From: a virus
Length of the DNA stretch: 40,532 nt
Reading direction: 5' to 3' (one strand)
IMG/VR virus record: IMGVR_UViG_3300010370_000005
Of this stretch, positions 1 to 40,532 are shown one piece after another. The translations under genes and the position numbers were made by a program. The notes beneath the pieces are model-generated. The model made no database searches, was not told the origin of the DNA, and worked only from the letters and a program-made list of their open reading frames with translations. How positions within the stretch are numbered: position 1 is the stretch's first letter; every line of letters starts with the position of its first letter.

Positions 1-123
1 ATACAGTTCACCGTTGTTCTTCAGGTAATAGAAGCAACCGTAGTAGTTCCAACCACCTGAGTAGTATGAACCAGTGTGCACTTCAACGTCGTAAACGTTG
101 GTGGCTCCACTCACAATCTGCGG
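1..123. repeat. Window-end duplication, copy 1 (identical to 40410-40532); closure overlap of a circular or circularly permuted contig
   Basis: Read directly: bases 1-123 (atacagttcaccgttgttcttcagg...cacaatctgcgg) recur exactly at 40410-40532. The repeat lies inside one continuous minus-strand reading frame. Confidence 0.95.
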
Positions 124-1269
124 TGAAGTATAAGCAGTCGTGTTGCCAAGGCCAAGTTGACCTTGCGCATTCCAACCCCAGGTGTACAGTTGGCCAGTGT
201 TAGTAACCGCCATGACGTTACGAGGTCTTGCATGCAGCATACGCACGTTGCTGATACCGGACACTAATTGAGGCGTGGTCTGTGGCGAGGTTGTGTTACC
301 AATGCCGCATTCACCGTTGGCGTTGTAGCCCCAAGTCCAGAGGCGATAGCTGCTGTCAATAGCATACGCGGTGACAAGATCTGCTTCGCCGCCGTTAAGT
401 TCTTGCGACAACCAAAGACCAATGATCTTGCAACTTTGGCCAGACACAGAGGCATCAGGACCTAGATAAGGAACCTTGGTCCAAGCATACACGTCAGTTG
501 TGTGGCCAGCTCCTGCAATACCTTGGTTGTTGTAGCCCATAAAGAAGACGTCACCATCCTTAGTCAAAGCCAGAGCAGAACCAGAACCGCCGTGGTGGAT
601 TTGCACAAAGTGGTCGCCAGCTCGCATCAAACCAAATTCACCACTGAACGCCATCACAGACGTCAAGTTAGCGTGGTTGTGGGTGTGCGCGTACTTACCA
701 CCTAAGCCGTATTCAGTAGTGCCTCTGACAATGTACTCGTAGCGATCGTTAAGGAAGGCTGAGTTGAGGTGGCGAGAATAGCCAGCCCGACGAGACGAGA
801 CGCGTGGTCCAAGGCGCGGGTTTAGCAAGCCTGAGGCAATACGCAGATTGTTGCCTCCAGCTTCTCCAAGCCATGGTTCATTGCCTGTACCAATTAGATC
901 TTTTGGAGCGTGCGCGTACTGCGTTTTATATTGGTTGACCAGGACAGTGTTGCCCACGAAACCAGACGGCGCAGACCATGCAAGTCCACTCGCCGTGGCA
1001 GTTAGTACTTGACCGCTAGGTCCAATGCCAAAGCGAATTGGAGCGGTGCCGTTGTGCGTAACCAGGTCTCCAAGTGTCGTCAAGATATTGACGCCTTGCA
1101 TCATCAAGTCCCAATACGTAGTATTGGTAGGCAGATTGCCAGTAGATGCTAGTTTACAAATGTAGACGCTTTCGTTGTATTTAACAACGTCATCCTTCTC
1201 ATAGGCAGTTGCCCCTGAGTAGTTGTTCTTCCACGTGAATTTAATCTTACCAAGATCAAGGGTTGCCAT
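1..1269 (-). CDS. Tail fibre with RCC1-like beta-propeller repeats, N-terminal 423 codons; the gene wraps the window junction and continues 40409->39678
   Basis: A minus-strand ATG at 1269 is preceded by the SD aggagtaaaac, and the frame stays open to the left edge. It translates as MATLDLGKIKFTWKNNYSGATAYEKDDVVKYNESVYICKLASTGNLPTNTTYWDL, a CBM5/12-like fibre N-terminus. Repeated blades follow (WGYNANGECGIGNTT, WGWNAQGQLGLGNTT). The frame is continuous through the overlap: 1269 + 732 nt = 667 codons including the stop. Confidence 0.85.
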   Translation of the reverse strand, partial: MATLDLGKIKFTWKNNYSGATAYEKDDVVKYNESVYICKLASTGNLPTNTTYWDLMMQGVNILTTLGDLVTHNGTAPIRFGIGPSGQVLTATASGLAWSAPSGFVGNTVLVNQYKTQYAHAPKDLIGTGNEPWLGEAGGNNLRIASGLLNPRLGPRVSSRRAGYSRHLNSAFLNDRYEYIVRGTTEYGLGGKYAHTHNHANLTSVMAFSGEFGLMRAGDHFVQIHHGGSGSALALTKDGDVFFMGYNNQGIAGAGHTTDVYAWTKVPYLGPDASVSGQSCKIIGLWLSQELNGGEADLVTAYAIDSSYRLWTWGYNANGECGIGNTTSPQTTPQLVSGISNVRMLHARPRNVMAVTNTGQLYTWGWNAQGQLGLGNTTAYTSPQIVSGATNVYDVEVHTGSYYSGGWNYYGCFYYLKNNGELY

Positions 1270-1279
1270 GTTTTACTCC

Positions 1280-2167
1280 TTACGGTAATGTACAAATGAG
1301 GTGGCCGTCATTGTTGACAGAGAAGACATTGCCTGACGCGCCAAGGAAATAGTCCTCATAATTGTTTACGTCAAAAGAATCAGCAGCTCCAATGACAGAC
1401 TTATCTAGGATCAGTGAACCATTGGAGGTTCTAAACCCGTAGAAAATAGAGTTGTCTTGTGGAGGAGCGATTGTCTCGTAGCCAGAACGGTCTGACTTGA
1501 TGCGAATAAACTTAAGCTCGTCGCCAGGAACCAAGGTTGGCAGACCAGCATTTGATAGAGTTGTGGCGGCTGATGCCGCTGCTGCCGAAGCCGTAGATGC
1601 CGAAGCCGAAGCTGCCGTTGCTGCTGCCGTTGCAACTGCTGCGTTGCTTTGAGCATTTGCAATGTCAGTGGTTGTAGGACCCATGGCAACCTTTGTGCCG
1701 GTTGCATCAACGACTAAGGCTTTGTTTGCTTGAAACTCAGCAACACGAATAGCGGTCACTGTACTGGTTTCAACAACCTGTAGTGAACGGTCAAGCTGCT
1801 CTTGCAACTGCGTAGCAATGATTGTCAGGCGGTCAAGAGCGCCTTCGTGGGTTTCTGCTGGGAAAGGATCGCCTTCAGTGTAGTCCACTGTCTGGACAAT
1901 CGGCGTGCCACGAAGAATCACAATCTTAAAACCAGCCGCAAGGTTGGTGTTTAGCGTGATCGTAGCAAACTTAGTCGAAGCGTTGATTGTGACTGTGTAG
2001 TCGTAAGGTGCAGCACCACCACGCGTTCTCAGAGTCTGATTGCTTGCTGTGTCAACAGTAAAAACCTTTAGATCGTCCAAACCCTGGACGGTCGCATTAA
2101 AGTAGAAGGTGCTTGTTGAACCAGTGCCAACCTGGACAACGCGTTTAATTTCGGTTTGAACTGTCAT
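1280..2167 (-). CDS. Tail fibre / fibre-adaptor protein with a T7 gp17 N-terminal-like domain and an Ala/Ser-rich linker
   Basis: 295-aa ORF. VDYTEGDPFPAETHEGALDRLTIIATQLQEQLDRSLQ resembles the conserved podovirus tail-fibre N-terminal (virion-attachment) motif. It lies immediately upstream of the large fibre gene. Confidence 0.65.
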   Translation of the reverse strand: MTVQTEIKRVVQVGTGSTSTFYFNATVQGLDDLKVFTVDTASNQTLRTRGGAAPYDYTVTINASTKFATITLNTNLAAGFKIVILRGTPIVQTVDYTEGDPFPAETHEGALDRLTIIATQLQEQLDRSLQVVETSTVTAIRVAEFQANKALVVDATGTKVAMGPTTTDIANAQSNAAVATAAATAASASASTASAAAASAATTLSNAGLPTLVPGDELKFIRIKSDRSGYETIAPPQDNSIFYGFRTSNGSLILDKSVIGAADSFDVNNYEDYFLGASGNVFSVNNDGHLICTLP

Positions 2168-4683
2168 TGCGTAAGACTCCTTAAACTACCTCCGTATGGG
2201 ATCGACTCGCTAGGCGGTACGAAAAACTGCTGATTATTTTCTTGCATTATACGGCCTTCCATCCGACGAAGATACCCTGGATTGACCATTTCTTGGAGCT
2301 CGTACAAAATCAAATAGTCCAGGGCTTGTCTAGTATAGAACAGATTGATGAACGGGGTGTTGTTTATAACTGTCCGCATAACGTTCGCGCCAACGTCTTC
2401 GCCTGTACGGATGCGGGTAAAAATCTCAGCTAGGTCATCTACCTGTCCGAAGGTAGGACCTGCTAGGGTTGACAGGAATGAACGACCATATCGGCTGTAT
2501 TCTCCGAAAAGGAAGTCACCATAGATACCTAGGCCTCCGCCTTGGCTCATTGCGGCAAACATCAGCTTGGCATCTTTCTCAGGTTCACCAGTAAACTGAC
2601 GTGGTTCGCGGCCCTTGATAATGTCTTTAGCCATCATCGAAGCATATCCGAACAGGGTTGTACCAGCTATCAAATGTACTAGTCCCATTACGTCGGGCTT
2701 ACCGTCGGCTGCTCCATAGACCTCGCGGCCAAGACCACGGCGAATCATCGTGATTGGGAAGGCCTTAAACTGCATGATCAATCGGATGACTTCACCCTCC
2801 ACAGTACCAGTCTCGGTGCCTTGGCTCATGATGGCGCGTTCAGCAGCTCCTGGCATTGGAACCGCGAAGTCTGATCGATCTTGGAAGTAAGTATCTAGGC
2901 GAGATACCAGCTCGTTTCTAGCGGTTGTAATGTCCCTAGCTGACGGCTTGGCAGTTCCTTTGTCCATCAGGTATTGTTTAATCGTCGCGTCGTCTAACTC
3001 TTCAATGCCCTCGCTGACCATGTATGAGTTGCCGTCGTCTGCTTTACGGATCGCGTGCTTACGGTAAAGATCCCATTCGGTTTGTCCGATGTCGTATTGA
3101 CGAAGAACGTTGGTCAGTTGGTCTCCAAGGCTGCTGTACTGCATGCCAGACTTTTTAGCCAGGCTAGTACTCATAACCAAGGCAACCCCTGTCCTGTTGG
3201 TGTCGTTCCACCAGCTCATCAGGTTGAGTTTAAAGAATCGCTGCTGCAACTTGGCCATGGTTCCAGGTAAGGTATCCTGAGCACCAAACCGGGCCGTTGT
3301 GTCTCCAATGATACCATCAAACCCAATGCCAAGAAGGCGGGCAATCTCCTTTCGCTCAAGGTCTCCTCGACCCTTAAACACGTTCGCGATTGTCTCGCCG
3401 TACGACTTAAGCAGCGGCATGCCTTGGTAACGGAGCTCAGCGGCTTGGTTAGGAATATCAGTGATTGACGAGACCACGGCACCGCCAAGCTTTGCCATGT
3501 TCTGAATAGACCTAGTAATCGCACCAATCTTTGCCAGGCTAACGTTTGCTGGAATACGAGTTGTCCCATCGATTTCCTTGAGCATGTTTGTCAGGTTTTT
3601 CTTTGACAGCTCGTCGTACATCTTTGGATTGTCGCGGTACTTGATCTTTAACTCAGTCACCATGCGATCAAATGTGGCTACAGGGTTTGTGCCAAGGCCT
3701 TCCATCAAGGCTGTATTCCTGGCCATGTGCTCAAGACTGCTAGTGATTGATTCACGTAGGTCTTGTGTGCCGTATTGCTCGTTGTACGCCATGAACGAGT
3801 CAGCATCTTTGAAGTGCAAGATACGTTCCTGACTCATCTTCTTAGCTAGGTTTGCAGGACCCTTAAAGCCATGCAAGAAATTGCTTTCACTATCGCCTTT
3901 GAATCTCTTATGCAAGCCAGTGCTTAGACCTAGATAAGCACCTTTAAGGAATTCTTCGGCATCAGCCCCTCTAAACGTAGCGTCAATGTCGAGCTTGTCA
4001 ACAATGAATTGTTTCCACTGCTCATAGCCTGCTTTACGCAGTTTCTCCATGTCATGACTTTGGCGGAACATATAGCCAGGGCGAGCTTGTATATAAGCCC
4101 CTGCGTCATTGGCTCGTTTAATCGCAGTCATCTGGTACTTGTGGATGACAGCAGCTATTTCCTGAGCAACAGGGTTGTTAGAAATTCCTGGTTGACCTTC
4201 AGGTTTAATTTCAAACAGCTCGCGGGCAATGTCGTCGTCCATGTGGCCATTGCTGAAATGAACAAGCAAGTCATTTTTCTCTAGATCGTGGATTAAACGA
4301 CCAAGATACTTGTTGGCCAGGGCTTTGCCTTGCGCGTCAATGCTGAGTTTAGAACCTACTTTACTTCTCACAGAGCCAACCATCAAAGCTTTAAGGCCCT
4401 CAGCTGGGCTGTCAAACTTAGCCAAGAAGTTGTAGTTCTGCGCCATGACCTTTGCGTTGATCATGGTGTTGCGCTTCTCAAGAGCAGCTGCTAAGATTGA
4501 ATCATTCAAGCGTTGCTGCAAGTGAGCTGCAATCGTGGCATCTAGATTTTCAGGCGCCAGCATTTGCTTCTTAGACGTCAAGAACGTATCGATCTCAGAC
4601 AGCAAATCGCCAGCCTGCTGGTCAGTGATCTTGCCTTCGCCAGCTGCTTTCTTAATGATATTCAAACAGTCTTGCATTGCCAT
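2164..4683 (-). CDS. Large internal virion / DNA-ejection protein (839 aa)
   Basis: Long ORF in the structural arm, coupled by a 4-nt overlap to the next gene. The C-terminus has Gly-rich hydrophobic segments (VMGLVHLIAGTTLFGYASMMA, SQGGGLGIYGDFLFG). I recognised no enzymatic motif. Confidence 0.55.
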   Translation of the reverse strand: MAMQDCLNIIKKAAGEGKITDQQAGDLLSEIDTFLTSKKQMLAPENLDATIAAHLQQRLNDSILAAALEKRNTMINAKVMAQNYNFLAKFDSPAEGLKALMVGSVRSKVGSKLSIDAQGKALANKYLGRLIHDLEKNDLLVHFSNGHMDDDIARELFEIKPEGQPGISNNPVAQEIAAVIHKYQMTAIKRANDAGAYIQARPGYMFRQSHDMEKLRKAGYEQWKQFIVDKLDIDATFRGADAEEFLKGAYLGLSTGLHKRFKGDSESNFLHGFKGPANLAKKMSQERILHFKDADSFMAYNEQYGTQDLRESITSSLEHMARNTALMEGLGTNPVATFDRMVTELKIKYRDNPKMYDELSKKNLTNMLKEIDGTTRIPANVSLAKIGAITRSIQNMAKLGGAVVSSITDIPNQAAELRYQGMPLLKSYGETIANVFKGRGDLERKEIARLLGIGFDGIIGDTTARFGAQDTLPGTMAKLQQRFFKLNLMSWWNDTNRTGVALVMSTSLAKKSGMQYSSLGDQLTNVLRQYDIGQTEWDLYRKHAIRKADDGNSYMVSEGIEELDDATIKQYLMDKGTAKPSARDITTARNELVSRLDTYFQDRSDFAVPMPGAAERAIMSQGTETGTVEGEVIRLIMQFKAFPITMIRRGLGREVYGAADGKPDVMGLVHLIAGTTLFGYASMMAKDIIKGREPRQFTGEPEKDAKLMFAAMSQGGGLGIYGDFLFGEYSRYGRSFLSTLAGPTFGQVDDLAEIFTRIRTGEDVGANVMRTVINNTPFINLFYTRQALDYLILYELQEMVNPGYLRRMEGRIMQENNQQFFVPPSESIPYGGSLRSLTQ

Positions 4684-4684
4684 C

Positions 4685-7600
4685 TTACATTCCCTTCTGG
4701 ATACAAACAGCGGCGGCTTGAGCTGCTTTGTGCATTGTCACCGCGTCTGCTTGTTGTTGGTCCAGTGTCTTCAATTCATTTTCCAAAGTTGTTTTTAAAG
4801 CAGTGCTTAGCTCAGGATCCATGTTGGCAAGTTCAGCTTCTAAGTTTGCTTGTAAAGACTCTAACTCGGAATCAACAAGTTTTAAATCATTTTCAATTGC
4901 TTTCATGGTATCAGCAACTGCATCCTTAGGTTCACCTAGCATAGGCGTAGGATCAGCGGCACTGCTTGGCTGTGCCTGGTAAGCTTTTGCCATCTTAAGT
5001 TTCTGTGCATCACTTGCTTCAAACGGCAAAGCACGCACGTTGTCAGGCAAGACCTCAATAACAACCATAGGATCGCCAAACTCGTGACTTGGTTTATAGA
5101 CTTCTTTAATCCTATATTTCATGCCGCGATTGATAAGCAGTTCTGTCTCTGAGTGAGAAGAAATAGCGCCAGCCATCGTAGCCTTAGTTCCTTCAGGAAC
5201 TAGGATCTTTGTCATTGGTGACTTGCCCTTGTAACTGCCGTGAAACTTCTTGGCCGTTTCAACGTTAAATGACGTACTAGTAAACCCATGCATCGTGATG
5301 AACTTACCTTCAAGCGCCTTTAGCATGTTGTAAGCCTTGTCACCATCGATCGTTTGATCCCAAACAAATTGGTTTGCCCCGGGCAAATCTTTAAGCAGGT
5401 CATTAAACGTGGTGTAGCGAACATTGCCTCGCCATACCTCATACTTCTCGGTTGTCTCAGGAATCTTTTTAAATATCGAGTCCAGCAGCGCGACTCTCTT
5501 ATCCATGTTGGCGTCAATGGGTTTACCAAGGACTTCTTTGCCCCACAAATACTGGTTGAGCGAAACGTAATCTGAGTTTGTGTACCCCTTTAACGCAGAC
5601 ATTTCGCTTGGTGTAAGCGTGGTTTGAAGCTTATCGTAAAACTTATCTAAGAATTTCTTAGCATCGTTGTAATTAAAAAATTTAACCGTGCCTTGCTCTT
5701 TAGCAACTTCCTTGGCAACATTATCAAAAGTCTTTTCAAGGTCTAGACGACGAAAACCTAGAGTTTCCTTTAAGCTTGCGCCTAACTGGGGATCCATACC
5801 GTGCAGCACCGCCGTATCAACAAGCTTGTTGACTTCTTCTTGCGGTATTTTTAGAATCCTAGCCACGGCTTCTTCCGTGTCTTTAAGACTGATCTCTCCA
5901 AAGACATCAGGATTCTTTTGCAACAGGGTTTTGTATTCACCAACGGTTGGTTTAAACTCCGCGCCTTTAGGAGCACCTTGCGCTCTAAACAACAAAGCAC
6001 CACCTGGGTCAATACGCCAAACAACGCCTTTGCCTTCAATCAACTGCATGTTGTAGTTAGGAGCATTGCCGACAACATCCCAGTTTGCCAAGTAGGCGTC
6101 AATGATCATGTTCTTAGCAAAAGCCTCGCGCTGTTCTTTTGGCAGTTGCTTAAACTCAGCAGGAGAAATTGTTTTCATGCCCTTGATGTAATCACTGGCA
6201 ACCCCAACAACCTTATCGCCGTCTTGCACAATTGTTGTTTTGGGCATTGCAACACCGTACCAGCGATACAGTGTAGCAGCAACCCACTCATTCAAGGATT
6301 GGTTTGCTTCTTGATACTTGACGTAGTAAGGACTGTTGTCGTTCTTGTCTAAGTGGAGACCGCCCTTATTTGTACCTTCTTGCTTACCAACTTGTTCAAG
6401 GTTACCTACGTCAAACGCGGTGTCATAGCCAGCAAATGAGTTGTACACATCGCCATAGGTTTGCAAGTACGCGTCAGGATCAAACAAGACAGACTCAACA
6501 GCTTGCTTGCCTTTAGGATTTAGATCATTAAAGACTTCTTTTGTAGGGTCTTGTACAAAAAGACTTTGCATGGAATCTTCAGGACCAAAGACGACGTCGT
6601 GTTGGTTTTGCTTTGGATCAAAAACAGCGTTCTTGACTTCCATCACGTGAGTCAAGTTGTTTTTAGCAAGCTGATACGAACCCTTGTAGGAAATGTCTAG
6701 TGAACCCTCCTCAACAGAGACGCCATGGATGGCTAACAAGTCTTTAAGGTCTGACGACACCTTGCTCATGTCAATCGTGCCTTTTTCAGCAAAGGCTTTT
6801 GACGTCAACAACCCAATTGGCGAATCACGATTTGCTTTGACAGCCATAACTTGACCGTCTTTTGTGCGCACGTAAAATGCCACGTTGTTTTGCAACCCGT
6901 TCTTTGTAGCCATCGTTACGGCTTCGGCGAAGTCAGGGTCTTGCATGGCTTTAGCAACTTGCGCTGCGGTAACCTTAGCTGCCTTAGGACCTGTGGCTTG
7001 CTCCATCAAGCTAAGACTTGTCTCGACATCTTGATAAGGCTTGTAGTGCTTGATTGGGTTTGATGCCTGCAACTCAGAATCAAACTTTGTAGCAGAGGCT
7101 GTCAAGTATGGATCGTAGACTTGCTCACCAGGTTTTAGTGGATCAAGAGTAACTGCTCCAGCAACCGGGGCCTCAGCATCAGGGTTGACTGCGTAAACTT
7201 TATTAGAGGCTCCAACAGTAGCAATCTGACTTATTTCAACGTCTTTGCCGTTGCCTAACTGCTTGATTGAAGTTTCAAGAGCTGCTGCATGGCTGCGTTG
7301 ACGAAGACCCTTGTAGCCGTCGTAAAACTTACCACCAACAGCAAATAGACCACCGCCTGCAACAGTGCCAAAAGCAATGTTGGTCAGTGAGTCCATCATG
7401 TCGTAGTCTGCTTTTTCTTGTATCTTTGCAGAATAGATAAGCGGTTCAACACCAAGAGATCCCACAAAGCCAGCTTCAGCGCCTCGCATAAAACGACTGG
7501 CAGTAACGCCTAACTTCGCGTATCTAGCCTCACCAATGATTGGCACAAAGCCAATGGCAAGACCCACAGGATCAAAGATCGCCGTGCCCATAGCCAAACC

Positions 7601-8161
7601 AAAACCAACTGAGTTGTCAACAAAACCTTGTGCACGACCCATCGTACTGGCCAAACGTTGTTCTTCTAGTTTGCGCTTATGCTGAATAGAAGCTACAAGA
7701 CTGCTGACAGGCTTATCCCAGCTAAGGTGTCCTGGAATGCCAAACTTAGTATTTGCCTCATCTGGCTGCAGCATTGTTGGCCGCTCAGTAAGGCCAAATT
7801 CCTCTATTGTTGGACGTCTTTTGTAACCGTCCCGGCCACCTCGAGAATTGTTGTGTCTTTGGTTGTAGAGTTTCTTTAGATCGTCGTCGTTGTAGTTCGT
7901 TAACTCTTCAGCTCGACGAATCTCGTTCATTCGAGAAATAGAGTCAATACCGGTTTCTCTCCAACCAGCAGTGATGGCTGCGTCAGCTACTTGCCCAGTG
8001 GTCGATCGCAAGTCATCAAAGCCAAAACTTTGAAACCACTGCGAAGGAGCATATGGAGTAAAGTTTTGACTGAGATTGCGCGCCTGATCAACAACCTGTT
8101 GGTTAACAGGATCGTTTGCTTGGCGGGCGTTGAGCGTCGTTTTTTTTACTTTTTCAACCAT
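4685..8161 (-). CDS. Internal virion / ejection protein in the T7 gp16 position (1158 aa), carrying a PI3/4-kinase-like region and a C-terminal R-S-ExE ADP-ribosyltransferase domain
   Basis: Position follows the gp14- and gp15-like genes. N-terminal Gly-rich membrane segments are present (VGFGLAMGTAIFDPVGLAIGFVPIIG). ART motifs are LKGYTNSDYVSLNQYL, EVWRG, GFTSTSF and SETELLI. The kinase-like string is IIDAYLANWDVVGNAPNYN...WRIDPGGAL. Confidence 0.8.
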   Translation of the reverse strand: MVEKVKKTTLNARQANDPVNQQVVDQARNLSQNFTPYAPSQWFQSFGFDDLRSTTGQVADAAITAGWRETGIDSISRMNEIRRAEELTNYNDDDLKKLYNQRHNNSRGGRDGYKRRPTIEEFGLTERPTMLQPDEANTKFGIPGHLSWDKPVSSLVASIQHKRKLEEQRLASTMGRAQGFVDNSVGFGLAMGTAIFDPVGLAIGFVPIIGEARYAKLGVTASRFMRGAEAGFVGSLGVEPLIYSAKIQEKADYDMMDSLTNIAFGTVAGGGLFAVGGKFYDGYKGLRQRSHAAALETSIKQLGNGKDVEISQIATVGASNKVYAVNPDAEAPVAGAVTLDPLKPGEQVYDPYLTASATKFDSELQASNPIKHYKPYQDVETSLSLMEQATGPKAAKVTAAQVAKAMQDPDFAEAVTMATKNGLQNNVAFYVRTKDGQVMAVKANRDSPIGLLTSKAFAEKGTIDMSKVSSDLKDLLAIHGVSVEEGSLDISYKGSYQLAKNNLTHVMEVKNAVFDPKQNQHDVVFGPEDSMQSLFVQDPTKEVFNDLNPKGKQAVESVLFDPDAYLQTYGDVYNSFAGYDTAFDVGNLEQVGKQEGTNKGGLHLDKNDNSPYYVKYQEANQSLNEWVAATLYRWYGVAMPKTTIVQDGDKVVGVASDYIKGMKTISPAEFKQLPKEQREAFAKNMIIDAYLANWDVVGNAPNYNMQLIEGKGVVWRIDPGGALLFRAQGAPKGAEFKPTVGEYKTLLQKNPDVFGEISLKDTEEAVARILKIPQEEVNKLVDTAVLHGMDPQLGASLKETLGFRRLDLEKTFDNVAKEVAKEQGTVKFFNYNDAKKFLDKFYDKLQTTLTPSEMSALKGYTNSDYVSLNQYLWGKEVLGKPIDANMDKRVALLDSIFKKIPETTEKYEVWRGNVRYTTFNDLLKDLPGANQFVWDQTIDGDKAYNMLKALEGKFITMHGFTSTSFNVETAKKFHGSYKGKSPMTKILVPEGTKATMAGAISSHSETELLINRGMKYRIKEVYKPSHEFGDPMVVIEVLPDNVRALPFEASDAQKLKMAKAYQAQPSSAADPTPMLGEPKDAVADTMKAIENDLKLVDSELESLQANLEAELANMDPELSTALKTTLENELKTLDQQQADAVTMHKAAQAAAVCIQKGM

Positions 8162-8169
8162 CGCCTACC

Positions 8170-10500
8170 TTAAGGAAATGAATTTTGAGTAGGGAACATG
8201 TCTATAGGCACGTTCTTCTGAGGCAACAAATTAGGATTGCTGAGTTGCTTGAAAGTAAAAAACACCTGCTTGCCTTGCTTATCGATAACTGGCTCAACAA
8301 CACCGTTAACTTCTACAACAAGTTGTATGGCTCCACCATCGCCCATATTGATCCAGTAACCTTGCTTTGCAATCGTGCCAAGATACTGTTCGTGGCGATA
8401 TTCCGGTTGTTTTGCTAAGGCTGGATTAAATGAACCTGGGGTTTGAATTTGAACGTATTGGCCAAGTAGTTTTGGATCTTTACGCAAACGATCTGCATTG
8501 GTGTGCACGACCTTTGGACTATAGACTTCTTGTGCGGTTGTGCCAACTCTAGGTTTTGGTATGACATACGTGCCGCCATCAATGTCGTAACCCTCTGAAA
8601 GAATCGCAAAATTCTTTTTCAACAAGTCTTGCGGGTTGCCACCACCTTTATTGACTAATTCAGTGGCGGTCATTCTGACAGCAAGGTTTCGCATTGAATC
8701 AAAAAACTCCAAGCGCTGCGGTAAGTTTCCTGTCAATGCACGACGATATTGCTCGCCAATGCGAATAGACGTAGCTTCAAGGTCGGCATAACTTGTGCCT
8801 GAACTTTTTAAGTTGCCTAGGTTTTCGCGCAGAGTCTTGGTGTTTGACGTCAAAGCATTGATGATCTTAGGTTCAGCAGCTGTTCCCATGGCCTGCATTG
8901 CCCAGAAGTACTCAGGGGGCAATGGGTTAGGGCCGGTTTGCAATTGCCTAAAAACAATTTGCAACTGACCCATGTACTTGCCATCTTTACCGGCGTAACG
9001 TTCAGACATGCTTCTCAAGCGTATGCCCAAGTCTTGCGGACTGGCGCCCAACAAATAACTTTTTTCGTTTTCTACTTCGGCTTGACTCAAGACCTTAAGC
9101 TCATGTTGAGGCACGCCGTCTTTCATTTGAAGTGCAAGAACAGAATTTCTTGCTTCTCCAACATTGCCGTTCTTTGCTTGTTGCTGCACAGCGGGATTTT
9201 GCATCCAATAAGCAACTTGATCTCGAGAGCGCTGTTCAAGAATGCCATTAGCAACTGTGGCAACCTCATTTCTAATCCTTGCCTCGTCAGCTGCGTTTTC
9301 GCCACTCACCTGAATGTTCTTGACAAAAGGAGCAATGTCAGCCGTTTTCATGTTGGCTAATCCTTGCGTAAGACTGTGCACCTTCTTGGCTACGGTAATT
9401 TCACTCCAAGCTTTGTCAACTAGGATCTTTGAACGATCAACGTCTCTAGGATCTGTTTGGTCTGTTACGGCGGCAATAGCGGCTCTCAACGAGTCCTTAT
9501 CTTTAAACTGAGGAAGACCTACGCCTGTTGACCTAATAGAGGCAACGCTGTCTTCAATCGCGGTTTCTACTTTAAATTTTTCGTAGCCTAAAACCGTGTC
9601 CTTACTTGTCTTTGAAGAATTGAGCAACCTAGCATATTGATCACCAGTAAAGCCATACAGCTTTTCTAACTTAAATTTACCTTCAGGTGTTTCAGTTAAA
9701 GAACGCAAAGCAGCGTGTGCTGATTTTGGATCATCAGCAATCATGCGCATGAAAGCAACCTCAGCAATCTTGTTAAGGTTTTCCTTTGCTTTTTGTGTTG
9801 TCCCAGGGCGGACAACTCCAATGTACTTATCTAATCCTTCTGGTTTTACGCCAAGAGCTGCTAGACCCTTAAGACCTTCGGGTACCTTGTCTGCTGGCAT
9901 GTCTCCTAAAGCAACACGCCACATCATCATCGTGCTGTCTAGCTGCAGAGGATCGCGTGAAACAAGAGTAGCAGATTTTTCAAGTCCATCTGAAAGAGCT
10001 AATTCAGACGCCTGTACTCGAAACCGACTTTCTGTCTCAATGGCTCGACCAAGTGCAAACGTCGTAAAGTCAGCAGAAAACTTTTCGTACTCGTTGTCAA
10101 AATACTTGTTTGAGCCTGGTTTGCTGGTGTCGTTTTTGCTTAGTATCCTTGCCACCATGGCTCTTGTCTGATTGACGAGGGTCTTTCCATCAGCCTCATT
10201 AAGACTTAAGCCTTTGTAAAAATTGACGTTTTGCTCCTCTTGGTTAGACAGTTGCTCAAATTCCTCAAGAAACTGTTGGTTAGCTCCAGCAGAAGCAACT
10301 GCCATATCTAAGGTGGCAGTTTCTCGTTGATTCTGATCCCACCATTTAAAGGCAGTACCTGCTGCTTCCTGCACATCCTTACCTGCTTGAATAGTGCCAC
10401 GAGCTCCAAGAGTAAAAGCATCCCTATCCCTCGCATCAAGACCTTGCTGGTATGCTGTGGGAAGTGTGCCGCGTTTTTCGTAGGTAGGTATTCTTGGCAT
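8170..10500 (-). CDS. Internal virion protein in the T7 gp15 position (776 aa)
   Basis: Long ORF between the gp14-like and gp16-like genes. The call rests on synteny only; no catalytic motif was seen. Confidence 0.55.
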   Translation of the reverse strand: MPRIPTYEKRGTLPTAYQQGLDARDRDAFTLGARGTIQAGKDVQEAAGTAFKWWDQNQRETATLDMAVASAGANQQFLEEFEQLSNQEEQNVNFYKGLSLNEADGKTLVNQTRAMVARILSKNDTSKPGSNKYFDNEYEKFSADFTTFALGRAIETESRFRVQASELALSDGLEKSATLVSRDPLQLDSTMMMWRVALGDMPADKVPEGLKGLAALGVKPEGLDKYIGVVRPGTTQKAKENLNKIAEVAFMRMIADDPKSAHAALRSLTETPEGKFKLEKLYGFTGDQYARLLNSSKTSKDTVLGYEKFKVETAIEDSVASIRSTGVGLPQFKDKDSLRAAIAAVTDQTDPRDVDRSKILVDKAWSEITVAKKVHSLTQGLANMKTADIAPFVKNIQVSGENAADEARIRNEVATVANGILEQRSRDQVAYWMQNPAVQQQAKNGNVGEARNSVLALQMKDGVPQHELKVLSQAEVENEKSYLLGASPQDLGIRLRSMSERYAGKDGKYMGQLQIVFRQLQTGPNPLPPEYFWAMQAMGTAAEPKIINALTSNTKTLRENLGNLKSSGTSYADLEATSIRIGEQYRRALTGNLPQRLEFFDSMRNLAVRMTATELVNKGGGNPQDLLKKNFAILSEGYDIDGGTYVIPKPRVGTTAQEVYSPKVVHTNADRLRKDPKLLGQYVQIQTPGSFNPALAKQPEYRHEQYLGTIAKQGYWINMGDGGAIQLVVEVNGVVEPVIDKQGKQVFFTFKQLSNPNLLPQKNVPIDMFPTQNSFP

Positions 10501-10502
10501 AG

Positions 10503-11027
10503 TTAACTCTTAGAAGGTGTTATTTTTCCAGGGGTGACCGTGCCGGTAGGTTTGGACCCCCAAACACCCATTTGTTTGCCCATGTAAGCGGATTGAGCAC
10601 CACCAGAAAGAAGTGTACCCATAGCGCCTGTAACGCCTTGACGATACGCGGCTTCCCCTTGGAATCGAGACCCGGCTGCTTCTGCTTCAAAATTTTGTTT
10701 TTGCAATTGACCACCGTACAAAATAGCCATTTGCTCCATCGTGCCTTGAATGGTCGTATCTTCTTGAAGATCAAGAATGCTACCAGTCATCTGGTAACCG
10801 CTGGCTCCTGCAGCAGCTCGCTGAGAACCAATGATCCTGCGAAGTCGAGAAGCTTCTGCTTCTGCTTCATAAGCCGCTTTTTCTTCGGCAGCCTTGGCAT
10901 TACGCTCCATGATCTGAGCGTTATAGTCAGCCGCCTTTTTAGCGTCTTTACCGGCCTGGTATTGGCCATAGGCCTGCATCGCAGTGCCTGCGACCATGGC
11001 CGATACAATCATGACTTCAACACCCAT
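10503..11027 (-). CDS. Internal virion protein in the T7 gp14 position (174 aa), with an N-terminal hydrophobic segment and an Ala/Gln-rich body
   Basis: The ATG at 11027 lies 7 nt after GAGG; the track start at 11030 is TTG. The sequence MGVEVMIVSAMVAGTAMQAYGQYQAGKDAKK and its size and position match the small inner-core proteins of podoviruses. Confidence 0.55.
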   Translation of the reverse strand: MGVEVMIVSAMVAGTAMQAYGQYQAGKDAKKAADYNAQIMERNAKAAEEKAAYEAEAEASRLRRIIGSQRAAAGASGYQMTGSILDLQEDTTIQGTMEQMAILYGGQLQKQNFEAEAAGSRFQGEAAYRQGVTGAMGTLLSGGAQSAYMGKQMGVWGSKPTGTVTPGKITPSKS

Positions 11028-11436
11028 CAAAGAACCTCACGTATCTGTAGTGGTCTTTCTGATCTGGGCCCCACTGCCGCAGCGTCGATTCTCGCTCGTA
11101 GCCTAACCACTCTAACCAGCGAATTGCCGCTGAAAAATCTGACGGCACGGTCGTTTGAAGTCGATGCAGCTTGAGTTCCCTTCTTAAAAATTCCTGATTT
11201 AACTTTATGTACTTTATACACTGAATTTTGTGGTTCGGAAATAGTGCGGATGGAATCATGTACGATTCGGCCACGCCTTTCCACAAAGGAATGATCCCGG
11301 CAATAGCCAGGGGTTTTCCGTAGTCCACTGCCGTAAACGAAATTGAACTTCGTTCTAGGGCAATCTTGTCCGTGAAAACAGGCCAGAGGGGTTTGATGAA
11401 GTCTAGGTGCCATGGTTCAAATGGTACTACGATCAT
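11017..11436 (-). CDS. GNAT-like (acyl-CoA N-acyltransferase fold) protein in the T7 gp13 position
   Basis: Start refined to MIVVPFEPWHLDF, whose ATG overlaps the upstream TGA (ATGA coupling at 11433-11436). The C-terminal string LHRLQTTVPSDFSAAIRWLEWLGYERESTLRQWGPDQKDHYRYV resembles the RimJ/RimL-type GNAT core. Confidence 0.5.
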   Translation of the reverse strand: MIVVPFEPWHLDFIKPLWPVFTDKIALERSSISFTAVDYGKPLAIAGIIPLWKGVAESYMIPSALFPNHKIQCIKYIKLNQEFLRRELKLHRLQTTVPSDFSAAIRWLEWLGYERESTLRQWGPDQKDHYRYVRFFDGC

Positions 11437-13469
11437 CTCTCTGAAACCGTCATTGCGTACATGATTGCCAGTACGGTGCATGGATGCGGAGTATCAGACT
11501 GCACGAGCAACTCAAACTGTCGTTCAGGAGCATGCTGTACCAATACTCGTTTGTCCCCTGTGAACAACCTAATTGAGCCCATAGGCATAGCACCAGACCG
11601 GAAAGGAATGATCTCTAGGGCTGCTCCGTTGGCACCAAATTTCAAATTAAAGGTGTCTACGAGCCTGAAAGTCACGCGTTCAATGCGACGTATCTTTCCT
11701 TGAGAAGGACCTGTCTGGGTTTGAACCTCAGGGTCGAGGGTACGTACTCGAGCCACGTAAGGAAGACCGACACTTACCTTTGAGGCAGTACGCGCTAAAG
11801 TAATCGAACCTGAGCTAACAACGCGATCTGGATGAACAGCTCCGTCAGCTAGAATTTGAACTGTCTCGCCTTCTAAATGATCCAATCCGGAAAGAACACT
11901 AACGGGAGAACCATCATAACTAATGCCGCTATCAATAAAGAAAGCATCCTCAACCACCATTCCTTTCGCGGTATCAAACGATTTTTCTAAGTATTCAACG
12001 TACTGCACGGTTTGACCGTCAATAGTTCGCTGAACGACTAGGTACAAAACCTCTTCTGATTCGTCATTTTTTGGCACAACAGCAATTTGCTTGACTTGAA
12101 CATTTGTGCCGCCAATGATATGGCGATGCCAAGCAACAACTTCTTGATCTGGCTCGTATGATAAGCAGCGCAGTTCTCCGGTCTGCAGCAACGTCCACAC
12201 CAAGTTGTCAGGAGAACGCGCGTAGGCAATTTGCTTGACGTTGCCAGTAGTAATGTGTTCTGCAAGCAGCGTAAGGTCTACTGAGGTGTAGCCGTCAATG
12301 TTGATGTCGTAAGACAATTCACGTACTTTTAAACGTGAACGGTCAATATACAGGGTAGTTCTACTTGCACCAACAGGGCGTTCGTTGGCAGTGCCGTCAG
12401 TAGTTTCACGAGAGATCGTTGCGTTTGTAGGTGTCAGCGCTTCATAGTTTCGTCCTGCTGACAAGATGAAAGGACCATCTGACGTACCAAGCTGCAAACG
12501 CTTTTCGCCGTAAATCCATCTAATCGCGTTCACCTGGTCAGTTGCCAAGGTTAAATTTAAAGCCGAGTCATCAAGTACTTCTGCCTTGGCGTTACTAGGA
12601 CTGAATGACTTAAAGTCAGAAGTTCGCGTACTCCAAATGGTCGCAGGCTTTGACGCGCTTGCAGCAAAGAATAAACGTTCTTGGAAGAACGCAACTGAGG
12701 TTGGCCAACCAAGAGTATTTGACCAAGCACCTAGTCTCCAATCCTTTGTGGCGTTACCAGCACCAGTAGAGCCAAATGGAAAGTCAGGGTCAACAACGAC
12801 AGTAACAGTTGTTGGGTTTGTGTAGGCAGTAATGGTGCCTGCGCCCCAAACGGCAGGAGAACCATTTTTAAAACGAAACCAGCGCCCAACGTCAGTGGCT
12901 GCAAAAATACCACTGCTTGACGTAATAGTAGCTGTGCCAGTTAAAGCAGACGTGTGTACTGTTACAGTACCTGTGTTCACGTCGTTGTATGGACCATCTT
13001 TGTACAAGTAAAGGTCTAATGACCAGTTAGTAGGTCCTAAACGATTTAATGTTCTTGGTTGATAGTCTTTGTGAACTAGGTAAAGAACGTCGGCAGACTG
13101 AGTGAAATCAAGATTGTCAAGATCGTCTTCTGACCAAGGCGAAATGATCTCGTAAGGAGCCGTGCCTGTTCCATTAAGTAAGACAGATTCATTTCTGTAA
13201 AACCTAATGTAGTAGTGACCAAACTCAAGGATGTATGCTTGTTCAGTTGAAAAGATAAAAGGAATAAGTTTGACCTTGCGGTTGCTAAACTTTACCTCTG
13301 TGATAAAACGCGTACCTGAACGCTTAGTGATGCCGCCGTGAGAGAAGATGATAAAGTTCTCGCAGCGCTCAATTGACGTTGCGTATTTTTGCAAGTCAAC
13401 ACGACCGTACAAACGAGGAGAAATCTCCCCGCCGGTAAAGTTAGTTTGAATTGGCGTTGTACGAGACAT
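11433..13469 (-). CDS. Tail tubular / nozzle protein (T7 gp12 position, 678 aa)
   Basis: The N-terminus TPIQTNFTGGEISPRLYGRVDLQKY...GGITKRSGTRF is a motif I recognise from podovirus tail-tube proteins. The gene follows the adaptor-like gene. Confidence 0.6.
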   Translation of the reverse strand: MSRTTPIQTNFTGGEISPRLYGRVDLQKYATSIERCENFIIFSHGGITKRSGTRFITEVKFSNRKVKLIPFIFSTEQAYILEFGHYYIRFYRNESVLLNGTGTAPYEIISPWSEDDLDNLDFTQSADVLYLVHKDYQPRTLNRLGPTNWSLDLYLYKDGPYNDVNTGTVTVHTSALTGTATITSSSGIFAATDVGRWFRFKNGSPAVWGAGTITAYTNPTTVTVVVDPDFPFGSTGAGNATKDWRLGAWSNTLGWPTSVAFFQERLFFAASASKPATIWSTRTSDFKSFSPSNAKAEVLDDSALNLTLATDQVNAIRWIYGEKRLQLGTSDGPFILSAGRNYEALTPTNATISRETTDGTANERPVGASRTTLYIDRSRLKVRELSYDINIDGYTSVDLTLLAEHITTGNVKQIAYARSPDNLVWTLLQTGELRCLSYEPDQEVVAWHRHIIGGTNVQVKQIAVVPKNDESEEVLYLVVQRTIDGQTVQYVEYLEKSFDTAKGMVVEDAFFIDSGISYDGSPVSVLSGLDHLEGETVQILADGAVHPDRVVSSGSITLARTASKVSVGLPYVARVRTLDPEVQTQTGPSQGKIRRIERVTFRLVDTFNLKFGANGAALEIIPFRSGAMPMGSIRLFTGDKRVLVQHAPERQFELLVQSDTPHPCTVLAIMYAMTVSER

Positions 13470-13472
13470 TGA

Positions 13473-14072
13473 TTACCACCTTGGAGGTACACCTAAACGT
13501 GAATCAGCAATGCCAAATCGACTGTTCAACCAGTAATCGGCATCAAGCACTTCTTGTGAATTTTCTTGAGCATCAACAAACTTGGCTTCGCGCAACTTCA
13601 ACTCATAGAGCTGCCACATCTGTTCCATCGTAGTTGACGACTGCAGCAATGGGTGAGCCATGTCAGCAGCAAGTCTTGCAGCCAAAGCGTCTACAAGTAA
13701 AGTATCATAGCTTGGTACGTCAGTCAACAAAGCGATGTATTTGATTTTCAAGTTGTCTCCGTCGTAAAGAATACGGCGAGATTCAATTGAATAACGACCA
13801 TTGACATCTTCAAGCGTCAACAGCCTTAGAAAATCTGCGGGCAACACAAACTGATATGTGTACTCGTAAGCAGGCGTAGTTACGTCAAGAGGCAAAGCAG
13901 CTCGCCTAATCAAACAGTTCCACGGGTGAGCGCGAAAGACTGCTGCGCGCGAATCATCGTAAAGACGACGAGCCGTTGATGCTGCCTTAGTTGGGTCAGA
14001 CAGGGAGTTGATGGGATCAACACCCAGCAAAGTAAGTGACCTGTTTACGACTTCAATATCTGATGCTGCCAT
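13473..14072 (-). CDS. Head-tail adaptor / tail tubular protein A-like (T7 gp11 position, 199 aa)
   Basis: Size, position after the capsid genes, and the N-terminus IEVVNRSLTLLGVDPINSLSDPTKAAS...FRAHPWNC, which is typical of podovirus adaptor proteins. Confidence 0.55.
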   Translation of the reverse strand: MAASDIEVVNRSLTLLGVDPINSLSDPTKAASTARRLYDDSRAAVFRAHPWNCLIRRAALPLDVTTPAYEYTYQFVLPADFLRLLTLEDVNGRYSIESRRILYDGDNLKIKYIALLTDVPSYDTLLVDALAARLAADMAHPLLQSSTTMEQMWQLYELKLREAKFVDAQENSQEVLDADYWLNSRFGIADSRLGVPPRW

Positions 14073-14086
14073 TTGTATCTCCTAAC

Positions 14087-14123
14087 AAAAACGGGAGACC
14101 GTGCCTTACGGCCCGATCCCCCG
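14087..14123 (-). terminator. Rho-independent terminator downstream of the capsid and decoration-like genes
   Basis: The minus strand reads gcgggggatcgggcc-gtaa-ggcacggtctcccg followed by ttttt. This gives about a 14-bp stem (1 mismatch, 2 G-U pairs), a GNRA loop and a T5 tract. It sits in the 73-bp gap between 14146 and 14072. Confidence 0.75.
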
Positions 14124-14145
14124 CACTACCGGTAACTCCTCTAAC

Positions 14146-14598
14146 TTAGTCGATTGCGTAGAGCACGTAACCGTTCAGAGTAGCTGCGTCAGGAATCGTG
14201 CCGCCAGTAATTGTTGCACGAACAGTCAAACCAGTTTTGCTGGAAATCTTGCTTGTTGCAAAAGAACTGATGGTGCCTGCAGAAGCCACTGAAGTGTTCG
14301 CCATAAACGCGTCGTCATCTGCTGCAACAGCAGCATTTGACAAGTTAGTGTAGCCAGTGTGACCGACTTTAACGACACGAGATGCGCCAAGTGCCGAGCT
14401 AGTAATCACCACACCAAGGATGCGGGTAGTACCACCGGGCAAAGTGCACAAGGTCACGGTATCGCCGTCTGCACCTGCACCTGACTGTGTGAAGTCAAAT
14501 GCACGTACACGTGCGCGACCATGCTCGTCGCAAACGTCGTTCATCGTAGCTGGAGTAGCCTGGGTGTTAGCGTATTGAGTGCTATTTTGATTAGCCAT
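14146..14598 (-). CDS. Capsid-associated protein (possible decoration / minor capsid protein, 150 aa)
   Basis: ORF directly after the major capsid gene and before a strong terminator, with a Gly/Thr/Ser/Ala-rich beta-type composition. The function is inferred from position only. Confidence 0.45.
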   Translation of the reverse strand: MANQNSTQYANTQATPATMNDVCDEHGRARVRAFDFTQSGAGADGDTVTLCTLPGGTTRILGVVITSSALGASRVVKVGHTGYTNLSNAAVAADDDAFMANTSVASAGTISSFATSKISSKTGLTVRATITGGTIPDAATLNGYVLYAID

Positions 14599-14609
14599 GA
14601 CTGTTCTCC

Positions 14610-15494
14610 TTATTCAGCGCAGATGATCTCAACTACCTTCTCTTCTTCCATGCGGGTTGCCCCGAAAGAAGCAGAGACGTAGACTTGAGTAGAGTTGCGC
14701 TTGTCGCGACGAGGACCGATGTCAGTAACAATGTCTTGACCAACGGCGATGAGCAAGCCGGACTGAGCCCAGGCAAGCACACGACGGTGGCTAGAAGCAT
14801 TGGTACGAACCAGTTCAGTGCGAACAAACTCGAACCCCATGAAAGTGTTGATCTCACCTTGCACGAGAGCGCGCACGGTGTTGTAGTCGGCGCTAGACAC
14901 TTCAGTCGTCTTCAGCAAATCAGTGACTTGCTTAGCCGTCATAGCGATATAGCGACGCTCAGTAGGATCAACTTCGTTTTTGTCCATGATTTCCTTGGCT
15001 TTGCGCAACTTAGCAATGGTCAAACCAGAGTTAGTTGTGGCGCCTGACTCAACGTAGTCAACTGCGACTTGCTGAGTGCTAGGGAAAGTCACGGTACTAG
15101 AACCGGTTTTGCCGGTGTACACGGTACCAAAAGCCGCATCGAGAATAACCTCGTCCATCTTACGACCAAGTGCAAAGGCTGCGTTTTGGCTGTAAGGCGA
15201 AGTAGGGTCAATCAACATGCGGATGCGATCAGGACGGTCGATCAGGTCGGCCCAGTCAAAATCGCGCAGCGAAACGCGGCGACGATCATGTGGAACGTTG
15301 ATCAATGGGGTGTCCTGGTGACGGCCAGTGACCTCTTGAGCAGAAGTTGCGCCGATACGATCGTAGAACTCAAACTCACCATTCTGAGTTTCAGTGCGAA
15401 CGAGCGGACGCAAGCGCGAGCCCTTCTGCTGTACGAGGTGTTCTACGTTGGCACGGTACTGCTGTACAAATGCCGTAGTGATTTGAATGGACAT
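14610..15494 (-). CDS. Major capsid protein (HK97-fold type, 294 aa)
   Basis: A strong SD (gaggagg) is present and the gene follows the scaffold gene. The sequence pattern ...FEFYDRIGATSAQEVTGRHQDTPLINVPHDRRRVSLRDFDWADLID..DRIRMLIDPTS.Y...A.ALGRKMDEVILDAAFG is typical of phage major capsid families. Confidence 0.8.
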   Translation of the reverse strand: MSIQITTAFVQQYRANVEHLVQQKGSRLRPLVRTETQNGEFEFYDRIGATSAQEVTGRHQDTPLINVPHDRRRVSLRDFDWADLIDRPDRIRMLIDPTSPYSQNAAFALGRKMDEVILDAAFGTVYTGKTGSSTVTFPSTQQVAVDYVESGATTNSGLTIAKLRKAKEIMDKNEVDPTERRYIAMTAKQVTDLLKTTEVSSADYNTVRALVQGEINTFMGFEFVRTELVRTNASSHRRVLAWAQSGLLIAVGQDIVTDIGPRRDKRNSTQVYVSASFGATRMEEEKVVEIICAE

Positions 15495-15649
15495 TATGTC
15501 CTCCTCATTCAGTTAAAGTTGAAAACACGTTTGCTCGCAGAGGCTGCCCTAAAATCGGACCCCCACATACCCTTTTGGCTAGGCGACACCCACGGACCCT
15601 TTCGGGTTCCCCGTTAATAGGATAATACAGCAAAAACCAGAAAAAGAAA

Positions 15650-15970
15650 CTAGCCCAAACGCTTACTTTTACCCATTCTTTGGTCGTCCTTGACGGTAGT
15701 CAGGTTTTGGTTGACTGTTCCGTAGTCGACCTTCATTTCTCGCTGGACTCGTTTGACGGTGTCATCGACATCGTCGACCTTGGGCTTCTGTTTCAGCCGC
15801 TCAGCAAGAATTTCGGACATAGACTTCTGGACTTCTGACGGCAAAGACGTAGACTTGACAGCGTCTCGGACGATTTTGTCTTTTTTGGGCTCTGACGACG
15901 GCAGACTGTTCGTCAGAATCTGTTGAAGTTCTTCTAGGTCAGAAGGTTTCTTGCCAAGCAGGGTTTTCAT
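15650..15970 (-). CDS. Hypothetical protein (106 aa, Lys/Asp-rich)
   Basis: ORF packed 2 nt after the scaffold gene; no recognisable motif. Confidence 0.5.
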   Translation of the reverse strand: MKTLLGKKPSDLEELQQILTNSLPSSEPKKDKIVRDAVKSTSLPSEVQKSMSEILAERLKQKPKVDDVDDTVKRVQREMKVDYGTVNQNLTTVKDDQRMGKSKRLG

Positions 15971-15972
15971 AG

Positions 15973-16833
15973 TTACTGTGCCTCGTCTGGGTAAGCAAAA
16001 CCAAACAGGTCTTGCATCTTTTTAACAGCTTCAGGGTGCCCGGTGGCTCCGGGAGTCATATAGGCACTCATGAAGTCCTTATCTCGCTGCATGCGAGCAA
16101 TCTCTTGTCGGGCAGAATCCGGAGTCATTGTCCAGCCGCGTGATTGTCCAGGGCTGGCAAGTGATTCTTGCATCTGTTGACCGATATTGGCAAACATCTT
16201 GACAAACATCGGATGGTCTCCGAGACCGGTTTGATCTAGCCACTGCATGAGCTCTTGACCACCAAAGGTTTCAACTGCGCGAACTGCCAGATCAACGCGC
16301 TCGTCAAAAGCGCGGCCAAACTCACGTTTGACTTGGTTTACCCACTCGCCTCGTTGAGCTTCGCCGTTGCTTGTGATCGAGTTATGCTGCTCGCCAACGT
16401 AGCTCATGTACTCTTTAAAGATACCCTCAGCTTGTTTTTGAGTTAATCCGTTTGCGTGGAAAATCTTTTTAAAGCGGTCAAGGGCAGCCGGTTCAAACTC
16501 AACGCCGTCAGGCACTACGCCATTGGGTTCAAGTTTGTAGTTACCATCACCAGGGCGACCTAGTCGCTCGTAGAACATATCCCATTCAGACTGGTCTGAT
16601 GTGTCACCAGGAATAGAGATTTTGTCTTTACCAATCATGCGTTGAGCATGAACATAAGACTTGGCCAAACCGTTTAAATCTTTAATGTCTGCCAGAGTGG
16701 GATCTGCGCGCAACGTATCATCTAAAGAAGCTCGCCAATCCATTGCTGAACCGGCAGAGCTGCCCCCAAAGTTACCTGCACCAGCGTCTCCGCCAGCAGG
16801 AGCCCCCATGGACCCTCCGTTCATATCACTCAT
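15973..16833 (-). CDS. Scaffolding protein (T7 gp9 position, 286 aa)
   Basis: Lies between the portal and capsid genes. It is acidic, has a Gly/Ala-rich N-terminus and a helical composition. Confidence 0.6.
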   Translation of the reverse strand: MSDMNGGSMGAPAGGDAGAGNFGGSSAGSAMDWRASLDDTLRADPTLADIKDLNGLAKSYVHAQRMIGKDKISIPGDTSDQSEWDMFYERLGRPGDGNYKLEPNGVVPDGVEFEPAALDRFKKIFHANGLTQKQAEGIFKEYMSYVGEQHNSITSNGEAQRGEWVNQVKREFGRAFDERVDLAVRAVETFGGQELMQWLDQTGLGDHPMFVKMFANIGQQMQESLASPGQSRGWTMTPDSARQEIARMQRDKDFMSAYMTPGATGHPEAVKKMQDLFGFAYPDEAQ

Positions 16834-17086
16834 TGTTTAACTCCTCGAGTCGTTTCAAAAGTTGCCTTGCGTCTCTTTCCAAAAAACGCAAAATGCTAAG
16901 CACCAAGCGACGCTGACCTTCACGGTGCGCCGTCTCAGTAGGATCACCTGACACGTACGTGGTATCGCCGATGAACCCAACTTTGCAGAGGTGTTCAAGC
17001 ACACGTTCGCCATCAGGCGTGGAAAATATTTTCTTGTAGCTGTCTTGCAGCTCAACGGGATTAAATTGGCGGGGCACCTGGTTCAA
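16826..17086 (-). CDS. Small conserved morphogenesis-module protein (86 aa)
   Basis: The ORF overlaps both neighbours. The motif FSTPDGERVLEHL...GDPTETAHREGQRRLVLSIL resembles a small family I have seen next to podovirus portal genes. Confidence 0.5.
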   Translation of the reverse strand: MNQVPRQFNPVELQDSYKKIFSTPDGERVLEHLCKVGFIGDTTYVSGDPTETAHREGQRRLVLSILRFLERDARQLLKRLEELNNE

Positions 17087-18734
17087 CTCCTTGATCTGGT
17101 GGAGGCTCTAAACCTTGGGGCATCGTGGCTGCGGCATTAGCAGCATCCTTAGCAGTGGCTGCCATCTCACGACCTCGAGCAACCTCAGCCATTTCCGCCT
17201 GTTGTTCTGAACGCTGTTGACGCATAGCTTGTAGTTTTTCTACAGACAATAGAGTCTCAAGCGGCGCATCAAGCAGCTTAGCTGCCCAGCGAACGGTACC
17301 GTCTGCGTCAATGTTGTCGAAGACTTCGGGTTTAATGTTACCCAAAGGTACGAGTGCTTCAAGCAGGCGAGTAAAGCTAAACAGTTGCTGCGTCTTCTGA
17401 GCACGTGCTACTGGAGACACGTAGTCAATACGCATGTTGCGACCTTCAATAGCTGGAGGTGGCGGTGGCAGCATCTTGCGACGAGCCATAATGTTGAACA
17501 CCCGGTCAATCATAGGACCAAGCAACTCAAACTGCAAGCGACCAACCATAGGACCCATGAGTCGCATACGCTCTTCTTGACGCTGCAGCACTTCAGTTGC
17601 AGTCATTGAAGGACCTTCACGCATCTGCATCCAGTCAACGTGGAACGTTTTCAAGACGTGCGTGCGGCGTGAATCAATGAACTCAAGGCCAATGTCAGGA
17701 CGTACACCTTCAATCAAAGGCATAACCTTGTCTTGGGTCCCTGAACGGTAATAGTTTAAGCCACCAGGGATGGTGCGCAATGGCAGCATGAAGCCATCGT
17801 CAGGAACAAGCAACGGTGGATCAGTGGCCTTCTGAGCAGCCTTGATGACCGTCTTGCTCATCTCGTTGATCATCTTAATGTCAGGCATGGCAGTCATGGC
17901 AGGAGACCTACCATACACTTCACCTGCTGTCTTTGTCCAGCGAGGCACCATGTAAGGGAACTCGTTGAAACCGCCGACGTTAAGAACCAGTTTTTCTTCT
18001 TCAAGAATGTAAGCACTCATCCAAGGCATGTTCTTGGCAAGCTTACTATCTGGGTTAAAAGTGTCTCTGGGTTCTACTGCGTGAATGCAAGTATATTCTT
18101 TGTGAGGGTCTTTGTAGACGTTCTCAATGAACTTCTCAGGCAACTTGTCTTTGTACATCTGGACTAGTTGACGACCTGAATGCTTGTATTGACGGTACAA
18201 CGTATCGACTGCGCCTTCAGCGTTTTCAGCGATGTAGCACTCAGCCAAGTGATACGTTCTAAAGTTAATTGGCCTGCCTGGTTTGTCTTCAACGTACAGA
18301 ACACCTGTGCCGTAAGAACCAAGGTCAAGGTAGAGCTCGTGAATCATCGAGCCAAAGTTAGAGTTAGGCGAGTGAAAGACTTCGCGGAACATCATGTCCA
18401 CGACGCCTTGCAGCCACATCTGGGTCTGCTCGTCTTCCTCTTCTCGCATCTTTTCTAAGATGAGAGTAAACCACGTCTCTGAGGGCGCGGTCAAATAGCC
18501 ATGCAAACCGGCAGCTAGTTGTTCATTAGCTAGCGGGGCCGTTGAGTCATAGACCTTGTCAAACCTAGTCCGGTCGCCTTGGCTGCGCTGAGCGTTGAAA
18601 TCGCCTCGTCTTGGGTTGACAAAATCTGTGCAATCTTGCCAAGTGTTTTCCCAAGGGCTGCGAATCTGCTTAAGTTTCCCCAGGCGATCGATCGTGGTAG
18701 TGACAAGCTTTTTATCGTCTTGTCCTTTATCCAC
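17061..18734 (-). CDS. Portal (head-to-tail connector) protein, podovirus type (557 aa)
   Basis: Size and position are consistent with a portal. The N-terminus ...LKQIRSPWENTWQDCTDFVNPRRGDF and the overall pattern resemble the T7 gp8-type connector family. Confidence 0.8.
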   Translation of the reverse strand: MDKGQDDKKLVTTTIDRLGKLKQIRSPWENTWQDCTDFVNPRRGDFNAQRSQGDRTRFDKVYDSTAPLANEQLAAGLHGYLTAPSETWFTLILEKMREEEDEQTQMWLQGVVDMMFREVFHSPNSNFGSMIHELYLDLGSYGTGVLYVEDKPGRPINFRTYHLAECYIAENAEGAVDTLYRQYKHSGRQLVQMYKDKLPEKFIENVYKDPHKEYTCIHAVEPRDTFNPDSKLAKNMPWMSAYILEEEKLVLNVGGFNEFPYMVPRWTKTAGEVYGRSPAMTAMPDIKMINEMSKTVIKAAQKATDPPLLVPDDGFMLPLRTIPGGLNYYRSGTQDKVMPLIEGVRPDIGLEFIDSRRTHVLKTFHVDWMQMREGPSMTATEVLQRQEERMRLMGPMVGRLQFELLGPMIDRVFNIMARRKMLPPPPPAIEGRNMRIDYVSPVARAQKTQQLFSFTRLLEALVPLGNIKPEVFDNIDADGTVRWAAKLLDAPLETLLSVEKLQAMRQQRSEQQAEMAEVARGREMAATAKDAANAAATMPQGLEPPPDQGVEPGAPPI

Positions 18735-18736
18735 GA

Positions 18737-18991
18737 TTAACTACCGCCAAGAGGTGACTTAGTGCCTAGCAGTTTCTTCTTCTGAAGTTTTTCCATACCG
18801 ATTGAAACACCCTGTGCTCCAGTCAACATGGTACCTTCACGGCCTTGAGCCTCACCCTCAACCTTACGTTGATTTTCTACGGCATCTGAAACAGCTTTAT
18901 CAGACGTCTTAGGGGCTTCAGGGGCTGCTGCCGGCGCAGGCGCAGAACTTGGGCTCATACCCAGAACTTTTCCAACAAATCCACCACACAT
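18737..18991 (-). CDS. Small virion-module protein (84 aa)
   Basis: ORF packed between the GNAT and portal genes. It has an Ala/Pro-rich N-terminus and the C-terminal motif TMLTGAQGV...KKKLLG. Confidence 0.45.
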   Translation of the reverse strand: MCGGFVGKVLGMSPSSAPAPAAAPEAPKTSDKAVSDAVENQRKVEGEAQGREGTMLTGAQGVSIGMEKLQKKKLLGTKSPLGGS

Positions 18992-18993
18992 AA

Positions 18994-19449
18994 CTATCTC
19001 CTTTTCTTAAAAAGGTTACCTACTACTTCGTAACCCAGGAGATGGTACAGCTGTGCCGTTCTCTCTGGGGCCACTTGCGTTGACGTAGCTGGACAAATTT
19101 CCTTTGCACCGCGCTCAAACGCCCAATCTTCAAATGCCTGGATTAGCCTCACGGCTGCCAGACTACCTCGCTTCGTTGGGTCTACAAACAAAGCCAGATC
19201 GACCGCCATCCGGTCGTTACTGAAATAATACTCTGTCAGAAGCCCCGCGTACATGGCAATTATAGTGCCGTCTTTTTCGGCTAGGTGCAAAAAGTATTCG
19301 TCAGGTGTAGCAATCATGTGGCTCACTAGGTGAGCTACCTTTTCGGGGTTATACGTACAGACCTGCGGATAGTGCGACTCGTTGAAGATCCCGGCTGACA
19401 GTTCTAGGACTCGAGGTACGTCGTCGACCGTGGCAGGGCGAATGATCAT
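18994..19449 (-). CDS. GNAT-family N-acetyltransferase (151 aa)
   Basis: The string IRPATVDDVPRVLEL...LFVDPTKRGSLAAVRLIQAFEDWAFERGAKEI...AQLYHLLGYEVVG matches GNAT motifs A and B (acetyl-CoA binding R/KxGxxA). Confidence 0.75.
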   Translation of the reverse strand: MIIRPATVDDVPRVLELSAGIFNESHYPQVCTYNPEKVAHLVSHMIATPDEYFLHLAEKDGTIIAMYAGLLTEYYFSNDRMAVDLALFVDPTKRGSLAAVRLIQAFEDWAFERGAKEICPATSTQVAPERTAQLYHLLGYEVVGNLFKKRR

Positions 19450-20741
19450 AGGATCTTGTATTCCATGTCGGCCATCCTAGGCAAGGATCTGCGGTTCATG
19501 TCTAGTTGATCGCGGAGGCCTACGCACATATATCGGAAAGCGTCGGCAGGGTGACTGGTCCAGTCGTGCAGCGGTTTGTCTCGGAAGACCTTGTTCTTTT
19601 CGTCAAAGTCTTTTCGGTACTGGCGCAATGATTCGATCAGGTGTGCACACTTTTTCTCGTCGAACCAGCACTTCGGCAGCGTCGTTCGGACGGCTTCAAT
19701 ACCGTCATCGATCCTAAGGTTTGGTACCACTCGGAATCGGATGCCAAGTTCTCGGGCAACTTCAAGTCGAGACTTACCGCTGCCAAGCTCACGAACTTGA
19801 ATATCGTGCGGGGCCAAATGTTCTCCGTAGACATAATCTCTTTCTTTGATGATCTTGGCGTAATGAGCCATGCCCTCGCCAGATGCTTCGTAGTAGTCGA
19901 TTATACGGATCTCTTGACCGTGCTTCTGATAAAAAACTATTGCAGTCGAATCTGAGACACCAAGATCCCAGGCCGTATGCACCTCGAGCCGCGGTTCATA
20001 GGGGAGACTTCCTAGCCGACCGTCGGCAAGCAGCTTAGCCATGGCGGTGCCGTAATAGCTGCCGACTAAAGGAGCATCAAAACTGCAATAGAACTCTTGT
20101 TGGATCATTTCTTCAGGCATGCCAGACGCTCGTTCCTCGTCGACAGCCTCCATAGAAATGGCCCTAGTGTCGTCTACGCTCAGGACTTGCTGGTACCATC
20201 GCTCATTTCGCTTGGCCATGTTGAGTAGGTCATATCCATGGTTTCGACCTCGAGCGGTATAAATAAACAGCGCCCATCCGCCATTCTCAGCCAAGATGGG
20301 ACGAATGTAATCCCATGCGCGGGGATCTTGGAGGGAGTATTCAGAGAAGACGACTCCGACGGGATTTGCTCCAACCAGTCTGTCGACATTGTCTGTACCC
20401 ACCACCTGATAGATTGAGCCATTCTTCAGCGTAAGCCGCATCTCCGTGTTGTTGACTGCTTCCCACATCTCTTTGGGAAAATGGTCAATAAACTTGCGAC
20501 CATCACGCGTCATCCCGTCCCAAGCAATCTTACGGCCTTGGTTGTAAGTCGGGAACAGGTGCCAGTACAAACCCGGACGAGTCAGAGCTGAAACTGCACA
20601 CCAGTTAATCGACAACAGGTCTTTGCCTGCACGCCGGTGCCAAACTGCTACGGCACGCTTACCGCCATCTTCTAAAAATTTCCACAGGGGAAACTGATAA
20701 GGCCTTGGTGCCCAATCAAGAGGTACTGTTATCTCCGCCAT
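19446..20741 (-). CDS. terL: Terminase large subunit (431 aa)
   Basis: The N-terminal ATPase string is AVWHRRAGKDLLS. The nuclease-domain strings are AWDLGVSDSTAIVF and HDWTSHPADAFRYM. The gene follows a terS-like gene and precedes the portal. Confidence 0.85.
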   Translation of the reverse strand: MAEITVPLDWAPRPYQFPLWKFLEDGGKRAVAVWHRRAGKDLLSINWCAVSALTRPGLYWHLFPTYNQGRKIAWDGMTRDGRKFIDHFPKEMWEAVNNTEMRLTLKNGSIYQVVGTDNVDRLVGANPVGVVFSEYSLQDPRAWDYIRPILAENGGWALFIYTARGRNHGYDLLNMAKRNERWYQQVLSVDDTRAISMEAVDEERASGMPEEMIQQEFYCSFDAPLVGSYYGTAMAKLLADGRLGSLPYEPRLEVHTAWDLGVSDSTAIVFYQKHGQEIRIIDYYEASGEGMAHYAKIIKERDYVYGEHLAPHDIQVRELGSGKSRLEVARELGIRFRVVPNLRIDDGIEAVRTTLPKCWFDEKKCAHLIESLRQYRKDFDEKNKVFRDKPLHDWTSHPADAFRYMCVGLRDQLDMNRRSLPRMADMEYKIL

Positions 20742-21030
20742 CAGTGTCCTTTACAACGTCACTAAACCGTACAACGTTAATGTTGAAAGAACCGCTGCCC
20801 TCGATCTCCATTTCAACTGCCTTGCGCTTAGGAGCAACGTACTGGGCCAATTCTTTAAACGCCTGGAACTTTAACTCCTGGCTTGCCGTCGGGTCGACAG
20901 CGAGCATTGCCATGCCTTCAATTGGATCGCAATTCAGTGCTGCGAGTTTTTCTTCAATTTCCGCAGTCCGCTTGTTCTTAGCTCCTGCAGGACGACCAGC
21001 GCCTTCGCGTTTACCGCCAATTTGTGCCAT
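20716..21030 (-). CDS. terS: Terminase small subunit-like DNA-binding protein (104 aa)
   Basis: This is the first gene of the minus arm, with an aggagg SD. The N-terminus GGKREGAGRPAGAKNKRT is a typical terS HTH-type motif. It overlaps terL by 26 nt. Confidence 0.6.
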   Translation of the reverse strand: MAQIGGKREGAGRPAGAKNKRTAEIEEKLAALNCDPIEGMAMLAVDPTASQELKFQAFKELAQYVAPKRKAVEMEIEGSGSFNINVVRFSDVVKDTDGGDNSTS

Positions 21031-21668
21031 GATGGGACCTCCTGTCTACCTATATTATACGGACTACGTAGGATTGTACATAGTCCCCCTGAATTTTGCA
21101 TGGGATCATAGGATTATTGGCATATTGTATTGATTGGCATTCTCTGCAATTTTCACACGCTGTGCTCTGTTTTTCCCTATACTAACCCCAATATGCACGG
21201 ATTTTTGCCGATTTACCTTTGAAAGCCCCCGCAGAACCACTGACTAGGCGCTTTTGGGCCTGCGCCCCGCTGCCTGACACCTGGGCCCCTAGCCGCAAAC
21301 ACGGACCCGAGCCGGTAAAAAACAGCTTCTCTATATAGATCCATGGTTCTTGGACCAAAAACTGGGTACAATTAACGGAAATAAGCGGAAAAAGGACCTG
21401 GGTTTGTAGGCCACGGACAATTGCGGATGGGATCGTGGATGGAAGTGGGAGGGAGGGAGTATGAAAAAAGGTGATATTTAATCAGTGGTGTAATGGGAGT
21501 CAGGAGTTGTTGAGAAGGTCAGAAGTCGACAACAATTGCAGGAGATTTAGAAAGAAGAAAGAATTGATAAAAACGATGATTAGTTTTATTGATTGAGAAT
21601 GACATCTCAATAAAAAAATTTGTTGAAAAAAACATTGTACATTTCGGATTTATGCGGTACAATTAGTT
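21031..21668. other. 638-bp non-coding divergent control region between the two gene arms (candidate promoters / ori / packaging site)
   Basis: No ORF longer than a few codons with a credible start. A GC-rich core (about 21220-21330) is followed by an AT/purine-rich segment (about 21470-21660). GTACAAT occurs three times, twice on the plus strand and once on the minus strand. Confidence 0.7.
21635..21663 (+). promoter_or_regulatory. Sigma70-like early promoter (TTGTAC-N17-TACAAT)
   Basis: TTGTAC at 21635-21640, a 17-nt spacer and TACAAT at 21658-21663, placed 36 nt upstream of the first plus-strand ATG (21699). Identified by eye only. Confidence 0.45.
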
Positions 21669-21698
21669 GTGCGGGACAAAATAGAAAGGAGAATTCGC

Positions 21699-21914
21699 AT
21701 GAAGATTTTTATTACAGAAGAACAACTGATTGCTTTGAAGGCAAACTTTAAAGAGAATCAGACCTCAATGGAAAAATGGTTGGATTGGGGAGGATTAGAT
21801 CTGATTGATAAGATGGTTGAAGAAAACAACAACAATCATCCGATTGATTGGGACGATTGTGGAAGTGTGGATCAAATGAACGAGTTGTATGGATACGTTC
21901 GCAGTAATTTATAA
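21699..21914 (+). CDS. Early protein, acidic (71 aa)
   Basis: The ATG at 21699 follows the SD aaaggag by 7 nt; the track start at 21669 is GTG with no SD. The product is acidic and rich in Trp and Asp. Confidence 0.6.
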   Translation: MKIFITEEQLIALKANFKENQTSMEKWLDWGGLDLIDKMVEENNNNHPIDWDDCGSVDQMNELYGYVRSNL

Positions 21915-21925
21915 AGGAGAAAGAA

Positions 21926-22102
21926 ATGAATGGTTACGGACGAGAAATCATGCAAAAATTTTCGTGCGACGAAAAACTTGCAGAAGAAGTTTACGAAGAA
22001 ATGTGTTGTGATGGAATAGATTTTAGTGAATGTGAACAAAGAGAATTCGACATTTGTGCGAAAGAGTGTTATGATCGAGTGATAGAAAGGAGAAAGTCAT
22101 GA
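21926..22102 (+). CDS. Early protein, Cys-rich (58 aa; below the ORF-track length cut-off)
   Basis: An aaaggag SD lies 6 nt before the ATG at 21926. It translates as MNGYGREIMQKFSCDEKLAEEVYEEMCCDGIDFSECEQREFDICAKECYDRVIERRKS. Its stop overlaps the next ATG (ATGA). Confidence 0.55.
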   Translation: MNGYGREIMQKFSCDEKLAEEVYEEMCCDGIDFSECEQREFDICAKECYDRVIERRKS

Positions 22103-22317
22103 TCACAATTGACCTTAATGGACCAGAGGGAAACGCGTTTTATCTTATCGGACTCGGTAAGAAAATTGGTAGACAACTCGAACTCCCGTGGAAACAGGTA
22201 AACGATACTGTCAACGAAATGATGAGTGGTGATTACCAGAATCTTTTGGACGTTTTTGCGAGAGAGTATGGAGACTACGTGGAATTTACAGGAGAAAATG
22301 ATGGCGAAGAATTCTAA
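22099..22317 (+). CDS. Early protein, acidic (72 aa)
   Basis: SD aaaggag; ATGA coupling with the upstream ORF. Confidence 0.6.
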   Translation: MITIDLNGPEGNAFYLIGLGKKIGRQLELPWKQVNDTVNEMMSGDYQNLLDVFAREYGDYVEFTGENDGEEF

Positions 22318-22567
22318 GAAAACTAAAAAAGTGGTGATGACCAGAGAGGAGGCGATTGATCGCCTTCTTGAATGTTGGGCGGATTATTACTCCGATGATC
22401 CGCATCAAGCATTTGAAAACATCATGGAGATTTACGAGAATGGAATGAAAGGCTATCGTCATATGACCAGCATCGAACTCATTCAAGAACTGGAGGGTTC
22501 GGTGTTTTACGGCGAAAATGTGGAGATCACAATTAGAAAGGAGATTGGTGATGGAGAAGTCATTTAA
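22298..22567 (+). CDS. Early protein (89 aa)
   Basis: Start refined to the ATGATG after ggagaaa. The upstream part of track ORF 22226 overlaps the preceding gene out of frame. Confidence 0.55.
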   Translation: MMAKNSKKTKKVVMTREEAIDRLLECWADYYSDDPHQAFENIMEIYENGMKGYRHMTSIELIQELEGSVFYGENVEITIRKEIGDGEVI

Positions 22568-22877
22568 AGTTTTGACGAGTAGAGAAGACGTCGATGAATT
22601 CAATTGTGGAAGTCTGAAAGGTTATGTGAGGACGGATTTCCAGAATTTGTGCGAGACTTTCGGGCCTCCAACTTATGGTCCATTTGATTACGCGAGCGAC
22701 AAGGTGACATGCGAGTGGAAGATAAAAACGGACGACGGTCTGTTGGTGACCATTTACGACTGGAAGATGGGGGTAACTCCAATTGATCTTTACAATTGGC
22801 ACATTGGCGGACATTCGGACGAAAATGTGGCGTGGGTTGGTAAGCAACTCGGACAACAAGCATGGGGGTGGAAATGA
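22551..22877 (+). CDS. Early protein (108 aa)
   Basis: Start refined to MEKSFKVL after the SD aaaggag. The motif FGPPTYGP...KVTCEWKI...IYDWK...YNWHIGG looks like a conserved small phage family. Confidence 0.55.
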   Translation: MEKSFKVLTSREDVDEFNCGSLKGYVRTDFQNLCETFGPPTYGPFDYASDKVTCEWKIKTDDGLLVTIYDWKMGVTPIDLYNWHIGGHSDENVAWVGKQLGQQAWGWK

Positions 22878-23092
22878 AGGTTGACGCGATTACAGGAGTG
22901 GTTGGCATTAAGGTAGAACTGTCCGCTGCGGAAGCACAAGTTCTGATGTCTTATTTTGACTGGGGTTTAGACATCTTGGCAGAAATGCTAGAAGACGAAG
23001 ATCCAGGGATGACAGGGTTGCTGCCAGAGGATTTGGAGGTTCTCAAGAAACTTCGTTCCCATATTGCCTCTATTAGTATAGGGAAAAAATAA
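22874..23092 (+). CDS. Early protein, acidic (72 aa)
   Basis: The ATG at 22874 overlaps the upstream TGA (ATGA). An alternative ATG lies at 22862. Confidence 0.5.
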   Translation: MKVDAITGVVGIKVELSAAEAQVLMSYFDWGLDILAEMLEDEDPGMTGLLPEDLEVLKKLRSHIASISIGKK

Positions 23093-23282
23093 TTTTTTTT
23101 CTTCATTCTTAGTCCCCTTGGCCAATCAATACAATAAACCAATAAGTTCTTGATTTCACATATATAAAGGAGGGTCAAAAGTTATTAACAAAATGCGCCA
23201 ATAATCGGATCGGACTATTTACGTGGTCCTAGGTCCATGGTACGATGTAATTCCGCAGTTTCGCGGACATAAAGGAGAATTT

Positions 23283-23483
23283 ATGAAAGTGAGTGAGTTG
23301 ATCGAGATCTTGCAAGATCATCGGCAAGAAGACGAAGTTTGGATTGCCAAGAGTCCTGCCAGACCGTTTATGGCACAGATTCGAGGGGTCGTCAAGACTT
23401 CGAATTTAGGTCCTGTCTTCATTCTTGAAGATTACGGTTCTAAGCCCCTTGACGTTGATTTATGGAGGATACTCGATGAGTAA
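23283..23483 (+). CDS. Hypothetical protein (66 aa)
   Basis: The ATG at 23283 lies 5 nt after aaaggag. The track start at 23223 lacks an SD. Confidence 0.55.
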   Translation: MKVSELIEILQDHRQEDEVWIAKSPARPFMAQIRGVVKTSNLGPVFILEDYGSKPLDVDLWRILDE

Positions 23484-24018
23484 TATTGAAAATTGTAAGA
23501 CAGTCGACGAATTGCGCAAGTATTCGATGCAAGAACTTTCAAGCTTGTATTCGAAGATCGTCAAGGCTCATGCTCCCAAGTTCAGTGACAAGGGTGTTGC
23601 TGCCAAGCGCATTTTGCCGTTGCTAGAACAAAAACGCCGTGAGTTTGAGATTTTCCCAGGCACCAAGAAGCAGCTTGATTCTTTGACGATTCGTGGTGAG
23701 CCAAAACTGGTCTTTGTCGATCCACCCAAGGATCTGTCTAAGATCATCAAGGTTCGCGGTCGTCCGTCTGGTCAGTTGGCCAACCGGATCTACCATTTTG
23801 ATTTTAGTCGTTTTCTTGATGTTGAGCGTCAATTGCCTCCTCAGGCTTGTGGTATCATTCGCAGCTTGATGAAGCAAGACGAACAGACCACGTGGACCGA
23901 AGGCGATTTGCCTGCAGCCATTGAAGTGAAGACCAAGCAAAATCCTTGGCGGATCTTTCAATACTACCGTCCGAAGCTTTTAGCCCTTAAAGTTCTGAGG
24001 GTTGAAAATGCGTCGTAA
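23476..24018 (+). CDS. Hypothetical protein (180 aa), basic
   Basis: The ATG at 23476 follows ggagga and overlaps the upstream gene by 8 nt. No motif recognised. Confidence 0.55.
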   Translation: MSNIENCKTVDELRKYSMQELSSLYSKIVKAHAPKFSDKGVAAKRILPLLEQKRREFEIFPGTKKQLDSLTIRGEPKLVFVDPPKDLSKIIKVRGRPSGQLANRIYHFDFSRFLDVERQLPPQACGIIRSLMKQDEQTTWTEGDLPAAIEVKTKQNPWRIFQYYRPKLLALKVLRVENAS

Positions 24019-24124
24019 TCTATCTGATTTCGAGGCATTGTTGTTGATGATCGCGATCCCCGCAGCAGTGGTAATTGTACTAGTACTATTATTCCTGTTG
24101 CGTGCGGTCATTTTCCGTGTATAA
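24008..24124 (+). CDS. Possible small membrane protein (38 aa; below the ORF-track cut-off)
   Basis: A gaggg SD lies 6 nt before the ATG at 24008. It translates as MRRNLSDFEALLLMIAIPAAVVIVLVLLFLLRAVIFRV, with a single TM helix. Confidence 0.35.
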   Translation: MRRNLSDFEALLLMIAIPAAVVIVLVLLFLLRAVIFRV

Positions 24125-24125
24125 T
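24098..24125 (+). promoter_or_regulatory. Sigma70-like promoter (TTGCGT-N16-TATAAT) upstream of the DUF932 gene
   Basis: TTGCGT at 24098-24103 and TATAAT at 24120-24125, placed 32 nt before the ATG at 24158. Identified by eye only. Confidence 0.45.
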
Positions 24126-24157
24126 AGCCATTCCAACTCATTAGAAAGGAGAATCAT

Positions 24158-25132
24158 ATGGCTCACTTAATCGAATCCATGGCATACGCCAACTCAACTC
24201 CCTGGCACGGTCTAGGTAACCAGGTCAGTGATGCATTAACCCCGCAAGAGATGATCCTTGCTGCCGGTCTTGATTGGACCGTCAGTCGCAGATCTATGTT
24301 CACCACCCAGTCAGCTGCTGACTTTCAGGCTTCAGAAGCAACTCTGAAGACCAACGATTGGGGCGTCCTCGTTCGTGATTCAGACAACAAGATCCTAGGT
24401 CCTTGCGGCAAGAATTACGTGCCCATGCAGAACAGCGAAGTTTTTGCCTTCTTCGATCGCTTTGTCAAAGCAGGTCACATGAAGATGGAAACCGCAGGAT
24501 CCTTAGACGGTGGCCGTCAGGTCTGGGGCCTTGCTGCCATCAACAAGGGCTTTGCTTTGCCCGGCGGTGACGAAGTCAACGGATACTTGCTGCTCAATCA
24601 GCCGCACGTCTGGGGTAAGTCCTTGACCATCATGTTTACGCCCATCCGAGTCGTCTGCAACAACACCTTGACGCAAGCTCTCGGACAAGCTGGTGAGCGC
24701 TTTACCATGTCGCACATACGCCAGTTTGACCAGGATGTCATCCAGAAGGCCGAAACAGCCTTAGGTCTTGCTACCCATCAACTTGATGCTTTCAAGGCCA
24801 CTGCGGAGCTCCTAGCAAGAGTGTCGTACCAAGAAAACAAGGTCACTGAGTACATCGCCAAGCTTTTCAATCCAGCTCTTGTTGGCGGCGAAATAACCCG
24901 AGACCAATTTACAAGATCCGCGGACGAAGTCTATAATTGCATTCACACGCAGCCAGGTGCAGACTTGTCCGAAGGTTCATGGTGGTCTGCCTTGAATGCG
25001 GTTACGTTCTACGTTGATCACAAAGCCGGTCGCAACCGCGATGCTGCCTTGAATTCGGCGTGGTTTGGCCCGCGAGCCGCTCTCAAGCGGAAGGCCTTAG
25101 ACCTGGCAGTCGAGTACGCGCAAGCTGCCTAA
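24158..25132 (+). CDS. DUF932 / phage-plasmid-like protein (TIGR03299-type, 324 aa)
   Basis: The N-terminus MAHLIESMAYANSTPWHGLGNQV...TPQEMILAAGLDWTVSRR matches the characteristic start of DUF932 proteins, as I recall the family. The SD is gaaaggag. Confidence 0.7.
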   Translation: MAHLIESMAYANSTPWHGLGNQVSDALTPQEMILAAGLDWTVSRRSMFTTQSAADFQASEATLKTNDWGVLVRDSDNKILGPCGKNYVPMQNSEVFAFFDRFVKAGHMKMETAGSLDGGRQVWGLAAINKGFALPGGDEVNGYLLLNQPHVWGKSLTIMFTPIRVVCNNTLTQALGQAGERFTMSHIRQFDQDVIQKAETALGLATHQLDAFKATAELLARVSYQENKVTEYIAKLFNPALVGGEITRDQFTRSADEVYNCIHTQPGADLSEGSWWSALNAVTFYVDHKAGRNRDAALNSAWFGPRAALKRKALDLAVEYAQAA

Positions 25133-25148
25133 TAAAGGAGAAACCAGA

Positions 25149-25376
25149 ATGGTGACTTACCGGTTCATTCAAGTGCCTGAACAGGCCTTGGCTAAACAGG
25201 CAAAGGCCATTCTGGCGATCCTTGAAGAAGCGCATGAAATTGGCAAAACTGAATTGTTGACCCTGATTTCTGCTCGTCTCAAGAGTCGCCAGAAGCCCCA
25301 ACGTCTGTTGTCCTATTATCAGGGCAGCTTGATTAAAGCAGGGGCTATAGAAACAATACGTTCTGTGGTACGATAG
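25149..25376 (+). CDS. Hypothetical small protein (75 aa)
   Basis: SD aaaggag; helical composition, possibly a winged-helix fold. No motif recognised. Confidence 0.5.
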   Translation: MVTYRFIQVPEQALAKQAKAILAILEEAHEIGKTELLTLISARLKSRQKPQRLLSYYQGSLIKAGAIETIRSVVR

Positions 25377-25438
25377 TCACGGAGTCGTTCCGAGGCCGAC
25401 TTTAAATGCCTCGACCACCCCTTTAGAAAGGAAAATGT

Positions 25439-26278
25439 ATGGCAAATGAAAGAGGAAAAGCAATCGATAAGACATTCCTGTCTGTCGACAACGCTGAGGA
25501 ACGCGGGTTCTTGCACCGTGATTACATCGCCCATTGTCTTCGCTGGACGCACGTCGTCAAGTGGCTGCATCAAGGCGGTCGTTACAAAACGGCTCGGATC
25601 CTAGACGTTGGTTGCGGTAAAGAGATGCCGTTGGCCAAGCTCATGCACTCGTCTCGTCTTGGTCCCCAGTTCTACGCAGCTGCCGACGTCAGCAAATTGT
25701 CAATGCCAGACCAGTTTGCCAAGTCAACTTGGAAACCCAGTCAGTTGCTAGGCGAGTGTGATGCAGCCGTTTTGAAGCCAGAGCAAATAGAGCAGACGCC
25801 AAATACGATCGTCTGTTTTGAAGTTGCCGAACACATTGAACCAGAGCACTGCCGTCGTTTACTGGCCAACTTTGGCAACTTGCTAGAGCCAGAAGGCACC
25901 TTGTTTATCTCAACGCCTTGTTGGGATCCTGATGTAGGAGCCGCTGCGAACCACGTCAACGAGATGACTTACCTTGCTTTTGGCGCTTTGCTAGAAGACG
26001 TAGGTTGGCGTGTTGAAGGTCATTGGGGCACGTTCGCCTCGATGCGCGATTACAAAGACGAGTTGCCACCAGCACACAAGGAGGTGTTTGATGCAATGCG
26101 AGACTACTACGACAGCAACTACTTGGCAACCATTTTCGCGCCGCTTTATCCATCGCGCAGTCGCAATTGTTTGTGGCAGCTTAAGTGGAACCCAGGCGGT
26201 GGCAGACAATTCCCTGATCTACGTGATGTCGAAGGACGTTGGGGTAGTTCAGAGAAGTGGCGAGAGCTTCTTGCTTAA
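25439..26278 (+). CDS. Class I SAM-dependent methyltransferase, small-molecule type (279 aa)
   Basis: Motif I is ARILDVGCGKE. Post-I/II features are VCFEVAEHIEPE and LLEPEGTLFISTP. I saw no DPPY/NPPY and no PCQ...ENV DNA-methyltransferase motifs. Confidence 0.75.
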   Translation: MANERGKAIDKTFLSVDNAEERGFLHRDYIAHCLRWTHVVKWLHQGGRYKTARILDVGCGKEMPLAKLMHSSRLGPQFYAAADVSKLSMPDQFAKSTWKPSQLLGECDAAVLKPEQIEQTPNTIVCFEVAEHIEPEHCRRLLANFGNLLEPEGTLFISTPCWDPDVGAAANHVNEMTYLAFGALLEDVGWRVEGHWGTFASMRDYKDELPPAHKEVFDAMRDYYDSNYLATIFAPLYPSRSRNCLWQLKWNPGGGRQFPDLRDVEGRWGSSEKWRELLA

Positions 26279-26352
26279 TGTAGGTTGGTTTTTGGTGGCG
26301 ATGATCTCATTGATCATCGTCATTTTATGGATTGAAATTAGAAAGGACAAAC

Positions 26353-26715
26353 ATGTGGAACGACATCAAAGCATTTCACGAGAAATTCGGCCTGCAATAC
26401 GACGGGCCGCCAAGGGACTTGCCCAAAGAGTTGGCAAGCTTTCGGATCGGTTTCATCTTTGAGGAACTCGATGAACTCATTGTCGCCGAAAATAAAACCG
26501 ATCAGCTCGACGCGTTGGTGGACCTCTGCTACGTGGTCATGGGCACTGCTTATCTACAAGGCTTCGACTTCCAAGCCGCGTGGGACCGAGTCCATGCTGC
26601 AAACATGGCGAAAGTCCGTGGTCCGTCAGCGCGCAGTCAAGCTTTCGATGTCATCAAGCCCGAGGGCTGGACTGCTCCAGATCTATCGGACCTAGCAGGA
26701 GAAGGCAATGGCTGA
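26353..26715 (+). CDS. MazG-like all-alpha nucleoside triphosphate pyrophosphohydrolase (120 aa)
   Basis: Start refined to MWNDIKAFHEKFG after the SD aaagga. The string RIGFIFEELDELIVAE...QLDALVDLCYVVMGTA...VHAANMAKV fits the EExxE...DxxD metal-binding pattern of phage MazG/HisE-like proteins. Confidence 0.75.
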   Translation: MWNDIKAFHEKFGLQYDGPPRDLPKELASFRIGFIFEELDELIVAENKTDQLDALVDLCYVVMGTAYLQGFDFQAAWDRVHAANMAKVRGPSARSQAFDVIKPEGWTAPDLSDLAGEGNG

Positions 26716-26875
26716 CTACCTCAAGTTTATCGCTGACACTCAAAAGGAAGCTGAGGAAAAGGCTGCTCAACACATCAAGGGTGAGGATCCCATGAGGTCT
26801 CCAGCAATCTACTCGTCTCAGCCCACTGAAAACGGCAAGTGGCTCGTTGTCGTTAAAGTGTGGGGACTTGACTGA
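26708..26875 (+). CDS. Small coupled ORF (55 aa; below the ORF-track cut-off)
   Basis: Its ATG at 26708 overlaps the MazG stop by 8 nt, and its TGA overlaps the next ATG (TGATG). It translates as MADYLKFIADTQKEAEEKAAQHIKGEDPMRSPAIYSSQPTENGKWLVVVKVWGLD. Confidence 0.5.
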   Translation: MADYLKFIADTQKEAEEKAAQHIKGEDPMRSPAIYSSQPTENGKWLVVVKVWGLD

Positions 26876-27876
26876 TGATCTTTATTCTTGAAGGACCTGA
26901 TGGTGTAGGTAAGACTACACTTGCTCAACACATGGCCAAGAAGCTCGGTGCAGTCTATTTGCATTTGAGTTATCGCTGGCCTGATCACATGTTTGAGTAT
27001 CACACAGCAGCCATTCGTTGGGCCATTCGCAAAAGCCGCAAGCAACCTGTCATCATTGATAGGTGGTGGCCAAGTGAAGCCTTGTATGCTGCTGAATATC
27101 GTGGTGGTAGTAAGTGGGCGCACATGGGTCGCATGATGGATCGTGTTGCTCGCAAACATGGTGCAGTCTACGTCTACTGTTTGCCTGAAGACCTTGTCGA
27201 GTACGAAAAACGCTTTGACAAGCTAAAGACAGAACGCGAAGAGATGTACGACAACGTGATGGGTGTTGCTAAACGTTACTTGCACTTGTGGCATGGTGAC
27301 AAGTCGCATGTACCAAACGAGAACTACACTGACTTGCTGCTAAGGACAGGTGGTGTGCACACGCGCGCAGATCACATCAAGTACTCGATTGAAACTTGGG
27401 GTGACAAGCTTGATTTGTTCACAGATTACGCAGTCAATCGTGCAAGTCACTTGTTGTCTTCGCAATTGCCTGACAGTATTGATGAACCTAATTTCCTTGG
27501 TCACATCTCTTCAGCGCAATATCTTATGGTTGGCGAGCGCGTCAATCCTAAGTACAACAACTTGTTTTGGCCTTGGTATGACTATGGTCACTCAAGTCTT
27601 TTCTTAGCTCAAGCGCTGCATCAAGTACCTGCACGCGAAGAACTATTTGTGTGGGCTAACTCAATCAACTTTGATGGCACAAAGAACGACATGATTGAGA
27701 AAGCTTATGGATTTAAACCAACGTTGAAAGTCGTAGCACTTGGCAAGACTGCTTTGACGCACATTACTAAGGCAGGTATTCCAGTGCACGAGCACGTGAA
27801 GCATCCTGCTTTTGTGAGACGCTTTGAAGGTGACGTTGATTACCTGAGAGGAGTATTAAGACATGCTATCCACTAA
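26875..27876 (+). CDS. Fusion protein: N-terminal thymidylate-kinase-like dNMP kinase plus C-terminal uracil-DNA-glycosylase-superfamily (family-4-like) domain (333 aa)
   Basis: Kinase part: IFILEGPDGVGKTT (P-loop) and VIIDRWWPSEALYAAEYRGG (the Tmk DRY/SxxAY region). C-terminal part: YLMVGERVNP (compare LMIVGEGPG), PWYDYGHSSLFLAQAL, VPAREELFVWANSI (compare IPREEVYITNIV), KVVALGKTA and KHPAFVRR (compare FHPAYLLR). Confidence 0.7.
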   Translation: MIFILEGPDGVGKTTLAQHMAKKLGAVYLHLSYRWPDHMFEYHTAAIRWAIRKSRKQPVIIDRWWPSEALYAAEYRGGSKWAHMGRMMDRVARKHGAVYVYCLPEDLVEYEKRFDKLKTEREEMYDNVMGVAKRYLHLWHGDKSHVPNENYTDLLLRTGGVHTRADHIKYSIETWGDKLDLFTDYAVNRASHLLSSQLPDSIDEPNFLGHISSAQYLMVGERVNPKYNNLFWPWYDYGHSSLFLAQALHQVPAREELFVWANSINFDGTKNDMIEKAYGFKPTLKVVALGKTALTHITKAGIPVHEHVKHPAFVRRFEGDVDYLRGVLRHAIH

Positions 27877-28615
27877 TACGCAATGGATTAAAGCACTTGA
27901 GAATGTGCTTGAAACAGGAAAAGTCTCTGCACCACGAGGCATGCCAATCAAAGAGCTCATGGCATACCAAACGTGCACTCCAATGGAGTGGCCTGTTGTA
28001 ACTGTAAAAGAACGAGAGCTTGGCTACAAGTTCATGGCTGCTGAAGCTGCGTGGATCTTGAGTGGCGACAATCGCGTGAGAAGCATTCGTCCATACAGTA
28101 AAGCGATCAGCAACTTCAGTGATGATGGTCATTTCTTTCATGGTGCTTACGGGCCCATGATTCGCGATCAATTGCATTTTGTGATTGATGCTTTGAATGC
28201 TGACAAAGATACAAGGCAAGCGGTCATGACCATTTGGCGTCCAAACCCAAGGCCTAGTAAAGACATCCCATGCACAGTGAGCGTGCAGTTCTTGATTCGT
28301 GATGGGTTGCTGCACGTTGTTGACACCATGCGCAGCAGTGACTTGTGGCTTGGTTGGCCTTACGACATCTTCAACTTCAGCATGCTAGCTCGCTACGTGA
28401 TTTGTCATTTGAAGCAGAAGCCAGAACTTGGAGTCATCGTGCTGCAAGCAGGCAGTGCTCACTTGTATGAACAGAACTGGTTGCCAGCTCAAGCAATCGT
28501 TGGTGGCAAATGCACAGTTGAAGAAACACCCACCATACCTTGGTTTGAGAATGGCGATGATTTAATTGATTGGTTATGGGAGCAAGCTAATGGCAACGGT
28601 ATTCAAAAGACCTGA
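27863..28615 (+). CDS. Thymidylate-synthase-fold pyrimidine-nucleotide C5 transferase, dCMP hydroxymethylase-like (Asp at the uracil/cytosine-discriminating position; 250 aa)
   Basis: IPCTVSVQFLIRDGLLHVVDTMRSSDLWLGWPYD aligns to E. coli ThyA [33 protein letters not shown]. The catalytic Cys, the RS.D motif and the HLY motif are conserved, and Asn177 is replaced by Asp, as in T4 gp42. The SD is gagaggag. Confidence 0.75.
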   Translation: MLSTNTQWIKALENVLETGKVSAPRGMPIKELMAYQTCTPMEWPVVTVKERELGYKFMAAEAAWILSGDNRVRSIRPYSKAISNFSDDGHFFHGAYGPMIRDQLHFVIDALNADKDTRQAVMTIWRPNPRPSKDIPCTVSVQFLIRDGLLHVVDTMRSSDLWLGWPYDIFNFSMLARYVICHLKQKPELGVIVLQAGSAHLYEQNWLPAQAIVGGKCTVEETPTIPWFENGDDLIDWLWEQANGNGIQKT

Positions 28616-29198
28616 TCAAGATGCGTACTTTCTGGCTATGGCAACTCTTGTGTCACTGCGCGCGACGTGTCGCAGACGCCGCGTCGGTTGTGTACTTGTG
28701 GACAGTAATCGTCATGTGCTCGCTACTGGCTATAACGGCGTTGCTCGTGGGCGCGATCACTGCCTTGACCATCCATGTGCTGGCGCTGATTTTAGACCGG
28801 GCCTGGGGTTGGATCAATGCGAAGCGATCCATGCAGAACAGAACGCGATGCTTCAATGCAGAGACACGCAAGCCATCGAGACCGCGTACATTACGGTGAG
28901 TCCATGCATTACATGCGTGAAACTACTAATGAATACCGGCTGCAAACGAATCGTGTTCATAGAACCCTATGCACACAGTCAAGCAGCAGACCTATGGAAA
29001 GGCGAATGGAAACACTATGGAACAGTTGAGCATGTTTATGCCGAACTCAGGTTGGCGTCCGCCAAAGGAGTTCCCGAATTTGACGAACGTCAAGAGGATC
29101 TCTTTGGACTGCGAAACCAGGGATCCACATTTAATAGACCGGGGTCCGGGCGGAGTGAGGTACGACGGGAACGTAGTGGGAGTGAGTCTTGCGACTGA
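28590..29198 (+). CDS. dCMP deaminase (zinc-dependent CDA fold) with a roughly 60-aa C-terminal extension
   Basis: Start refined to MATVFKRPDQDAYFLAMA. The zinc motifs HAEQNA and PCITCVKLL are present. The ORF tail runs 182 nt into the PolA gene in another frame. Confidence 0.8.
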   Translation: MATVFKRPDQDAYFLAMATLVSLRATCRRRRVGCVLVDSNRHVLATGYNGVARGRDHCLDHPCAGADFRPGLGLDQCEAIHAEQNAMLQCRDTQAIETAYITVSPCITCVKLLMNTGCKRIVFIEPYAHSQAADLWKGEWKHYGTVEHVYAELRLASAKGVPEFDERQEDLFGLRNQGSTFNRPGSGRSEVRRERSGSESCD

Positions 29199-30891
29199 AG
29201 ACCAAGCTTGGTATTTTCCTTTTGCGCATGGGGGTGGCGATAACCTTGATAAGAATCAGGTGCTATCTTTCTTGGCTGATGTACTGGCACAACAGACGGA
29301 GAAAATAGGTGCGAATCTCATATACGACCTTGAATGGTTACGTGCAGAAGGCATTCAAGTCAATGGTCCCATACGCGACATCCAAATCGCGGAGCCGCTT
29401 ATTGACGAGAACCAGTCCAGCTACAGCCTCTCGGCGCTTGCTAAGAAGTACCTTGGCGAAGACAAAGATGAAACCCTACTTAGGCAAGCAGCTGTATCTG
29501 CTGGAGTCGACCCAAAAGGTGGACTTTGGAAACTTGCAGCCAGGTACGTTGGTCCCTATGCCGAAGCAGATGCTGCACTCCCTCTCAAGATTTACGACTT
29601 ACAGAAAGAGATCCTAATCAAGGAAGACTTGTGGGACATCTTTACTCTTGAGTCTGATCTTGTCAACATCATGCTTGACATGCGATTCAAGGGCGTGCGC
29701 GTCGACGTCGATAAAGCCGAGGAGCTAAACGACCAAGGCTTAAAAGACGAAGCCAGATTACTCGGCGAACTAAGAGATCTCGTTGGTTACGTGATTGACC
29801 CATGGTCAGGTGACGATCTTGGCAGAGCCTTTAAGAAGTTAAACGTCTGGTACCCTGAGACTGCAAAGGGTAATGCCTCCTTCACTGGCGACTGGTTGGC
29901 TAATCACGAATTGCCAATGCCAAGGAAGGTTGCTGAGTATCGTAAACTAAATAAGATGCGGCGTGACTTTGTTGAAGGCATGGTGTTGAACATGCAGCAC
30001 AGTGGTCGCATTCACTGCCAGTTCCATGCGCTGCGTAAAGACGAGTCAGGAACTAGATCAGGTCGCTTCAGCAGCTCAATGCCTAACTTGCAGCAAGTAC
30101 CTGCTCGTGACGAACATTGGGGTCCATTGATTCGCGGTTTGTTCTTGCCAGACGAAGGCATGCACTGGGCTAGTTGTGATTACAGCCAGCAAGAACCTCG
30201 TATCCTTGTCCACTACGCAGACATCCTTGGTTTGAAAGGCAGCGAAGAAGCAGTCAGAACTTATTCTGAATCTGCTGATACTGACTTCCATCAAATGGTT
30301 GCTGACATGGCTGGCATCAAGCGTAAGCAAGCTAAGACCGTGAACCTTGGTATGTTTTACGGCATGGGTATTTACAAGCTCAGTCAAGAACTAGGTCTTA
30401 GTCAGGCTGAAGCAAAGCCGTTGTTTGAACAGTATCACGACCGGGTTCCATTTGTCAGGCAGCTCAGTCAACGTTGCACGCAGTCAGCAACGCAGAAGGG
30501 ATGGATCAAGACCTTGCTCGGTCGCAAGCGTCACTTCGATCTTTGGGAACCAGCAGACAGCCAGAACACTTGGCCTAATCGCGAAAACCCATTGACCATG
30601 GAACAGGCGAAGAAGGTTTGGCCTGATCGTCCATTGAGAAGGTCGATGACGCATAAAGCTTTGAATGCTTTGATTCAAGGTGGGGCGGCCGACATGACAA
30701 AGAAAGCGATGGTTGACCTGTATAAAGCAGGAGAAATCGCACACATCCAAGTGCACGACGAACTTTGTTTTAGTGTAAGTGATCGGGCACATGGCCAACG
30801 CATTCAGACAATTATGGAAGAGTGTGTTAAAATAGCAGTACCAATCAAGGTCGACTTAGAGATGGGTCCGACCTGGGGCGATAGCAAATAA
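29017..30891 (+). CDS. Family A DNA polymerase with a 3'-5' exonuclease domain (624 aa)
   Basis: Exo I is ISLDCETRD. Motif A is ASCDYSQQEPRIL, motif B is RKQAKTVNLGMFYGMG and motif C is IQVHDELCF. Start taken at MEQLSMF; other in-frame ATGs lie at 28969, 29032 and 29038. Confidence 0.9.
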   Translation: MEQLSMFMPNSGWRPPKEFPNLTNVKRISLDCETRDPHLIDRGPGGVRYDGNVVGVSLATEDQAWYFPFAHGGGDNLDKNQVLSFLADVLAQQTEKIGANLIYDLEWLRAEGIQVNGPIRDIQIAEPLIDENQSSYSLSALAKKYLGEDKDETLLRQAAVSAGVDPKGGLWKLAARYVGPYAEADAALPLKIYDLQKEILIKEDLWDIFTLESDLVNIMLDMRFKGVRVDVDKAEELNDQGLKDEARLLGELRDLVGYVIDPWSGDDLGRAFKKLNVWYPETAKGNASFTGDWLANHELPMPRKVAEYRKLNKMRRDFVEGMVLNMQHSGRIHCQFHALRKDESGTRSGRFSSSMPNLQQVPARDEHWGPLIRGLFLPDEGMHWASCDYSQQEPRILVHYADILGLKGSEEAVRTYSESADTDFHQMVADMAGIKRKQAKTVNLGMFYGMGIYKLSQELGLSQAEAKPLFEQYHDRVPFVRQLSQRCTQSATQKGWIKTLLGRKRHFDLWEPADSQNTWPNRENPLTMEQAKKVWPDRPLRRSMTHKALNALIQGGAADMTKKAMVDLYKAGEIAHIQVHDELCFSVSDRAHGQRIQTIMEECVKIAVPIKVDLEMGPTWGDSK

Positions 30892-30902
30892 AGGAGAATG
30901 AT

Positions 30903-31274
30903 ATGTGGCTATTTACTAGAAAAGGTTTGTTGAGTATCGTTGAGCACAGGTCTGATAAGGACTTGCTGATTGTTCGTGCTCGTCAAATGCAGCATCTGAC
31001 TGACAACTTCCCGAAGTCTATTCCAGCGTATACACCTGACGCGGACTACCGGTACAGGATCACTGTGCCACGTGCGTGGGTTATGTCTGAGGTCAGCCGT
31101 CTAGTACGGGAGATTGATTACCCGAACTTTAAAGACGCAGCTAATCCAGAATTCAAGCAAGTGTATTCAGAGATATGGGCAACAGGGTTAAAACTTGAAG
31201 GACTGAGATATGAAAGAGTCTACCCTGTGGACTTTGATTCGGGACAAAGTTCCCGGCCACTTGATCCGTATTGA
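30903..31274 (+). CDS. Hypothetical protein (123 aa)
   Basis: SD aaaggag; no motif recognised. Confidence 0.55.
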   Translation: MWLFTRKGLLSIVEHRSDKDLLIVRARQMQHLTDNFPKSIPAYTPDADYRYRITVPRAWVMSEVSRLVREIDYPNFKDAANPEFKQVYSEIWATGLKLEGLRYERVYPVDFDSGQSSRPLDPY

Positions 31275-31617
31275 AAACCTCGTCGGCGTCGGTCAACCAG
31301 ATGTCAATGCTTGCTATGAAGGTACTGAGGCGTGGCTTGAACTTAAGCTCGTCAAAGGCAACTACATCTATTTCAGATCAAGTCAATTGGCGTTCTTCAG
31401 TCGTCGCTGCAAAGAAAAAGGTCGCGTCTTTGTACTGGCGCGAAAAGACGACGACCTCATACTTTTTCGAGCAGCATCGGTTGTGGCAGTCGCAGAGTTA
31501 TTTGAACCAGTTAAAGACGGTGCATGCAGGATTAAGTGGGCCCTTATCCCTGATCCATACGTCTTTTCAAAGCCGTGGGCTTGGCAAAAAATCGCGGACT
31601 TAATCTTTAAATCCTAG
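31210..31617 (+). CDS. PD-(D/E)xK nuclease, VRR-NUC-like (135 aa)
   Basis: GVGQPDVNACYEGTEAWLELKLVKG...SSQLAFF matches the PD...E.K core with a downstream Gln, as in VRR-NUC or Holliday-junction-resolvase-like phage nucleases. It overlaps the upstream gene by 65 nt. Confidence 0.6.
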   Translation: MKESTLWTLIRDKVPGHLIRIENLVGVGQPDVNACYEGTEAWLELKLVKGNYIYFRSSQLAFFSRRCKEKGRVFVLARKDDDLILFRAASVVAVAELFEPVKDGACRIKWALIPDPYVFSKPWAWQKIADLIFKS

Positions 31618-31661
31618 CTTATTGCCAATAATGTGATAGTATCAATAAACAGAAAGGAGAA

Positions 31662-31985
31662 ATGATGACTGTATTCGTGGTGCAAGAGCCACGCGGAATT
31701 AACCTAATGCCGGCTGAACAGTATGGCGAGCTTAAGGTGCTGTTGCCTCCAGGCAACGTGGCTTACAGTGCTGCGCCCACAGTGGCTAGGTTAAAGCGAG
31801 GACTTGCGAGATTTACTGACAACGATTACCTACTCATGGTTGGCGATCCTGCCGCTATCGCAGTAGCAGGCGCCGTAGCAACGATGCTGAACAATGGACG
31901 CATGAAAGTGCTGAAGTGGGATCGTCAAGAGATGCGGTATTACGTGGTTGAATTTGATCTAATGAGGAGAAGCGATGACTACTGA
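31662..31985 (+). CDS. Hypothetical protein (107 aa)
   Basis: SD aaaggag immediately before ATGATG; no motif recognised. Confidence 0.55.
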   Translation: MMTVFVVQEPRGINLMPAEQYGELKVLLPPGNVAYSAAPTVARLKRGLARFTDNDYLLMVGDPAAIAVAGAVATMLNNGRMKVLKWDRQEMRYYVVEFDLMRRSDDY

Positions 31986-32502
31986 TGTCACACCAGGCGA
32001 CGACAGCCTGAAAGTCGTAGCTGAATTAGCAGCTAAGCAAGTGCAGCTTGAGAAAGAGATAGAGGATTTAGAAGCGCAGTTGAAAGAGAAGACAGAAGCC
32101 TTGTCCCAAGTACAGGAAAAGGATTTACCTGAAGCCATGACTGAGTGCGGCATCAGTGAGTTCAAGCTTGTCGATGGCAGCAAGATTACTGTCAAGCCTT
32201 TCTACCAAGCTAATCCTCCTAAGGAAAAGTACGAAGAAGCCATGCAATGGTTACGCGACAATGGTCATGGAGACTTGATCAAGAACGACGTGACAGTTAG
32301 CTTTGGCAAAGGTGAAGATGCAAATGCCGTGGACTTCAAGACCTTCTTGAAAGACAATGGTACTTCATACACCGACAAGACAGGAGTCCATGCTATGACG
32401 TTCAAAGCGTTTGTGCGTGAACAAGTGGAATCAGGTAGGAACTTGCCCTTCGACCTGTTAGGTATTTACATTGGGCAGAAAGCAACCATCAAGAAAGGAT
32501 AA
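31975..32502 (+). CDS. Hypothetical coiled-coil protein of the recombination/replication module (175 aa)
   Basis: SD aggaga. The N-terminal heptad-rich segment is AELAAKQVQLEKEIEDLEAQLKEKTEAL. The position upstream of the SSB-like gene recalls Gp157-like proteins, but this is weak. Confidence 0.45.
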   Translation: MTTDVTPGDDSLKVVAELAAKQVQLEKEIEDLEAQLKEKTEALSQVQEKDLPEAMTECGISEFKLVDGSKITVKPFYQANPPKEKYEEAMQWLRDNGHGDLIKNDVTVSFGKGEDANAVDFKTFLKDNGTSYTDKTGVHAMTFKAFVREQVESGRNLPFDLLGIYIGQKATIKKG

Positions 32503-32507
32503 CTTAA

Positions 32508-33257
32508 ATGGCAAAGAACGAAGTAGCTGAGAAGAAGCAGGGTGGCGCCCTGGCCGTGATCGATTTTGCAGCAGACGCTGGCATGGGTATGGAGGGAATG
32601 ACTAGCCAAGATATGGCTATTCCTTTCTTCAACATCTTGCAAAAGCTTTCGCCGCAACTAGACACGCTTACAAACGCGAAGGCCGGTATGATCTTCAACA
32701 CCGTGACTGAGGAAGTTTTTAAAGACATCACAGTCATTCCATGCGCTTACAAACGCGAGTTTGTTGAATGGAAACCACGTGAACAAGGTGGCGGTTTGGT
32801 TGGTCAACATGCCATCACGTCTGCTGCTGTAACAGAAGCAAAGAACGTCAATGGTAAGTTAACCACTGCGTCTGGCAACATCCTCGTTGAAACCGCGTAT
32901 CACTTTGTTTTGCGTGTTGAGTTAGATACGGGTCTCATGGAACCTGGTTTGATCACCATGAGCAGCACGCAGCTGAAGAAGAATCGTCGTTGGAATAGCT
33001 TGATGAACAACTTGAAGGTTCAAGGTCCATCAGGTCCTGTTACTCCTGCACGCTTCAGTCACATGTACAAGCTTGGTTCTGTTGCAGAACAGAACGACAA
33101 AGGTGCTTGGTCAGGTTGGACTATCGACATGGTAGGTCCTGTCTCTGAACCAGGTCTTTACCAAGCGGCTCGTGACTTTGCGCAGCAAGTAATGTCAGGT
33201 GCTGTGAAGACAGCAGCTCCTGAAGCTGAGCACACAGGCGAACACAACGCGTTTTAA
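32508..33257 (+). CDS. Possible ssDNA-binding / annealing protein (249 aa)
   Basis: Sits in the replication module. A conserved-looking core is AIPFFNILQKLSP...GMIFNTVT...VIPCAYKREFVEWKPRE. The mildly acidic C-terminus ends in Phe (PEAEHTGEHNAF), reminiscent of SSB tails. The function is an inference. Confidence 0.35.
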   Translation: MAKNEVAEKKQGGALAVIDFAADAGMGMEGMTSQDMAIPFFNILQKLSPQLDTLTNAKAGMIFNTVTEEVFKDITVIPCAYKREFVEWKPREQGGGLVGQHAITSAAVTEAKNVNGKLTTASGNILVETAYHFVLRVELDTGLMEPGLITMSSTQLKKNRRWNSLMNNLKVQGPSGPVTPARFSHMYKLGSVAEQNDKGAWSGWTIDMVGPVSEPGLYQAARDFAQQVMSGAVKTAAPEAEHTGEHNAF

Positions 33258-33265
33258 CGAAAGGG

Positions 33266-33291
33266 CCCGGGGTTCGCAGCCCCGGGTTTTT
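33266..33291 (+). terminator. Rho-independent terminator
   Basis: cccgggg-ttcgcag-ccccggg followed by ttttt, 8 nt after the stop at 33257. Confidence 0.75.
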
Positions 33292-33296
33292 AATTT

Positions 33297-34784
33297 ATGC
33301 TCATAGAAAATTTCATGGAAATTTTCGAGGGGCTGTCGCGAGCTCATGGTACTTACGCAATTAAGGGTAGTCGTCAGGACAATAAACTAACTGGCAAAGC
33401 TACTACGGTTCGTGAACCAGTCACCAAGGAGCTATGGCAACAGCATCTCGAAGGTAAGACAGGACTTGGCGTTATTCCAATTAACGACGAGTCATTGTGT
33501 AAGTTTGGTGCTATTGACATCGATACCTATGATGGCAGCATTGACTTACCTAAGATCAACGCAGCAATAGAAGAACTTAAAGTACCCCTGTTCCCCTGTG
33601 CCAGTAAGTCAGGCGGCATTCACCTGTACCTGTTCACTTGCGAGTGGGTAGAAGCTGGTCTCATTCAACAGAAGCTAAAAGACCTTGCAGCTTACATGGG
33701 ATACGGTGGCTGCGAAATTTTTCCGAAGCAAACGAAAATCCTCGCGGATCGTGGGGACATCGGTCAATGGATCAACATGCCTTATTTTGGCGACACACGT
33801 TGGTGCCAAGGCATGAAGCCAGAAGCCTTCATTGAGAAGGTCATGGCTAATCGCTTCACTGCTAAGCAACTCGAAGACTTAGTCATCAAGGTCAAGACAG
33901 ACTTTGAAGATGGTCCGCCTTGCTTGCAGCATCTTGCAACCAAAGGCTTTCCACAAGGGACTCGCAACAATGGCTTATTCAACATCGCTGTTTACTGTCG
34001 TAAGAAAAATCCAGACAACTGGGAAGGAGACTTGGAAGGCTTTAACGTCCAGCTTATGGAACCGCCTTTGTCCTCCTCCGAAGTACAAGGGGTCATTAAA
34101 TCTGCGAAGAGAAAAGATTATCAATACACTTGTAGTAAGCCTCCTATTGCTCCTTATTGTAATAGTGGCGTGTGCAAGCTTCGTAAGCATGGTATTGGGG
34201 CTAGCAGCGATATGCCTGCTGTTCACAGCCTCACAAAGTTTAACACTAACCCTCCCATTTGGTTCTTGGATATTGACGGTGGTGGTCGGCTGGAACTAGA
34301 GACCGATGACTTGCACAATCAACGTCGCTTCCAACGTAAGTGTATGGAGCGATTGAACGTGCTGCCTGCCAAGATGAATGACATCGCTTGGACTAAGCTC
34401 ATCAATCACTTGCTTGAGAACCTGACAGTCATTGAAGCACCACCTGATGCGTCACCAGTAGGTCAGTTGTTCGAGTACATTGAACGCTTCTGTACGGGTC
34501 GTGTGCAAGCCAAAGCCAAGGAAGAGATTCTGCTTGGTAAGCCTTGGTCTGATGCTGGCAAACACTTTTTCAGGATGGCTGACTTGATGGCGTTCTTAGA
34601 TCGTCACCACTTCAGAGATTACAAGGTGCACCAGGTAACTTCGATCTTGCGTGAGAACGGTGCTGAGCATCACTTCTTCAACATCAAAGGGAAGGGCATT
34701 AACTTGTGGGCAGTTGAAGCTTTTGAGAAGCATCAAGGCGACTTCGACACTCCTGAGTTATCTGACAACAAGGAAATCTTTTGA
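33297..34784 (+). CDS. Archaeo-eukaryotic-type primase-polymerase (prim-pol), 495 aa, with no helicase domain
   Basis: The AEP motifs GVIPINDES..FGAIDIDTYD (DxD) and SKSGGIHLYLF (sGGxH) are present, and no Walker A motif occurs anywhere in the ORF. The start is uncertain because there is no SD right after the terminator. Confidence 0.7.
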   Translation: MLIENFMEIFEGLSRAHGTYAIKGSRQDNKLTGKATTVREPVTKELWQQHLEGKTGLGVIPINDESLCKFGAIDIDTYDGSIDLPKINAAIEELKVPLFPCASKSGGIHLYLFTCEWVEAGLIQQKLKDLAAYMGYGGCEIFPKQTKILADRGDIGQWINMPYFGDTRWCQGMKPEAFIEKVMANRFTAKQLEDLVIKVKTDFEDGPPCLQHLATKGFPQGTRNNGLFNIAVYCRKKNPDNWEGDLEGFNVQLMEPPLSSSEVQGVIKSAKRKDYQYTCSKPPIAPYCNSGVCKLRKHGIGASSDMPAVHSLTKFNTNPPIWFLDIDGGGRLELETDDLHNQRRFQRKCMERLNVLPAKMNDIAWTKLINHLLENLTVIEAPPDASPVGQLFEYIERFCTGRVQAKAKEEILLGKPWSDAGKHFFRMADLMAFLDRHHFRDYKVHQVTSILRENGAEHHFFNIKGKGINLWAVEAFEKHQGDFDTPELSDNKEIF

Positions 34785-36241
34785 CCTGGACAATTATCTT
34801 CGGGCCGCCAGGGACAGGCAAAACGACTGCAGGGATGCGGTTCATTGAAGACCGTCTGGAGAAGGGGATGAAGCCAGAGCGTATCGGGTACATTGCATTT
34901 ACCAAAAAGGCGGCGAATGAGGCACGGTCCAGAGCTGCGGAGCGTTTTGGTTTTACCAAGGACGACATGCTTTACTTCCGAACCATTCATAGTCTTGCCT
35001 TCTTGCAGTTAGGTATGAAGCCCAGTGCTATGCTGCAGCGCACGAACTACAAAGAACTTGGCGAGAAGCTTGGCATTGAGGTCAGTGGATACTCTAACAC
35101 AGAGGACGGATTGTTGCAGGGAATGCCCTTAGGCGACCGGTACTTCTTCCTTGATAACCTAGCCAGGATTACAAGGCAACCGTTGAGAAAGATCTACGAG
35201 GATTCAGGTGACGACGAGATCGACTGGTATGAACTAGACCGGGTTTCAAGGACCTTGGTGCAGTACAAGCAGATTCACGGACTGATGGACTTCACTGACT
35301 TGCTTGAGGTCTGGCTTGAACGCGGCATTGTGCCTAAATTAGATGCTGTCTTCGTTGACGAGGCTCAAGACTTGTCGATGCTGCAGTGGGACGTTGTAGA
35401 AAAACTAACTAGAAATGTGGAGGACAAATATGTCGCAGGTGACGACGATCAAGCTATCTATCGATGGGCCGGAGCAGCTGTTGAAAAAATTATACATCTC
35501 CCAGGCAAGCGTATTATCTTGGATCAATCATATCGAGTCCCAAGAGCCGTACATAAACTGGCAAGTTCTGTCATCTCAGTCGTCCCGAACCGTGTGCCCA
35601 AACGATTCAGGCCAGCTGAGTCTGAAGGTGGAGTTCACTGGCATCACAACCCGGACGAAGTCGACCTGAGCAAGGGTTCGTGGTTGCTGCTTGCCAGGAA
35701 TAGCTACCTGACGTCGCAACTAGAAGACCTTTGCTTGGTGGCAGGCTACCCCTTCCAGTCGTTGAAGAAGAATCCACTCGACTCAGACAGCTTGAAAGCA
35801 ATAATTGCGTGGACAAGGATTTGTCGCGGTGAGCGGATAGATGGCGAGGCATTAAGATTGATCTATCGGTTCATGGGAATTAGAAAGAGAACCGACAAAG
35901 AAAGAATATACGAACTGAAAGACACGGGTCTTGAACCAGGGATCTGGCACGAGAAGCTAGTCTATATACCAGCAGCCGAACGAGAGTTCTACATCTCTGC
36001 TCGTAGACAAGGCGAAACTTTGACCGGAGAACCACGGATCAAGATCAACACCATTCACGCTGTCAAAGGCGGTGAAGCAGACAACGTGCTGATGCTGACA
36101 GACATGGCAGCCAGATCGTATAAGTACATGCAGCAGTACCCGGACGACGAAGCTCGGGTGTTTTACGTGGGAATGACTAGGGCGAAGCAGAACTTGCATC
36201 TGATCCAGCCGCAAACTAGACTTTTCTACGAAATCGGATGA
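34781..36241 (+). CDS. Superfamily 1 (UvrD/Rep-like) DNA helicase (486 aa), TTG start
   Basis: Walker A is IIFGPPGTGKTT, motif II is VFVDEAQDL, motif III is GDDDQAIYRWAGA, then QSYRVPR, TIHAVKGGEAD and FYVGMTRAKQNLHL. The first in-frame ATG lies downstream of the P-loop, so the TTG at 34781 (overlapping the upstream TGA) is the plausible start. Confidence 0.85.
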   Translation: MTWTIIFGPPGTGKTTAGMRFIEDRLEKGMKPERIGYIAFTKKAANEARSRAAERFGFTKDDMLYFRTIHSLAFLQLGMKPSAMLQRTNYKELGEKLGIEVSGYSNTEDGLLQGMPLGDRYFFLDNLARITRQPLRKIYEDSGDDEIDWYELDRVSRTLVQYKQIHGLMDFTDLLEVWLERGIVPKLDAVFVDEAQDLSMLQWDVVEKLTRNVEDKYVAGDDDQAIYRWAGAAVEKIIHLPGKRIILDQSYRVPRAVHKLASSVISVVPNRVPKRFRPAESEGGVHWHHNPDEVDLSKGSWLLLARNSYLTSQLEDLCLVAGYPFQSLKKNPLDSDSLKAIIAWTRICRGERIDGEALRLIYRFMGIRKRTDKERIYELKDTGLEPGIWHEKLVYIPAAEREFYISARRQGETLTGEPRIKINTIHAVKGGEADNVLMLTDMAARSYKYMQQYPDDEARVFYVGMTRAKQNLHLIQPQTRLFYEIG

Positions 36242-36271
36242 CTAGGATGATCCTAGAGAACGGGAAAAATT

Positions 36272-37720
36272 ATGGACCATAGCAACATATACCCATTTAA
36301 GACAAAGCCATACGCTCATCAAGCCACAGCCTGGGCCATGTCCAAAGAAAAAGACGAGTTTGCCTTGTTCATGGAGATGGGAACTGGTAAGACGAAGGTA
36401 GCAATTGATTCGATCGCGTACCTTTACGACTCAGGTCGGATTAACTCCGCTCTTATTGTCGCGCCCAAGGGTGTCTACATGAACTGGGTGAACAAGGAAA
36501 TACCGACGCACTTGCCTGACCACATCCAGTACAAGATTGCCAGCTGGCACGCCAGCCCTAGGAAAGCAGAACAAGAAGCTCTTGATGAGATCATGCGGCC
36601 ATCAGACGATCTTCGGATCTTTATCATGAACGTCGAAGCATTCTCCACGGACCGTGGTACCAAGTTCGCCAAGACCTTCATGGACATTGGTGGCCGTGTT
36701 GCCATGATTGTGGACGAGTCTACGACGATCAAGAACCCTGGAGCGCAGCGCACGAAGAACGTGATCAGGGTCGGAACCTATGCCAAGTACCGACGCATCT
36801 TGACAGGCGAACCAGTGACGCGTAGTCCTCTGGACGTGTACAGTCAGGCTCAGTTCTTGAACCCGCACTTGCTAGGCTTCAGCAGCTACTACACGTTCCG
36901 CAACCGGTATGCGATTCTTGTCGACATCAAGTCTGGCAACCGTACCTTTAAGAAGGTCGTAGGCTTCAGGCAACTCGATGAATTGACTAAGCTGCTGCAG
37001 CAGTTTTCGTATCGCGTCAAGAAGTCTGATTGTCTTGATCTGCCTCCGAAGGTCTATCAGTACCGGTACGTTGAGTTGACTCCAGAGCAGAAGAAGCTCT
37101 ACAAGCAACTGTCTGACACGGCCATTGCGACGCTGCAAGGTAAGGCCTTGACAGTAGACAACGTGCTGACAGAGATTCTTCGGTTGCACCAGATCACGTG
37201 TGGACACTTTAAGTCAGACGATGGTGAGATCGTCGACGTGCCGAACAACCGCTTGTCTGAACTGATGGACGTCTTAGACGAGGCCGACGACAAGGTTATC
37301 ATCTGGGCGAACTACGTGACAGACATTAAACGGATTGAGGAAGCCCTGACCAAGACCTATGGACCGCAGTCCGTGGTTAGTTACTATGGAGCAACTAGTA
37401 CTGATGATAGGTCTGAGGCAGTCAAGCGTTTCCAAGATGATCCTGGTGTAAGATTCTTTGTAGGCAACCCGGCCACGGGAGGCTACGGTATTACTTTGAC
37501 CGCAGCCACGATGGTTGTCTACTTCTCAAATAGCTATAACCTTGAACATCGGATCCAGTCAGAGGACCGTGCTCACCGTATCGGTCAGACCAAGTCAGTG
37601 AACTACGTAGACCTCTGTGTGCCTGGTACGATTGACGAGAAGATCATCAAGGCCTTGCGCGAGAAGAAGAACATTGCAGCCCAGGTCCTTGGCGAGGATA
37701 TTACTTCTTGGTTAAGCTAA
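36272..37720 (+). CDS. SNF2-family (superfamily 2) helicase / DNA translocase (482 aa)
   Basis: Motif I is FMEMGTGKT and motif II is MIVDESTTIKN. The C-terminal helicase lobe has FFVGNPATGGYGITLT and SEDRAHRIGQTKSV. Confidence 0.85.
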   Translation: MDHSNIYPFKTKPYAHQATAWAMSKEKDEFALFMEMGTGKTKVAIDSIAYLYDSGRINSALIVAPKGVYMNWVNKEIPTHLPDHIQYKIASWHASPRKAEQEALDEIMRPSDDLRIFIMNVEAFSTDRGTKFAKTFMDIGGRVAMIVDESTTIKNPGAQRTKNVIRVGTYAKYRRILTGEPVTRSPLDVYSQAQFLNPHLLGFSSYYTFRNRYAILVDIKSGNRTFKKVVGFRQLDELTKLLQQFSYRVKKSDCLDLPPKVYQYRYVELTPEQKKLYKQLSDTAIATLQGKALTVDNVLTEILRLHQITCGHFKSDDGEIVDVPNNRLSELMDVLDEADDKVIIWANYVTDIKRIEEALTKTYGPQSVVSYYGATSTDDRSEAVKRFQDDPGVRFFVGNPATGGYGITLTAATMVVYFSNSYNLEHRIQSEDRAHRIGQTKSVNYVDLCVPGTIDEKIIKALREKKNIAAQVLGEDITSWLS

Positions 37721-38164
37721 CTCAAAGTGTGGGCCATCAATGAATGGTCGCTTGTTCTGCTTGCGTCGCTCATCAATGTAGTAGTTCATGGCTTCCTCCA
37801 TGGTACCTCGCCAAGCGCGAATATCTGGAATATTCCAGGCAGCACCCCAACGGATAGGTACTGCTAGTTCAATGGCTGCAGCCTTCATAGCGTCTGCTAA
37901 GTCGTCGTACACGTTAAGTTCCCAGCAGACCGTACCGCCGACGTAGGCTACGAGGTCCACGGCTTTTCCATCGATATGCTTGGAGCTCATGGTCTGGCTC
38001 TTGCCAGCTTCAAAGTACTCACGCTGCTTCTCAATGGTCCGCAGTCCTTCAGTCACGCCAAAGTCTACCTTGGTGTAATCAATAGCTAGTTTAACTACCT
38101 GTGCTAGCTTTGGATCTATGCCAACTAGCTTGTCCAAGCTTTTCTGCGATAGATGGAAGCTCAT
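37712..38164 (-). CDS. Endolysin, peptidase M15 (LAS-type zinc peptidase, L-alanyl-D-glutamate / VanY-like), 150 aa
   Basis: Start refined to MSFHLSQKSL, whose ATG shares one base with the holin stop (TAATG). Motifs are FGVTEGLRT..EQ, SKHIDGKAVDL and IDGPHFE. Confidence 0.8.
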   Translation of the reverse strand: MSFHLSQKSLDKLVGIDPKLAQVVKLAIDYTKVDFGVTEGLRTIEKQREYFEAGKSQTMSSKHIDGKAVDLVAYVGGTVCWELNVYDDLADAMKAAAIELAVPIRWGAAWNIPDIRAWRGTMEEAMNYYIDERRKQNKRPFIDGPHFELA

Positions 38165-38580
38165 TACTTTTTCTCCGTGTCTTTTTTGTTGGCATTCATT
38201 TCCATGATCTTCTCTAAGGTGCGACCACCAAAGTAGAAGGACATGATGAGCATACCCCACTGACCAAGCAACTCGACGTACGCCTGGTTAACACTAATGT
38301 TAAAGGCAGAACCAGTGGCAAACAGGGAGTATGCGCCAAGGATAAAGATCAAAGTAAGCGGTCGGATATTCTTACTCAGCCAAGAGTCACTGGCCATGTC
38401 AGCAGCCTGACGCTTGGTAAGTTCTTGTGCTTCAATGTTGTCAGCGGTAAGTTCTGCCAGCCGACCTTCTTGCTGCATGCGCAGTAGTTCTTGCTGGGCT
38501 TTTGCCTTCATCTCCGGGTCTGGTACAAACTTATCCAGAACCTTCATTCCAATTCCAAGGAGTGCGTCTAATCCAAGCAT
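38164..38580 (-). CDS. Holin, 3-TM 'GTA-release' type (138 aa)
   Basis: The N-terminus LDKFVPDPEMKAKAQQELLRMQQE and the later hydrophobic segments match my recollection of the Holin_3TM (gene-transfer-agent release) family. The gene lies immediately upstream of the endolysin. Confidence 0.65.
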   Translation of the reverse strand: MLGLDALLGIGMKVLDKFVPDPEMKAKAQQELLRMQQEGRLAELTADNIEAQELTKRQAADMASDSWLSKNIRPLTLIFILGAYSLFATGSAFNISVNQAYVELLGQWGMLIMSFYFGGRTLEKIMEMNANKKDTEKK

Positions 38581-38595
38581 ACTGTCCGCCTTTCT

Positions 38596-39111
38596 CTAGG
38601 TTATCAAATACAGCACGGCTGCTATGATTGCCACAATCAATGTGGCTAGGATCAATATCAGTGCGGCTACTTCGTCTTCTTCTCTTTGTTTGGCTTTTAC
38701 CTTCCTGGCGCGAGCTTCTTTCTCGCGTTCAAGACGTTCTTGCTCCGCTATCTCTTCGCGGATTCTACGTCTTTCGGCTTGGAAGTCCTCCCACAACCCC
38801 GGTAACGGCGTGTGGTATATCAGCAACTCCTTCAACTCCTGTTCAAACTGTTGAAGTTGTCTTACTCGCATTACGTTATCCAGGGCTTGAGCGTTCACTG
38901 ATTTTGTTTTAACCAGTTTGCCCTCTATCTCTACCCCAGCTTTACAAACATGTTCTTGTGCTTCAAAGAAGGCACCTAAGTGGCTGGTGACTTCATGAGC
39001 AATCCCGCTCAGATCCTTGCCTACTGCCTTGGCATCCTTATATAGACTGACACAGGCTTTGACACCAGCAACCGCTGCTTGAGCTGCCGCAAATGCGGTT
39101 ACTGGGTCCAT
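38596..39111 (-). CDS. Tail-anchored coiled-coil membrane protein (171 aa), lysis-cassette associated
   Basis: The charged coiled-coil segment is RRRIREEIAEQERLEREKEARARKVKAKQREEDE, followed by a C-terminal TM helix (VAALILILATLIVAIIAAVLYLI). No SD is present. Confidence 0.5.
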   Translation of the reverse strand: MDPVTAFAAAQAAVAGVKACVSLYKDAKAVGKDLSGIAHEVTSHLGAFFEAQEHVCKAGVEIEGKLVKTKSVNAQALDNVMRVRQLQQFEQELKELLIYHTPLPGLWEDFQAERRRIREEIAEQERLEREKEARARKVKAKQREEDEVAALILILATLIVAIIAAVLYLIT

Positions 39112-39122
39112 ACATGCTTGGC

Positions 39123-39296
39123 CTATTTAAGTTTAAGTGCAATAGCAACTAAGGCTGCAATGACAAACCCTGCGCTGCCGATCAAAATACTCTCAAGCCT
39201 CTTGAGACGCGCGTTGATTGCGTCGTAGCGTAAGGCACATAGTTCTTCGTGCGAGTCCAAACGTGCCTCCGTCTTAGAAATCATTTCGTCTTTCAT
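39123..39296 (-). CDS. Small tail-anchored membrane protein (57 aa; below the ORF-track cut-off)
   Basis: A ggagag SD lies 7 nt before the minus-strand ATG at 39296. It translates as MKDEMISKTEARLDSHEELCALRYDAINARLKRLESILIGSAGFVIAALVAIALKLK. Confidence 0.5.
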   Translation of the reverse strand: MKDEMISKTEARLDSHEELCALRYDAINARLKRLESILIGSAGFVIAALVAIALKLK

Positions 39297-39301
39297 CGCA
39301 A

Positions 39302-39667
39302 TTACTCTCCGAACAACGCGTCAATGTCTGCTTGTTTGACTGCAACCATCGCTGCAATGTCATCAAGTACAGCAGCATCACGAAGACGATTGGCTTGCAA
39401 CTCATCGTCAACGGTGTACTTAGCACGAATAGTTCTAGGGATCGAACCCCTGATTGACTGAACACGTGGGCTGTTAGCCTTGCACCAGGTGACATCAGCC
39501 GCGTCGCACGTAACCCAGTTATCATCTTGGGCAGCGTTGAACACAGCCAGGCAAGCGTCATCCATCGACGCATAGGTCACGTTGTCCTTGCTGCCATGCC
39601 AAATGGGCGCGTTACCGAACCCGGCTTGAGGGTGAACGTACTCACCCGTGAATTTATAAAGTTTCAT
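39302..39667 (-). CDS. Hypothetical protein downstream of the tail fibre gene (121 aa; possible fibre accessory protein)
   Basis: The ORF lies 10 nt after the fibre stop with an aaggagaac SD. The function is guessed from position only. Confidence 0.45.
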   Translation of the reverse strand: MKLYKFTGEYVHPQAGFGNAPIWHGSKDNVTYASMDDACLAVFNAAQDDNWVTCDAADVTWCKANSPRVQSIRGSIPRTIRAKYTVDDELQANRLRDAAVLDDIAAMVAVKQADIDALFGE

Positions 39668-39677
39668 CTTGTTCTCC

Positions 39678-40532
39678 TTATGGGTTTATGACCATGAAGC
39701 GGCCGTTGAAACCGGCGTCACTTGAAAATTCGCCTTCGCCGTTGCTGCCCATGTGCAAGACTCGACCGTCAGACATCAAGAATTGCAAGTTAAAGCTTGA
39801 GCCATACGGGTACGCAGAAGCGCGGTAATCAACAATGGTTTGGTGTACGCCGCAGGCCGAACCATCTTCAGAGGCCCAAGGTCCTGGCAGCAAGACAGGG
39901 CGGCTATATGAAACGGTTGTATTGTCGCTGCGGTAAGTACCCATGTTCACACCGTAGCCTAGCAAGTACATGCGTCCGGTTGAGTCTTGCACCATCCACC
40001 CGGTTCCCGCTTCACTGTAAACGTAGGGGAAGATACGAGTAATTGAACCTCTTGGAAACACGCGGTCACTGTTGGTCGTTACCCCTGCGATGTAGGTAAA
40101 AGTCCTATTGCGAGTCGTGTCGCAAATAGCCCCTGGTTGCGTAGGACTTGACGAGTTAGTCGTCGTGCCGTTACCAAATTGACCGTTGCCGTTGTAACCC
40201 CAGCAGTACAAGTTGCCGGGAAAGCTAACGTACGGCGCAGTACCTAAGAAGGTGTCTGGGTTACCCTCAATGGCGGCGACCGTTACGTACTGAGAACAAC
40301 CGTTTACGTAGAACTCAGCAAAGGTTTGCGAGGTTCCGCAGCGCACAAAAGCGCTTTGGTTTGTTGTGTTGCCGTTACCAAGGTTGCCGTATGGGTTGTA
40401 ACCGCAACCATACAGTTCACCGTTGTTCTTCAGGTAATAGAAGCAACCGTAGTAGTTCCAACCACCTGAGTAGTATGAACCAGTGTGCACTTCAACGTCG
40501 TAAACGTTGGTGGCTCCACTCACAATCTGCGG
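39678..40532 (-). CDS. Tail fibre with RCC1-like repeats, C-terminal part (same gene as 1-1269; 40410-40532 duplicates 1-123)
   Basis: Open frame with blades CGYNPYGNLGNGNTT and WGYNGNGQFGNGTTT, stop at 39678. The track M at 40523 is an internal GTG, not a real start. Confidence 0.85.
   Translation of the reverse strand, partial: PQIVSGATNVYDVEVHTGSYYSGGWNYYGCFYYLKNNGELYGCGYNPYGNLGNGNTTNQSAFVRCGTSQTFAEFYVNGCSQYVTVAAIEGNPDTFLGTAPYVSFPGNLYCWGYNGNGQFGNGTTTNSSSPTQPGAICDTTRNRTFTYIAGVTTNSDRVFPRGSITRIFPYVYSEAGTGWMVQDSTGRMYLLGYGVNMGTYRSDNTTVSYSRPVLLPGPWASEDGSACGVHQTIVDYRASAYPYGSSFNLQFLMSDGRVLHMGSNGEGEFSSDAGFNGRFMVINP
40410..40532. repeat. Window-end duplication, copy 2 (identical to 1-123)
   Basis: Exact 123-nt match to the window start. 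Confidence 0.95.

Follow-up and report, generated by a model that had tools for sequence, protein, structure and literature searches.

A protein-kinase-like domain and an R-S-ExE ADP-ribosyltransferase domain carried by an internal-virion operon protein of an environmental podovirus

In a podovirus (short-tailed phage) of about 40.4 kb from an environmental sample, we find a 1158-residue protein in which a protein-kinase-like domain directly precedes an ADP-ribosyltransferase (ART) domain, both lying between the conserved ends of a carrier; the protein is one of a set that podophages probably send into the host before the DNA itself. The reading we favor, with a probability of roughly 0.6, is that the ejected carrier with its kinase-like and ART cargo modifies host proteins at the start of infection. 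By the window we mean the whole stretch of DNA analyzed (40,532 nucleotides, IMG/VR record IMGVR_UViG_3300010370_000005), in which the gene was located from the open reading frame list and its translation:

4685..8161, minus strand: whole gene, encoding the 1158-residue putative internal-virion (ejection) protein, which has a cargo of two enzyme domains

The reading frame translates without a stop. A megablast comparison of 25 kb against 50,697 phage records gave no match, and tblastn with the whole protein found no record at a coverage of at least 80%. There are, in metagenomic data, 15 full-length orthologues with 46-97% identity, every one of which (15/15) matches Pfam PF03496, and the alignment of these 15 is the basis of each statement on residue invariance made here.

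The preliminary description of this DNA had recognized an ART domain of the C3/VIP2/iota type embedded in a larger protein, and this holds: all four diagnostic motifs were found, in order, and alignment to cargo-less orthologues places conserved carrier sequence at both ends.

5096..5659, minus strand: R-S-ExE ADP-ribosyltransferase domain, residues 835-1022 (PF03496; phrog_3895; AF2 and Foldseek)
5429..5431, minus strand: catalytic-site arginine R911, in EVWRG (invariant in the 15 orthologues)
5270..5278, minus strand: S962-T963-S964 motif (S962 and S964 invariant in the 15 orthologues)
5141..5149, minus strand: E1005-T-E1007 (ExE) of the ARTT loop (both glutamates invariant in the 15 orthologues)

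The Pfam profile ADPrib_exo_Tox (PF03496) matches over profile positions 2-177 of 196 with 89.9 bits (cut-off 23.4; E=1.8e-25), so that the ART identity is far beyond chance. Among PHROGs the domain matches phrog_3895 (5.6e-18) and the Alt-like phrog_802 (1.4e-8), and among PDB sequences Certhrax (2.4e-6) and Plx2A (2.8e-5), followed by CdtA, VIP2 and C2-I. An AF2 model of the domain (pLDDT 87.5) has, by Foldseek, the ART fold with an N-terminal helical subdomain. Its Foldseek matches include Certhrax (E=1.1e-15, TM 0.71), C3bot (TMt about 0.8) and Plx2A (TMt 0.81), with further matches to CDTa, VIP2 and iota Ia, the whole group spanning TM 0.65-0.81; in a viral structure library, Foldseek matched it to VIP2-like, MuF-ART, minor capsid-ART and Alt proteins. 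The helix motif LKGYTNSDYVSLNQYL occupies residues 857-872 (nt 5546-5593), EVWRG residues 908-912, GFTSTSF residues 959-965 and SETELLI residues 1004-1010. R911 and E1005/E1007 are where the preliminary description had put them; the STS motif is present as well, but the positions first given for it (nt 5273-5281) cover T961-S962-T963 and are one codon off. The ART is the most divergent domain of the protein (44% mean pairwise identity), and yet R911, S962, S964, E1005 and E1007 do not vary among the orthologues, while T963 does. Drift of the iterated local ART profile was considered and rejected, as 117 of 127 related ART domains keep the arginine, while of the two ExE glutamates one is kept in 115 and the other in 122. 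Sequence and model together confirm a bona fide R-S-ExE (C3/VIP2/iota/Alt-type) ART domain. In the contrast of C3-like with iota/VIP2-like toxins, and of ExE with QxE, ExE is the arginine-specific configuration, and by that analogy we infer that the domain would modify arginine.

A kinase-like domain directly upstream of the ART had been missed in the preliminary description.

5726..6409, minus strand: protein-kinase-like domain, residues 585-812 (AF2, Foldseek and invariant motifs)

The AF2 model (pLDDT 85.7, pTM 0.88) shows a bilobal kinase fold, for which the best Foldseek match in the PDB is the Helicobacter pylori Ser/Thr kinase CtkA (E=2.3e-7, TM 0.57), and the best 50 PDB matches are all kinases. 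Motifs, mapped onto structural elements by their place in the AF2 secondary structure and not by superposition, comprise a Gly loop GTNKGG (596-601), K615 (nt 6317-6319), E625, a catalytic loop D688-x4-N693 (nt 6083-6100) and a DFG-like D718-P-G-G (D718 at nt 6008-6010); the loop GTNKGG and K615, E625, D688, N693 and D718 are all invariant in the orthologues. By sequence the domain belongs to no curated kinase family, the Pfam HipA_2 profile scoring 17.2 bits, below its cut-off of 27, and a profile search against PDB sequences gave only chance-level matches, so that its identification rests on fold and motifs. Judged by its model, the region is a protein-kinase-like domain (HipA/CtkA-like superfamily) with an intact predicted catalytic motif set.

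The kinase-like fragment matched a single protein in a word-index search, whereas an exhaustive representative search found 3986 proteins at E<=0.001. A kinase-like domain followed by an ART occurs in 96 of the best-scoring 148 representatives listed out of these 3986, with a median gap of 152 residues among the representatives listed; NUDIX, WGR and MuF domains also occur with the kinase-like domain and sometimes accompany the tandem. We found no report of a kinase-like and ART tandem in phages in the literature searched. In Pseudomonas syringae, the effector HopAG1 may unite an ART with kinase-like and Nudix domains. It is a tentative and somewhat doubtful suggestion that the kinase-like and ART domains may form one conserved two-enzyme cassette, acting one after the other on the same substrate and delivered by ejection, instead of being independent passengers. 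The two might phosphorylate and ADP-ribosylate one host target, or the kinase fold might control the ART; phosphorylation of the ADP-ribose mark might also render it irreversible. Possibly the cassette is ejected in the present phage lineage and directed against NAD+-dependent host immunity; being delivered by the ejection apparatus, it would act before any phage gene expression.

The remaining parts of the protein, among them the two ends of the carrier, are as follows:

7232..8044, minus strand: conserved N-terminal carrier module, residues 40-310 (phrog_3003 2.7e-27, phrog_342 1.3e-9, tblastn)
7523..7612, minus strand: hydrophobic Gly-rich segment 1, residues 184-213, GFGLAMGTAIFDPVGLAIGFVPIIG (Kyte-Doolittle)
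7331..7390, minus strand: hydrophobic Gly-rich segment 2, residues 258-277, SLTNIAFGTVAGGGLFAVGG (Kyte-Doolittle)
6410..7201, minus strand: middle region, residues 321-584, conserved among orthologues (orthologue alignment)
4688..4906, minus strand: C-terminal helical/coiled region and conserved tail (...HKAAQAAAVCIQKGM) (alignment with cargo-less orthologues)

Of all parts, the N-terminal module is the best conserved (71% mean pairwise identity). Its match to phrog_342 is partial and falls in the middle of that family, and by tblastn it matches Pelagibacter phage genes annotated "putative internal virion protein", gp15 of Ab31 and gp16 of Vibrio phage 1.182.O; a profile search with the module found 53 further proteins, mostly of 350-535 residues without any Pfam domain. 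Gly-rich membrane segments had been proposed near the N-terminus, and the two listed here are indeed hydrophobic, but only the first reaches transmembrane-like hydropathy (19-residue Kyte-Doolittle maximum 1.72, at residues 191-209, against 1.27 for the second, which is under the usual transmembrane threshold). The first is possibly membrane-inserting, as far as hydropathy indicates, and contains the invariant residues D197, P198, G200, G204, F205, P207 and G210; those of the second are G265, G269, G271, L272, F273, G276 and G277, which are conserved also in the Ab31, HTVC035P and Vibrio orthologues. The middle region has no Pfam match, and in the relatives P0010 and P0011 a NUDIX domain is inserted at its site (PF00293 at residues 559-662 of P0010).

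At the other end, a tail motif KAxxAAxxCxIxKG aligns with Ab31 gp15, HTVC035P gp48 and Vibrio 1.182.O gp16, and A1146, A1147, A1149, A1150, V1152, C1153, K1156 and G1157 are invariant. Since the tail is common to cargo-less orthologues, the cargo is inserted and not appended; in alignment, the protein resolves into a carrier and about 600 residues of cargo between N-module and C-tail. In most relatives the carrier stands by itself, as a protein of 350-535 residues that lacks an enzyme domain. The slot is filled differently in other phages, a variability that the preliminary description had overlooked: it holds ART-PolyVal in Vibrio 1.182.O gp16 (3e-17), ART-PolyVal and LPD3 in P0020-23, LPD23 and a metallopeptidase in P0018, and NUDIX, kinase-like and ART domains in P0010/11.

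The gene lies in an operon with the order tubular tail A and B, IVP-A-like, IVP-B-like, 776-residue protein, 1158-residue protein, IVP-D-like 839-residue protein and tail fiber. Five related genomes or contigs share this arrangement, namely Ab31, HTVC035P, Vibrio 1.182.O and the contigs of P0004 and P0010. The 1158-residue protein is thus the third of four (175, 776, 1158 and 839 residues) after the IVP-A-like gene, its own gene starting 8 nt from the upstream stop and ending 1 nt before the downstream start. The neighbors are:

11017..11481, minus strand: IVP-A-position gene, 154 residues (phrog_4177 4e-24; phrog_308, internal virion protein, 2.3e-10)
10503..11030, minus strand: IVP-B (T7 gp14)-like internal virion protein, 175 residues (phrog_418 1.8e-31)
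8170..10500, minus strand: upstream 776-residue protein of the same operon, with no family match
2164..4683, minus strand: downstream 839-residue virion protein, gp16/IVP-D-like (phrog_684 8.8e-194; phrog_342 at its C-terminus, 9.6e-17)

The gene syntenic to the IVP-A-position gene on the P0010 contig encodes an acetyltransferase, and IVP-A has been described as an acetyltransferase (PMC4819975). The gene syntenic to the 776-residue gene is annotated "endolysin" or "putative lysin" in Ab31 and YA3. Coming in the block after tubular tail B and the IVP-A- and IVP-B-like genes, the 1158-residue protein has the position of an internal virion protein in the broad sense of Hardies et al. (2016). The "internal virion protein" labels that its homologues bear were themselves assigned by synteny. 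Mass spectrometry has found gp16 of Pseudomonas phage YA3 in virions (PMC7326022), but this protein is a positional equivalent only, with no detected homology to the 1158-residue protein.

The preliminary description had placed the ART in a gp16-position ejection protein. Its assignment to the internal-virion operon of a T7-like tail module stands, but the gp16/IVP-D-like protein is the 839-residue neighbor, which occupies the last place before the tail fiber, matches phrog_342 (the PHROG that bears the product name of T7 gp16) and has homologues in Pelagibacter phages, e.g. HTVC203P, that carry the annotation internal virion protein (D); its own similarity to the C-terminus of T7 gp16 is weak (BLASTP E=0.14). 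We do not call the ART protein "gp16", because hhalign gave its orthologue profile a probability of 0.35% against T7 gp16 and of less than 1% against T7 gp15. No muralytic or lytic transglycosylase domain was found in it by Pfam, NCBIfam and PDB searches.

As we infer its packaging, ejection, cytoplasmic exposure and target, the protein would be synthesized late, along with the rest of the structural proteins, and would be packed into the capsid core; when infection starts, it would leave through the tail together with the other internal proteins. The hydrophobic module would anchor it in the envelope; the kinase-like and ART domains, then exposed to the cytoplasm, would modify host proteins with the help of ATP and NAD+ while no phage gene is yet expressed. 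T7 IVPs form a transient trans-envelope tube (PMC4819975), and earlier work predicts that ARTs are carried in the particle and injected (PMC5512222, PMC9503650). Against ejection it may be said that two folded enzyme domains must unfold for the tail channel and then refold, and also that similarity to T7 gp15 and gp16 is undetectable by hhalign and only the first hydrophobic segment is transmembrane-like.

The enzymes might instead act late, in the phage-producing cell, on host or phage proteins, their incorporation into virions being incidental or for assembly. The gene does lie in the late structural operon, tightly coupled to its neighbors (8 nt and 1 nt), and no immunity gene, ADP-ribosylhydrolase or macro domain, such as might silence the enzyme in the producer, was found among the open reading frames scanned with PHROGs or Pfam, a set that included few of the frames below 100 residues. 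That absence is a weak objection to an ejected toxin, as the phage looks lytic, no integrase or other lysogeny function having been recognized among the frames scanned (nor was a single-subunit RNA polymerase). An enzyme needed only late, however, requires no fusion to an internal-virion scaffold, whereas this cargo sits inside a conserved carrier that retains both its ends, in a slot that elsewhere holds further domains of effector type, such as are typical of polyvalent proteins that are injected; we consider late action unlikely. Less probable again is that delivery is the same but the ART acts on nucleic acid, NAD-capped RNA, NAD+ or an NAD-derived immune signal in place of protein arginines. 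T4 ModB, for one, attaches NAD-capped RNA to proteins. In that case the kinase-like domain (and NUDIX, in some orthologues) would share a nucleotide chemistry with the ART. The recurrent joining of kinase-like and ART domains (96 of the best 148 representatives listed of 3986) agrees with such a role, and the NUDIX, WGR and MuF partners belong to the NAD+/ADP-ribose network of PMC9503650; but the closest structures (C3, Certhrax, Plx2A, CDTa, VIP2, iota) are all protein-modifying toxins, a group in which ExE is the arginine-specific configuration, and protein kinases are the nearest structural matches of the kinase-like domain.

The nearest solved structures are those of exotoxins whose targets are eukaryotic (actin, Rho or vinculin), which might suggest that the ART hits other cells, either competitors or eukaryotic grazers, on release at lysis or while particle-borne, as proposed for the prophage MuF-ART Bxa, a phage head-protein-ART fusion able to act on eukaryotic cells. 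We think this very improbable, for the protein has no secretion or cell-entry (B-component, receptor-binding) domain detectable with Pfam, the phage looks lytic, and the fusion partner is an ejection-operon protein. Finally, both folds could lack catalytic activity and simply fill out the capsid core as structural material, a reading for which we see no specific point in favor and to which we give hardly any credence: in both domains the catalytic residues stay unchanged even in orthologues with as little as 46% identity, although the sequence around them diverges, and in related ART domains the arginine (117/127) and the ExE glutamates (115-122/127) are kept. Ejection of an active kinase-like and ART pair into the host remains our preferred reading.

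Takeover of the cell at first contact is a route that has been predicted for phages and little tested, and it is the proteins a phage injects that decide how the first seconds of infection go. To our knowledge, very few injected phage proteins have been studied besides T4 Alt and the N4 virion RNA polymerase. The present protein offers a test case for whether a podovirus ejection apparatus can bring folded enzymes into the cytoplasm, which bacterial proteins a phage ART hits first, and why a kinase-like domain is so often directly before such ARTs. The exchangeable cargo slot suggests, in addition, that the carrier is a natural protein-delivery scaffold. Only about 3% of podoviruses encode an ART (PMC9503650), which makes the present lineage an uncommon case. 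The novelty claimed in the preliminary description was nevertheless overstated, as computational studies had already described virion-packaged Alt/VIP2-family ARTs joined to head or internal proteins, and also polyvalent proteins that are injected (PMC5512222, PMC9503650).

T4 Alt, the virion-packaged RNA-polymerase ADP-ribosyltransferase, is also an R-S-E clade, Alt/VIP2-family ART (phrog_802 and the viral structural matches include Alt) and also acts from the particle on host proteins at infection, which for the 1158-residue protein is a prediction. Alt, however, is a myovirus protein dedicated to the interior of the head; it is directed to the prohead and is no part of a channel-forming ejection apparatus, whereas the present ART lies inside a T7-like internal-virion-operon protein of a podovirus, behind a kinase-like domain, and no similarity to Alt was detected outside the ART domain. 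The MuF-toxin fusions (Bxa MuF-ART, Apk2) likewise place a polymorphic toxin domain, C-terminal or internal, on a conserved capsid-internal carrier; the ART of Bxa is arginine-specific and of the same superfamily, and MuF-ART and minor capsid-ART proteins are among our best viral structural matches. They differ in that our carrier has no Pfam match to PF04233 (MuF), the cargo is internal and not C-terminal, and the enzymes form a tandem; unlike Bxa, the ART has no adjacent immunity gene among the frames scanned. One MuF-ART has been characterized biochemically (PMC11699363).

The polyvalent proteins of Iyer et al. (2017, PMC5512222) similarly join several effector domains in one virion-associated polypeptide with predicted injection, ART being their commonest protein-modifying domain and kinases occurring also. 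The 1158-residue protein, with its kinase-like and ART domains encoded in a structural operon, has the two or more effector-type domains in a virion-associated context that mark this class, and its N-module relatives carry ART-PolyVal, LPD3 and LPD23. The signature domains themselves (ART-PolyVal, LPDs, MPTase) were absent by Pfam from the window protein, its ART is of the R-S-ExE Alt/VIP2 type and not the H-Y-D/E ART-PolyVal type, and its kinase-like domain, which keeps the helical C-lobe, does not match what Iyer et al. describe as a kinase family in which the whole C-terminal subdomain is lost. A link to T7-like IVP operons is not discussed in PMC5512222, the terms "gp16" and "internal virion" being absent from its text.

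Podovirus ejection proteins with a domain of intracellular use are known among IVP-D fusions, namely N4 gp50 (virion RNA polymerase) and gp60 of Pseudomonas phage H66 (methylase-like site), whose attached domains "must certainly function intracellularly" (PMC4819975); here, by contrast, the cargo is in a neighboring non-IVP-D protein, and the enzymes would be host-modifying and not nucleic-acid enzymes. With the C3, Certhrax, Plx2A, VIP2, iota and CDTa toxins the ART shares the fold (TM 0.65-0.81), the helical N-terminal subdomain and the R/STS/ExE-QxE set, but its identity to them is 19-25%, it comes without a binding or translocation component, and it is encoded in a phage structural operon, where it is presumably aimed at bacterial proteins.

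The first 123 bases of the window (1-123) recur exactly at its end (40410-40532), so the window spans an entire phage genome of about 40.4 kb, either as a circular assembly or with direct terminal repeats. Its GC content is 48.2%, and none of the ORFs scanned was recognised as a single-subunit RNA polymerase. The structural genes follow one another on the minus strand in this order (IVP, internal virion protein; ART, ADP-ribosyltransferase):

minus strand: large terminase gene, then the portal, scaffold and major capsid protein genes
11017-11481, minus strand, later in the same order: 154-aa gene in the IVP-A position
minus strand: 175-aa IVP-B (T7 gp14)-like gene
8170-10500, minus strand: 776-aa gene
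4685-8161, minus strand: 1158-aa ART gene, open without a stop and containing the ART region
minus strand: 839-aa gene, then the tail-fibre gene

Pseudomonas phage Ab31, Pelagibacter phage HTVC035P and Vibrio phage 1.182.O share this gene order, as do the contigs bearing the orthologues P0004 and P0010, so the ART protein ranks third of four structural proteins in an internal-virion-protein operon. The preliminary description had put this gene in the position of T7 gp16. Its assignment to an ejection-protein operon holds, but the position was imprecise, as the gp16-like match lies in the 839-aa gene. The product of that gene, the last before the fibre, matches the C-terminal part of phrog_342 (9.6e-17), the PHROG bearing the T7 gp16 product name 'internal virion protein with endolysin domain', and its homologues are annotated as internal virion protein (D). 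For the ART protein itself, hhalign of the orthologue profile gave no similarity to T7 gp16 or gp15 (probabilities 0.35% and 0.16%, respectively). Operons of this kind with an extra large protein are known from the phiRIO-1 group, and N4 gp50 and H66 gp60 are IVP-D homologues joined to domains bound to act intracellularly (Hardies et al. 2016, PMC4819975).

The 776-aa protein encoded upstream of the ART gene has no Pfam, PHROGs or NCBIfam match; at the syntenic position, Ab31 and YA3 have proteins labelled endolysin or putative lysin. A GNAT acetyltransferase gene (18994-19449, minus strand) lies between the large terminase and portal genes, and the counterpart of the IVP-A-position gene on the P0010 contig likewise encodes an acetyltransferase. 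The tail-fibre gene encodes 295 aa, with the N-terminal adaptor domain only, and is followed by an RCC1/WD40-repeat protein (39678-40523, minus strand, running past the window end; 655 aa in the homologue on the P0004 contig) that is probably the receptor-binding piece of a two-piece fibre. On the plus strand, three consecutive genes at 31662-33257, between DNA polymerase and primase, belong to Pam3 gp32-, gp33- and gp34-like families (PF23992, PF23984, PF23977). The start of the early/replication arm (24158-26715, plus strand) holds a DUF932 protein (5.3e-40), a class I methyltransferase (PF13489) and a MazG-like PRA-PH pyrophosphohydrolase (PF01503), all candidates for a role in host takeover or anti-defence. 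Among the ORFs scanned there was no gene for an immunity protein, a macro domain or an ADP-ribosylhydrolase.

Positional orthologues of the ART protein in cultured relatives have 489-579 aa and are thus far shorter. Alignment shows that they share with it the N-terminal ~300 aa, including two hydrophobic stretches rich in Gly (aa 184-213 and 258-277), and the extreme C-terminal tail KAxxAAxxCxIxKG, while all sequence in between differs. Since both ends are common to the short relatives and the middle is not, some 600 aa of enzyme cargo have been inserted into a carrier. The Gly-rich membrane segments proposed earlier near the N-terminus are supported for segment 1, which is transmembrane-like (Kyte-Doolittle mean 1.72), but segment 2 reaches just 1.27. 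A profile search with the conserved N-terminal module (aa 40-310) brought up 53 additional proteins, the majority 350-535 aa long and lacking any Pfam domain, and at least 12 more 50%-identity clusters join the same module to kinase-like and ART cargo. Other cargo occurs in the same slot, as in this cultured-phage positional orthologue:

8944-10644 of the Vibrio phage 1.182.O genome (L004): gp16, annotated just 'coil containing protein'

The central slot of this protein holds an ART-PolyVal domain (PF18760, 3e-17), so two unrelated ART types have been recruited to one carrier. Among database proteins with the same module, the slot carries ART-PolyVal with LPD3 in P0020-23 and LPD23 with a metallopeptidase in P0018. 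The orthologues P0010 (6588-10811 of its contig, L007) and P0011 have gained a NUDIX insertion in their mid region, bringing NUDIX, kinase-like and ART domains together in one ejection-operon protein. A NUDIX domain likewise precedes the kinase-like domain in P0055, an unrelated protein.

All four ART motifs claimed in the preliminary description are found in the translated ORF, in the order stated. R911 (nt 5429-5431) and E1005/E1007 (nt 5141-5149) lie at the coordinates reported there; the S-T-S motif is present too, but S962-T963-S964 occupy nt 5270-5278, one codon away from the earlier 5273-5281. Pfam ADPrib_exo_Tox (PF03496) matches aa 835-1022 at 89.9 bits (E=1.8e-25) against a curated cut-off of 23.4 bits, so the motif set is not due to chance. 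PHROGs matches are 'ADP-ribosyltransferase exoenzyme toxin' (5.6e-18) and 'Alt-like RNA polymerase ADP-ribosyltransferase' (1.4e-8), and phmmer matched Certhrax, Plx2A, CdtA, VIP2 and C2-I among PDB sequences; an NCBIfam scan gave nothing beyond a Certhrax match far below threshold. We aligned 15 full-length metagenomic orthologues (46-97% identity), all 15 with PF03496. None of them differs at R911, S962, S964, E1005 or E1007, nor at Y860, N869, L872 or W873 of the helix motif, although the ART domain varies more than any other part of the protein (mean pairwise identity 44%, versus 71% in the N-terminal module). The AlphaFold2 model of aa 815-1050, for which these orthologues served as input (mean pLDDT 87.5), matches Certhrax in the PDB (E=1.1e-15, TM 0.71), C3bot and Plx2A (target-normalised TM about 0.8 and 0.81), CDTa, VIP2 and iota Ia; among predicted viral structures its matches are phage proteins labelled 'VIP2-like', 'MuF-like fusion', 'minor capsid protein' and 'portal', along with Alt proteins. 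Given the profile and structure matches and the invariant catalytic residues, we are confident that the domain is a genuine member of the Alt/VIP2/C3 clade and very probably an active enzyme. C3 and Certhrax have QxE where the window ART has ExE. In this toxin group ExE, rather than QxE, goes with arginine as the acceptor, and arginine may be the acceptor here.

Directly upstream of the ART lies a second domain that the preliminary description had missed:

5726-6409, minus strand: protein-kinase-like domain (aa 585-812)

Its kinase motifs are invariant in the orthologues (Gly loop GTNKGG; YVK615; NE625W; D688-x4-N693; RID718PGG). Pfam HipA_2 matches below threshold, and a profile search of PDB sequences gave no match. 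The AlphaFold2 model is confident (pLDDT 85.7, pTM 0.88), and the 50 PDB structures that it matches best are kinases without exception, with Helicobacter pylori Ser/Thr kinase CtkA at the top (E=2.3e-7, TM 0.57). When 1.84 billion representative proteins were searched exhaustively, 3986 relatives came up at E<=0.001, of which 1851 reached E<=1e-10; most lie within proteins of 1000-7000 aa, and none has a kinase name in its source annotation.

Of the 150 best of these 3986 matches, 148 were new proteins, and a locally iterated ART profile was run on these. Ninety-six of the 148 also have an ART domain, which starts no more than 400 aa downstream of the kinase-like domain in 81 of the 96 (median gap 152 aa). 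The arginine is kept in 117 of 127 ART domains matched and the two ExE glutamates in 115 and 122, so the profile matches are real ARTs; the joined type is R-S/C-ExE. As an independent check, Pfam searches on samples of kinase-like proteins gave ART (PF03496, PF01129), DRAT, NUDIX, WGR and Phage_Mu_F as partners. The 1222-aa 'ADP-ribosyltransferase' of Pseudomonas phage Dolphis has the kinase-like domain upstream of its ART domain, and annotated ADP-ribosyltransferases of phages Jeremy, ST4 and fHe-Yen8-01 match the kinase-like domain too. We found no description of the tandem in the literature searched. The two domains might form a functionally coupled cassette, although we consider this rather doubtful.

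We favour a reading, at a probability of roughly 0.6 for the whole chain, in which the ART protein is packaged, ejected and modifies host proteins in the cytoplasm. It would be synthesised late alongside its operon partners, packaged in the capsid core and, when infection starts, ejected with them through the tail. The hydrophobic N-terminal module would then anchor in the envelope, with the kinase-like and ART domains reaching the cytoplasm, where, with ATP and NAD+ at hand, they could modify host proteins ahead of phage transcription. Of this chain, the analysis shows the folds, the catalytic residues with their conservation, the place in the operon and the carrier/cargo layout; packaging, ejection, topology, acceptor residue and target are inferred. 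Virion incorporation, taken by itself, is likely. Pseudomonas phage YA3 gp16, found in virions by mass spectrometry (PMC7326022), lends packaging indirect support as a positional equivalent only, since its homology to the ART protein could not be shown.

The enzymes might instead act late, in the producer cell; we think this unlikely, because the carrier has been kept around the inserted cargo and its slot holds different cargo in different phages. Somewhat less likely still, delivery could be the same and the chemistry non-protein or NAD-centred, with kinase-like and NUDIX partners. A role as a toxin against other cells, in the manner of Bxa, seems improbable, and dead enzymes serving as core bulk more so, the conservation pattern being a strong argument against them.

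Compared with known systems, the ART protein that we expect to be ejected into the host is closest in function to T4 Alt, and closest in architecture to MuF-toxin fusions such as Bxa and to polyvalent proteins (Iyer et al., PMC5512222). Bxa is an ART specific for arginine and comes with two immunity proteins (PMC11699363). According to Iyer et al. 2022 (PMC9503650), ARTs of the Alt/VIP2 family frequently occur as fusions with head or portal proteins and are probably injected, and an ART gene is present in only about 3% of podoviruses; the idea of injected fusions is therefore already known. What is new is the carrier, a member of a T7-like ejection operon other than IVP-D whose cargo slot is internal, and the combination of a kinase-like domain with an R-S-ExE ART in one protein, a tandem that is very widespread and apparently unnamed.

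Follow-up and report, generated by a model that had tools for sequence, protein, structure and literature searches.

A predicted cytosine-hydroxymethylation cassette with a candidate tailoring methyltransferase upstream of a phage family-A DNA polymerase

Results

The DNA analysed here (the window; 40,532 nucleotides from a freshwater phage, IMG/VR record IMGVR_UViG_3300010370_000005) contains six co-oriented ORFs on the + strand at positions 25439-29198. As a preliminary description of the sequence had it, they lie directly upstream of a DNA polymerase gene, and profile matches in Pfam and phrog bear out the gene identities proposed there. The first ORF (25439..26278) encodes a class I, small-molecule-type SAM methyltransferase of 279 aa (MT; Pfam Methyltransf_23, 1.8e-12), followed by a MazG-like all-alpha (d)NTP pyrophosphohydrolase (26353..26715; Pfam PRA-PH, 2.7e-13) and a 55-aa ORF without a family match (26708..26875). 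The next ORF (26875-27876, 333 aa) is a fusion of a Tmk-like dNMP kinase domain (residues 1-190; 26875..27444) with a domain of the UDG-superfamily fold (residues 196-333; 27460..27876). A TS-fold enzyme (27863..28615; Pfam Thymidylat_synt, 5.9e-20) and a dCMP deaminase (28590..29198, in an ORF open from 28566; Pfam dCMP_cyt_deam_1, 2.1e-21; phrog_174, 1.9e-41) complete the set, and the family-A polymerase with its 3'-5' exonuclease (PolA; 29017..30891, also on the + strand) matches Pfam DNA_pol_A at 8.7e-66 and DNA_pol_A_exo1 at 4.5e-10. The longest PolA ORF opens at 28969, its start codon lying, with some uncertainty, within 29017-29038. Similarly, the MazG-like ORF (26332-26715) opens at a TTG at 26332, and its likely start is the ATG at 26353.

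The overlapping stop and start codons that had been described throughout the operon are present at every junction except that between the MT and MazG genes, which are separated by a 74-nt gap. The overlaps measure 8 nt (MazG/55-aa ORF), 1 nt (55-aa ORF/kinase, TGATG), 14 nt (kinase/TS) and 26 nt (TS/deaminase, counted from ATG 28590). The 5' end of PolA is overlapped by the C-terminal tail of the deaminase, about 60 aa long and non-conserved. PolA also lies downstream of the deaminase in most related loci.

At the positions equivalent to E. coli 143/146/147/166/169/177, the active site of the TS homologue reads D-C-T-R-D-D, a signature identical to that of T4 gp42, the dCMP hydroxymethylase. 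This signature differs from those of E. coli ThyA (LCHRDN), the Goe9 dUMP hydroxymethylase (DCNRDN) and the Xp12 enzyme that makes 5-methyl-dCMP (NCPRDD), and it is not that of the 5-hydroxy-dCMP (5hodCMP) synthases. Our functional reading of these residues follows previous reports (PMC13326640; PMC8670742). When aligned with E. coli ThyA and T4 gp42, the TS homologue carries an Asp in place of E. coli N177, in agreement with the dCMP-type Asp pointed out earlier. The best solved relative is the CMP 5-hydroxymethylase MilA (1.4e-21), with thymidylate synthases at 2e-14. Because the active-site signature is diagnostic, the TS homologue is predicted to be a dCMP 5-hydroxymethylase (5hm-dCMP synthase), although the link between signature and function is correlative and the number of characterised enzymes behind it is small. 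Neither a second TS nor ThyX was found in the window.

In the fusion protein, the P-loop (GPDGVGKTT) and the thymidylate-kinase matches are confined to the N-terminal part, where a further motif, DRWWPSEALYAAEYRGG, aligns with the NMP-site motif of E. coli Tmk, DRHDLSTQAYQGGGRG. Pfam Thymidylate_kin is detected in 53 of 63 homologues, phrog_761 matches the kinase domain at 4.9e-14, and Foldseek retrieves YorR/BSU20280, dNK and TMPK structures. Stand-alone kinases of 157-202 aa adjoin the same type of TS in HTVC119P, MW202510 and others, and the minimal kinase and TS pair of pelagiphage-type loci parallels the pairs of TS homologue and dNMP kinase that were shown to drive incorporation (PMC13326640). 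We infer that the Tmk-like domain phosphorylates 5-hydroxymethyl-dCMP or the methylated derivative.

The fusion of this kinase to a UDG fold, previously suggested, was substantiated by an AlphaFold2 model (pLDDT 95.9, pTM 0.93), in which the C-terminal domain matched the family-4 UDG TM0511 (1e-4), UdgX (3e-4) and Thermus UDG (1.7e-3) in Foldseek, and by Pfam UDG matches in 4/63 homologues (best E 1.4e-5). The motif V-G-[D/E] is conserved in 62/63 sequences, Asn262 in 58/63 and His310-Pro311 in 62-63/63, and no conserved Cys occurs in this domain among the 63 homologues. There are essentially no stand-alone homologues, and such a fusion-only domain would be odd for a general repair glycosylase. 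Since the domain is absent from several otherwise complete cassettes, it is a real but optional, dispensable accessory.

The MazG-like protein matches phrog_671, nucleotide pyrophosphohydrolase (9.6e-28), shows the EExxE and D motifs and has D. radiodurans DR2231 as its closest solved relative (E 2e-7); by analogy with T4 gp56, it may act as a dCTPase/dUTPase. Both zinc motifs, HAE and PCxxC, can be recognised in the deaminase. A good ribosome-binding site (GGAG) serves the 55-aa ORF, whose start overlaps the MazG stop and whose stop overlaps the kinase start; family profile searches gave no match for this ORF. Its conservation does not extend beyond the closest relatives (L008-L012 and L088), and it is an accessory gene rather than a fixed part of the cassette.

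The MT family comprises 1335 homologues (320 clusters at 50% identity, E<=1e-30) and is essentially virus-restricted: 185,579 species genomes yielded only four matches, all on phage-like MAG contigs. Family-level matches are weak and point to O-methyltransferases (UbiG, NCBIfam, 5.5e-7; Hen1). The AlphaFold2 model (pLDDT 90.1) retrieves only generic small-molecule O-/N-methyltransferases in Foldseek at TM about 0.5-0.65, and these equally weak structure matches include O-, N- and C-methyltransferases and give no specific clue to the substrate. Neither the DPPY/PCQ motifs of DNA methyltransferases nor the amino-methyltransferase motif (D/N/S)PP(Y/F) was seen in the sequence, and the family has no invariant Cys; its median pI is 6.1. 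Across 48 members with 52-89% identity to the window protein, 52 columns are invariant, which argues for one fixed substrate.

Loci found via the MT contained a DCTRDD-type TS in all 68 cases with a detectable TS, and these loci fall into at least four gene arrangements. In one arrangement the MT lies 5.4 kb from the TS, between SSB and ribonucleotide reductase. The association extends to the siphovirus AXL3 and to a myovirus contig, in which the MT, kinase/UDG and TS genes overlap and are followed by an amidoligase gene; it thus spans podo-, sipho- and myoviruses. Conversely, among 65 evaluable loci found via the TS, MT, MazG and deaminase were co-inherited in 51 and only kinase and TS were present in 11, while in two no MT was detectable beside MazG and deaminase and one had the MT but not MazG and deaminase; these co-occurrence counts are phylogenetically non-independent. 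This strict co-occurrence lends weight to the suggestion that the modified base is the substrate of the methyltransferase, an idea that is still inferential; we predict that the MT tailors hydroxymethyl-C, either as the nucleotide or as the base. Phage dioxygenases that form hydroxymethyl-pyrimidines have been reported with O-methyltransferase domains next to them (PMC13229309).

The component set had been thought to lack a described case in a podovirus of this kind. In fact, it occurs in the cultured Stenotrophomonas phage AXL3, in PW916, in two Manatee Spring phages and in hundreds of metagenomic contigs, where it is annotated as thymidylate synthesis. AXL3 encodes a separate ThyX besides the cassette TS, and of 37 restriction enzymes tested on its DNA only the AATT and TTAA enzymes cut, whereas none of the 35 with G/C in the recognition site did so (PMC7504290). 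About 82% of type II enzymes already fail on the 5hmC DNA of T4gt (PMC7653180), and the AXL3 modification could be plain 5hmC. Experiments have linked neighbourhoods with TS(D177), PRA-PH, dCMP deaminase and PolA to C-modified metavirome contigs, among which they are enriched (PMC8670742; bioRxiv 10.1101/2024.12.05.627091). As noted earlier, no glycosyltransferase is visible among the window ORFs scanned, a set comprising all but the smallest.

Discussion

The cassette most likely replaces DNA cytosine with hydroxymethylcytosine. The T4-like pyrimidine, probably cytosine, pathway that had been proposed for it holds up well, given the gp42 signature of the TS, the lack of a second TS or ThyX in the window, the link of this gene neighbourhood to C-modified DNA and the resistance of AXL3 DNA. 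On balance, we lean towards a pre-replicative module that replaces dC with 5-hydroxymethyl-dC; it would share with T4 the dCTPase, hydroxymethylase, dNMP kinase and deaminase roles, to which the MT would add a new tailoring step. In such a pathway, the MazG-like pyrophosphatase would convert dCTP (and dUTP) to the monophosphate, both removing the canonical competitor and feeding the pathway, and the TS-fold enzyme, judging from its signature, would convert dCMP and methylene-tetrahydrofolate to 5-hydroxymethyl-dCMP. The Tmk-like kinase would phosphorylate the modified dNMP, host nucleoside-diphosphate kinase would supply the triphosphate, and the phage PolA, which would have to accept modified dCTP, would incorporate it. 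The deaminase would turn some of the dCMP into dUMP, allowing host ThyA to keep up dTTP in a phage whose window encodes no dTMP-making TS or ThyX. The UDG-fold domain, which keeps catalytic-type residues of its superfamily, probably excises uracil or 5-hydroxymethyluracil introduced by the deaminase-rich pool, or alternatively may bind pyrimidine nucleotides for the kinase. Finally, the MT is predicted to methylate hydroxymethylcytosine, as nucleotide or in DNA. The product we prefer is the methyl ether, 5-methoxymethylcytosine, because the hydroxyl is, to our knowledge, where every characterised hmC-tailoring transferase (glucosyl-, arabinosyl- or carbamoyl-) acts; we know of no precedent in DNA for a SAM-dependent enzyme that O-methylates an unactivated primary alcohol of a nucleobase.

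There is a real, if minor, chance that the DNA contains plain 5-hydroxymethylcytosine and that the MT, merely sited in an early nucleotide-metabolism module, has an unrelated job on RNA, protein or a small molecule or in SAM-linked counter-defence. Hydroxymethylase, kinase, MazG and deaminase would suffice for a T4gt-like genome, 5hmC alone accounts for most of the restriction resistance (PMC7653180), and both the lack of a nucleotide-specific MT relative in Foldseek and the distant MT of one arrangement fit this explanation. Yet a DCTRDD-type TS accompanies the MT in every evaluable locus and in unrelated virion types, the MT, kinase/UDG and TS genes are translationally coupled in the myovirus contig, and the family hardly occurs in cellular genomes and has its 52 invariant columns. 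It is rather unlikely that the MT acts at another atom of the cytosine derivative, for example at N4 to give N4-methyl-5-hydroxymethylcytosine, or uses a non-methyl SAM-derived group, possibly on DNA after replication. N-methyltransferases (ToxA, pavine and coclaurine NMT) do score level with O-methyltransferases in structure and sequence searches, and the amidoligase after the myovirus trio hints at more elaborate chemistry there; this is countered by the shared hydroxyl target of the known tailoring enzymes, by the O-methyltransferase character of the weak family-level matches and by the missing amino-methyltransferase motif.

We consider it quite improbable that the kinase-UDG fusion acts on DNA, its UDG fold flipping out 5hmC for the P-loop domain to phosphorylate the 5-CH2OH, with the MT further downstream, as a cytosine counterpart of the 5-HMUDK/aGPT-Pplase thymidine hypermodification. 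The fixed inter-domain packing (pTM 0.93) and the almost exclusively fused occurrence of the UDG-fold domain would suit such a role; moreover, 5hmC can be recognised by UDG-superfamily enzymes (Brig3, PMC13160076), and 5-HMUDK is found fused to other hypermodification domains in clusters with which amidoligases co-occur (PMC8989533), an amidoligase gene also following the myovirus trio. However, the fold of aGPT-Pplases is helix-hairpin-helix rather than UDG (PMC8989533), the Tmk mononucleotide-site motif DR..S...Y....RG is retained in the kinase, minimal loci pair the TS with kinase-only versions, a dNMP kinase being what the pathway needs there, and complete cassettes exist without the UDG domain. 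Least probable, and already disfavoured, is ordinary salvage, in which deaminase, TS and kinase would yield dUMP, dTMP and dTDP for canonical DNA. In its favour are the names given in databases (thymidylate synthase, thymidylate kinase) and the annotations published for AXL3 and PW916 (PMC7504290; PMC9414467), but the TS lacks N177, L143 and H147 of dTMP synthases, AXL3 combines a separate ThyX with restriction-refractory DNA (PMC7504290), and the cassette neighbourhood is enriched in C-modified DNA (bioRxiv 10.1101/2024.12.05.627091).

If the hydroxymethylation module with its tailoring step is real, the MT may turn hydroxymethylcytosine into a previously undescribed DNA base.

Layout of the cassette and its genome setting

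Six open reading frames on the plus strand (25439-29198) lead into the gene for a family-A DNA polymerase (PolA). Family searches matched the first (MT, 25439-26278) to class I SAM methyltransferases (Methyltransf_23, 1.8e-12), the second to MazG/PRA-PH pyrophosphohydrolases (2.7e-13), the 333-aa product of the fourth to the thymidylate-kinase family over its first ~130 residues, the fifth (27863-28615, hereafter the TS homologue) to the thymidylate-synthase fold (5.9e-20) and the sixth to dCMP deaminases (2.1e-21), and gave no relatives for the third, a 55-aa ORF. The preliminary description had these frames packed with overlapping stop and start codons; this holds for four of the five internal junctions (overlaps of 8, 1, 14 and 26 nt), but not for that between MT and the MazG-like gene, where a gap of 74 nt makes it the sole non-overlapping one. 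The polymerase start is overlapped as well, by the tail of the deaminase frame. This low-complexity C-terminal tail of ~60 aa has no counterpart in most homologues (146-190 aa), and because the PolA exonuclease domain begins at residue 38 of the ORF opening at 28969, the two frames overlap by at least 118 nt (within 28969-29198).

Nucleotides 1-123 of the window recur as an exact copy at 40410-40532, so that the window represents a complete phage genome with ~40.4 kb of unique sequence; the repeat is a direct terminal repeat or else an overlap left by circular assembly. The T7-like structural module lies on the strand opposite to the cassette. Despite the T7 order of these genes, none of the scanned window ORFs was seen to encode a phage RNA polymerase. 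A promoter and terminator scan of 23-32 kb returned the same counts as shuffled sequence, and observed versus expected counts of G/C palindromes in the window revealed no clear avoidance. Immediately 5' of MT (24158-25376, plus strand) stand a DUF932 protein (PF06067, 5e-40) and a basic ORF of 75 aa, a pair that almost every podovirus-type locus keeps upstream of MT but that the Stenotrophomonas phage AXL3 and the other arrangements lack there. Elsewhere in the genome, a 1158-aa internal-virion-type protein (4685-8161, minus strand) includes an Alt-like ADP-ribosyltransferase domain (residues ~829-1039; phrog_3895, 5.6e-18; phrog_802, 1.4e-8) and may be an ejected enzyme that modifies the host, and an RCC1-repeat protein (39678-40523, minus strand; PF00415, 1.5e-7) and a Pam3_gp32-like protein (31662-31985, plus strand; PF23992, 1.6e-27) are also encoded.

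The TS homologue is a predicted dCMP hydroxymethylase

The nearest solved relative of the TS homologue is MilA, a CMP 5-hydroxymethylase (1.4e-21), with thymidylate synthases at ~2e-14. Published diagnostic residues for TS homologues are that N177D selects cytosine, that a hydroxymethyl product goes with an acidic residue at 143, which lets water in, that 5-hydroxy-dCMP synthases are marked by D169N, and that position 147 likewise tracks the modification (PMC13326640, Lee et al. 2026; PMC8670742, Yang et al. 2021). The window protein was aligned with E. coli ThyA, T4 gp42, an SPO1-type dUMP hydroxymethylase and the Xp12 enzyme that makes 5-methyl-dCMP, and is discussed here in E. coli ThyA numbering. 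The catalytic Cys is kept (window Cys137 at C146), and window Asp168 stands at N177, in agreement with the dCMP-type Asp ascribed earlier to this TS-fold enzyme. At positions 143/146/147/166/169/177 the window protein and T4 gp42 alike read D-C-T-R-D-D, as against LCHRDN in E. coli ThyA, DCNRDN in the dUMP hydroxymethylase and NCPRDD in Xp12. Since this signature is shared with gp42, we predict from the alignment that the TS homologue is a dCMP hydroxymethylase and not a dTMP, 5mC or 5hoC synthase.

The same residues dispose of the other assignments that were considered. A canonical ThyA is ruled out by D, D and T in place of N177, L143 and H147. The 5-methylcytosine pathway of Xp12 and the 5-hydroxycytosine pathway of RB69/DLP3 resemble the window in having an Asp177 TS homologue acting on dCMP and an adjacent deaminase, but the Xp12 enzyme has N143/P147 and the 5hodCMP synthases have D169N, whereas the window enzyme has D143/T147/D169 (PMC13326640). 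An Xp12-type 5mC synthase is thereby ruled out, as is a 5hodCMP synthase of the RB69 gp48 type: Asp169 is retained in the window protein, in 68/68 TS homologues at MT-linked loci and in all of the set seeded from the TS clade. Neither ThyX nor a second TS was found in the window, so that dTMP must be made by the host enzyme, for which the phage deaminase would supply the substrate.

A dNMP kinase fused to a UDG-like domain

The AlphaFold2 model of the 333-aa fusion protein, built from 63 homologues, is confident along the whole chain (pLDDT 95.9, pTM 0.93). With Foldseek, its N-domain matched the SPbeta kinases YorR/BSU20280 and dNK/TMPK structures, and its C-domain (residues 196-333) matched the family-4 UDG TM0511 (1e-4), UdgX and the Thermus UDG, the matches to 1vk2, 6iod and 1ui1 having probability 1.0 and E of 1e-4 to 2e-3. 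Among the 63 family members, Pfam assigned Thymidylate_kin (PF02223) to 53 and UDG to four, while on the window C-domain alone it gave nothing; the Foldseek matches and the four Pfam hits identify an alpha/beta UDG fold. The kinase has a P-loop and the Tmk mononucleotide-site motif, DRWWPSEALYAAEYRGG aligning to E. coli Tmk DRHDLSTQAYQGGGRG, and with the pattern DR(Y/H/F)..S...Y....RG and the invariant residues G7, D9, G12, K13, D62, R63, Y71 and R76 it belongs to the dNMP kinases; retention of the mononucleotide site argues for a dNMP kinase over a DNA base kinase. Structure prediction, Pfam and the Tmk motif thus bear out the Tmk-like kinase fused to a UDG-fold domain that had been read from the sequence.

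The C-domain shares its fold with the UDG superfamily (family-4 UDG/UdgX, Brig1/Brig3). Placed by strand order, the conserved V-G-[D/E] (62/63), Asn262 (58/63) and His310-Pro311 of the family are candidate counterparts of the acidic residue after the motif-A Gly, the second-strand Asn and the motif B His-Pro. The domain differs from the superfamily in being phage-encoded, in lacking Fe-S cysteines and in being almost always fused to a dNMP kinase; no Cys at all occurs in the window domain and none is conserved in the family, which leaves the four 4Fe-4S ligands of family 4/UdgX without counterparts. It is also too divergent for its profile to find relatives by sequence in the PDB, which yielded only noise, and the profile gave two matches in a set of 5.8 billion proteins. 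The UDG-like domain is found almost only fused to this kinase and is missing from some otherwise complete cassettes, which points to an accessory of the pathway. We favour either excision of U or 5hmU that a deaminase-rich pool would bring in or binding of a pyrimidine nucleotide for the kinase. Brig1 and Brig3 are defence glycosylases excising (glucosyl-)5hmC, Brig3 being a UDG fold able to read 5hmC (PMC13160076).

An aGPT-Pplase of thymidine hypermodification was first suspected for this domain. That pathway (dUMP hydroxymethylase, 5-HMUDK, aGPT-Pplase; PMC8989533) has, like the window, a hydroxymethyl-pyrimidine handle and a P-loop kinase and glycosylase-like protein in one cluster, but the fold of aGPT-Pplases is helix-hairpin-helix (PMC8989533, PMC11472151). 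The window instead combines a cytosine base, a kinase with the Tmk NMP site and a UDG fold, and both the assignment of the domain and membership in the 5-HMUDK/aGPT-Pplase system were ruled out by this fold and the dCMP-type TS. The kinase HMM had no match in the ViI hydroxymethylase region; the 5-HMUDK gene of ViI was not located in that record.

A virus-restricted methyltransferase family

The MT model (pLDDT 90.1) has no closer structural neighbours than generic small-molecule O-, N- and C-methyltransferases (TM ~0.5-0.65), and the weak family-level matches are to UbiG and Hen1; Foldseek against BFVD yielded a single unnamed member of the family and no other useful match. The family is large (1335 matches; 320 clusters at 50% identity when restricted to E<=1e-30), has 52 invariant columns and is acidic (median pI 6.1). 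Four copies were found in 185,579 species genomes, all on MAG contigs with the same phage cassette, and the family is essentially confined to viruses. One MT, in a MAG labelled 'Terrimicrobiaceae bacterium' from Lake Mendota (L088, JBIPMC010000486.1), shows 100% identity to that of the window; its 3.8-kb contig carries DUF932-ORF75-MT-MazG-orf55-kinase and is a phage contig mis-binned into a bacterial MAG, which puts the phage of the window in a freshwater lake.

The family has no invariant Cys: position C33 holds Phe in AXL3, and 10/50 members have Val or Asn at C161. A role of MT as a SAM-dependent C5-pyrimidine methylase, acting as a novel thymidylate synthase or as a dCMP methylase, was rejected on this ground. 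The marks of DNA base methyltransferases are a catalytic PCQ Cys (C5) or a (D/N/S)PP(Y/F) motif with a target-recognition domain (N4/N6); no such motif was seen in the MT sequence, and its structural neighbours are small-molecule enzymes. MT is therefore unlikely to be either a C5-pyrimidine methylase or a DNA methylase of the classical kind.

Distribution of the cassette

The two central genes were followed in both directions. Among 80 IMG/VR loci fetched with MT as the seed, the TS homologue was evaluated where flanking DNA sufficed (68 loci); it was present in all and of the DCTRDD type in 68/68, one having Ser at 147. At least four arrangements occur: the window type, DUF932-ORF75-MT-MazG-kinase/UDG-TS-deaminase-PolA; MT-MazG-TS-deaminase without the kinase; a module with a trimeric dUTPase-family protein, SSB and ribonucleotide reductase, in which TS lies 5.4 kb upstream of MT; and TS-MT-deaminase. 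In the converse set, seeded from the TS clade, MT, MazG and deaminase were found together in 51 of 65 evaluable loci, with the UDG fusion in 45 of those 51; kinase and TS alone in 11/65 (the type of pelagiphage HTVC119P); MazG and deaminase without MT in 2/65; and MT without MazG or deaminase in 1/65, all these co-occurrence counts being drawn from loci that are not phylogenetically independent. Kinase and hydroxymethylase thus form the core, with MT, MazG and deaminase as a co-inherited upgrade, and their occurrence across unrelated virion types speaks for a functional link.

An 87-kb myovirus contig with a tail-sheath gene (L173, JGI 3300045921) has at 7265-11599 the order cpYpsA-ORF-MT-kinase/UDG-TS(DCTRDD)-Amidoligase_2, with overlapping MT, kinase/UDG and TS genes and a GATase_6-like gene ~7 kb further on, which hints at a more elaborate hypermodification of cytosine with the MT-kinase/UDG-TS trio as its foundation. 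A small kinase and a DCTRDD-type TS only are present in Pelagibacter phage HTVC119P (L005, 5502-6786) and, similarly, at L113, L122, L124, L139, L149-151 and L163-166. Cultured pelagiphages and many marine contigs have just these two genes of the cassette, the DCTRDD-type homologue being annotated 'thymidylate synthase'; abundant ocean phages of the pelagiphage type may contain at least some 5-hydroxymethylcytosine.

The preliminary description knew of no described pathway with this set of genes in a phage of podovirus-type structural gene order; cultured phages already carry the cassette, unrecognized. AXL3 (gp27-gp31), the Pseudoxanthomonas phage PW916 and the Manatee Spring phages MW202510/MW202621 have the same order, MT-hydrolase-kinase (with a UDG-like C-domain)-TS-deaminase, and the TS signature of the window; AXL3 itself (host S. 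maltophilia D1585) is a siphovirus with structural genes unrelated to those of the window, an extra ThyX and proteins only ~28-44% identical to those of the window. Only two of 37 restriction enzymes cut AXL3 DNA, TasI (AATT) and Tru1I (TTAA), and none of the 35 with G/C in the site did; its authors took this to mean base modification, did not name the modification, and read gp27-gp31 as thymidylate synthesis, with ThyX present (PMC7504290). Since 5hmC by itself blocks ~82% of type II enzymes (PMC7653180), these data fit 5hmC or something bulkier. No paper on AXL3 and hypermodification was found in the literature searched. By the MetaGPA approach, TS(D177), PRA-PH, dCMP deaminase and PolA were found to co-localize on metavirome contigs surviving modified-cytosine selection, the TS gene being <3 kb from the deaminase in 104/149 predicted modified versus 17/277 unmodified contigs, and a 5hmC carbamoyltransferase was found in such clusters (PMC8670742; bioRxiv 10.1101/2024.12.05.627091). 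The tailoring enzyme there, the carbamoyltransferase, targets the 5hmC hydroxyl; in the window MT would take its place. Neither Methyltransf_23 (PF13489) nor a kinase-UDG fusion was found in the MetaGPA text and supplements, and the supplements do not mention UDG (PF03167) or Thymidylate_kin (PF02223) either.

Discussion

The hydroxymethylcytosine pathway of T4 consists of the dCTPase/dUTPase gp56, gp42, the dNMP kinase gp1, the dCMP deaminase Cd and alpha- and beta-glucosyltransferases. The window follows the same logic with the same four pool-level activities, as predicted here, and has the DCTRDD signature in common with gp42; the genes for pyrophosphatase, kinase and dCMP deaminase lie together and are co-inherited, as T4-like replacement with their predicted substrates would have it. 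The earlier reading of a T4-like pyrimidine, probably cytosine, modification pathway thus gains support from both the gp42-type signature and the T4 gene set. The parts differ: the kinase is Tmk-like with a UDG-fold domain rather than of the gp1 type, the pyrophosphatase has the MazG-like DR2231 as its nearest match, the whole cassette fits within ~3.8 kb beside PolA of a 40-kb podovirus, and the tailoring slot filled by glucosyltransferases in T4 holds a SAM methyltransferase. As had been remarked before, no glycosyltransferase is visible: none of the window ORFs scanned matched a glycosyltransferase family. These comparisons support the view of the cassette as a compact, mobile T4-type hydroxymethylcytosine pathway.

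What the computation shows is which domains are present, that the TS homologue has the hydroxymethylase signature and the kinase the Tmk site motif, that the appended domain has a UDG fold and that the genes co-occur; we infer all substrate specificities, full replacement of dC and the link of MT to the modified base. MazG would remove dCTP, making dCMP and dUMP; the TS homologue would convert dCMP to 5hm-dCMP, which the Tmk-like kinase and host NDK would bring to the triphosphate for incorporation by PolA; the deaminase would provide dUMP for host ThyA; and MT would methylate the hydroxymethyl-cytosine. We tentatively propose that the MT family O-methylates 5-hydroxymethyl-cytosine, as nucleotide or in DNA, that 5-methoxymethylcytosine replaces C in widespread freshwater and marine podoviruses, AXL3-like siphoviruses and some myoviruses, and that the kinase-fused UDG-fold domain is a new pyrimidine-reading module of the pathway, a combination that is possible rather than probable. 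The methylated atom is a prediction: the 5-CH2OH oxygen is preferred because, to our knowledge, every known hmC tailoring enzyme uses the hydroxymethyl handle. No report of methoxymethylcytosine was found in the literature searched, where neither a virus-restricted methyltransferase strictly linked to a hydroxymethylase nor a UDG-fold domain on a dNMP kinase is described; O-methyltransferase domains beside phage dioxygenases that form hydroxymethyl-pyrimidines have been noted, with no product named (PMC13229309).

The restriction data from AXL3 would also fit plain 5hmC, with MT serving an unrelated purpose, and this simpler state of the DNA is unlikely given the association of MT with TS in viruses of different virion types. 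Methylation at N4 or some other chemistry would agree with the generic resemblance of the MT model to O-, N- and C-methyltransferases alike and, with the hydroxymethyl handle preferred, is unlikely. That 5hmC is instead modified at the DNA level by a kinase and transferase like 5-HMUDK/aGPT-Pplase runs against the Tmk site motif and the kinase-only cassettes, and is very unlikely. Ordinary thymidylate salvage, the function assigned to these genes in AXL3, is contradicted both by the TS signature and by AXL3 itself, and can hardly be entertained.

On the proposed O-methylation, one may speculate that a methyl ether is a cheap cap that sugar-stripping enzymes such as the deglucosylase BapA could not remove, and that it shields 5hmC from defences directed at 5hmC or glucosyl-5hmC, such as those of the Brig3, McrBC and GmrSD types (PMC13160076). 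Whether a restriction, CRISPR or glycosylase defence works depends on the base modifications of the phage; such modifications also hinder the sequencing and engineering of therapeutic phages and have repeatedly been a source of enzymes for epigenomic methods. The cassette is common in aquatic viromes and is also carried by AXL3, a cultured candidate for phage therapy whose DNA resists restriction and has lacked a chemical explanation since 2020. If MT does tailor 5hmC, SAM-dependent alkylation of the hydroxymethyl handle would join the known decorations with sugars, carbamoyl groups and amino acids, a new natural base of DNA would be predicted, and a candidate enzyme for selective 5hmC labelling would be at hand. 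If it does not, hundreds of 'thymidylate synthase/kinase' genes would still be re-annotated as belonging to a hydroxymethylcytosine pathway.

What the first reader, a model, noticed from the sequence alone, without database searches (positions are those of the whole stretch)
26875..27876. Unusual single-polypeptide fusion of a thymidylate-kinase-like domain with a UDG-superfamily domain
The N-terminal roughly 200 aa carry the Tmk signatures LEGPDGVGKTT and DRWWPSEALYA. The C-terminal roughly 130 aa match family-4 UDG block by block. These blocks are LMVGE, PW..G...L....L, VPAREELFVWAN, VVALGK and HPAFVRR. They retain the Glu, Asn and His positions used by UDGs but lack the Fe-S cysteines. A nucleotide kinase covalently linked to a DNA-glycosylase fold is not a standard architecture. 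Several roles are possible. It might couple synthesis of a modified dNDP with excision of unmodified or deaminated bases. It might bind the modified base. Or it might perform base exchange or pyrophosphorylase-like chemistry on DNA. UDG-like domains are known to accompany phages with modified pyrimidines: family-4 UDGs were historically annotated as SPO1 DNA-polymerase-related.
Basis: partly seen in the sequence, partly recalled or inferred. Interest (0 to 1): 0.8.

Follow-up and report, generated by a model that had tools for sequence, protein, structure and literature searches.

The report
Nucleotide kinase fused to mini-UDG domain
One phage gene really does encode a nucleotide kinase fused to a stripped-down uracil-DNA-glycosylase-type domain; it sits in a conserved gene cassette that most likely replaces cytosine with 5-hydroxymethylcytosine in the phage DNA, and what the glycosylase-like half does is still unknown.

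Summary
ORF 26875..27876 (+) is an intact 333-aa protein. Its N-terminal half is a YorR/Tmk-like P-loop nucleotide kinase. Its C-terminal ~130 aa form a cysteine-free, four-strand UDG-superfamily domain, closest to family-4 UDG and UdgX, and the acid, aromatic, Asn and His-Pro pocket positions are conserved.

The fusion is not a one-off. More than 75 IMG/VR loci, over 180 protein clusters, and the cultured phages AXL3, PW916, Bacillus phage G and DSL-LC01 carry it.

The kinase resembles the 5-hmdU DNA kinase (5-HMUDK) M6 gp54 only in the P-loop, and aGPT-Pplases have a different fold.

The gene sits in a fixed cassette: SAM-methyltransferase, MazG-like hydrolase, kinase/UDG, thymidylate-synthase homologue, dCMP deaminase, PolA. 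All 72 adjacent TS homologues carry the published dCMP-hydroxymethylase signature (ThyA N177D, L143D, D169 kept). AXL3 DNA resists every restriction enzyme tested whose site contains G/C.

Best reading: the N-domain is a T4 gp1-like kinase for 5-hydroxymethyl-dCMP, and the C-domain is a DNA-directed mini-UDG, probably excising U or hmU. The C-domain also exists alone beside gp32/RecA genes and persists in variants whose kinase motifs are dead. Its activity is inferred, not shown.

The parts
26875..27876 (+). Complete ORF (333 aa plus stop) encoding the kinase / mini-UDG fusion protein
   Evidence: Homologues. AF2 model pLDDT 95.8, pTM 0.93.
26875..27459 (+). N-terminal P-loop nucleotide-kinase domain (res 1-195), YorR/Tmk-like
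   Evidence: Profile vs PDB: YorR 2axp/3kb2, E 1.1e-10 over 145 residues. Foldseek TMt 0.72-0.74. phrog_761 'thymidylate kinase' 4.9e-14.
26893..26916 (+). Walker A / P-loop GPDGVGKT (res 7-14)
   Evidence: G7, G12 and K13 are invariant in 134 unique homologues. Coordinates.
27058..27078 (+). DRWWPSE motif (res 62-68), the counterpart of the Tmk DR(Y/F/H) motif
   Evidence: D62 and R63 are invariant; W65, S67 and E68 are >=95% conserved.
27490..27873 (+). C-terminal Fe-S-less mini-UDG domain (res 206-333) with a four-strand parallel sheet
   Evidence: Domain-only AF2 model pLDDT 92.9. Foldseek top 29 hits are all UDG family 4 / UdgX. hhalign to the stand-alone mini-UDG family: prob 99.9%, E 5.6e-31.
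27529..27552 (+). Motif-A equivalent VGERVNPK (res 219-226). The acidic residue 221 aligns with the Glu of family-4 GE(A/G)PG
   Evidence: G220 is 98% conserved and position 221 is Asp or Glu in 133 of 134 sequences. The HMMER alignment to T. maritima UDG places VGE on VGd.
27568..27576 (+). WPW (res 232-234), equivalent to the PF base-stacking aromatic of family-4 UDG
   Evidence: P233 is invariant and position 234 is Phe or Trp in 131 of 134 sequences. Aligned to the PF of TmUDG.
27652..27660 (+). WAN (res 260-262), Asn at the uracil-recognition position on strand beta2
   Evidence: N262 is conserved in 124 of 134 sequences and is Asp in 6. Aligned to the Asn of TmUDG 'YICN'.
27736..27753 (+). 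ALGKTA (res 288-293), the loop after beta3 (Gly-Ser-loop equivalent)
   Evidence: G290 is conserved in 133 of 134 sequences and A293 in 114 of 134.
27802..27825 (+). Motif-B equivalent HPAFVRRF (res 310-317), His-Pro followed by a basic/aromatic loop
   Evidence: H310 is 98% conserved, P311 100%, R316 92% and F317 94%. Stand-alone relatives have an invariant HPQYWKRF.
27863..28615 (+). Thymidylate-synthase homologue, overlapping the fusion ORF by 14 nt. Predicted dCMP 5-hydroxymethylase
   Evidence: Best PDB match is MilA CMP hydroxymethylase, 1.4e-21. ThyA positions are L143D, N177D, D169 and C146 here and in all 72 syntenic homologues. The rule is taken from PMC13326640. Control: M6 gp58 has D143/N177.
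28566..29198 (+). dCMP/dCTP-deaminase-family protein (longest ORF; the true start may lie a little downstream)
   Evidence: Pfam dCMP_cyt_deam_1 2.1e-21 and MafB19-deam. PDB dCMP deaminases 3.7e-20. Syntenic in 65 loci.
26332..26715 (+). MazG-like (PRA-PH) nucleotide pyrophosphohydrolase, a candidate dCTPase/dUTPase
   Evidence: Pfam PRA-PH 2.7e-13. Best PDB hit is DR2231. Syntenic in 74 loci.
25439..26278 (+). SAM-dependent methyltransferase (Methyltransf_23), first gene of the cassette and a possible tailoring enzyme
   Evidence: Pfam 1.8e-12. Syntenic in 74 loci. Xp15 has a carbamoyltransferase in the same slot, and phage G has a glucosyltransferase two genes upstream of its fusion.
28969..30891 (+). 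Family-A DNA polymerase with 3'-5' exonuclease, immediately downstream of the cassette
   Evidence: Pfam DNA_pol_A 8.7e-66 and exo 4.5e-10. Syntenic in 58 loci.

Best explanation
The gene encodes a bifunctional protein belonging to a pre-replicative cytosine-replacement pathway of the T4 type.

Inferred pathway. The MazG-like hydrolase converts dCTP (and dUTP) to the monophosphate. The thymidylate-synthase homologue converts dCMP to 5-hydroxymethyl-dCMP. The N-terminal YorR/Tmk-like kinase domain of this protein phosphorylates that non-canonical monophosphate to the diphosphate, which is the job of T4 gp1. Host NDP kinase and the phage PolA then put the modified base into DNA. The deaminase balances the T/U branch, and the SAM-methyltransferase may tailor the base further.

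The C-terminal domain is a minimal UDG-superfamily module without an Fe-S cluster. It keeps the pocket residues (acid of motif A, stacking aromatic, Asn, His-Pro of motif B) and the basic loop that follows them. It most likely flips a pyrimidine out of phage DNA and excises uracil-type bases (U or 5-hmU). Such bases are the expected by-products of a cassette that contains a cytidine deaminase. The domain would be delivered in fixed 1:1 stoichiometry with the kinase at the site of dNTP synthesis and replication.

Shown: the architecture, the fold, residue conservation, cassette synteny and the TS active-site signature. Inferred: the kinase substrate, glycosylase activity and its target base, and the reason for the fusion.
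For: Architecture and fold.

Cassette. The order MTase-MazG-fusion-TS-deaminase-PolA recurs in most of the 80 IMG/VR loci; AXL3 has MTase to deaminase in the same order and DSL-LC01 has the fusion-to-PolA part.

TS signature. TS homologues carry D143/D177/D169/C146 in 72 of 72 loci, and also in AXL3, DSL-LC01, phage G, Xp15 and L094. The best PDB hit is MilA. Published rules state that N177D means a dCMP substrate, L143D/E a hydroxymethyl product, and D169N a 5-hydroxy product (PMC13326640). The control M6 gp58, a dUMP hydroxymethylase, shows D143/N177.

Experimental context. AXL3 DNA resists all 35 tested restriction enzymes whose sites contain G/C and is cut only by the two enzymes with A/T-only sites; AXL3 also has a separate ThyX (PMC7504290). 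Neighbourhoods of deaminase + TS + PRA-PH + PolA are enriched on metavirome contigs with modified cytosine (bioRxiv 10.1101/2024.12.05.627091; eLife PMC8670742).

Kinase role. YorR/Tmk-like 'nucleotide kinases' sit beside cytosine-specific TS homologues in DLP3, RB69 and RL38J1 (PMC13326640). No other nucleotide-kinase candidate turned up among the window ORFs I scanned, which were the replication and nucleotide-metabolism genes only.

C-domain conservation. Pocket residues are conserved at >=92% across 134 sequences that are only 32-76% identical overall.

C-domain as an autonomous module. A stand-alone ~150-aa family is clearly homologous (hhalign 99.9%, E 5.6e-31). In the two members whose neighbourhoods I examined, the gene lies directly upstream of gp32 SSB and RecA/UvsX-like genes. 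The domain is also retained in variants whose N-domain has lost Walker A and the DR motif, one of them sitting next to a genuine Tmk.

Source of lesions and precedent. Phage deaminases from such cassettes deaminate 5m/5hm-dCTP and 5mC/5hmC in ssDNA. Phages with modified pyrimidines are known to fuse an active UDG to PolA (bioRxiv 10.1101/2025.03.26.645540).
Against: No enzymatic activity has been measured for any member of this family.

The domain is much smaller than characterised UDGs (about 130 aa vs about 200 aa). It lacks the Fe-S region, and motif A is only partly canonical (G-[DE]-x-x-N-P rather than GE(A/G)PG), so catalysis could be lost.

The C-domain is dispensable in some cassettes: L028, L081, P0110/L083 and Xp15 gp37 are kinase-only and show no remnant of it.

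Its presence does not track the deaminase. L040, L048, L051 and L062 have the fusion with no deaminase within 7 kb, while the kinase-only cassettes do have a deaminase.

The C-domain pI is about neutral (median 6.9), which gives no support for DNA binding.

Pseudokinase variants show that the protein's conserved role cannot be nucleotide phosphorylation alone.

The hydroxymethyl-versus-methyl call for the TS homologue rests on a published residue rule, not on an assay. The MazG-like enzyme may already remove dUTP (DR2231-like), which would lessen the need for a UDG.
Confidence: 0.45

Rival explanations
1. The C-domain is a non-catalytic relic. On this view it is a pyrimidine/DNA-binding or protein-docking module that tethers the kinase to the TS homologue, the replisome or DNA. 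Poxvirus D4 UDG, which serves as a polymerase processivity subunit, is the model. It would give substrate channelling rather than base excision.
For: The fusion gene's stop overlaps the TS start by 14 nt, and the fusion lies directly upstream of the TS homologue in almost every locus. The two domains form a rigid unit (pTM 0.93). Pseudokinase variants keep the scaffold next to the TS homologue. Kinase-only cassettes exist, so the domain is an accessory. Motif A is non-canonical.
Against: A pure docking role does not require near-invariance of exactly the catalytic and pocket positions (D/E221, F/W234, N262, H310-P311). The stand-alone homologues have no kinase to tether, and the two examined sit beside gp32/RecA genes.
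Confidence: 0.27
2. The C-domain is a glycosylase with a new specificity that enforces base replacement. It would excise unmodified cytosine (or another canonical base) from DNA, so that host DNA and any under-modified phage DNA are destroyed. This would be the functional counterpart of T4 endonucleases II and IV.
For: The domain is tied to a cytosine-replacement cassette in phages with small genomes, and I recognised no homologue of the T4 C-DNA nucleases among the window ORFs I scanned. UDG-fold enzymes can be retuned to cytosine by changing the Asn; this rests on established knowledge (human UNG N204D), not on a test here. Six of 134 homologues have Asp at position 262.
Against: Asn, the uracil-type reader, is kept in 92% of sequences. 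Nothing here links the stand-alone relatives to a cytosine-replacement cassette: in RsoM2USA the mini-UDG lies far from that phage's TS homologue. No activity data exist.
Confidence: 0.1
3. The two domains work together on DNA. The UDG-like domain flips 5-hydroxymethylcytosine out of the helix and the kinase domain phosphorylates its hydroxymethyl group. That would be a cytosine counterpart of the 5-hmdU DNA kinases, creating a leaving group for further tailoring.
For: The domains are covalently linked and rigidly packed. The cassette contains a tailoring-type enzyme (the MTase) of unknown substrate. There is precedent for base-directed DNA kinases and for multi-domain fusions of them (PMC8989533).
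Against: Orthologous kinases at 50-63% identity work without the C-domain in the same cassette. Similarity to the 5-HMUDK M6 gp54 is limited to the P-loop. Among the ORFs scanned, the pathway would then lack any phage kinase for 5-hm-dCMP. Pseudokinase variants keep the C-domain.
Confidence: 0.05
4. Nothing unusual is going on. On this view the cassette is ordinary dTTP supply (dCMP deaminase, thymidylate synthase, thymidylate kinase), a housekeeping uracil-repair domain happens to be attached, and the DNA is unmodified.
For: This is how AXL3, PW916, phage G and DSL-LC01 are annotated and discussed. The P-loop and DR motif resemble Tmk.
Against: The TS homologue has Asp rather than Asn at the pyrimidine-specificity position in every locus. 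AXL3 and L094 carry a separate ThyX, and L094 also carries a true Tmk, next to the cassette. AXL3 DNA is refractory to all enzymes with G/C-containing sites. dTMP-kinase model scores are far below the cut-offs.
Confidence: 0.06

Closest known systems
Family-4 uracil-DNA glycosylases and UdgX (T. maritima 1L9G, T. thermophilus 1UI1, M. smegmatis UdgX 6AIL/6IOD)
   Same: They share the alpha/beta UDG fold with four parallel strands and are the top structural matches. The order of motifs is the same: the 'G.G' hairpin, G-[E/D] motif A, P-F, Asn on beta2, L-G-x-x-A, then H-P-[SA]...R.
   Different: The domain is about 130 aa rather than about 200 aa. It has no 4Fe-4S cysteines; the window's domain has no cysteine at all. 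Motif A is G-[DE]-x-x-N-P-K rather than GE(A/G)PG. It lacks UdgX's KRRIH loop. It is fused to a kinase. Sequence-model scores are below the Pfam threshold. Activity is unknown.
Bacillus prophage SPbeta YorR (PDB 2AXP/3KB2) and the 'nucleotide kinases' beside cytosine-specific TS homologues in phages DLP3 (gp78), RB69 (gp45) and RL38J1 (gp214)
   Same: YorR is the best sequence and structure match for the N-domain. The genomic logic is the same: a YorR/Tmk-like kinase sits next to a MilA-like TS homologue (PMC13326640).
   Different: Those kinases are single-domain (~170 aa). Their substrates are also unproven.
T4 gp1 dNMP kinase within the T4 hmC pathway (gp42, gp1, gp56, cd)
   Same: The proposed role is the same: phosphorylating 5-hm-dCMP made by a TS-homologous dCMP hydroxymethylase, alongside a dCTPase and a dCMP deaminase. 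This rests on established T4 biochemistry and on PMC13326640.
   Different: It is a different kinase family. T4 gp1 (1DEK/1DEL) appears neither in the PDB sequence hits nor among the 50 Foldseek PDB hits listed. T4 has no UDG-like partner.
Stand-alone phage mini-UDG proteins (~150 aa; e.g. Ralstonia phage RsoM2USA_394, clusters P0121-P0144)
   Same: They are clearly homologous to the C-domain (hhalign 99.9%, E 5.6e-31, 128 columns) and have the same motifs and the same lack of an Fe-S signature.
   Different: They are not fused. The two examined are encoded directly upstream of gp32 SSB and RecA/UvsX-like genes in large phages. They are uncharacterised and have no PHROG or curated Pfam family.
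UDG fused to family-A DNA polymerase in SP-15/YerA41-like phages with hypermodified thymidine (bioRxiv 10.1101/2025.03.26.645540)
   Same: This is a precedent for hard-wiring a UDG module to another replication or nucleotide enzyme in phages that have modified pyrimidines, a dCTP deaminase and a TS homologue.
   Different: There the partner is the polymerase and the UDG is reported to be active. Here the partner is a nucleotide kinase and activity is unknown.
5-hmdU DNA kinases (5-HMUDK, e.g. M6 gp54) with aGPT-Pplase/AADT partners
   Same: Both involve P-loop kinases in phage base-modification clusters, and fusions of 5-HMUDK to other modification enzymes are known (PMC8989533).
   Different: Only the P-loop aligns. 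The partners are HhH-fold proteins, not UDG-fold. Those clusters use dUMP hydroxymethylases with Asn177 (M6 gp58), whereas this cassette has Asp177.

Membership tests
UDG superfamily (fold level) | Alpha/beta fold with a four-strand parallel sheet, recognisable by structure comparison with solved UDGs | tested here: met
   With the domain-only model, the top 29 Foldseek PDB hits are UDGs, prob 1.0, TMq 0.57-0.73. With the full-length model, UdgX hits have E ~1e-3.
UDG superfamily (fold level) | Motif A (water-activating loop after beta1) and motif B (His-Pro after beta4) flanking a pocket with an aromatic and an Asn | tested here: met
   Conservation in 134 sequences: G220 98%, D/E221 99%, F/W234 98%, N262 92.5%, H310 98%, P311 100%. 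Alignment to TmUDG.
UDG superfamily (fold level) | Score above the Pfam PF03167 gathering threshold | tested here: not met
   The window protein has no PF03167 hit at E<=0.1. Only 4 of 64 homologues and 18 of 20 stand-alone relatives give sub-threshold hits.
Family-4 UDG (UDGa) sensu stricto | Four conserved cysteines ligating a 4Fe-4S cluster | tested here: not met
   The window's domain has no cysteine, and no cysteine column is conserved in the family.
Family-4 UDG (UDGa) sensu stricto | Motif A with the sequence GE(A/G)PG | tested here: not met
   The sequence is VGERVNPK and the family consensus is VG[DE]xxNPK. Only the G-[DE] pair is retained.
Family-4 UDG (UDGa) sensu stricto | Excision of uracil from ss and ds DNA | not testable with these tools
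   This needs an enzyme assay.
Thymidylate kinase (Tmk; PF02223 / TIGR00041) | P-loop plus DR(Y/F/H) motif | tested here: met
   GPDGVGKT and DRW are present; K13, D62 and R63 are invariant.
Thymidylate kinase (Tmk; PF02223 / TIGR00041) | Whole-domain score at or above the curated cut-off | tested here: not met
   PF02223 scores 19.5 bits against a cut-off of 27, matching residues 5-28 only. TIGR00041 scores 28.5 bits against 83.25.
Thymidylate kinase (Tmk; PF02223 / TIGR00041) | dTMP as the physiological substrate | not testable with these tools
   Context argues against it: the adjacent TS homologue is cytosine-specific, and a separate true Tmk sits next to the pseudokinase variant in L094.
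5-hmdU DNA kinase (5-HMUDK) | Homology to M6 gp54, ViI gp67 or phiW-14 gp37 beyond the P-loop | tested here: not met
   hhalign of A1 against M6 gp54 aligns 28 columns (the P-loop only) at 69% probability.
5-hmdU DNA kinase (5-HMUDK) | Co-occurrence with a dUMP hydroxymethylase (Asn177) and with aGPT-Pplase/AADT genes | tested here: not met
   The TS homologue has Asp177 in 72 of 72 loci. No aGPT-Pplase Pfam hit occurs in the cassette genes.
aGPT-Pplase / amino-acid:DNA transferase | Helix-hairpin-helix DNA-glycosylase-like fold | tested here: not met
   The C-domain has the UDG alpha/beta fold. The family's fold is taken from PMC8989533.
T4 gp1-type dNMP kinase | Sequence or structure homology to T4 gp1 (1DEK/1DEL) | tested here: not met
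   gp1 is absent from the PDB sequence hits at E<=10 and from the 50 Foldseek PDB hits listed. The resemblance is functional only.
Phage stand-alone mini-UDG family (uncurated; A3) | Profile-profile homology over the whole domain with the shared motifs G[DE], PF, W.N, LG..A and HP.y..RF | tested here: met
   hhalign of A2 against A3: 99.9% probability, E 5.6e-31, 128 columns. Alignments.

The most novel reading that the evidence does not exclude
The C-domain is the smallest known functional UDG-fold enzyme (about 125 aa, no Fe-S cluster) and has a new job. It would act as a base-replacement 'enforcer' or proof-reader, physically coupled to the modified-dCMP kinase. It would flip and remove unmodified or deaminated pyrimidines (C, U, hmU), so that only fully 5-hmC-derived DNA survives. 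In the most extreme form, it would present 5-hmC in DNA to the attached kinase for base phosphorylation, making it a cytosine analogue of the 5-hmdU DNA kinases.
Probability: 0.12. Interest if true: 0.85.

Novelty: new variant of a known kind. Interest (0 to 1): 0.6.

Why it matters
Cytosine-replacement cassettes of this type are widespread in environmental phages. They have already yielded useful enzymes, namely 5hmC carbamoyltransferase and 5mC-selective deaminases. The kinase/mini-UDG gene at the centre of the cassette has been overlooked because curated models see only a P-loop, and cultured-phage genomes label it 'thymidylate kinase'.

This analysis makes three things directly testable.
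- The gene partners a dCMP hydroxymethylase, not a thymidylate synthase.
- Its C-terminal half belongs to an uncurated, Fe-S-free mini-UDG family that also exists on its own next to SSB/recombinase genes.
- That half is retained even when the kinase is dead.

If the domain is active, it would be a compact new glycosylase, possibly with specificity for hmU or for unmodified bases. That would matter for understanding how phages keep fully substituted genomes clean, and for sequencing and epigenetics tools. If it is inactive, it would be a new example of a UDG fold recruited as a scaffold in a dNTP-synthesis complex. Either way, phages AXL3, PW916, G and DSL-LC01 need re-annotation and become predicted carriers of 5-hmC-derived DNA.

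Tried and rejected
1. Frameshift or two-gene artefact: rejected. Hundreds of homologues have the same length, and the model is one rigid two-domain unit.

2. aGPT-Pplase-like transferase for the C-domain: rejected on fold, HhH vs UDG.

3. 5-HMUDK membership for the N-domain: rejected, since only the P-loop aligns.

4. 5-hydroxy-dCMP synthase as the identity of the neighbouring TS homologue: rejected, because D169 is retained rather than changed to Asn.

5. MilB/nucleoside-deoxyribosyltransferase-like N-glycosidase, by analogy with the MilA/MilB pair: no such fold appears among the 50 listed structural hits.

6. Correlation between presence of the C-domain and presence of the deaminase or MTase: none found.

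7. Isoelectric point as a hint of DNA binding: uninformative.

8. Direct PDB sequence search with the single protein: only P-loop and spurious HMG-box hits.

9. Megablast of 20 kb of the window against cultured phages: no match.

10. Most 'short' hits in the representative search proved to be N-terminally truncated gene calls of the fusion, not true stand-alone domains. The genuine stand-alone family was found through RsoM2USA_394.


Full report
**1. The observation**

The window holds an intact ATG-initiated ORF at 26875..27876 (+) encoding 333 aa. The window itself is a complete, circularly permuted phage genome of about 40.4 kb; its two ends repeat 123 nt. It has no close relative among cultured phages at the DNA level.

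**2. Is it a real two-domain protein?**

A search of 5.8 billion protein clusters returned 175 relatives. Most are 315-370 aa and align over the full length at 32-93% identity. A scan of IMG/VR gave 80 loci. Of 79 related genes detected there, 77 match both an N-domain and a C-domain profile. AlphaFold2 with a 64-sequence alignment gave a single compact model with mean pLDDT 95.8 and pTM 0.93. A frameshift or assembly artefact is therefore excluded.

**3. N-terminal domain**

The profile of the family matches the SPbeta prophage kinase YorR (2AXP/3KB2) at E 1.1e-10 over 145 residues. Foldseek ranks YorR first (TM 0.72-0.74 relative to the target), followed by other small-molecule P-loop kinases, among them APS, shikimate, thymidylate, deoxyadenosine and guanylate kinases.

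Walker A (G7, G12, K13) and the DR motif (D62, R63) are invariant in 134 unique sequences. So is a set of Arg, Glu and Tyr residues expected for an NMP kinase.

It is not a bona fide Tmk by curated models. PF02223 gives 19.5 bits on residues 5-28 against a cut-off of 27. TIGR00041 gives 28.5 bits against 83.25.

It is not a 5-hmdU DNA kinase. Against M6 gp54, which is the experimentally proven 5-HMUDK (PMC8989533), only 28 P-loop columns align at 69% probability.

**4. C-terminal domain**

The full-length model already hits UdgX with probability 1.0. A domain-only model (pLDDT 92.9) gives a clean result. The top 29 PDB hits are all family-4 UDG (T. maritima 1L9G at E 1.2e-5 and TMq 0.73; T. 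thermophilus 1UI1), UdgX or BdiUNG. The next, unrelated fold appears only at E>0.03.

Sequence profiles agree, but weakly. Family-4 UDGs are found at E 0.14-2, aligned from motif A through the PF and the Asn. Pfam UDG is hit below threshold by 4 of 64 fusion proteins.

Pocket positions are strongly conserved across sequences that share only about a third of their residues:
- G220, 98%
- Asp/Glu221, 133 of 134
- P233, 100%
- Phe/Trp234, 98%
- N262, 92.5%
- G290, 99%
- H310, 98%, and P311, 100%
- R316 and F317, over 92%

The four Fe-S cysteines of family 4 are absent. The domain is about 70 residues shorter than characterised UDGs, and motif A reads VG[DE]xxNPK rather than GE(A/G)PG. It is best described as a distinct, Fe-S-less 'mini-UDG' branch nearest to family 4, not as a member of family 4.

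**5. The domain exists on its own**

A tblastn search with the domain found Ralstonia jumbo phage RsoM2USA_394 (152 aa). Its relatives form a family of ~150-aa proteins carrying the same motif series: G[ED], PF, W.N, LG..A and an invariant HPQYWKRF.

Profile-profile comparison with the C-domain gives 99.9% probability, E 5.6e-31, over 128 columns. Eighteen of 20 members touch Pfam UDG below threshold, and none has a PHROG. For the two members whose contigs I examined, the gene lies directly upstream of gp32 single-strand-binding protein and a RecA/UvsX-like recombinase. That is a DNA-transaction context.

An exhaustive HMMER pass over 1.84 billion representatives found only 263 clusters at E<=1e-3. 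This is a modest-sized family, and every member whose genomic context I examined lies on a phage genome or viral contig.

**6. Genomic context**

This is where the interpretation changes. The gene sits in a cassette, all on one strand with overlapping or abutting ORFs:
- Methyltransf_23 SAM-methyltransferase (25439..26278)
- PRA-PH/MazG-like pyrophosphohydrolase (26332..26715)
- the fusion (26875..27876)
- thymidylate-synthase homologue (27863..28615)
- dCMP-deaminase-family protein (28566..29198)
- family-A DNA polymerase (28969..30891)

The same order recurs in the IMG/VR loci. MTase is found in 74, MazG in 74, TS in 71, deaminase in 65 and PolA in 58; most absences are at contig ends. Stenotrophomonas phage AXL3 has the MTase-to-deaminase part in the same order. 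Related arrangements occur in Actinomycetia phage DSL-LC01 and the 497-kb Bacillus phage G.

The TS homologue's best solved relative is MilA, a CMP hydroxymethylase (E 1.4e-21, against about 1e-12 to 1e-14 for true thymidylate synthases). Aligned to E. coli ThyA (sequence supplied from memory, with residue numbering checked), all 72 syntenic homologues have C146, D169, L143->Asp and N177->Asp. The same holds for AXL3, DSL-LC01, phage G, Xp15 and L094.

Published work gives these positions meaning (PMC13326640; bioRxiv 10.1101/2024.12.05.627091):
- N177D switches the substrate from dUMP to dCMP.
- L143D/E goes with a hydroxymethyl rather than a methyl product.
- D169N marks 5-hydroxy-dCMP synthases.

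As a control, the dUMP hydroxymethylase of phage M6 shows D143 with N177. The neighbour is therefore predicted to be a dCMP 5-hydroxymethylase.

Independent experimental context fits. AXL3 DNA was refractory to all 35 tested restriction enzymes whose sites contain G/C and was cut only by TasI and Tru1I, whose sites are A/T-only. AXL3 also carries a separate ThyX for real dTMP synthesis (PMC7504290). In metaviromes, deaminase + TS + PRA-PH + PolA neighbourhoods are strongly enriched on contigs selected for modified cytosine (PMC8670742).

**7. Variants that constrain function**

(a) Kinase-only cassettes exist. L028 has an N-domain 63% identical to the window's, with the TS gene starting right after the kinase core and no remnant of the C-domain. 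Other examples are L081, the 198-aa P0110 (L083) and Xp15 gp37, which is mis-annotated as a DNA polymerase subunit. So the kinase works without the C-domain, and the C-domain is an accessory.

(b) Conversely, a divergent branch keeps the C-domain motifs but has lost Walker A and the DR motif in the N-domain. Members include P0174, P0178, P0187, P0191, P0208, P0228 and others. In the one context available, this pseudokinase/mini-UDG gene lies between a genuine Tmk (with ThyX upstream) and a D143/D177 TS homologue. So the C-domain is under selection independently of kinase catalysis, and the protein's partnership with the TS homologue persists.

(c) The gene in the slot upstream of MazG differs between phages. 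It is a SAM-MTase here and in AXL3, and a carbamoyltransferase in Xp15. Phage G has an alpha-glucosyltransferase two genes upstream of its fusion. This is consistent with a common 5-hmC core decorated in different ways.

**8. Most likely mechanism**

Shown: the architecture, fold, conservation, synteny and the TS signature.

Inferred: the cassette is a T4-like pre-replicative route. MazG turns dCTP into dCMP. The TS homologue makes 5-hm-dCMP. The N-domain makes 5-hm-dCDP, doing what gp1 does in T4. Host NDK and the phage PolA complete incorporation.

Three points support the kinase assignment. No other nucleotide-kinase candidate turned up among the window ORFs I scanned, which were the replication and nucleotide-metabolism genes only. 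Host kinases are known not to serve hm-dCMP well; that is established T4 biochemistry and the rationale for co-expressing gp1. YorR/Tmk-like kinases recur beside cytosine-specific TS homologues in other phages.

For the C-domain, the conserved pocket, the basic/aromatic loop after His-Pro and the stand-alone relatives next to SSB/recombinase genes point to a DNA-directed, base-flipping module. With Asn retained at the recognition position, uracil-type bases (U, 5-hmU) are the most likely targets. The cassette's own deaminase family is documented to deaminate 5m/5hm-dCTP and 5mC/5hmC in single-stranded DNA, which would create exactly such bases. There is also precedent for UDG hard-wired to PolA in phages with modified pyrimidines.

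I put about 0.45 on this combined statement. By component:
- about 0.95 for the architecture
- about 0.8 for the cytosine pathway
- about 0.7 for the hm-dCMP kinase role
- about 0.35-0.4 for true glycosylase activity on U/hmU

**9. Rivals**

- A non-catalytic docking or binding role (0.27). It is favoured by the tight gene overlap with the TS homologue, the rigid two-domain unit and the pseudokinase variants. It is disfavoured by conservation of precisely the catalytic positions and by the stand-alone family.
- A new-specificity glycosylase that destroys C-containing DNA (0.10).
- A DNA-level 5-hmC kinase that uses the UDG domain for base flipping (0.05). It is disfavoured by the kinase-only orthologues and by the lack of 5-HMUDK homology.
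- An ordinary dTTP-supply cassette with a repair domain (0.06). It is contradicted by the TS signature, the separate ThyX/Tmk genes and the AXL3 restriction data.

Evidence against my preferred reading:
- Presence of the C-domain does not track presence of the deaminase.
- Its pI is neutral.
- Motif A is non-canonical.
- No member has been assayed.

**10. Comparison with the known, and novelty**

The parts belong to known kinds: a P-loop NMP kinase, the UDG superfamily and a T4-type hmC pathway. New elements:
- the kinase/UDG fusion itself; my literature searches found no description, and GenBank records call it 'thymidylate kinase'
- recognition of an uncurated, Fe-S-free mini-UDG family
- its systematic coupling to dCMP hydroxymethylase cassettes
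- the pseudokinase branch

I rate it a new variant of a known kind, with interest 0.6. It is a concrete, testable lead in a field that is actively mining exactly these cassettes, but its biochemical meaning is still open.

Noticed in passing
window 25439..26278 (+): The SAM-dependent methyltransferase (Methyltransf_23) is conserved as the first gene of the cassette in 74 loci. In Xp15 the same slot holds a carbamoyltransferase of the class shown to act on 5hmC; phage G has an alpha-glucosyltransferase two genes upstream of its fusion. Its weak nearest curated models are O-methyltransferases (UbiG, Hen1), and it has no PDB relative. It may O-methylate 5-hmC, which would be a modification not yet described.
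   Followed up: partly
window 27863..28615 (+) and 72 related loci: The gene annotated as 'thymidylate synthase' in AXL3, DSL-LC01, phage G and Xp15 carries ThyA L143D/N177D with D169 kept. That is the signature of a dCMP hydroxymethylase, so these cultured phages are predicted to carry 5-hmC-derived DNA.
   Followed up: yes
proteins P0174, P0178, P0187, P0191, P0208, P0228, P0224, P0233, P0235, P0236; locus L094 2752-3648: This branch of the family has an N-domain that has lost Walker A (no GK[ST]) and the DR motif but keeps all the mini-UDG motifs. In L094 it sits between a genuine Tmk (with ThyX upstream) and a D143/D177 TS homologue.
   Followed up: partly
L087 4932-5390 (Ralstonia phage RsoM2USA_394); L088-L091: A stand-alone ~150-aa mini-UDG family has an invariant HPQYWKRFRSKE motif. 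In the two contigs examined it is encoded immediately upstream of gp32 SSB and RecA/UvsX-like genes in large phages. It has no PHROG or curated Pfam family.
   Followed up: partly
L092 4522-5004 (Xanthomonas phage Xp15 gp37): This gene is annotated 'putative DNA polymerase subunit' but is a 160-aa P-loop kinase related to the N-domain. It lies in a cassette of carbamoyltransferase, MazG-like hydrolase, kinase, TS homologue and deaminase.
   Followed up: yes
L093 1917-2912 (Bacillus phage G gp315) and L086 4401-5396 (Actinomycetia phage DSL-LC01): Both are annotated 'thymidylate kinase' and both are kinase/mini-UDG fusions near a dCMP deaminase and a D143/D177 TS homologue. Phage G also has an alpha-glucosyltransferase two genes away, which suggests glucosyl-hmC.
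   Followed up: partly
L082 11686-12249 (Pseudomonas phage M6 gp54): The RefSeq record labels this gene 'terminase small subunit', although it is the experimentally characterised 5-hmdU DNA kinase (PMC8989533).
   Followed up: no
window 1..123 and 40410..40532: The first and last 123 nt are identical, so the window is a complete, circularly closed (or terminally redundant) phage genome of about 40.4 kb.
   Followed up: yes
window 26332..26715 (+): The MazG-like hydrolase's best solved relative is Deinococcus DR2231, which from memory is a dUTP-specific MazG-type enzyme. It may therefore clear dUTP as well as dCTP, like T4 gp56.
   Followed up: no
window 26708..26875 (+): A 55-aa ORF lies between MazG and the fusion gene, and its stop overlaps the fusion's ATG (TGATG). 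It is detectable only in the three closest loci and has no family match.
   Followed up: partly
window 28566..29198 and 28969..30891 (+): The longest ORFs of the deaminase and PolA overlap by about 230 nt, here and in many related loci. The true PolA start is probably downstream, or the deaminase's C-terminal tail is not real.
   Followed up: no
window 31662..33257 (+): Three consecutive genes match the Pfam families Pam3 gp32-like, gp33-like (DUF7307) and gp34-like. This links the replication module to that of cyanophage Pam3. The same families follow the cassette in L083.
   Followed up: no

Follow-up and report, generated by a model that had tools for sequence, protein, structure and literature searches.

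We analysed a 40,532-nucleotide stretch of viral DNA (IMG/VR record IMGVR_UViG_3300010370_000005; hereafter the window) and identified an overlapping operon whose genes encode, in order, a SAM methyltransferase, a MazG-like NTP pyrophosphatase, a kinase-UDG fusion, an enzyme with the thymidylate synthase (TS) fold, a dCMP deaminase and DNA polymerase A (Table 1). The ATG of the TS-fold gene lies 8 nt 3' of GAGAGGAG. This gene overlaps the preceding kinase-UDG gene by 14 nt and the start of the dCMP deaminase gene by 26 nt. The start of the polymerase gene is a GTG according to gene calls in metagenome copies, within a longer ORF that extends from 28969, and the pyrophosphatase has an alternative TTG start at 26332. 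A megablast search with positions 26000-31000 against 50,697 phage records returned no match, so that at the DNA level the region lacks a close relative among cultured phages.

Table 1. Genes of the operon and active-site codons of the TS-fold enzyme (window coordinates).
Feature	Coordinates	Strand	Basis
Class I SAM methyltransferase, Hen1/UbiG-like, 279 aa	25439..26278	+	Pfam Methyltransf_23 1.8e-12
MazG/PRA-PH-type all-alpha NTP pyrophosphatase, predicted dCTPase and/or dUTPase	26353..26715	+	Pfam PRA-PH 2.7e-13
Kinase-UDG fusion, 333 aa, predicted 5hm-dCMP kinase	26875..27876	+	PHROG 761 'thymidylate kinase' 4.9e-14
TS-fold enzyme, predicted 5-hydroxymethyl-dCMP synthase (dCMP hydroxymethylase), 250 aa	27863..28615	+	Pfam PF00303, MilA matches, active-site signature
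Asp134 codon (ThyA L143 / T4 D145), hydroxymethyl- versus methyl-product position	28262..28264	+	Alignment and rule of PMC13326640
Cys137 codon, catalytic nucleophile (ThyA C146 / T4 C148)	28271..28273	+	Alignment; invariant in 271/271 relatives
Asp168 codon, base-reading residue (ThyA N177 / T4 D179)	28364..28366	+	Asp in 270/271 relatives and 81/81 loci
dCMP deaminase, 202 aa	28590..29198	+	Pfam dCMP_cyt_deam_1 2.1e-21
Family A DNA polymerase with 3'-5' exonuclease	29176..30891	+	Pfam DNA_pol_A 8.7e-66

Both profile score and fold place the product of the TS-fold gene in the PF00303 superfamily. The Pfam Thymidylat_synt profile matches it at 72 bits (E 5.9e-20; gathering cut-off 24.3), and its AF2 model (pLDDT 94.1, pTM 0.92) aligns with MilA and ThyA structures at Foldseek TMq values of 0.71-0.86. 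The top solved-structure match is the CMP hydroxymethylase MilA, both by sequence (80 bits, 1.4e-21) and by fold (TMq 0.86, E 1.8e-20). T4 dCMP hydroxymethylase is absent from the best 50-60 PDB matches by either measure, with MilA and ThyAs ranking higher; gp42 was taken from the T4 genome and aligned directly to the protein. In BFVD, a T4-type gp42 is found at rank 19.

L-INS-i alignments of the TS-fold protein with E. coli ThyA, T4 gp42, SPO1 gp29 and MilA place Cys137 and Asp168 on the residues given in Table 1. The register is validated by its reproduction of the published T4 numbering (C148, S169, D179, R123, H216, Y218), and in HMMER alignments to solved ThyA chains Asp168 falls on the Asn of 'LGVPFNI'. 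An earlier note on this DNA had proposed that an Asp replaces the uracil-reading Asn of ThyA, and the alignments bear this out; the wider signature is of the gp42/MilA type. The other positions are equivalent to ThyA L143 (Asp134), H147 (Thr138), Q165 (Met156) and D169, which is kept as Asp160. At ThyA positions 143/147/165/169/177 the protein thus reads D/T/M/D/D, the same set as in T4 gp42 and MilA, the two cytosine hydroxymethylases that have been characterised by experiment. The contrasting sets are L/H/Q/D/N in ThyA, D/N/N/D/N in SPO1 gp29 and N/P/L/D/D, together with W80, in PaMx74 gp52; Montesquieu gp51, whose gene adjoins that of an aGPT-pyrophosphorylase, has D/N/I/D/N. At the position of ThyA W80 the window enzyme has Ile or a gap. 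The published residue rules associate N177D with dCMP as substrate, L143D/E with a hydroxymethyl product and D169N with a 5-hydroxy product (PMC13326640; PMC8670742), and positions 177 and 147 are described in PMC8670742 as the best separators of cytosine-modified from unmodified phage contigs.

The same note had quoted a 33-residue string, which corresponds to residues 136-168 (positions 28268-28366), as locally closer to gp42 than to ThyA. This holds, but in raw identity the difference is marginal, with 15/33 residues shared with T4 and 13/33 with ThyA (MilA shares 16/33 and SPO1 11/33). The gp42 string given there was essentially right; the actual sequence is CTNTVQYLIRDKKINAVVNMRSND. As read from these alignments, the discrimination lies in which residues match, not in how many.

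The catalytic residues R25, E61, Y96, C137, R157, S158, D160, H200 and Y202 are retained. With R118 they include the residues that mark the superfamily, namely the Cys (C137), the phosphate-binding Arg residues (R25, R118, R157) and the equivalents of Glu58, Tyr94, His207 and Tyr209 (E61, Y96, H200, Y202), which vary little or not at all among relatives. Ser158 and Arg118 are residues of the deoxyribose type; the criterion is a Ser at T4 S169 and an Arg at T4 R123' (PMC5175136), and the MilA equivalents are Ala176 and Lys133.

The signature is well-conserved across the roughly 350 relatives that were compared. A search of a 1.84-billion-protein library yielded 647 cluster representatives at E <= 1e-30. 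The full signature is present in 266 of 271 database relatives, four others differing at one position and one being gapped. The single relative that lacks Asp168 is gapped at that position, and all 80 related IMG/VR loci carry the Asp. Asp168 is therefore not a chance substitution. An Asp equivalent to D169 is likewise found in 270/271 relatives. Across the clade, D134, C137, M156, S158, D160 and D168 are retained in each of the 81 sequences, one of which has Ser for Thr138, and all contain the motif (K/R/N)D(I/V)PC(T/S); ThyA position 143 was read in the 80 loci by counting from the catalytic Cys.

The neighbouring genes are also widely shared. A kinase ORF lies upstream on the same strand in 75 of the 80 related loci, DNA polymerase A lies 3' of the TS gene in 70, and the MazG-like pyrophosphatase gene occurs in 58. 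Where there is enough flank (64 loci), the complete module is present in 44 and the Hen1-like methyltransferase heads the module in 51. Within about 7 kb of the TS gene in the 80 loci, only replication genes recurred as additional gene families.

The MazG-like pyrophosphatase, for which there is a gene call, matches the DR2231 MazG-like NTP-PPase in the PDB (2e-7). DR2231 is its nearest solved relative and is a dUTPase rather than a dCTPase, a point against the dCTPase role proposed below. The N-terminal domain of the kinase-UDG fusion is a thymidylate-kinase-like dNMP kinase with the P-loop EGPDGVGKTT and a DRW motif, and the C-terminal domain has a family-4/UdgX-like UDG fold. Foldseek searches with the AF2 model (pLDDT 95.5) retrieve YorR, TMPK and dNK for the first domain and Thermotoga maritima UDG and UdgX for the second. 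The deaminase matches the S. mutans dCMP deaminase (2hvv, 4.8e-20), T4 cd (2.4e-12) and PBCV-1 7fh4 (7.5e-6). The closest solved relatives of the methyltransferase in profile searches are the MTase domain of bacterial Hen1 (3jwi, 4.8e-6) and UbiG (5e-3). Scans of the window ORFs found no DHFR, ThyX or second ThyA. Genes for a glycosyltransferase (including glucosyltransferase), a carbamoyltransferase, an aGPT-pyrophosphorylase or a 5-hmdU DNA kinase were likewise not found there.

The neighbourhood resembles that of phages with modified cytosines. On cytosine-modified contigs, TS is found together with PRA-PH and dCMP deaminase (PMC8670742). In a different dataset, described in a later preprint (bioRxiv 10.1101/2024.12.05.627091), 70% of the deaminase genes on modified contigs lie <3 kb from a TS gene, and PRA-PH and DNA_pol_A are among the top neighbours. 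The modified-cytosine contigs of these MetaGPA studies (Yang et al. eLife 2021; 2024 mSCD preprint) thus share with the window a Thymidylat_synt gene with Asp177 surrounded by PRA-PH, dCMP deaminase and DNA_pol_A. However, the Hen1-like methyltransferase and the kinase-UDG fusion are not described as parts of the module in the available portions of these papers. The Asp177 signature and the gene neighbourhood are already published, and the window enzyme adds a member.

T4 gp42 (EC 2.1.2.8; PDB 1B5E family) shares with the window enzyme the TS fold and a similar pathway context, in that both phage genomes encode a dNMP kinase and a dCMP deaminase along with a dCTPase-like pyrophosphatase. Equivalent residues (window/gp42) are Cys137/Cys148, Asp168/Asp179, Asp134/Asp145, Thr138/Thr149, Met156/Met167, Ser158/Ser169, Arg118/Arg123, His200/His216 and Tyr202/Tyr218. 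However, the two proteins are only 22.6% identical in the multiple alignment, and the BLASTP match is confined to the C-terminal half (47 bits, residues 103-206). In addition, gp42 retains the Trp of ThyA W80 and carries a longer insert ahead of the Cys, and no glucosyltransferase is found in the window. Judged from its alignments, the window enzyme is not a gp42 orthologue but a separate lineage of the superfamily. MilA of Streptomyces rimofaciens (PDB 5B6D/5JNH) has the same D143/T147/M165/D177 set. However, its Ala176 and Lys133 favour ribo-CMP, whereas the window enzyme is of the deoxy-specific type, and MilA belongs to a bacterial antibiotic pathway and not to phage replication. A CMP hydroxymethylase of the MilA/BcmA kind was rejected, as Ser158 and Arg118 stand where such enzymes have Ala (ThyA S167) and Lys (ThyA R126).

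SPO1 gp29, a dUMP hydroxymethylase, is the closest characterised phage homologue overall (approximately 30-31.6% identity, 95.5 bits over the full length), and global similarity to it is higher than to T4 gp42. The two proteins share an acidic residue at L143, indicative of hydroxymethyl chemistry, and a Gln at R127. However, gp29 has the uracil-type Asn at 177, 147 and 165 and a 130-aa C-terminal extension. Several other members of the superfamily were considered and rejected. A dTMP-forming ThyA (EC 2.1.1.45) would have Asn177, a closed hydrophobic pocket with Leu143 and Trp80, and His147, in place of which the window enzyme has Asp168, Asp134, an Ile (or gap) and Thr138. The gp29-type dUMP hydroxymethylase matches at the acidic position 143 but not at 177 (Asp), 147 (T) or 165 (M). 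The flavin-dependent 5-hydroxy-dCMP synthase of the RB69 gp48 type is characterised by D169N, whereas D169 is kept here. Enzymes of thymidine hypermodification (M6, ViI and Montesquieu type) have Asn177, and the associated aGPT-pyrophosphorylase and DNA-kinase families were not found.

Considering these residues together with the operon, the TS-fold ORF is likely a folate-dependent 5hm-dCMP synthase that would act in a T4-like pre-replicative pathway of cytosine replacement. The assignment of the product rests on correlative residue rules that derive from few characterised enzymes. The earlier note had preferred an enzyme acting on dCMP, whether hydroxymethylase or methylase of the XP12 type, to a thymidylate synthase, and the active-site residues support that view. 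Between its two options, Asp134 with Thr and Met, as in T4 gp42 and MilA, points to the hydroxymethylase, since the methylase type combines W80/N143/P147/L165 with a DHFR.

It is improbable that the enzyme is instead a 5-methyl-dCMP synthase of the XP12/PaMx74 type, in a phage that replaces cytosine with 5mC and whose deaminase makes dTTP from 5mdCTP. PaMx74, in which C is reported to be fully replaced by 5mC (same preprint), provided gp52 as a stand-in for the XP12-type methylase. Asp177 and the adjoining NTP pyrophosphatase and dCMP deaminase genes are common to both phages, and the TS-deaminase neighbourhood by itself fits a methylase as well; the preprint reports that 5/7 tested Asp177 TS homologues adjoining deaminases made 5mdCMP, in a neighbourhood with PRA-PH like that of the window. 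A 5mC-to-T route would also be useful in the window, which has no other TS gene. However, PaMx74 gp52 is only 26% identical to the window enzyme and carries W80/N143/P147/L165 where the latter has I/D/T/M. This methylase set is our own reading of PaMx74 gp52 and DoCa6 gp56 (72.5% identical to each other, with the same four residues) and not a published rule. A further difference from the window is the DHFR gene of PaMx74, which lies two genes 3' of thyA. Finally, PBCV-1 7fh4 is the closest structure to the 5mC-selective deaminase (bioRxiv 10.1101/2024.12.05.627091), and the window deaminase is far nearer the canonical dCMP deaminases. That the enzyme uses dUMP supplied by the adjoining deaminase, as a thymidylate synthase or an SPO1-type dUMP hydroxymethylase, is very improbable. 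Such an activity would agree with the JGI label of the window gene ('thymidylate synthase'), with the label of the PW916 homologue (dUMP hydroxymethyltransferase) and with the overall rank of gp29. However, the Asp in place of Asn177 is invariant, and T and M occupy positions where dUMP hydroxymethylases have N147 and N/I165. The NCBIfam thymidylate-synthase equivalogs also score far under their cut-offs (best 60.7 versus 174.55, TIGR03283; others 23-57 bits versus 108-427), the window lacks a recognisable aGPT-pyrophosphorylase or 5-hmdU DNA kinase gene, and a cultured relative of the module points to modified G/C-containing sites.

This relative is Stenotrophomonas phage AXL3, which has the same five-gene module and a TS homologue 44.5% identical to the window enzyme. 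Its DNA resists 35 of 37 restriction enzymes, all 35 of which have G/C in their sites, and is cut only by TasI and Tru1I at the AT-only sites AATT and TTAA (PMC7504290). AXL3 also encodes ThyX, and thus the TS-fold enzyme is not needed for its dTMP. AXL3 and PW916 are both siphoviruses with otherwise different genomes, and both have the methyltransferase gene in the same order relative to the module.

If it works as T4 gp42 and MilA do, Cys137 of the predicted 5hm-dCMP synthase would attack C6 of dCMP, and Asp168 would hydrogen-bond N3 and N4 of the cytosine, so that dCMP is chosen over dUMP and the intermediate is stabilised. The methylene of CH2-THF would then be transferred to C5. Because the pocket appears open and acidic, with Asp134 for ThyA Leu143 and no Trp80, the exocyclic methylene would be hydrated and not reduced, giving 5hm-dCMP and THF instead of DHF. 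The genomic context suggests the remaining steps. The MazG-like pyrophosphatase may convert dCTP to dCMP, which would both feed the enzyme and exclude plain cytosine from phage DNA, and the adjacent thymidylate-kinase-like enzyme may phosphorylate 5hm-dCMP. The triphosphate would be formed by host NDP kinase and incorporated by the phage PolA, which would have to accept the modified dNTP. Part of the dCMP may be converted by the deaminase to dUMP for host dTMP synthesis. The phage thus probably replaces its DNA cytosine with 5-hydroxymethylcytosine, and 5hmC or a derivative in the virion would protect it from restriction enzymes.

It is possible, although unlikely, that 5hm-dCMP is an intermediate and that the Hen1/UbiG-like methyltransferase acts on its hydroxymethyl group or elsewhere, either at the nucleotide stage or in DNA. 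Such a step nests within hydroxymethyl-dCMP synthesis and does not compete with it. Collinearity of the methyltransferase and the module extends over 51/64 loci as well as AXL3 and PW916, and in the phage collection the methyltransferase is confined to five records, every one with the module. Its nearest solved relatives are O-methyltransferases, and there is a precedent in the 5hmC carbamoyltransferase encoded beside such TS homologues. However, the 80 loci are for the most part related by synteny, and much of the co-occurrence could reflect shared ancestry. Ten loci and the pelagiphages carry the TS and kinase genes without the methyltransferase, and the enzyme could equally target RNA or protein. 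A more speculative and rather doubtful proposal is that the module yields an undescribed cytosine derivative, in which the invariantly placed Hen1-like O-methyltransferase, probably metal-dependent, methylates the 5-hydroxymethyl group (with 5-methoxymethylcytosine as one conceivable product) or modifies another nucleotide hydroxyl, that the UDG domain helps to recognise the modified base, and that this is the G/C-directed modification of AXL3. A search of the available literature for methoxymethyl-cytosine modification in phage found none.

Cytosine replacement by such enzymes is an established principle, known from T4 and from later work (Yang et al. 2021; Lee et al. 2026), and the present case would be no surprise to a specialist. 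Interest remains in the Hen1-like methyltransferase, which is conserved, and in the fusion of kinase and UDG domains, and in AXL3 and PW916 there are cultured isolates that carry the module. The practical value lies in re-annotation, as thousands of metagenomic proteins of the clade are labelled 'thymidylate synthase'. Annotations of AXL3, PW916 and the pelagiphages HTVC119P and HTVC200P call the homologues thymidylate synthase or dUMP hydroxymethylase, whereas the active sites of these proteins predict 5hm-dCMP synthesis. If this prediction is true, abundant freshwater, marine and soil phages would have fully substituted cytosines, which would bear on sequencing and library-preparation bias, on sensitivity to restriction and CRISPR, and on host-range engineering.

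The TS-fold enzyme matches the Pfam Thymidylat_synt family with 72 bits, and it falls far under the cut-off of every NCBIfam thymidylate-synthase equivalog. Its top sequence match among solved structures is MilA, a CMP 5-hydroxymethylase (E 1.4e-21), behind which ordinary ThyAs rank at 1e-14 or weaker. When an AlphaFold2 model built from 62 homologues (pLDDT 94.1) was searched with Foldseek, MilA chains were again the best hits (TMq 0.82-0.86), followed by ThyAs. Overall, the enzyme is closer to SPO1 gp29 (95.5 bits over the full length) and MilA than to T4 gp42. Orthology with gp42 was considered and rejected, as the match reaches only 47 bits and covers the C-terminal half alone. The earlier note had judged the local active-site string (residues 136-168, window 28268-28366) closer to gp42 than to ThyA; this holds at 15/33 versus 13/33 identities, but the margin barely favours gp42.

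We aligned the enzyme with E. coli ThyA (numbering checked), T4 gp42, SPO1 gp29 and a MilA fragment using L-INS-i. The alignment recovers the published T4 numbering (C148, S169, D179, R123, H216 and Y218), thus the register is sound. Asp168 aligns with ThyA N177 and T4 gp42 D179, bearing out the earlier proposal that Asp replaces the ThyA asparagine. The other equivalences (ThyA; T4 gp42) are Cys137 (C146; C148), Asp134 (L143; D145), Thr138 (H147; T149), Met156 (Q165; M167), Ser158 (S167; S169), Asp160 (D169; D171) and Arg118 (R126; R123). In ThyA numbering, two independent database searches found Asp177 in 270 of 271 relatives, with one sequence gapped there, and D/T/D/D at 143, 147, 169 and 177 in 266/271. 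Across the clade, represented by the window and 80 IMG/VR loci, each of the 81 sequences keeps Asp134, Cys137, Met156, Ser158, Asp160 and Asp168, and Thr138 becomes Ser in one of them. Judged from these sequences, Asp177 is not a sporadic substitution.

The window, about 40.5 kb long, is a podovirus-like phage genome whose products include a T7 gp14-like internal protein, a nozzle protein, a portal and a capsid protein. In it, the TS-fold gene lies in an overlapping, co-directional block of seven ORFs. This gene shares 14 nt with the one upstream, and the downstream gene starts 26 nt ahead of its stop codon.

Features of the window, with block positions numbered in order
Feature	Coordinates	Strand	Remarks
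1158-aa protein	4685-8161	-	Virion/ejection gene block; ADP-ribosyltransferase exoenzyme domain, residues 835-1022 (Pfam PF03496, E 1.8e-25)
GNAT acetyltransferase	18994-19449	-	Between terminase-like and portal genes
DUF932/TIGR03299 protein	24158-25132	+	Same position in related loci
SAM methyltransferase	25439-26278	+	Block 1
MazG/PRA-PH pyrophosphatase	26353-26715	+	Block 2
55-aa ORF			Block 3; between pyrophosphatase and 333-aa protein genes
333-aa protein	26875-27876	+	Block 4; thymidylate-kinase P-loop and DRW motif
TS-fold enzyme	27863-28615	+	Block 5; 250 aa; ATG start 8 nt 3' of GAGAGGAG
dCMP deaminase	28590-29198	+	Block 6
Family A DNA polymerase			Block 7; after dCMP deaminase
Three Pam3 gp32-34-like proteins	31662-33257	+	Same positions in related loci

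The model of the 333-aa protein (pLDDT 95.5) has two parts, identifying it as a YorR/thymidylate-kinase-like dNMP kinase fused to a family-4/UdgX-like uracil-DNA-glycosylase (UDG) fold. The fusion occurs in 46/63 related loci, the remainder having the kinase alone (156-268 aa). Our own HMMs, applied to the 64 IMG/VR loci with enough flank, placed methyltransferase, pyrophosphatase, kinase-UDG and deaminase beside the TS gene in 44, the full set with a plain kinase in 5, and only a short kinase with the TS-fold enzyme in 10, counts that are not independent events because the 80 loci are for the most part related and syntenic. The positions of the DUF932/TIGR03299 and Pam3-like proteins recur in 35-45 of these 80. 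The module is also present in the siphoviruses AXL3 and PW916, whose genomes are otherwise different, and in two Manatee Spring viruses. A T4-like myovirus contig (ENA ERZ6863811, 140.6 kb) with Gp23, UvsY, UvsW and gp44 homologues carries a TS-fold enzyme of the window clade with a 319-aa kinase at 6054-7840. Identical copies of the TS-fold protein are found on 40-45 kb contigs from several metagenomes. In two of these (L008, 5899-6460; L009, 5502-6063) the 560-bp gap ahead of PolA has no recorded deaminase gene, which the window and contigs L006 and L007 do have; its absence there may be an artefact of gene calling or a genuine variant. Elsewhere in the window, the ADP-ribosyltransferase domain of the 1158-aa protein may serve as a toxin that is injected and modifies the host.

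PMC8670742 and bioRxiv 10.1101/2024.12.05.627091 describe a MetaGPA link between modified cytosine and a neighbourhood of TS, PRA-PH, deaminase and PolA. DNA of the cultured Stenotrophomonas phage AXL3 resisted 35 of 37 restriction enzymes and was cut only by TasI (AATT) and Tru1I (TTAA); AXL3 also has ThyX (PMC7504290), and together these fit a modified G/C base rather than thymine. According to the same bioRxiv preprint, TS homologues beside 5mC-selective deaminases yielded 5mdC when tested (5/7), so the neighbourhood alone leaves the product unfixed.

Here a hydroxymethyl product is predicted from the residues of the active site, together with the lack of a DHFR gene among the window ORFs scanned. 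In PMC8670742, N177D shifts the substrate from dUMP to dCMP, and 177 and 147 best separate cytosine-modified from unmodified phage contigs. Enzymes with a hydroxymethyl rather than a methyl product are marked by an acidic residue at L143, and flavin-dependent 5-hydroxy-dCMP synthases by D169N (PMC13326640). We extended these rules with additional fetched sequences at positions 143/147/165/177. T4 gp42 (dCMP hydroxymethylase) and MilA have D/T/M/D, SPO1 gp29 (dUMP hydroxymethylase) has D/N/N/N, and Montesquieu gp51, whose gene adjoins a thymine pyrophosphorylase, has D/N/I/N. The window enzyme has D/T/M/D, with deoxyribose-type Ser and Arg instead of the Ala and Lys of MilA, and it is predicted to belong to the cytosine-hydroxymethylase class. 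Of the two activities entertained in the earlier note, hydroxymethylase or methylase, these residues favour the former. PaMx74 gp52 and Bosavirus DoCa6 gp56 (72.5% identical) share Asp177 with W80/N143/P147/L165 (contig coordinates 39165-42126 and 2551-3977); in PaMx74, a phage in which 5mC is reported to replace C (bioRxiv 10.1101/2024.12.05.627091), the genes for NTP-PPase, thyA, cd and DHFR are grouped at 39165-42126. From sequence comparison, this set may mark 5-methyl-dCMP synthases as opposed to hydroxymethylases.

From the observed fold, residues and gene order we infer a pathway in which the pyrophosphatase would convert dCTP to dCMP, Cys137 would attack C6 of dCMP, and Asp168 would read cytosine N3 and N4. 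CH2-THF would supply the methylene group, and an open acidic pocket (Asp134, no Trp80) would admit water to hydrate it, giving 5hm-dCMP and THF. The kinase and host NDP kinase would then produce 5hm-dCTP for incorporation by the phage PolA, and the deaminase would provide dUMP for host dTMP synthesis.

The SAM methyltransferase is conserved upstream of the TS-fold gene and, within the phage collection, occurs only in genomes with the module. Its best profile match is the bacterial Hen1 2'-O-methyltransferase domain, which acts on RNA (4.8e-6), and no DPPY or PC DNA-methyltransferase motif was found in it. The invariant E128-x-x-E131-H132 aligns with the metal-binding EVIEH motif of Hen1, and N171-H172-x-x-E175 is presumably the counterpart of Hen1 DHxFE. 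The Asp177 signature has been published before, as have the idea and the neighbourhood. The main value of the window enzyme is therefore re-annotation, and the new ground in the module is the conserved Hen1-like methyltransferase.
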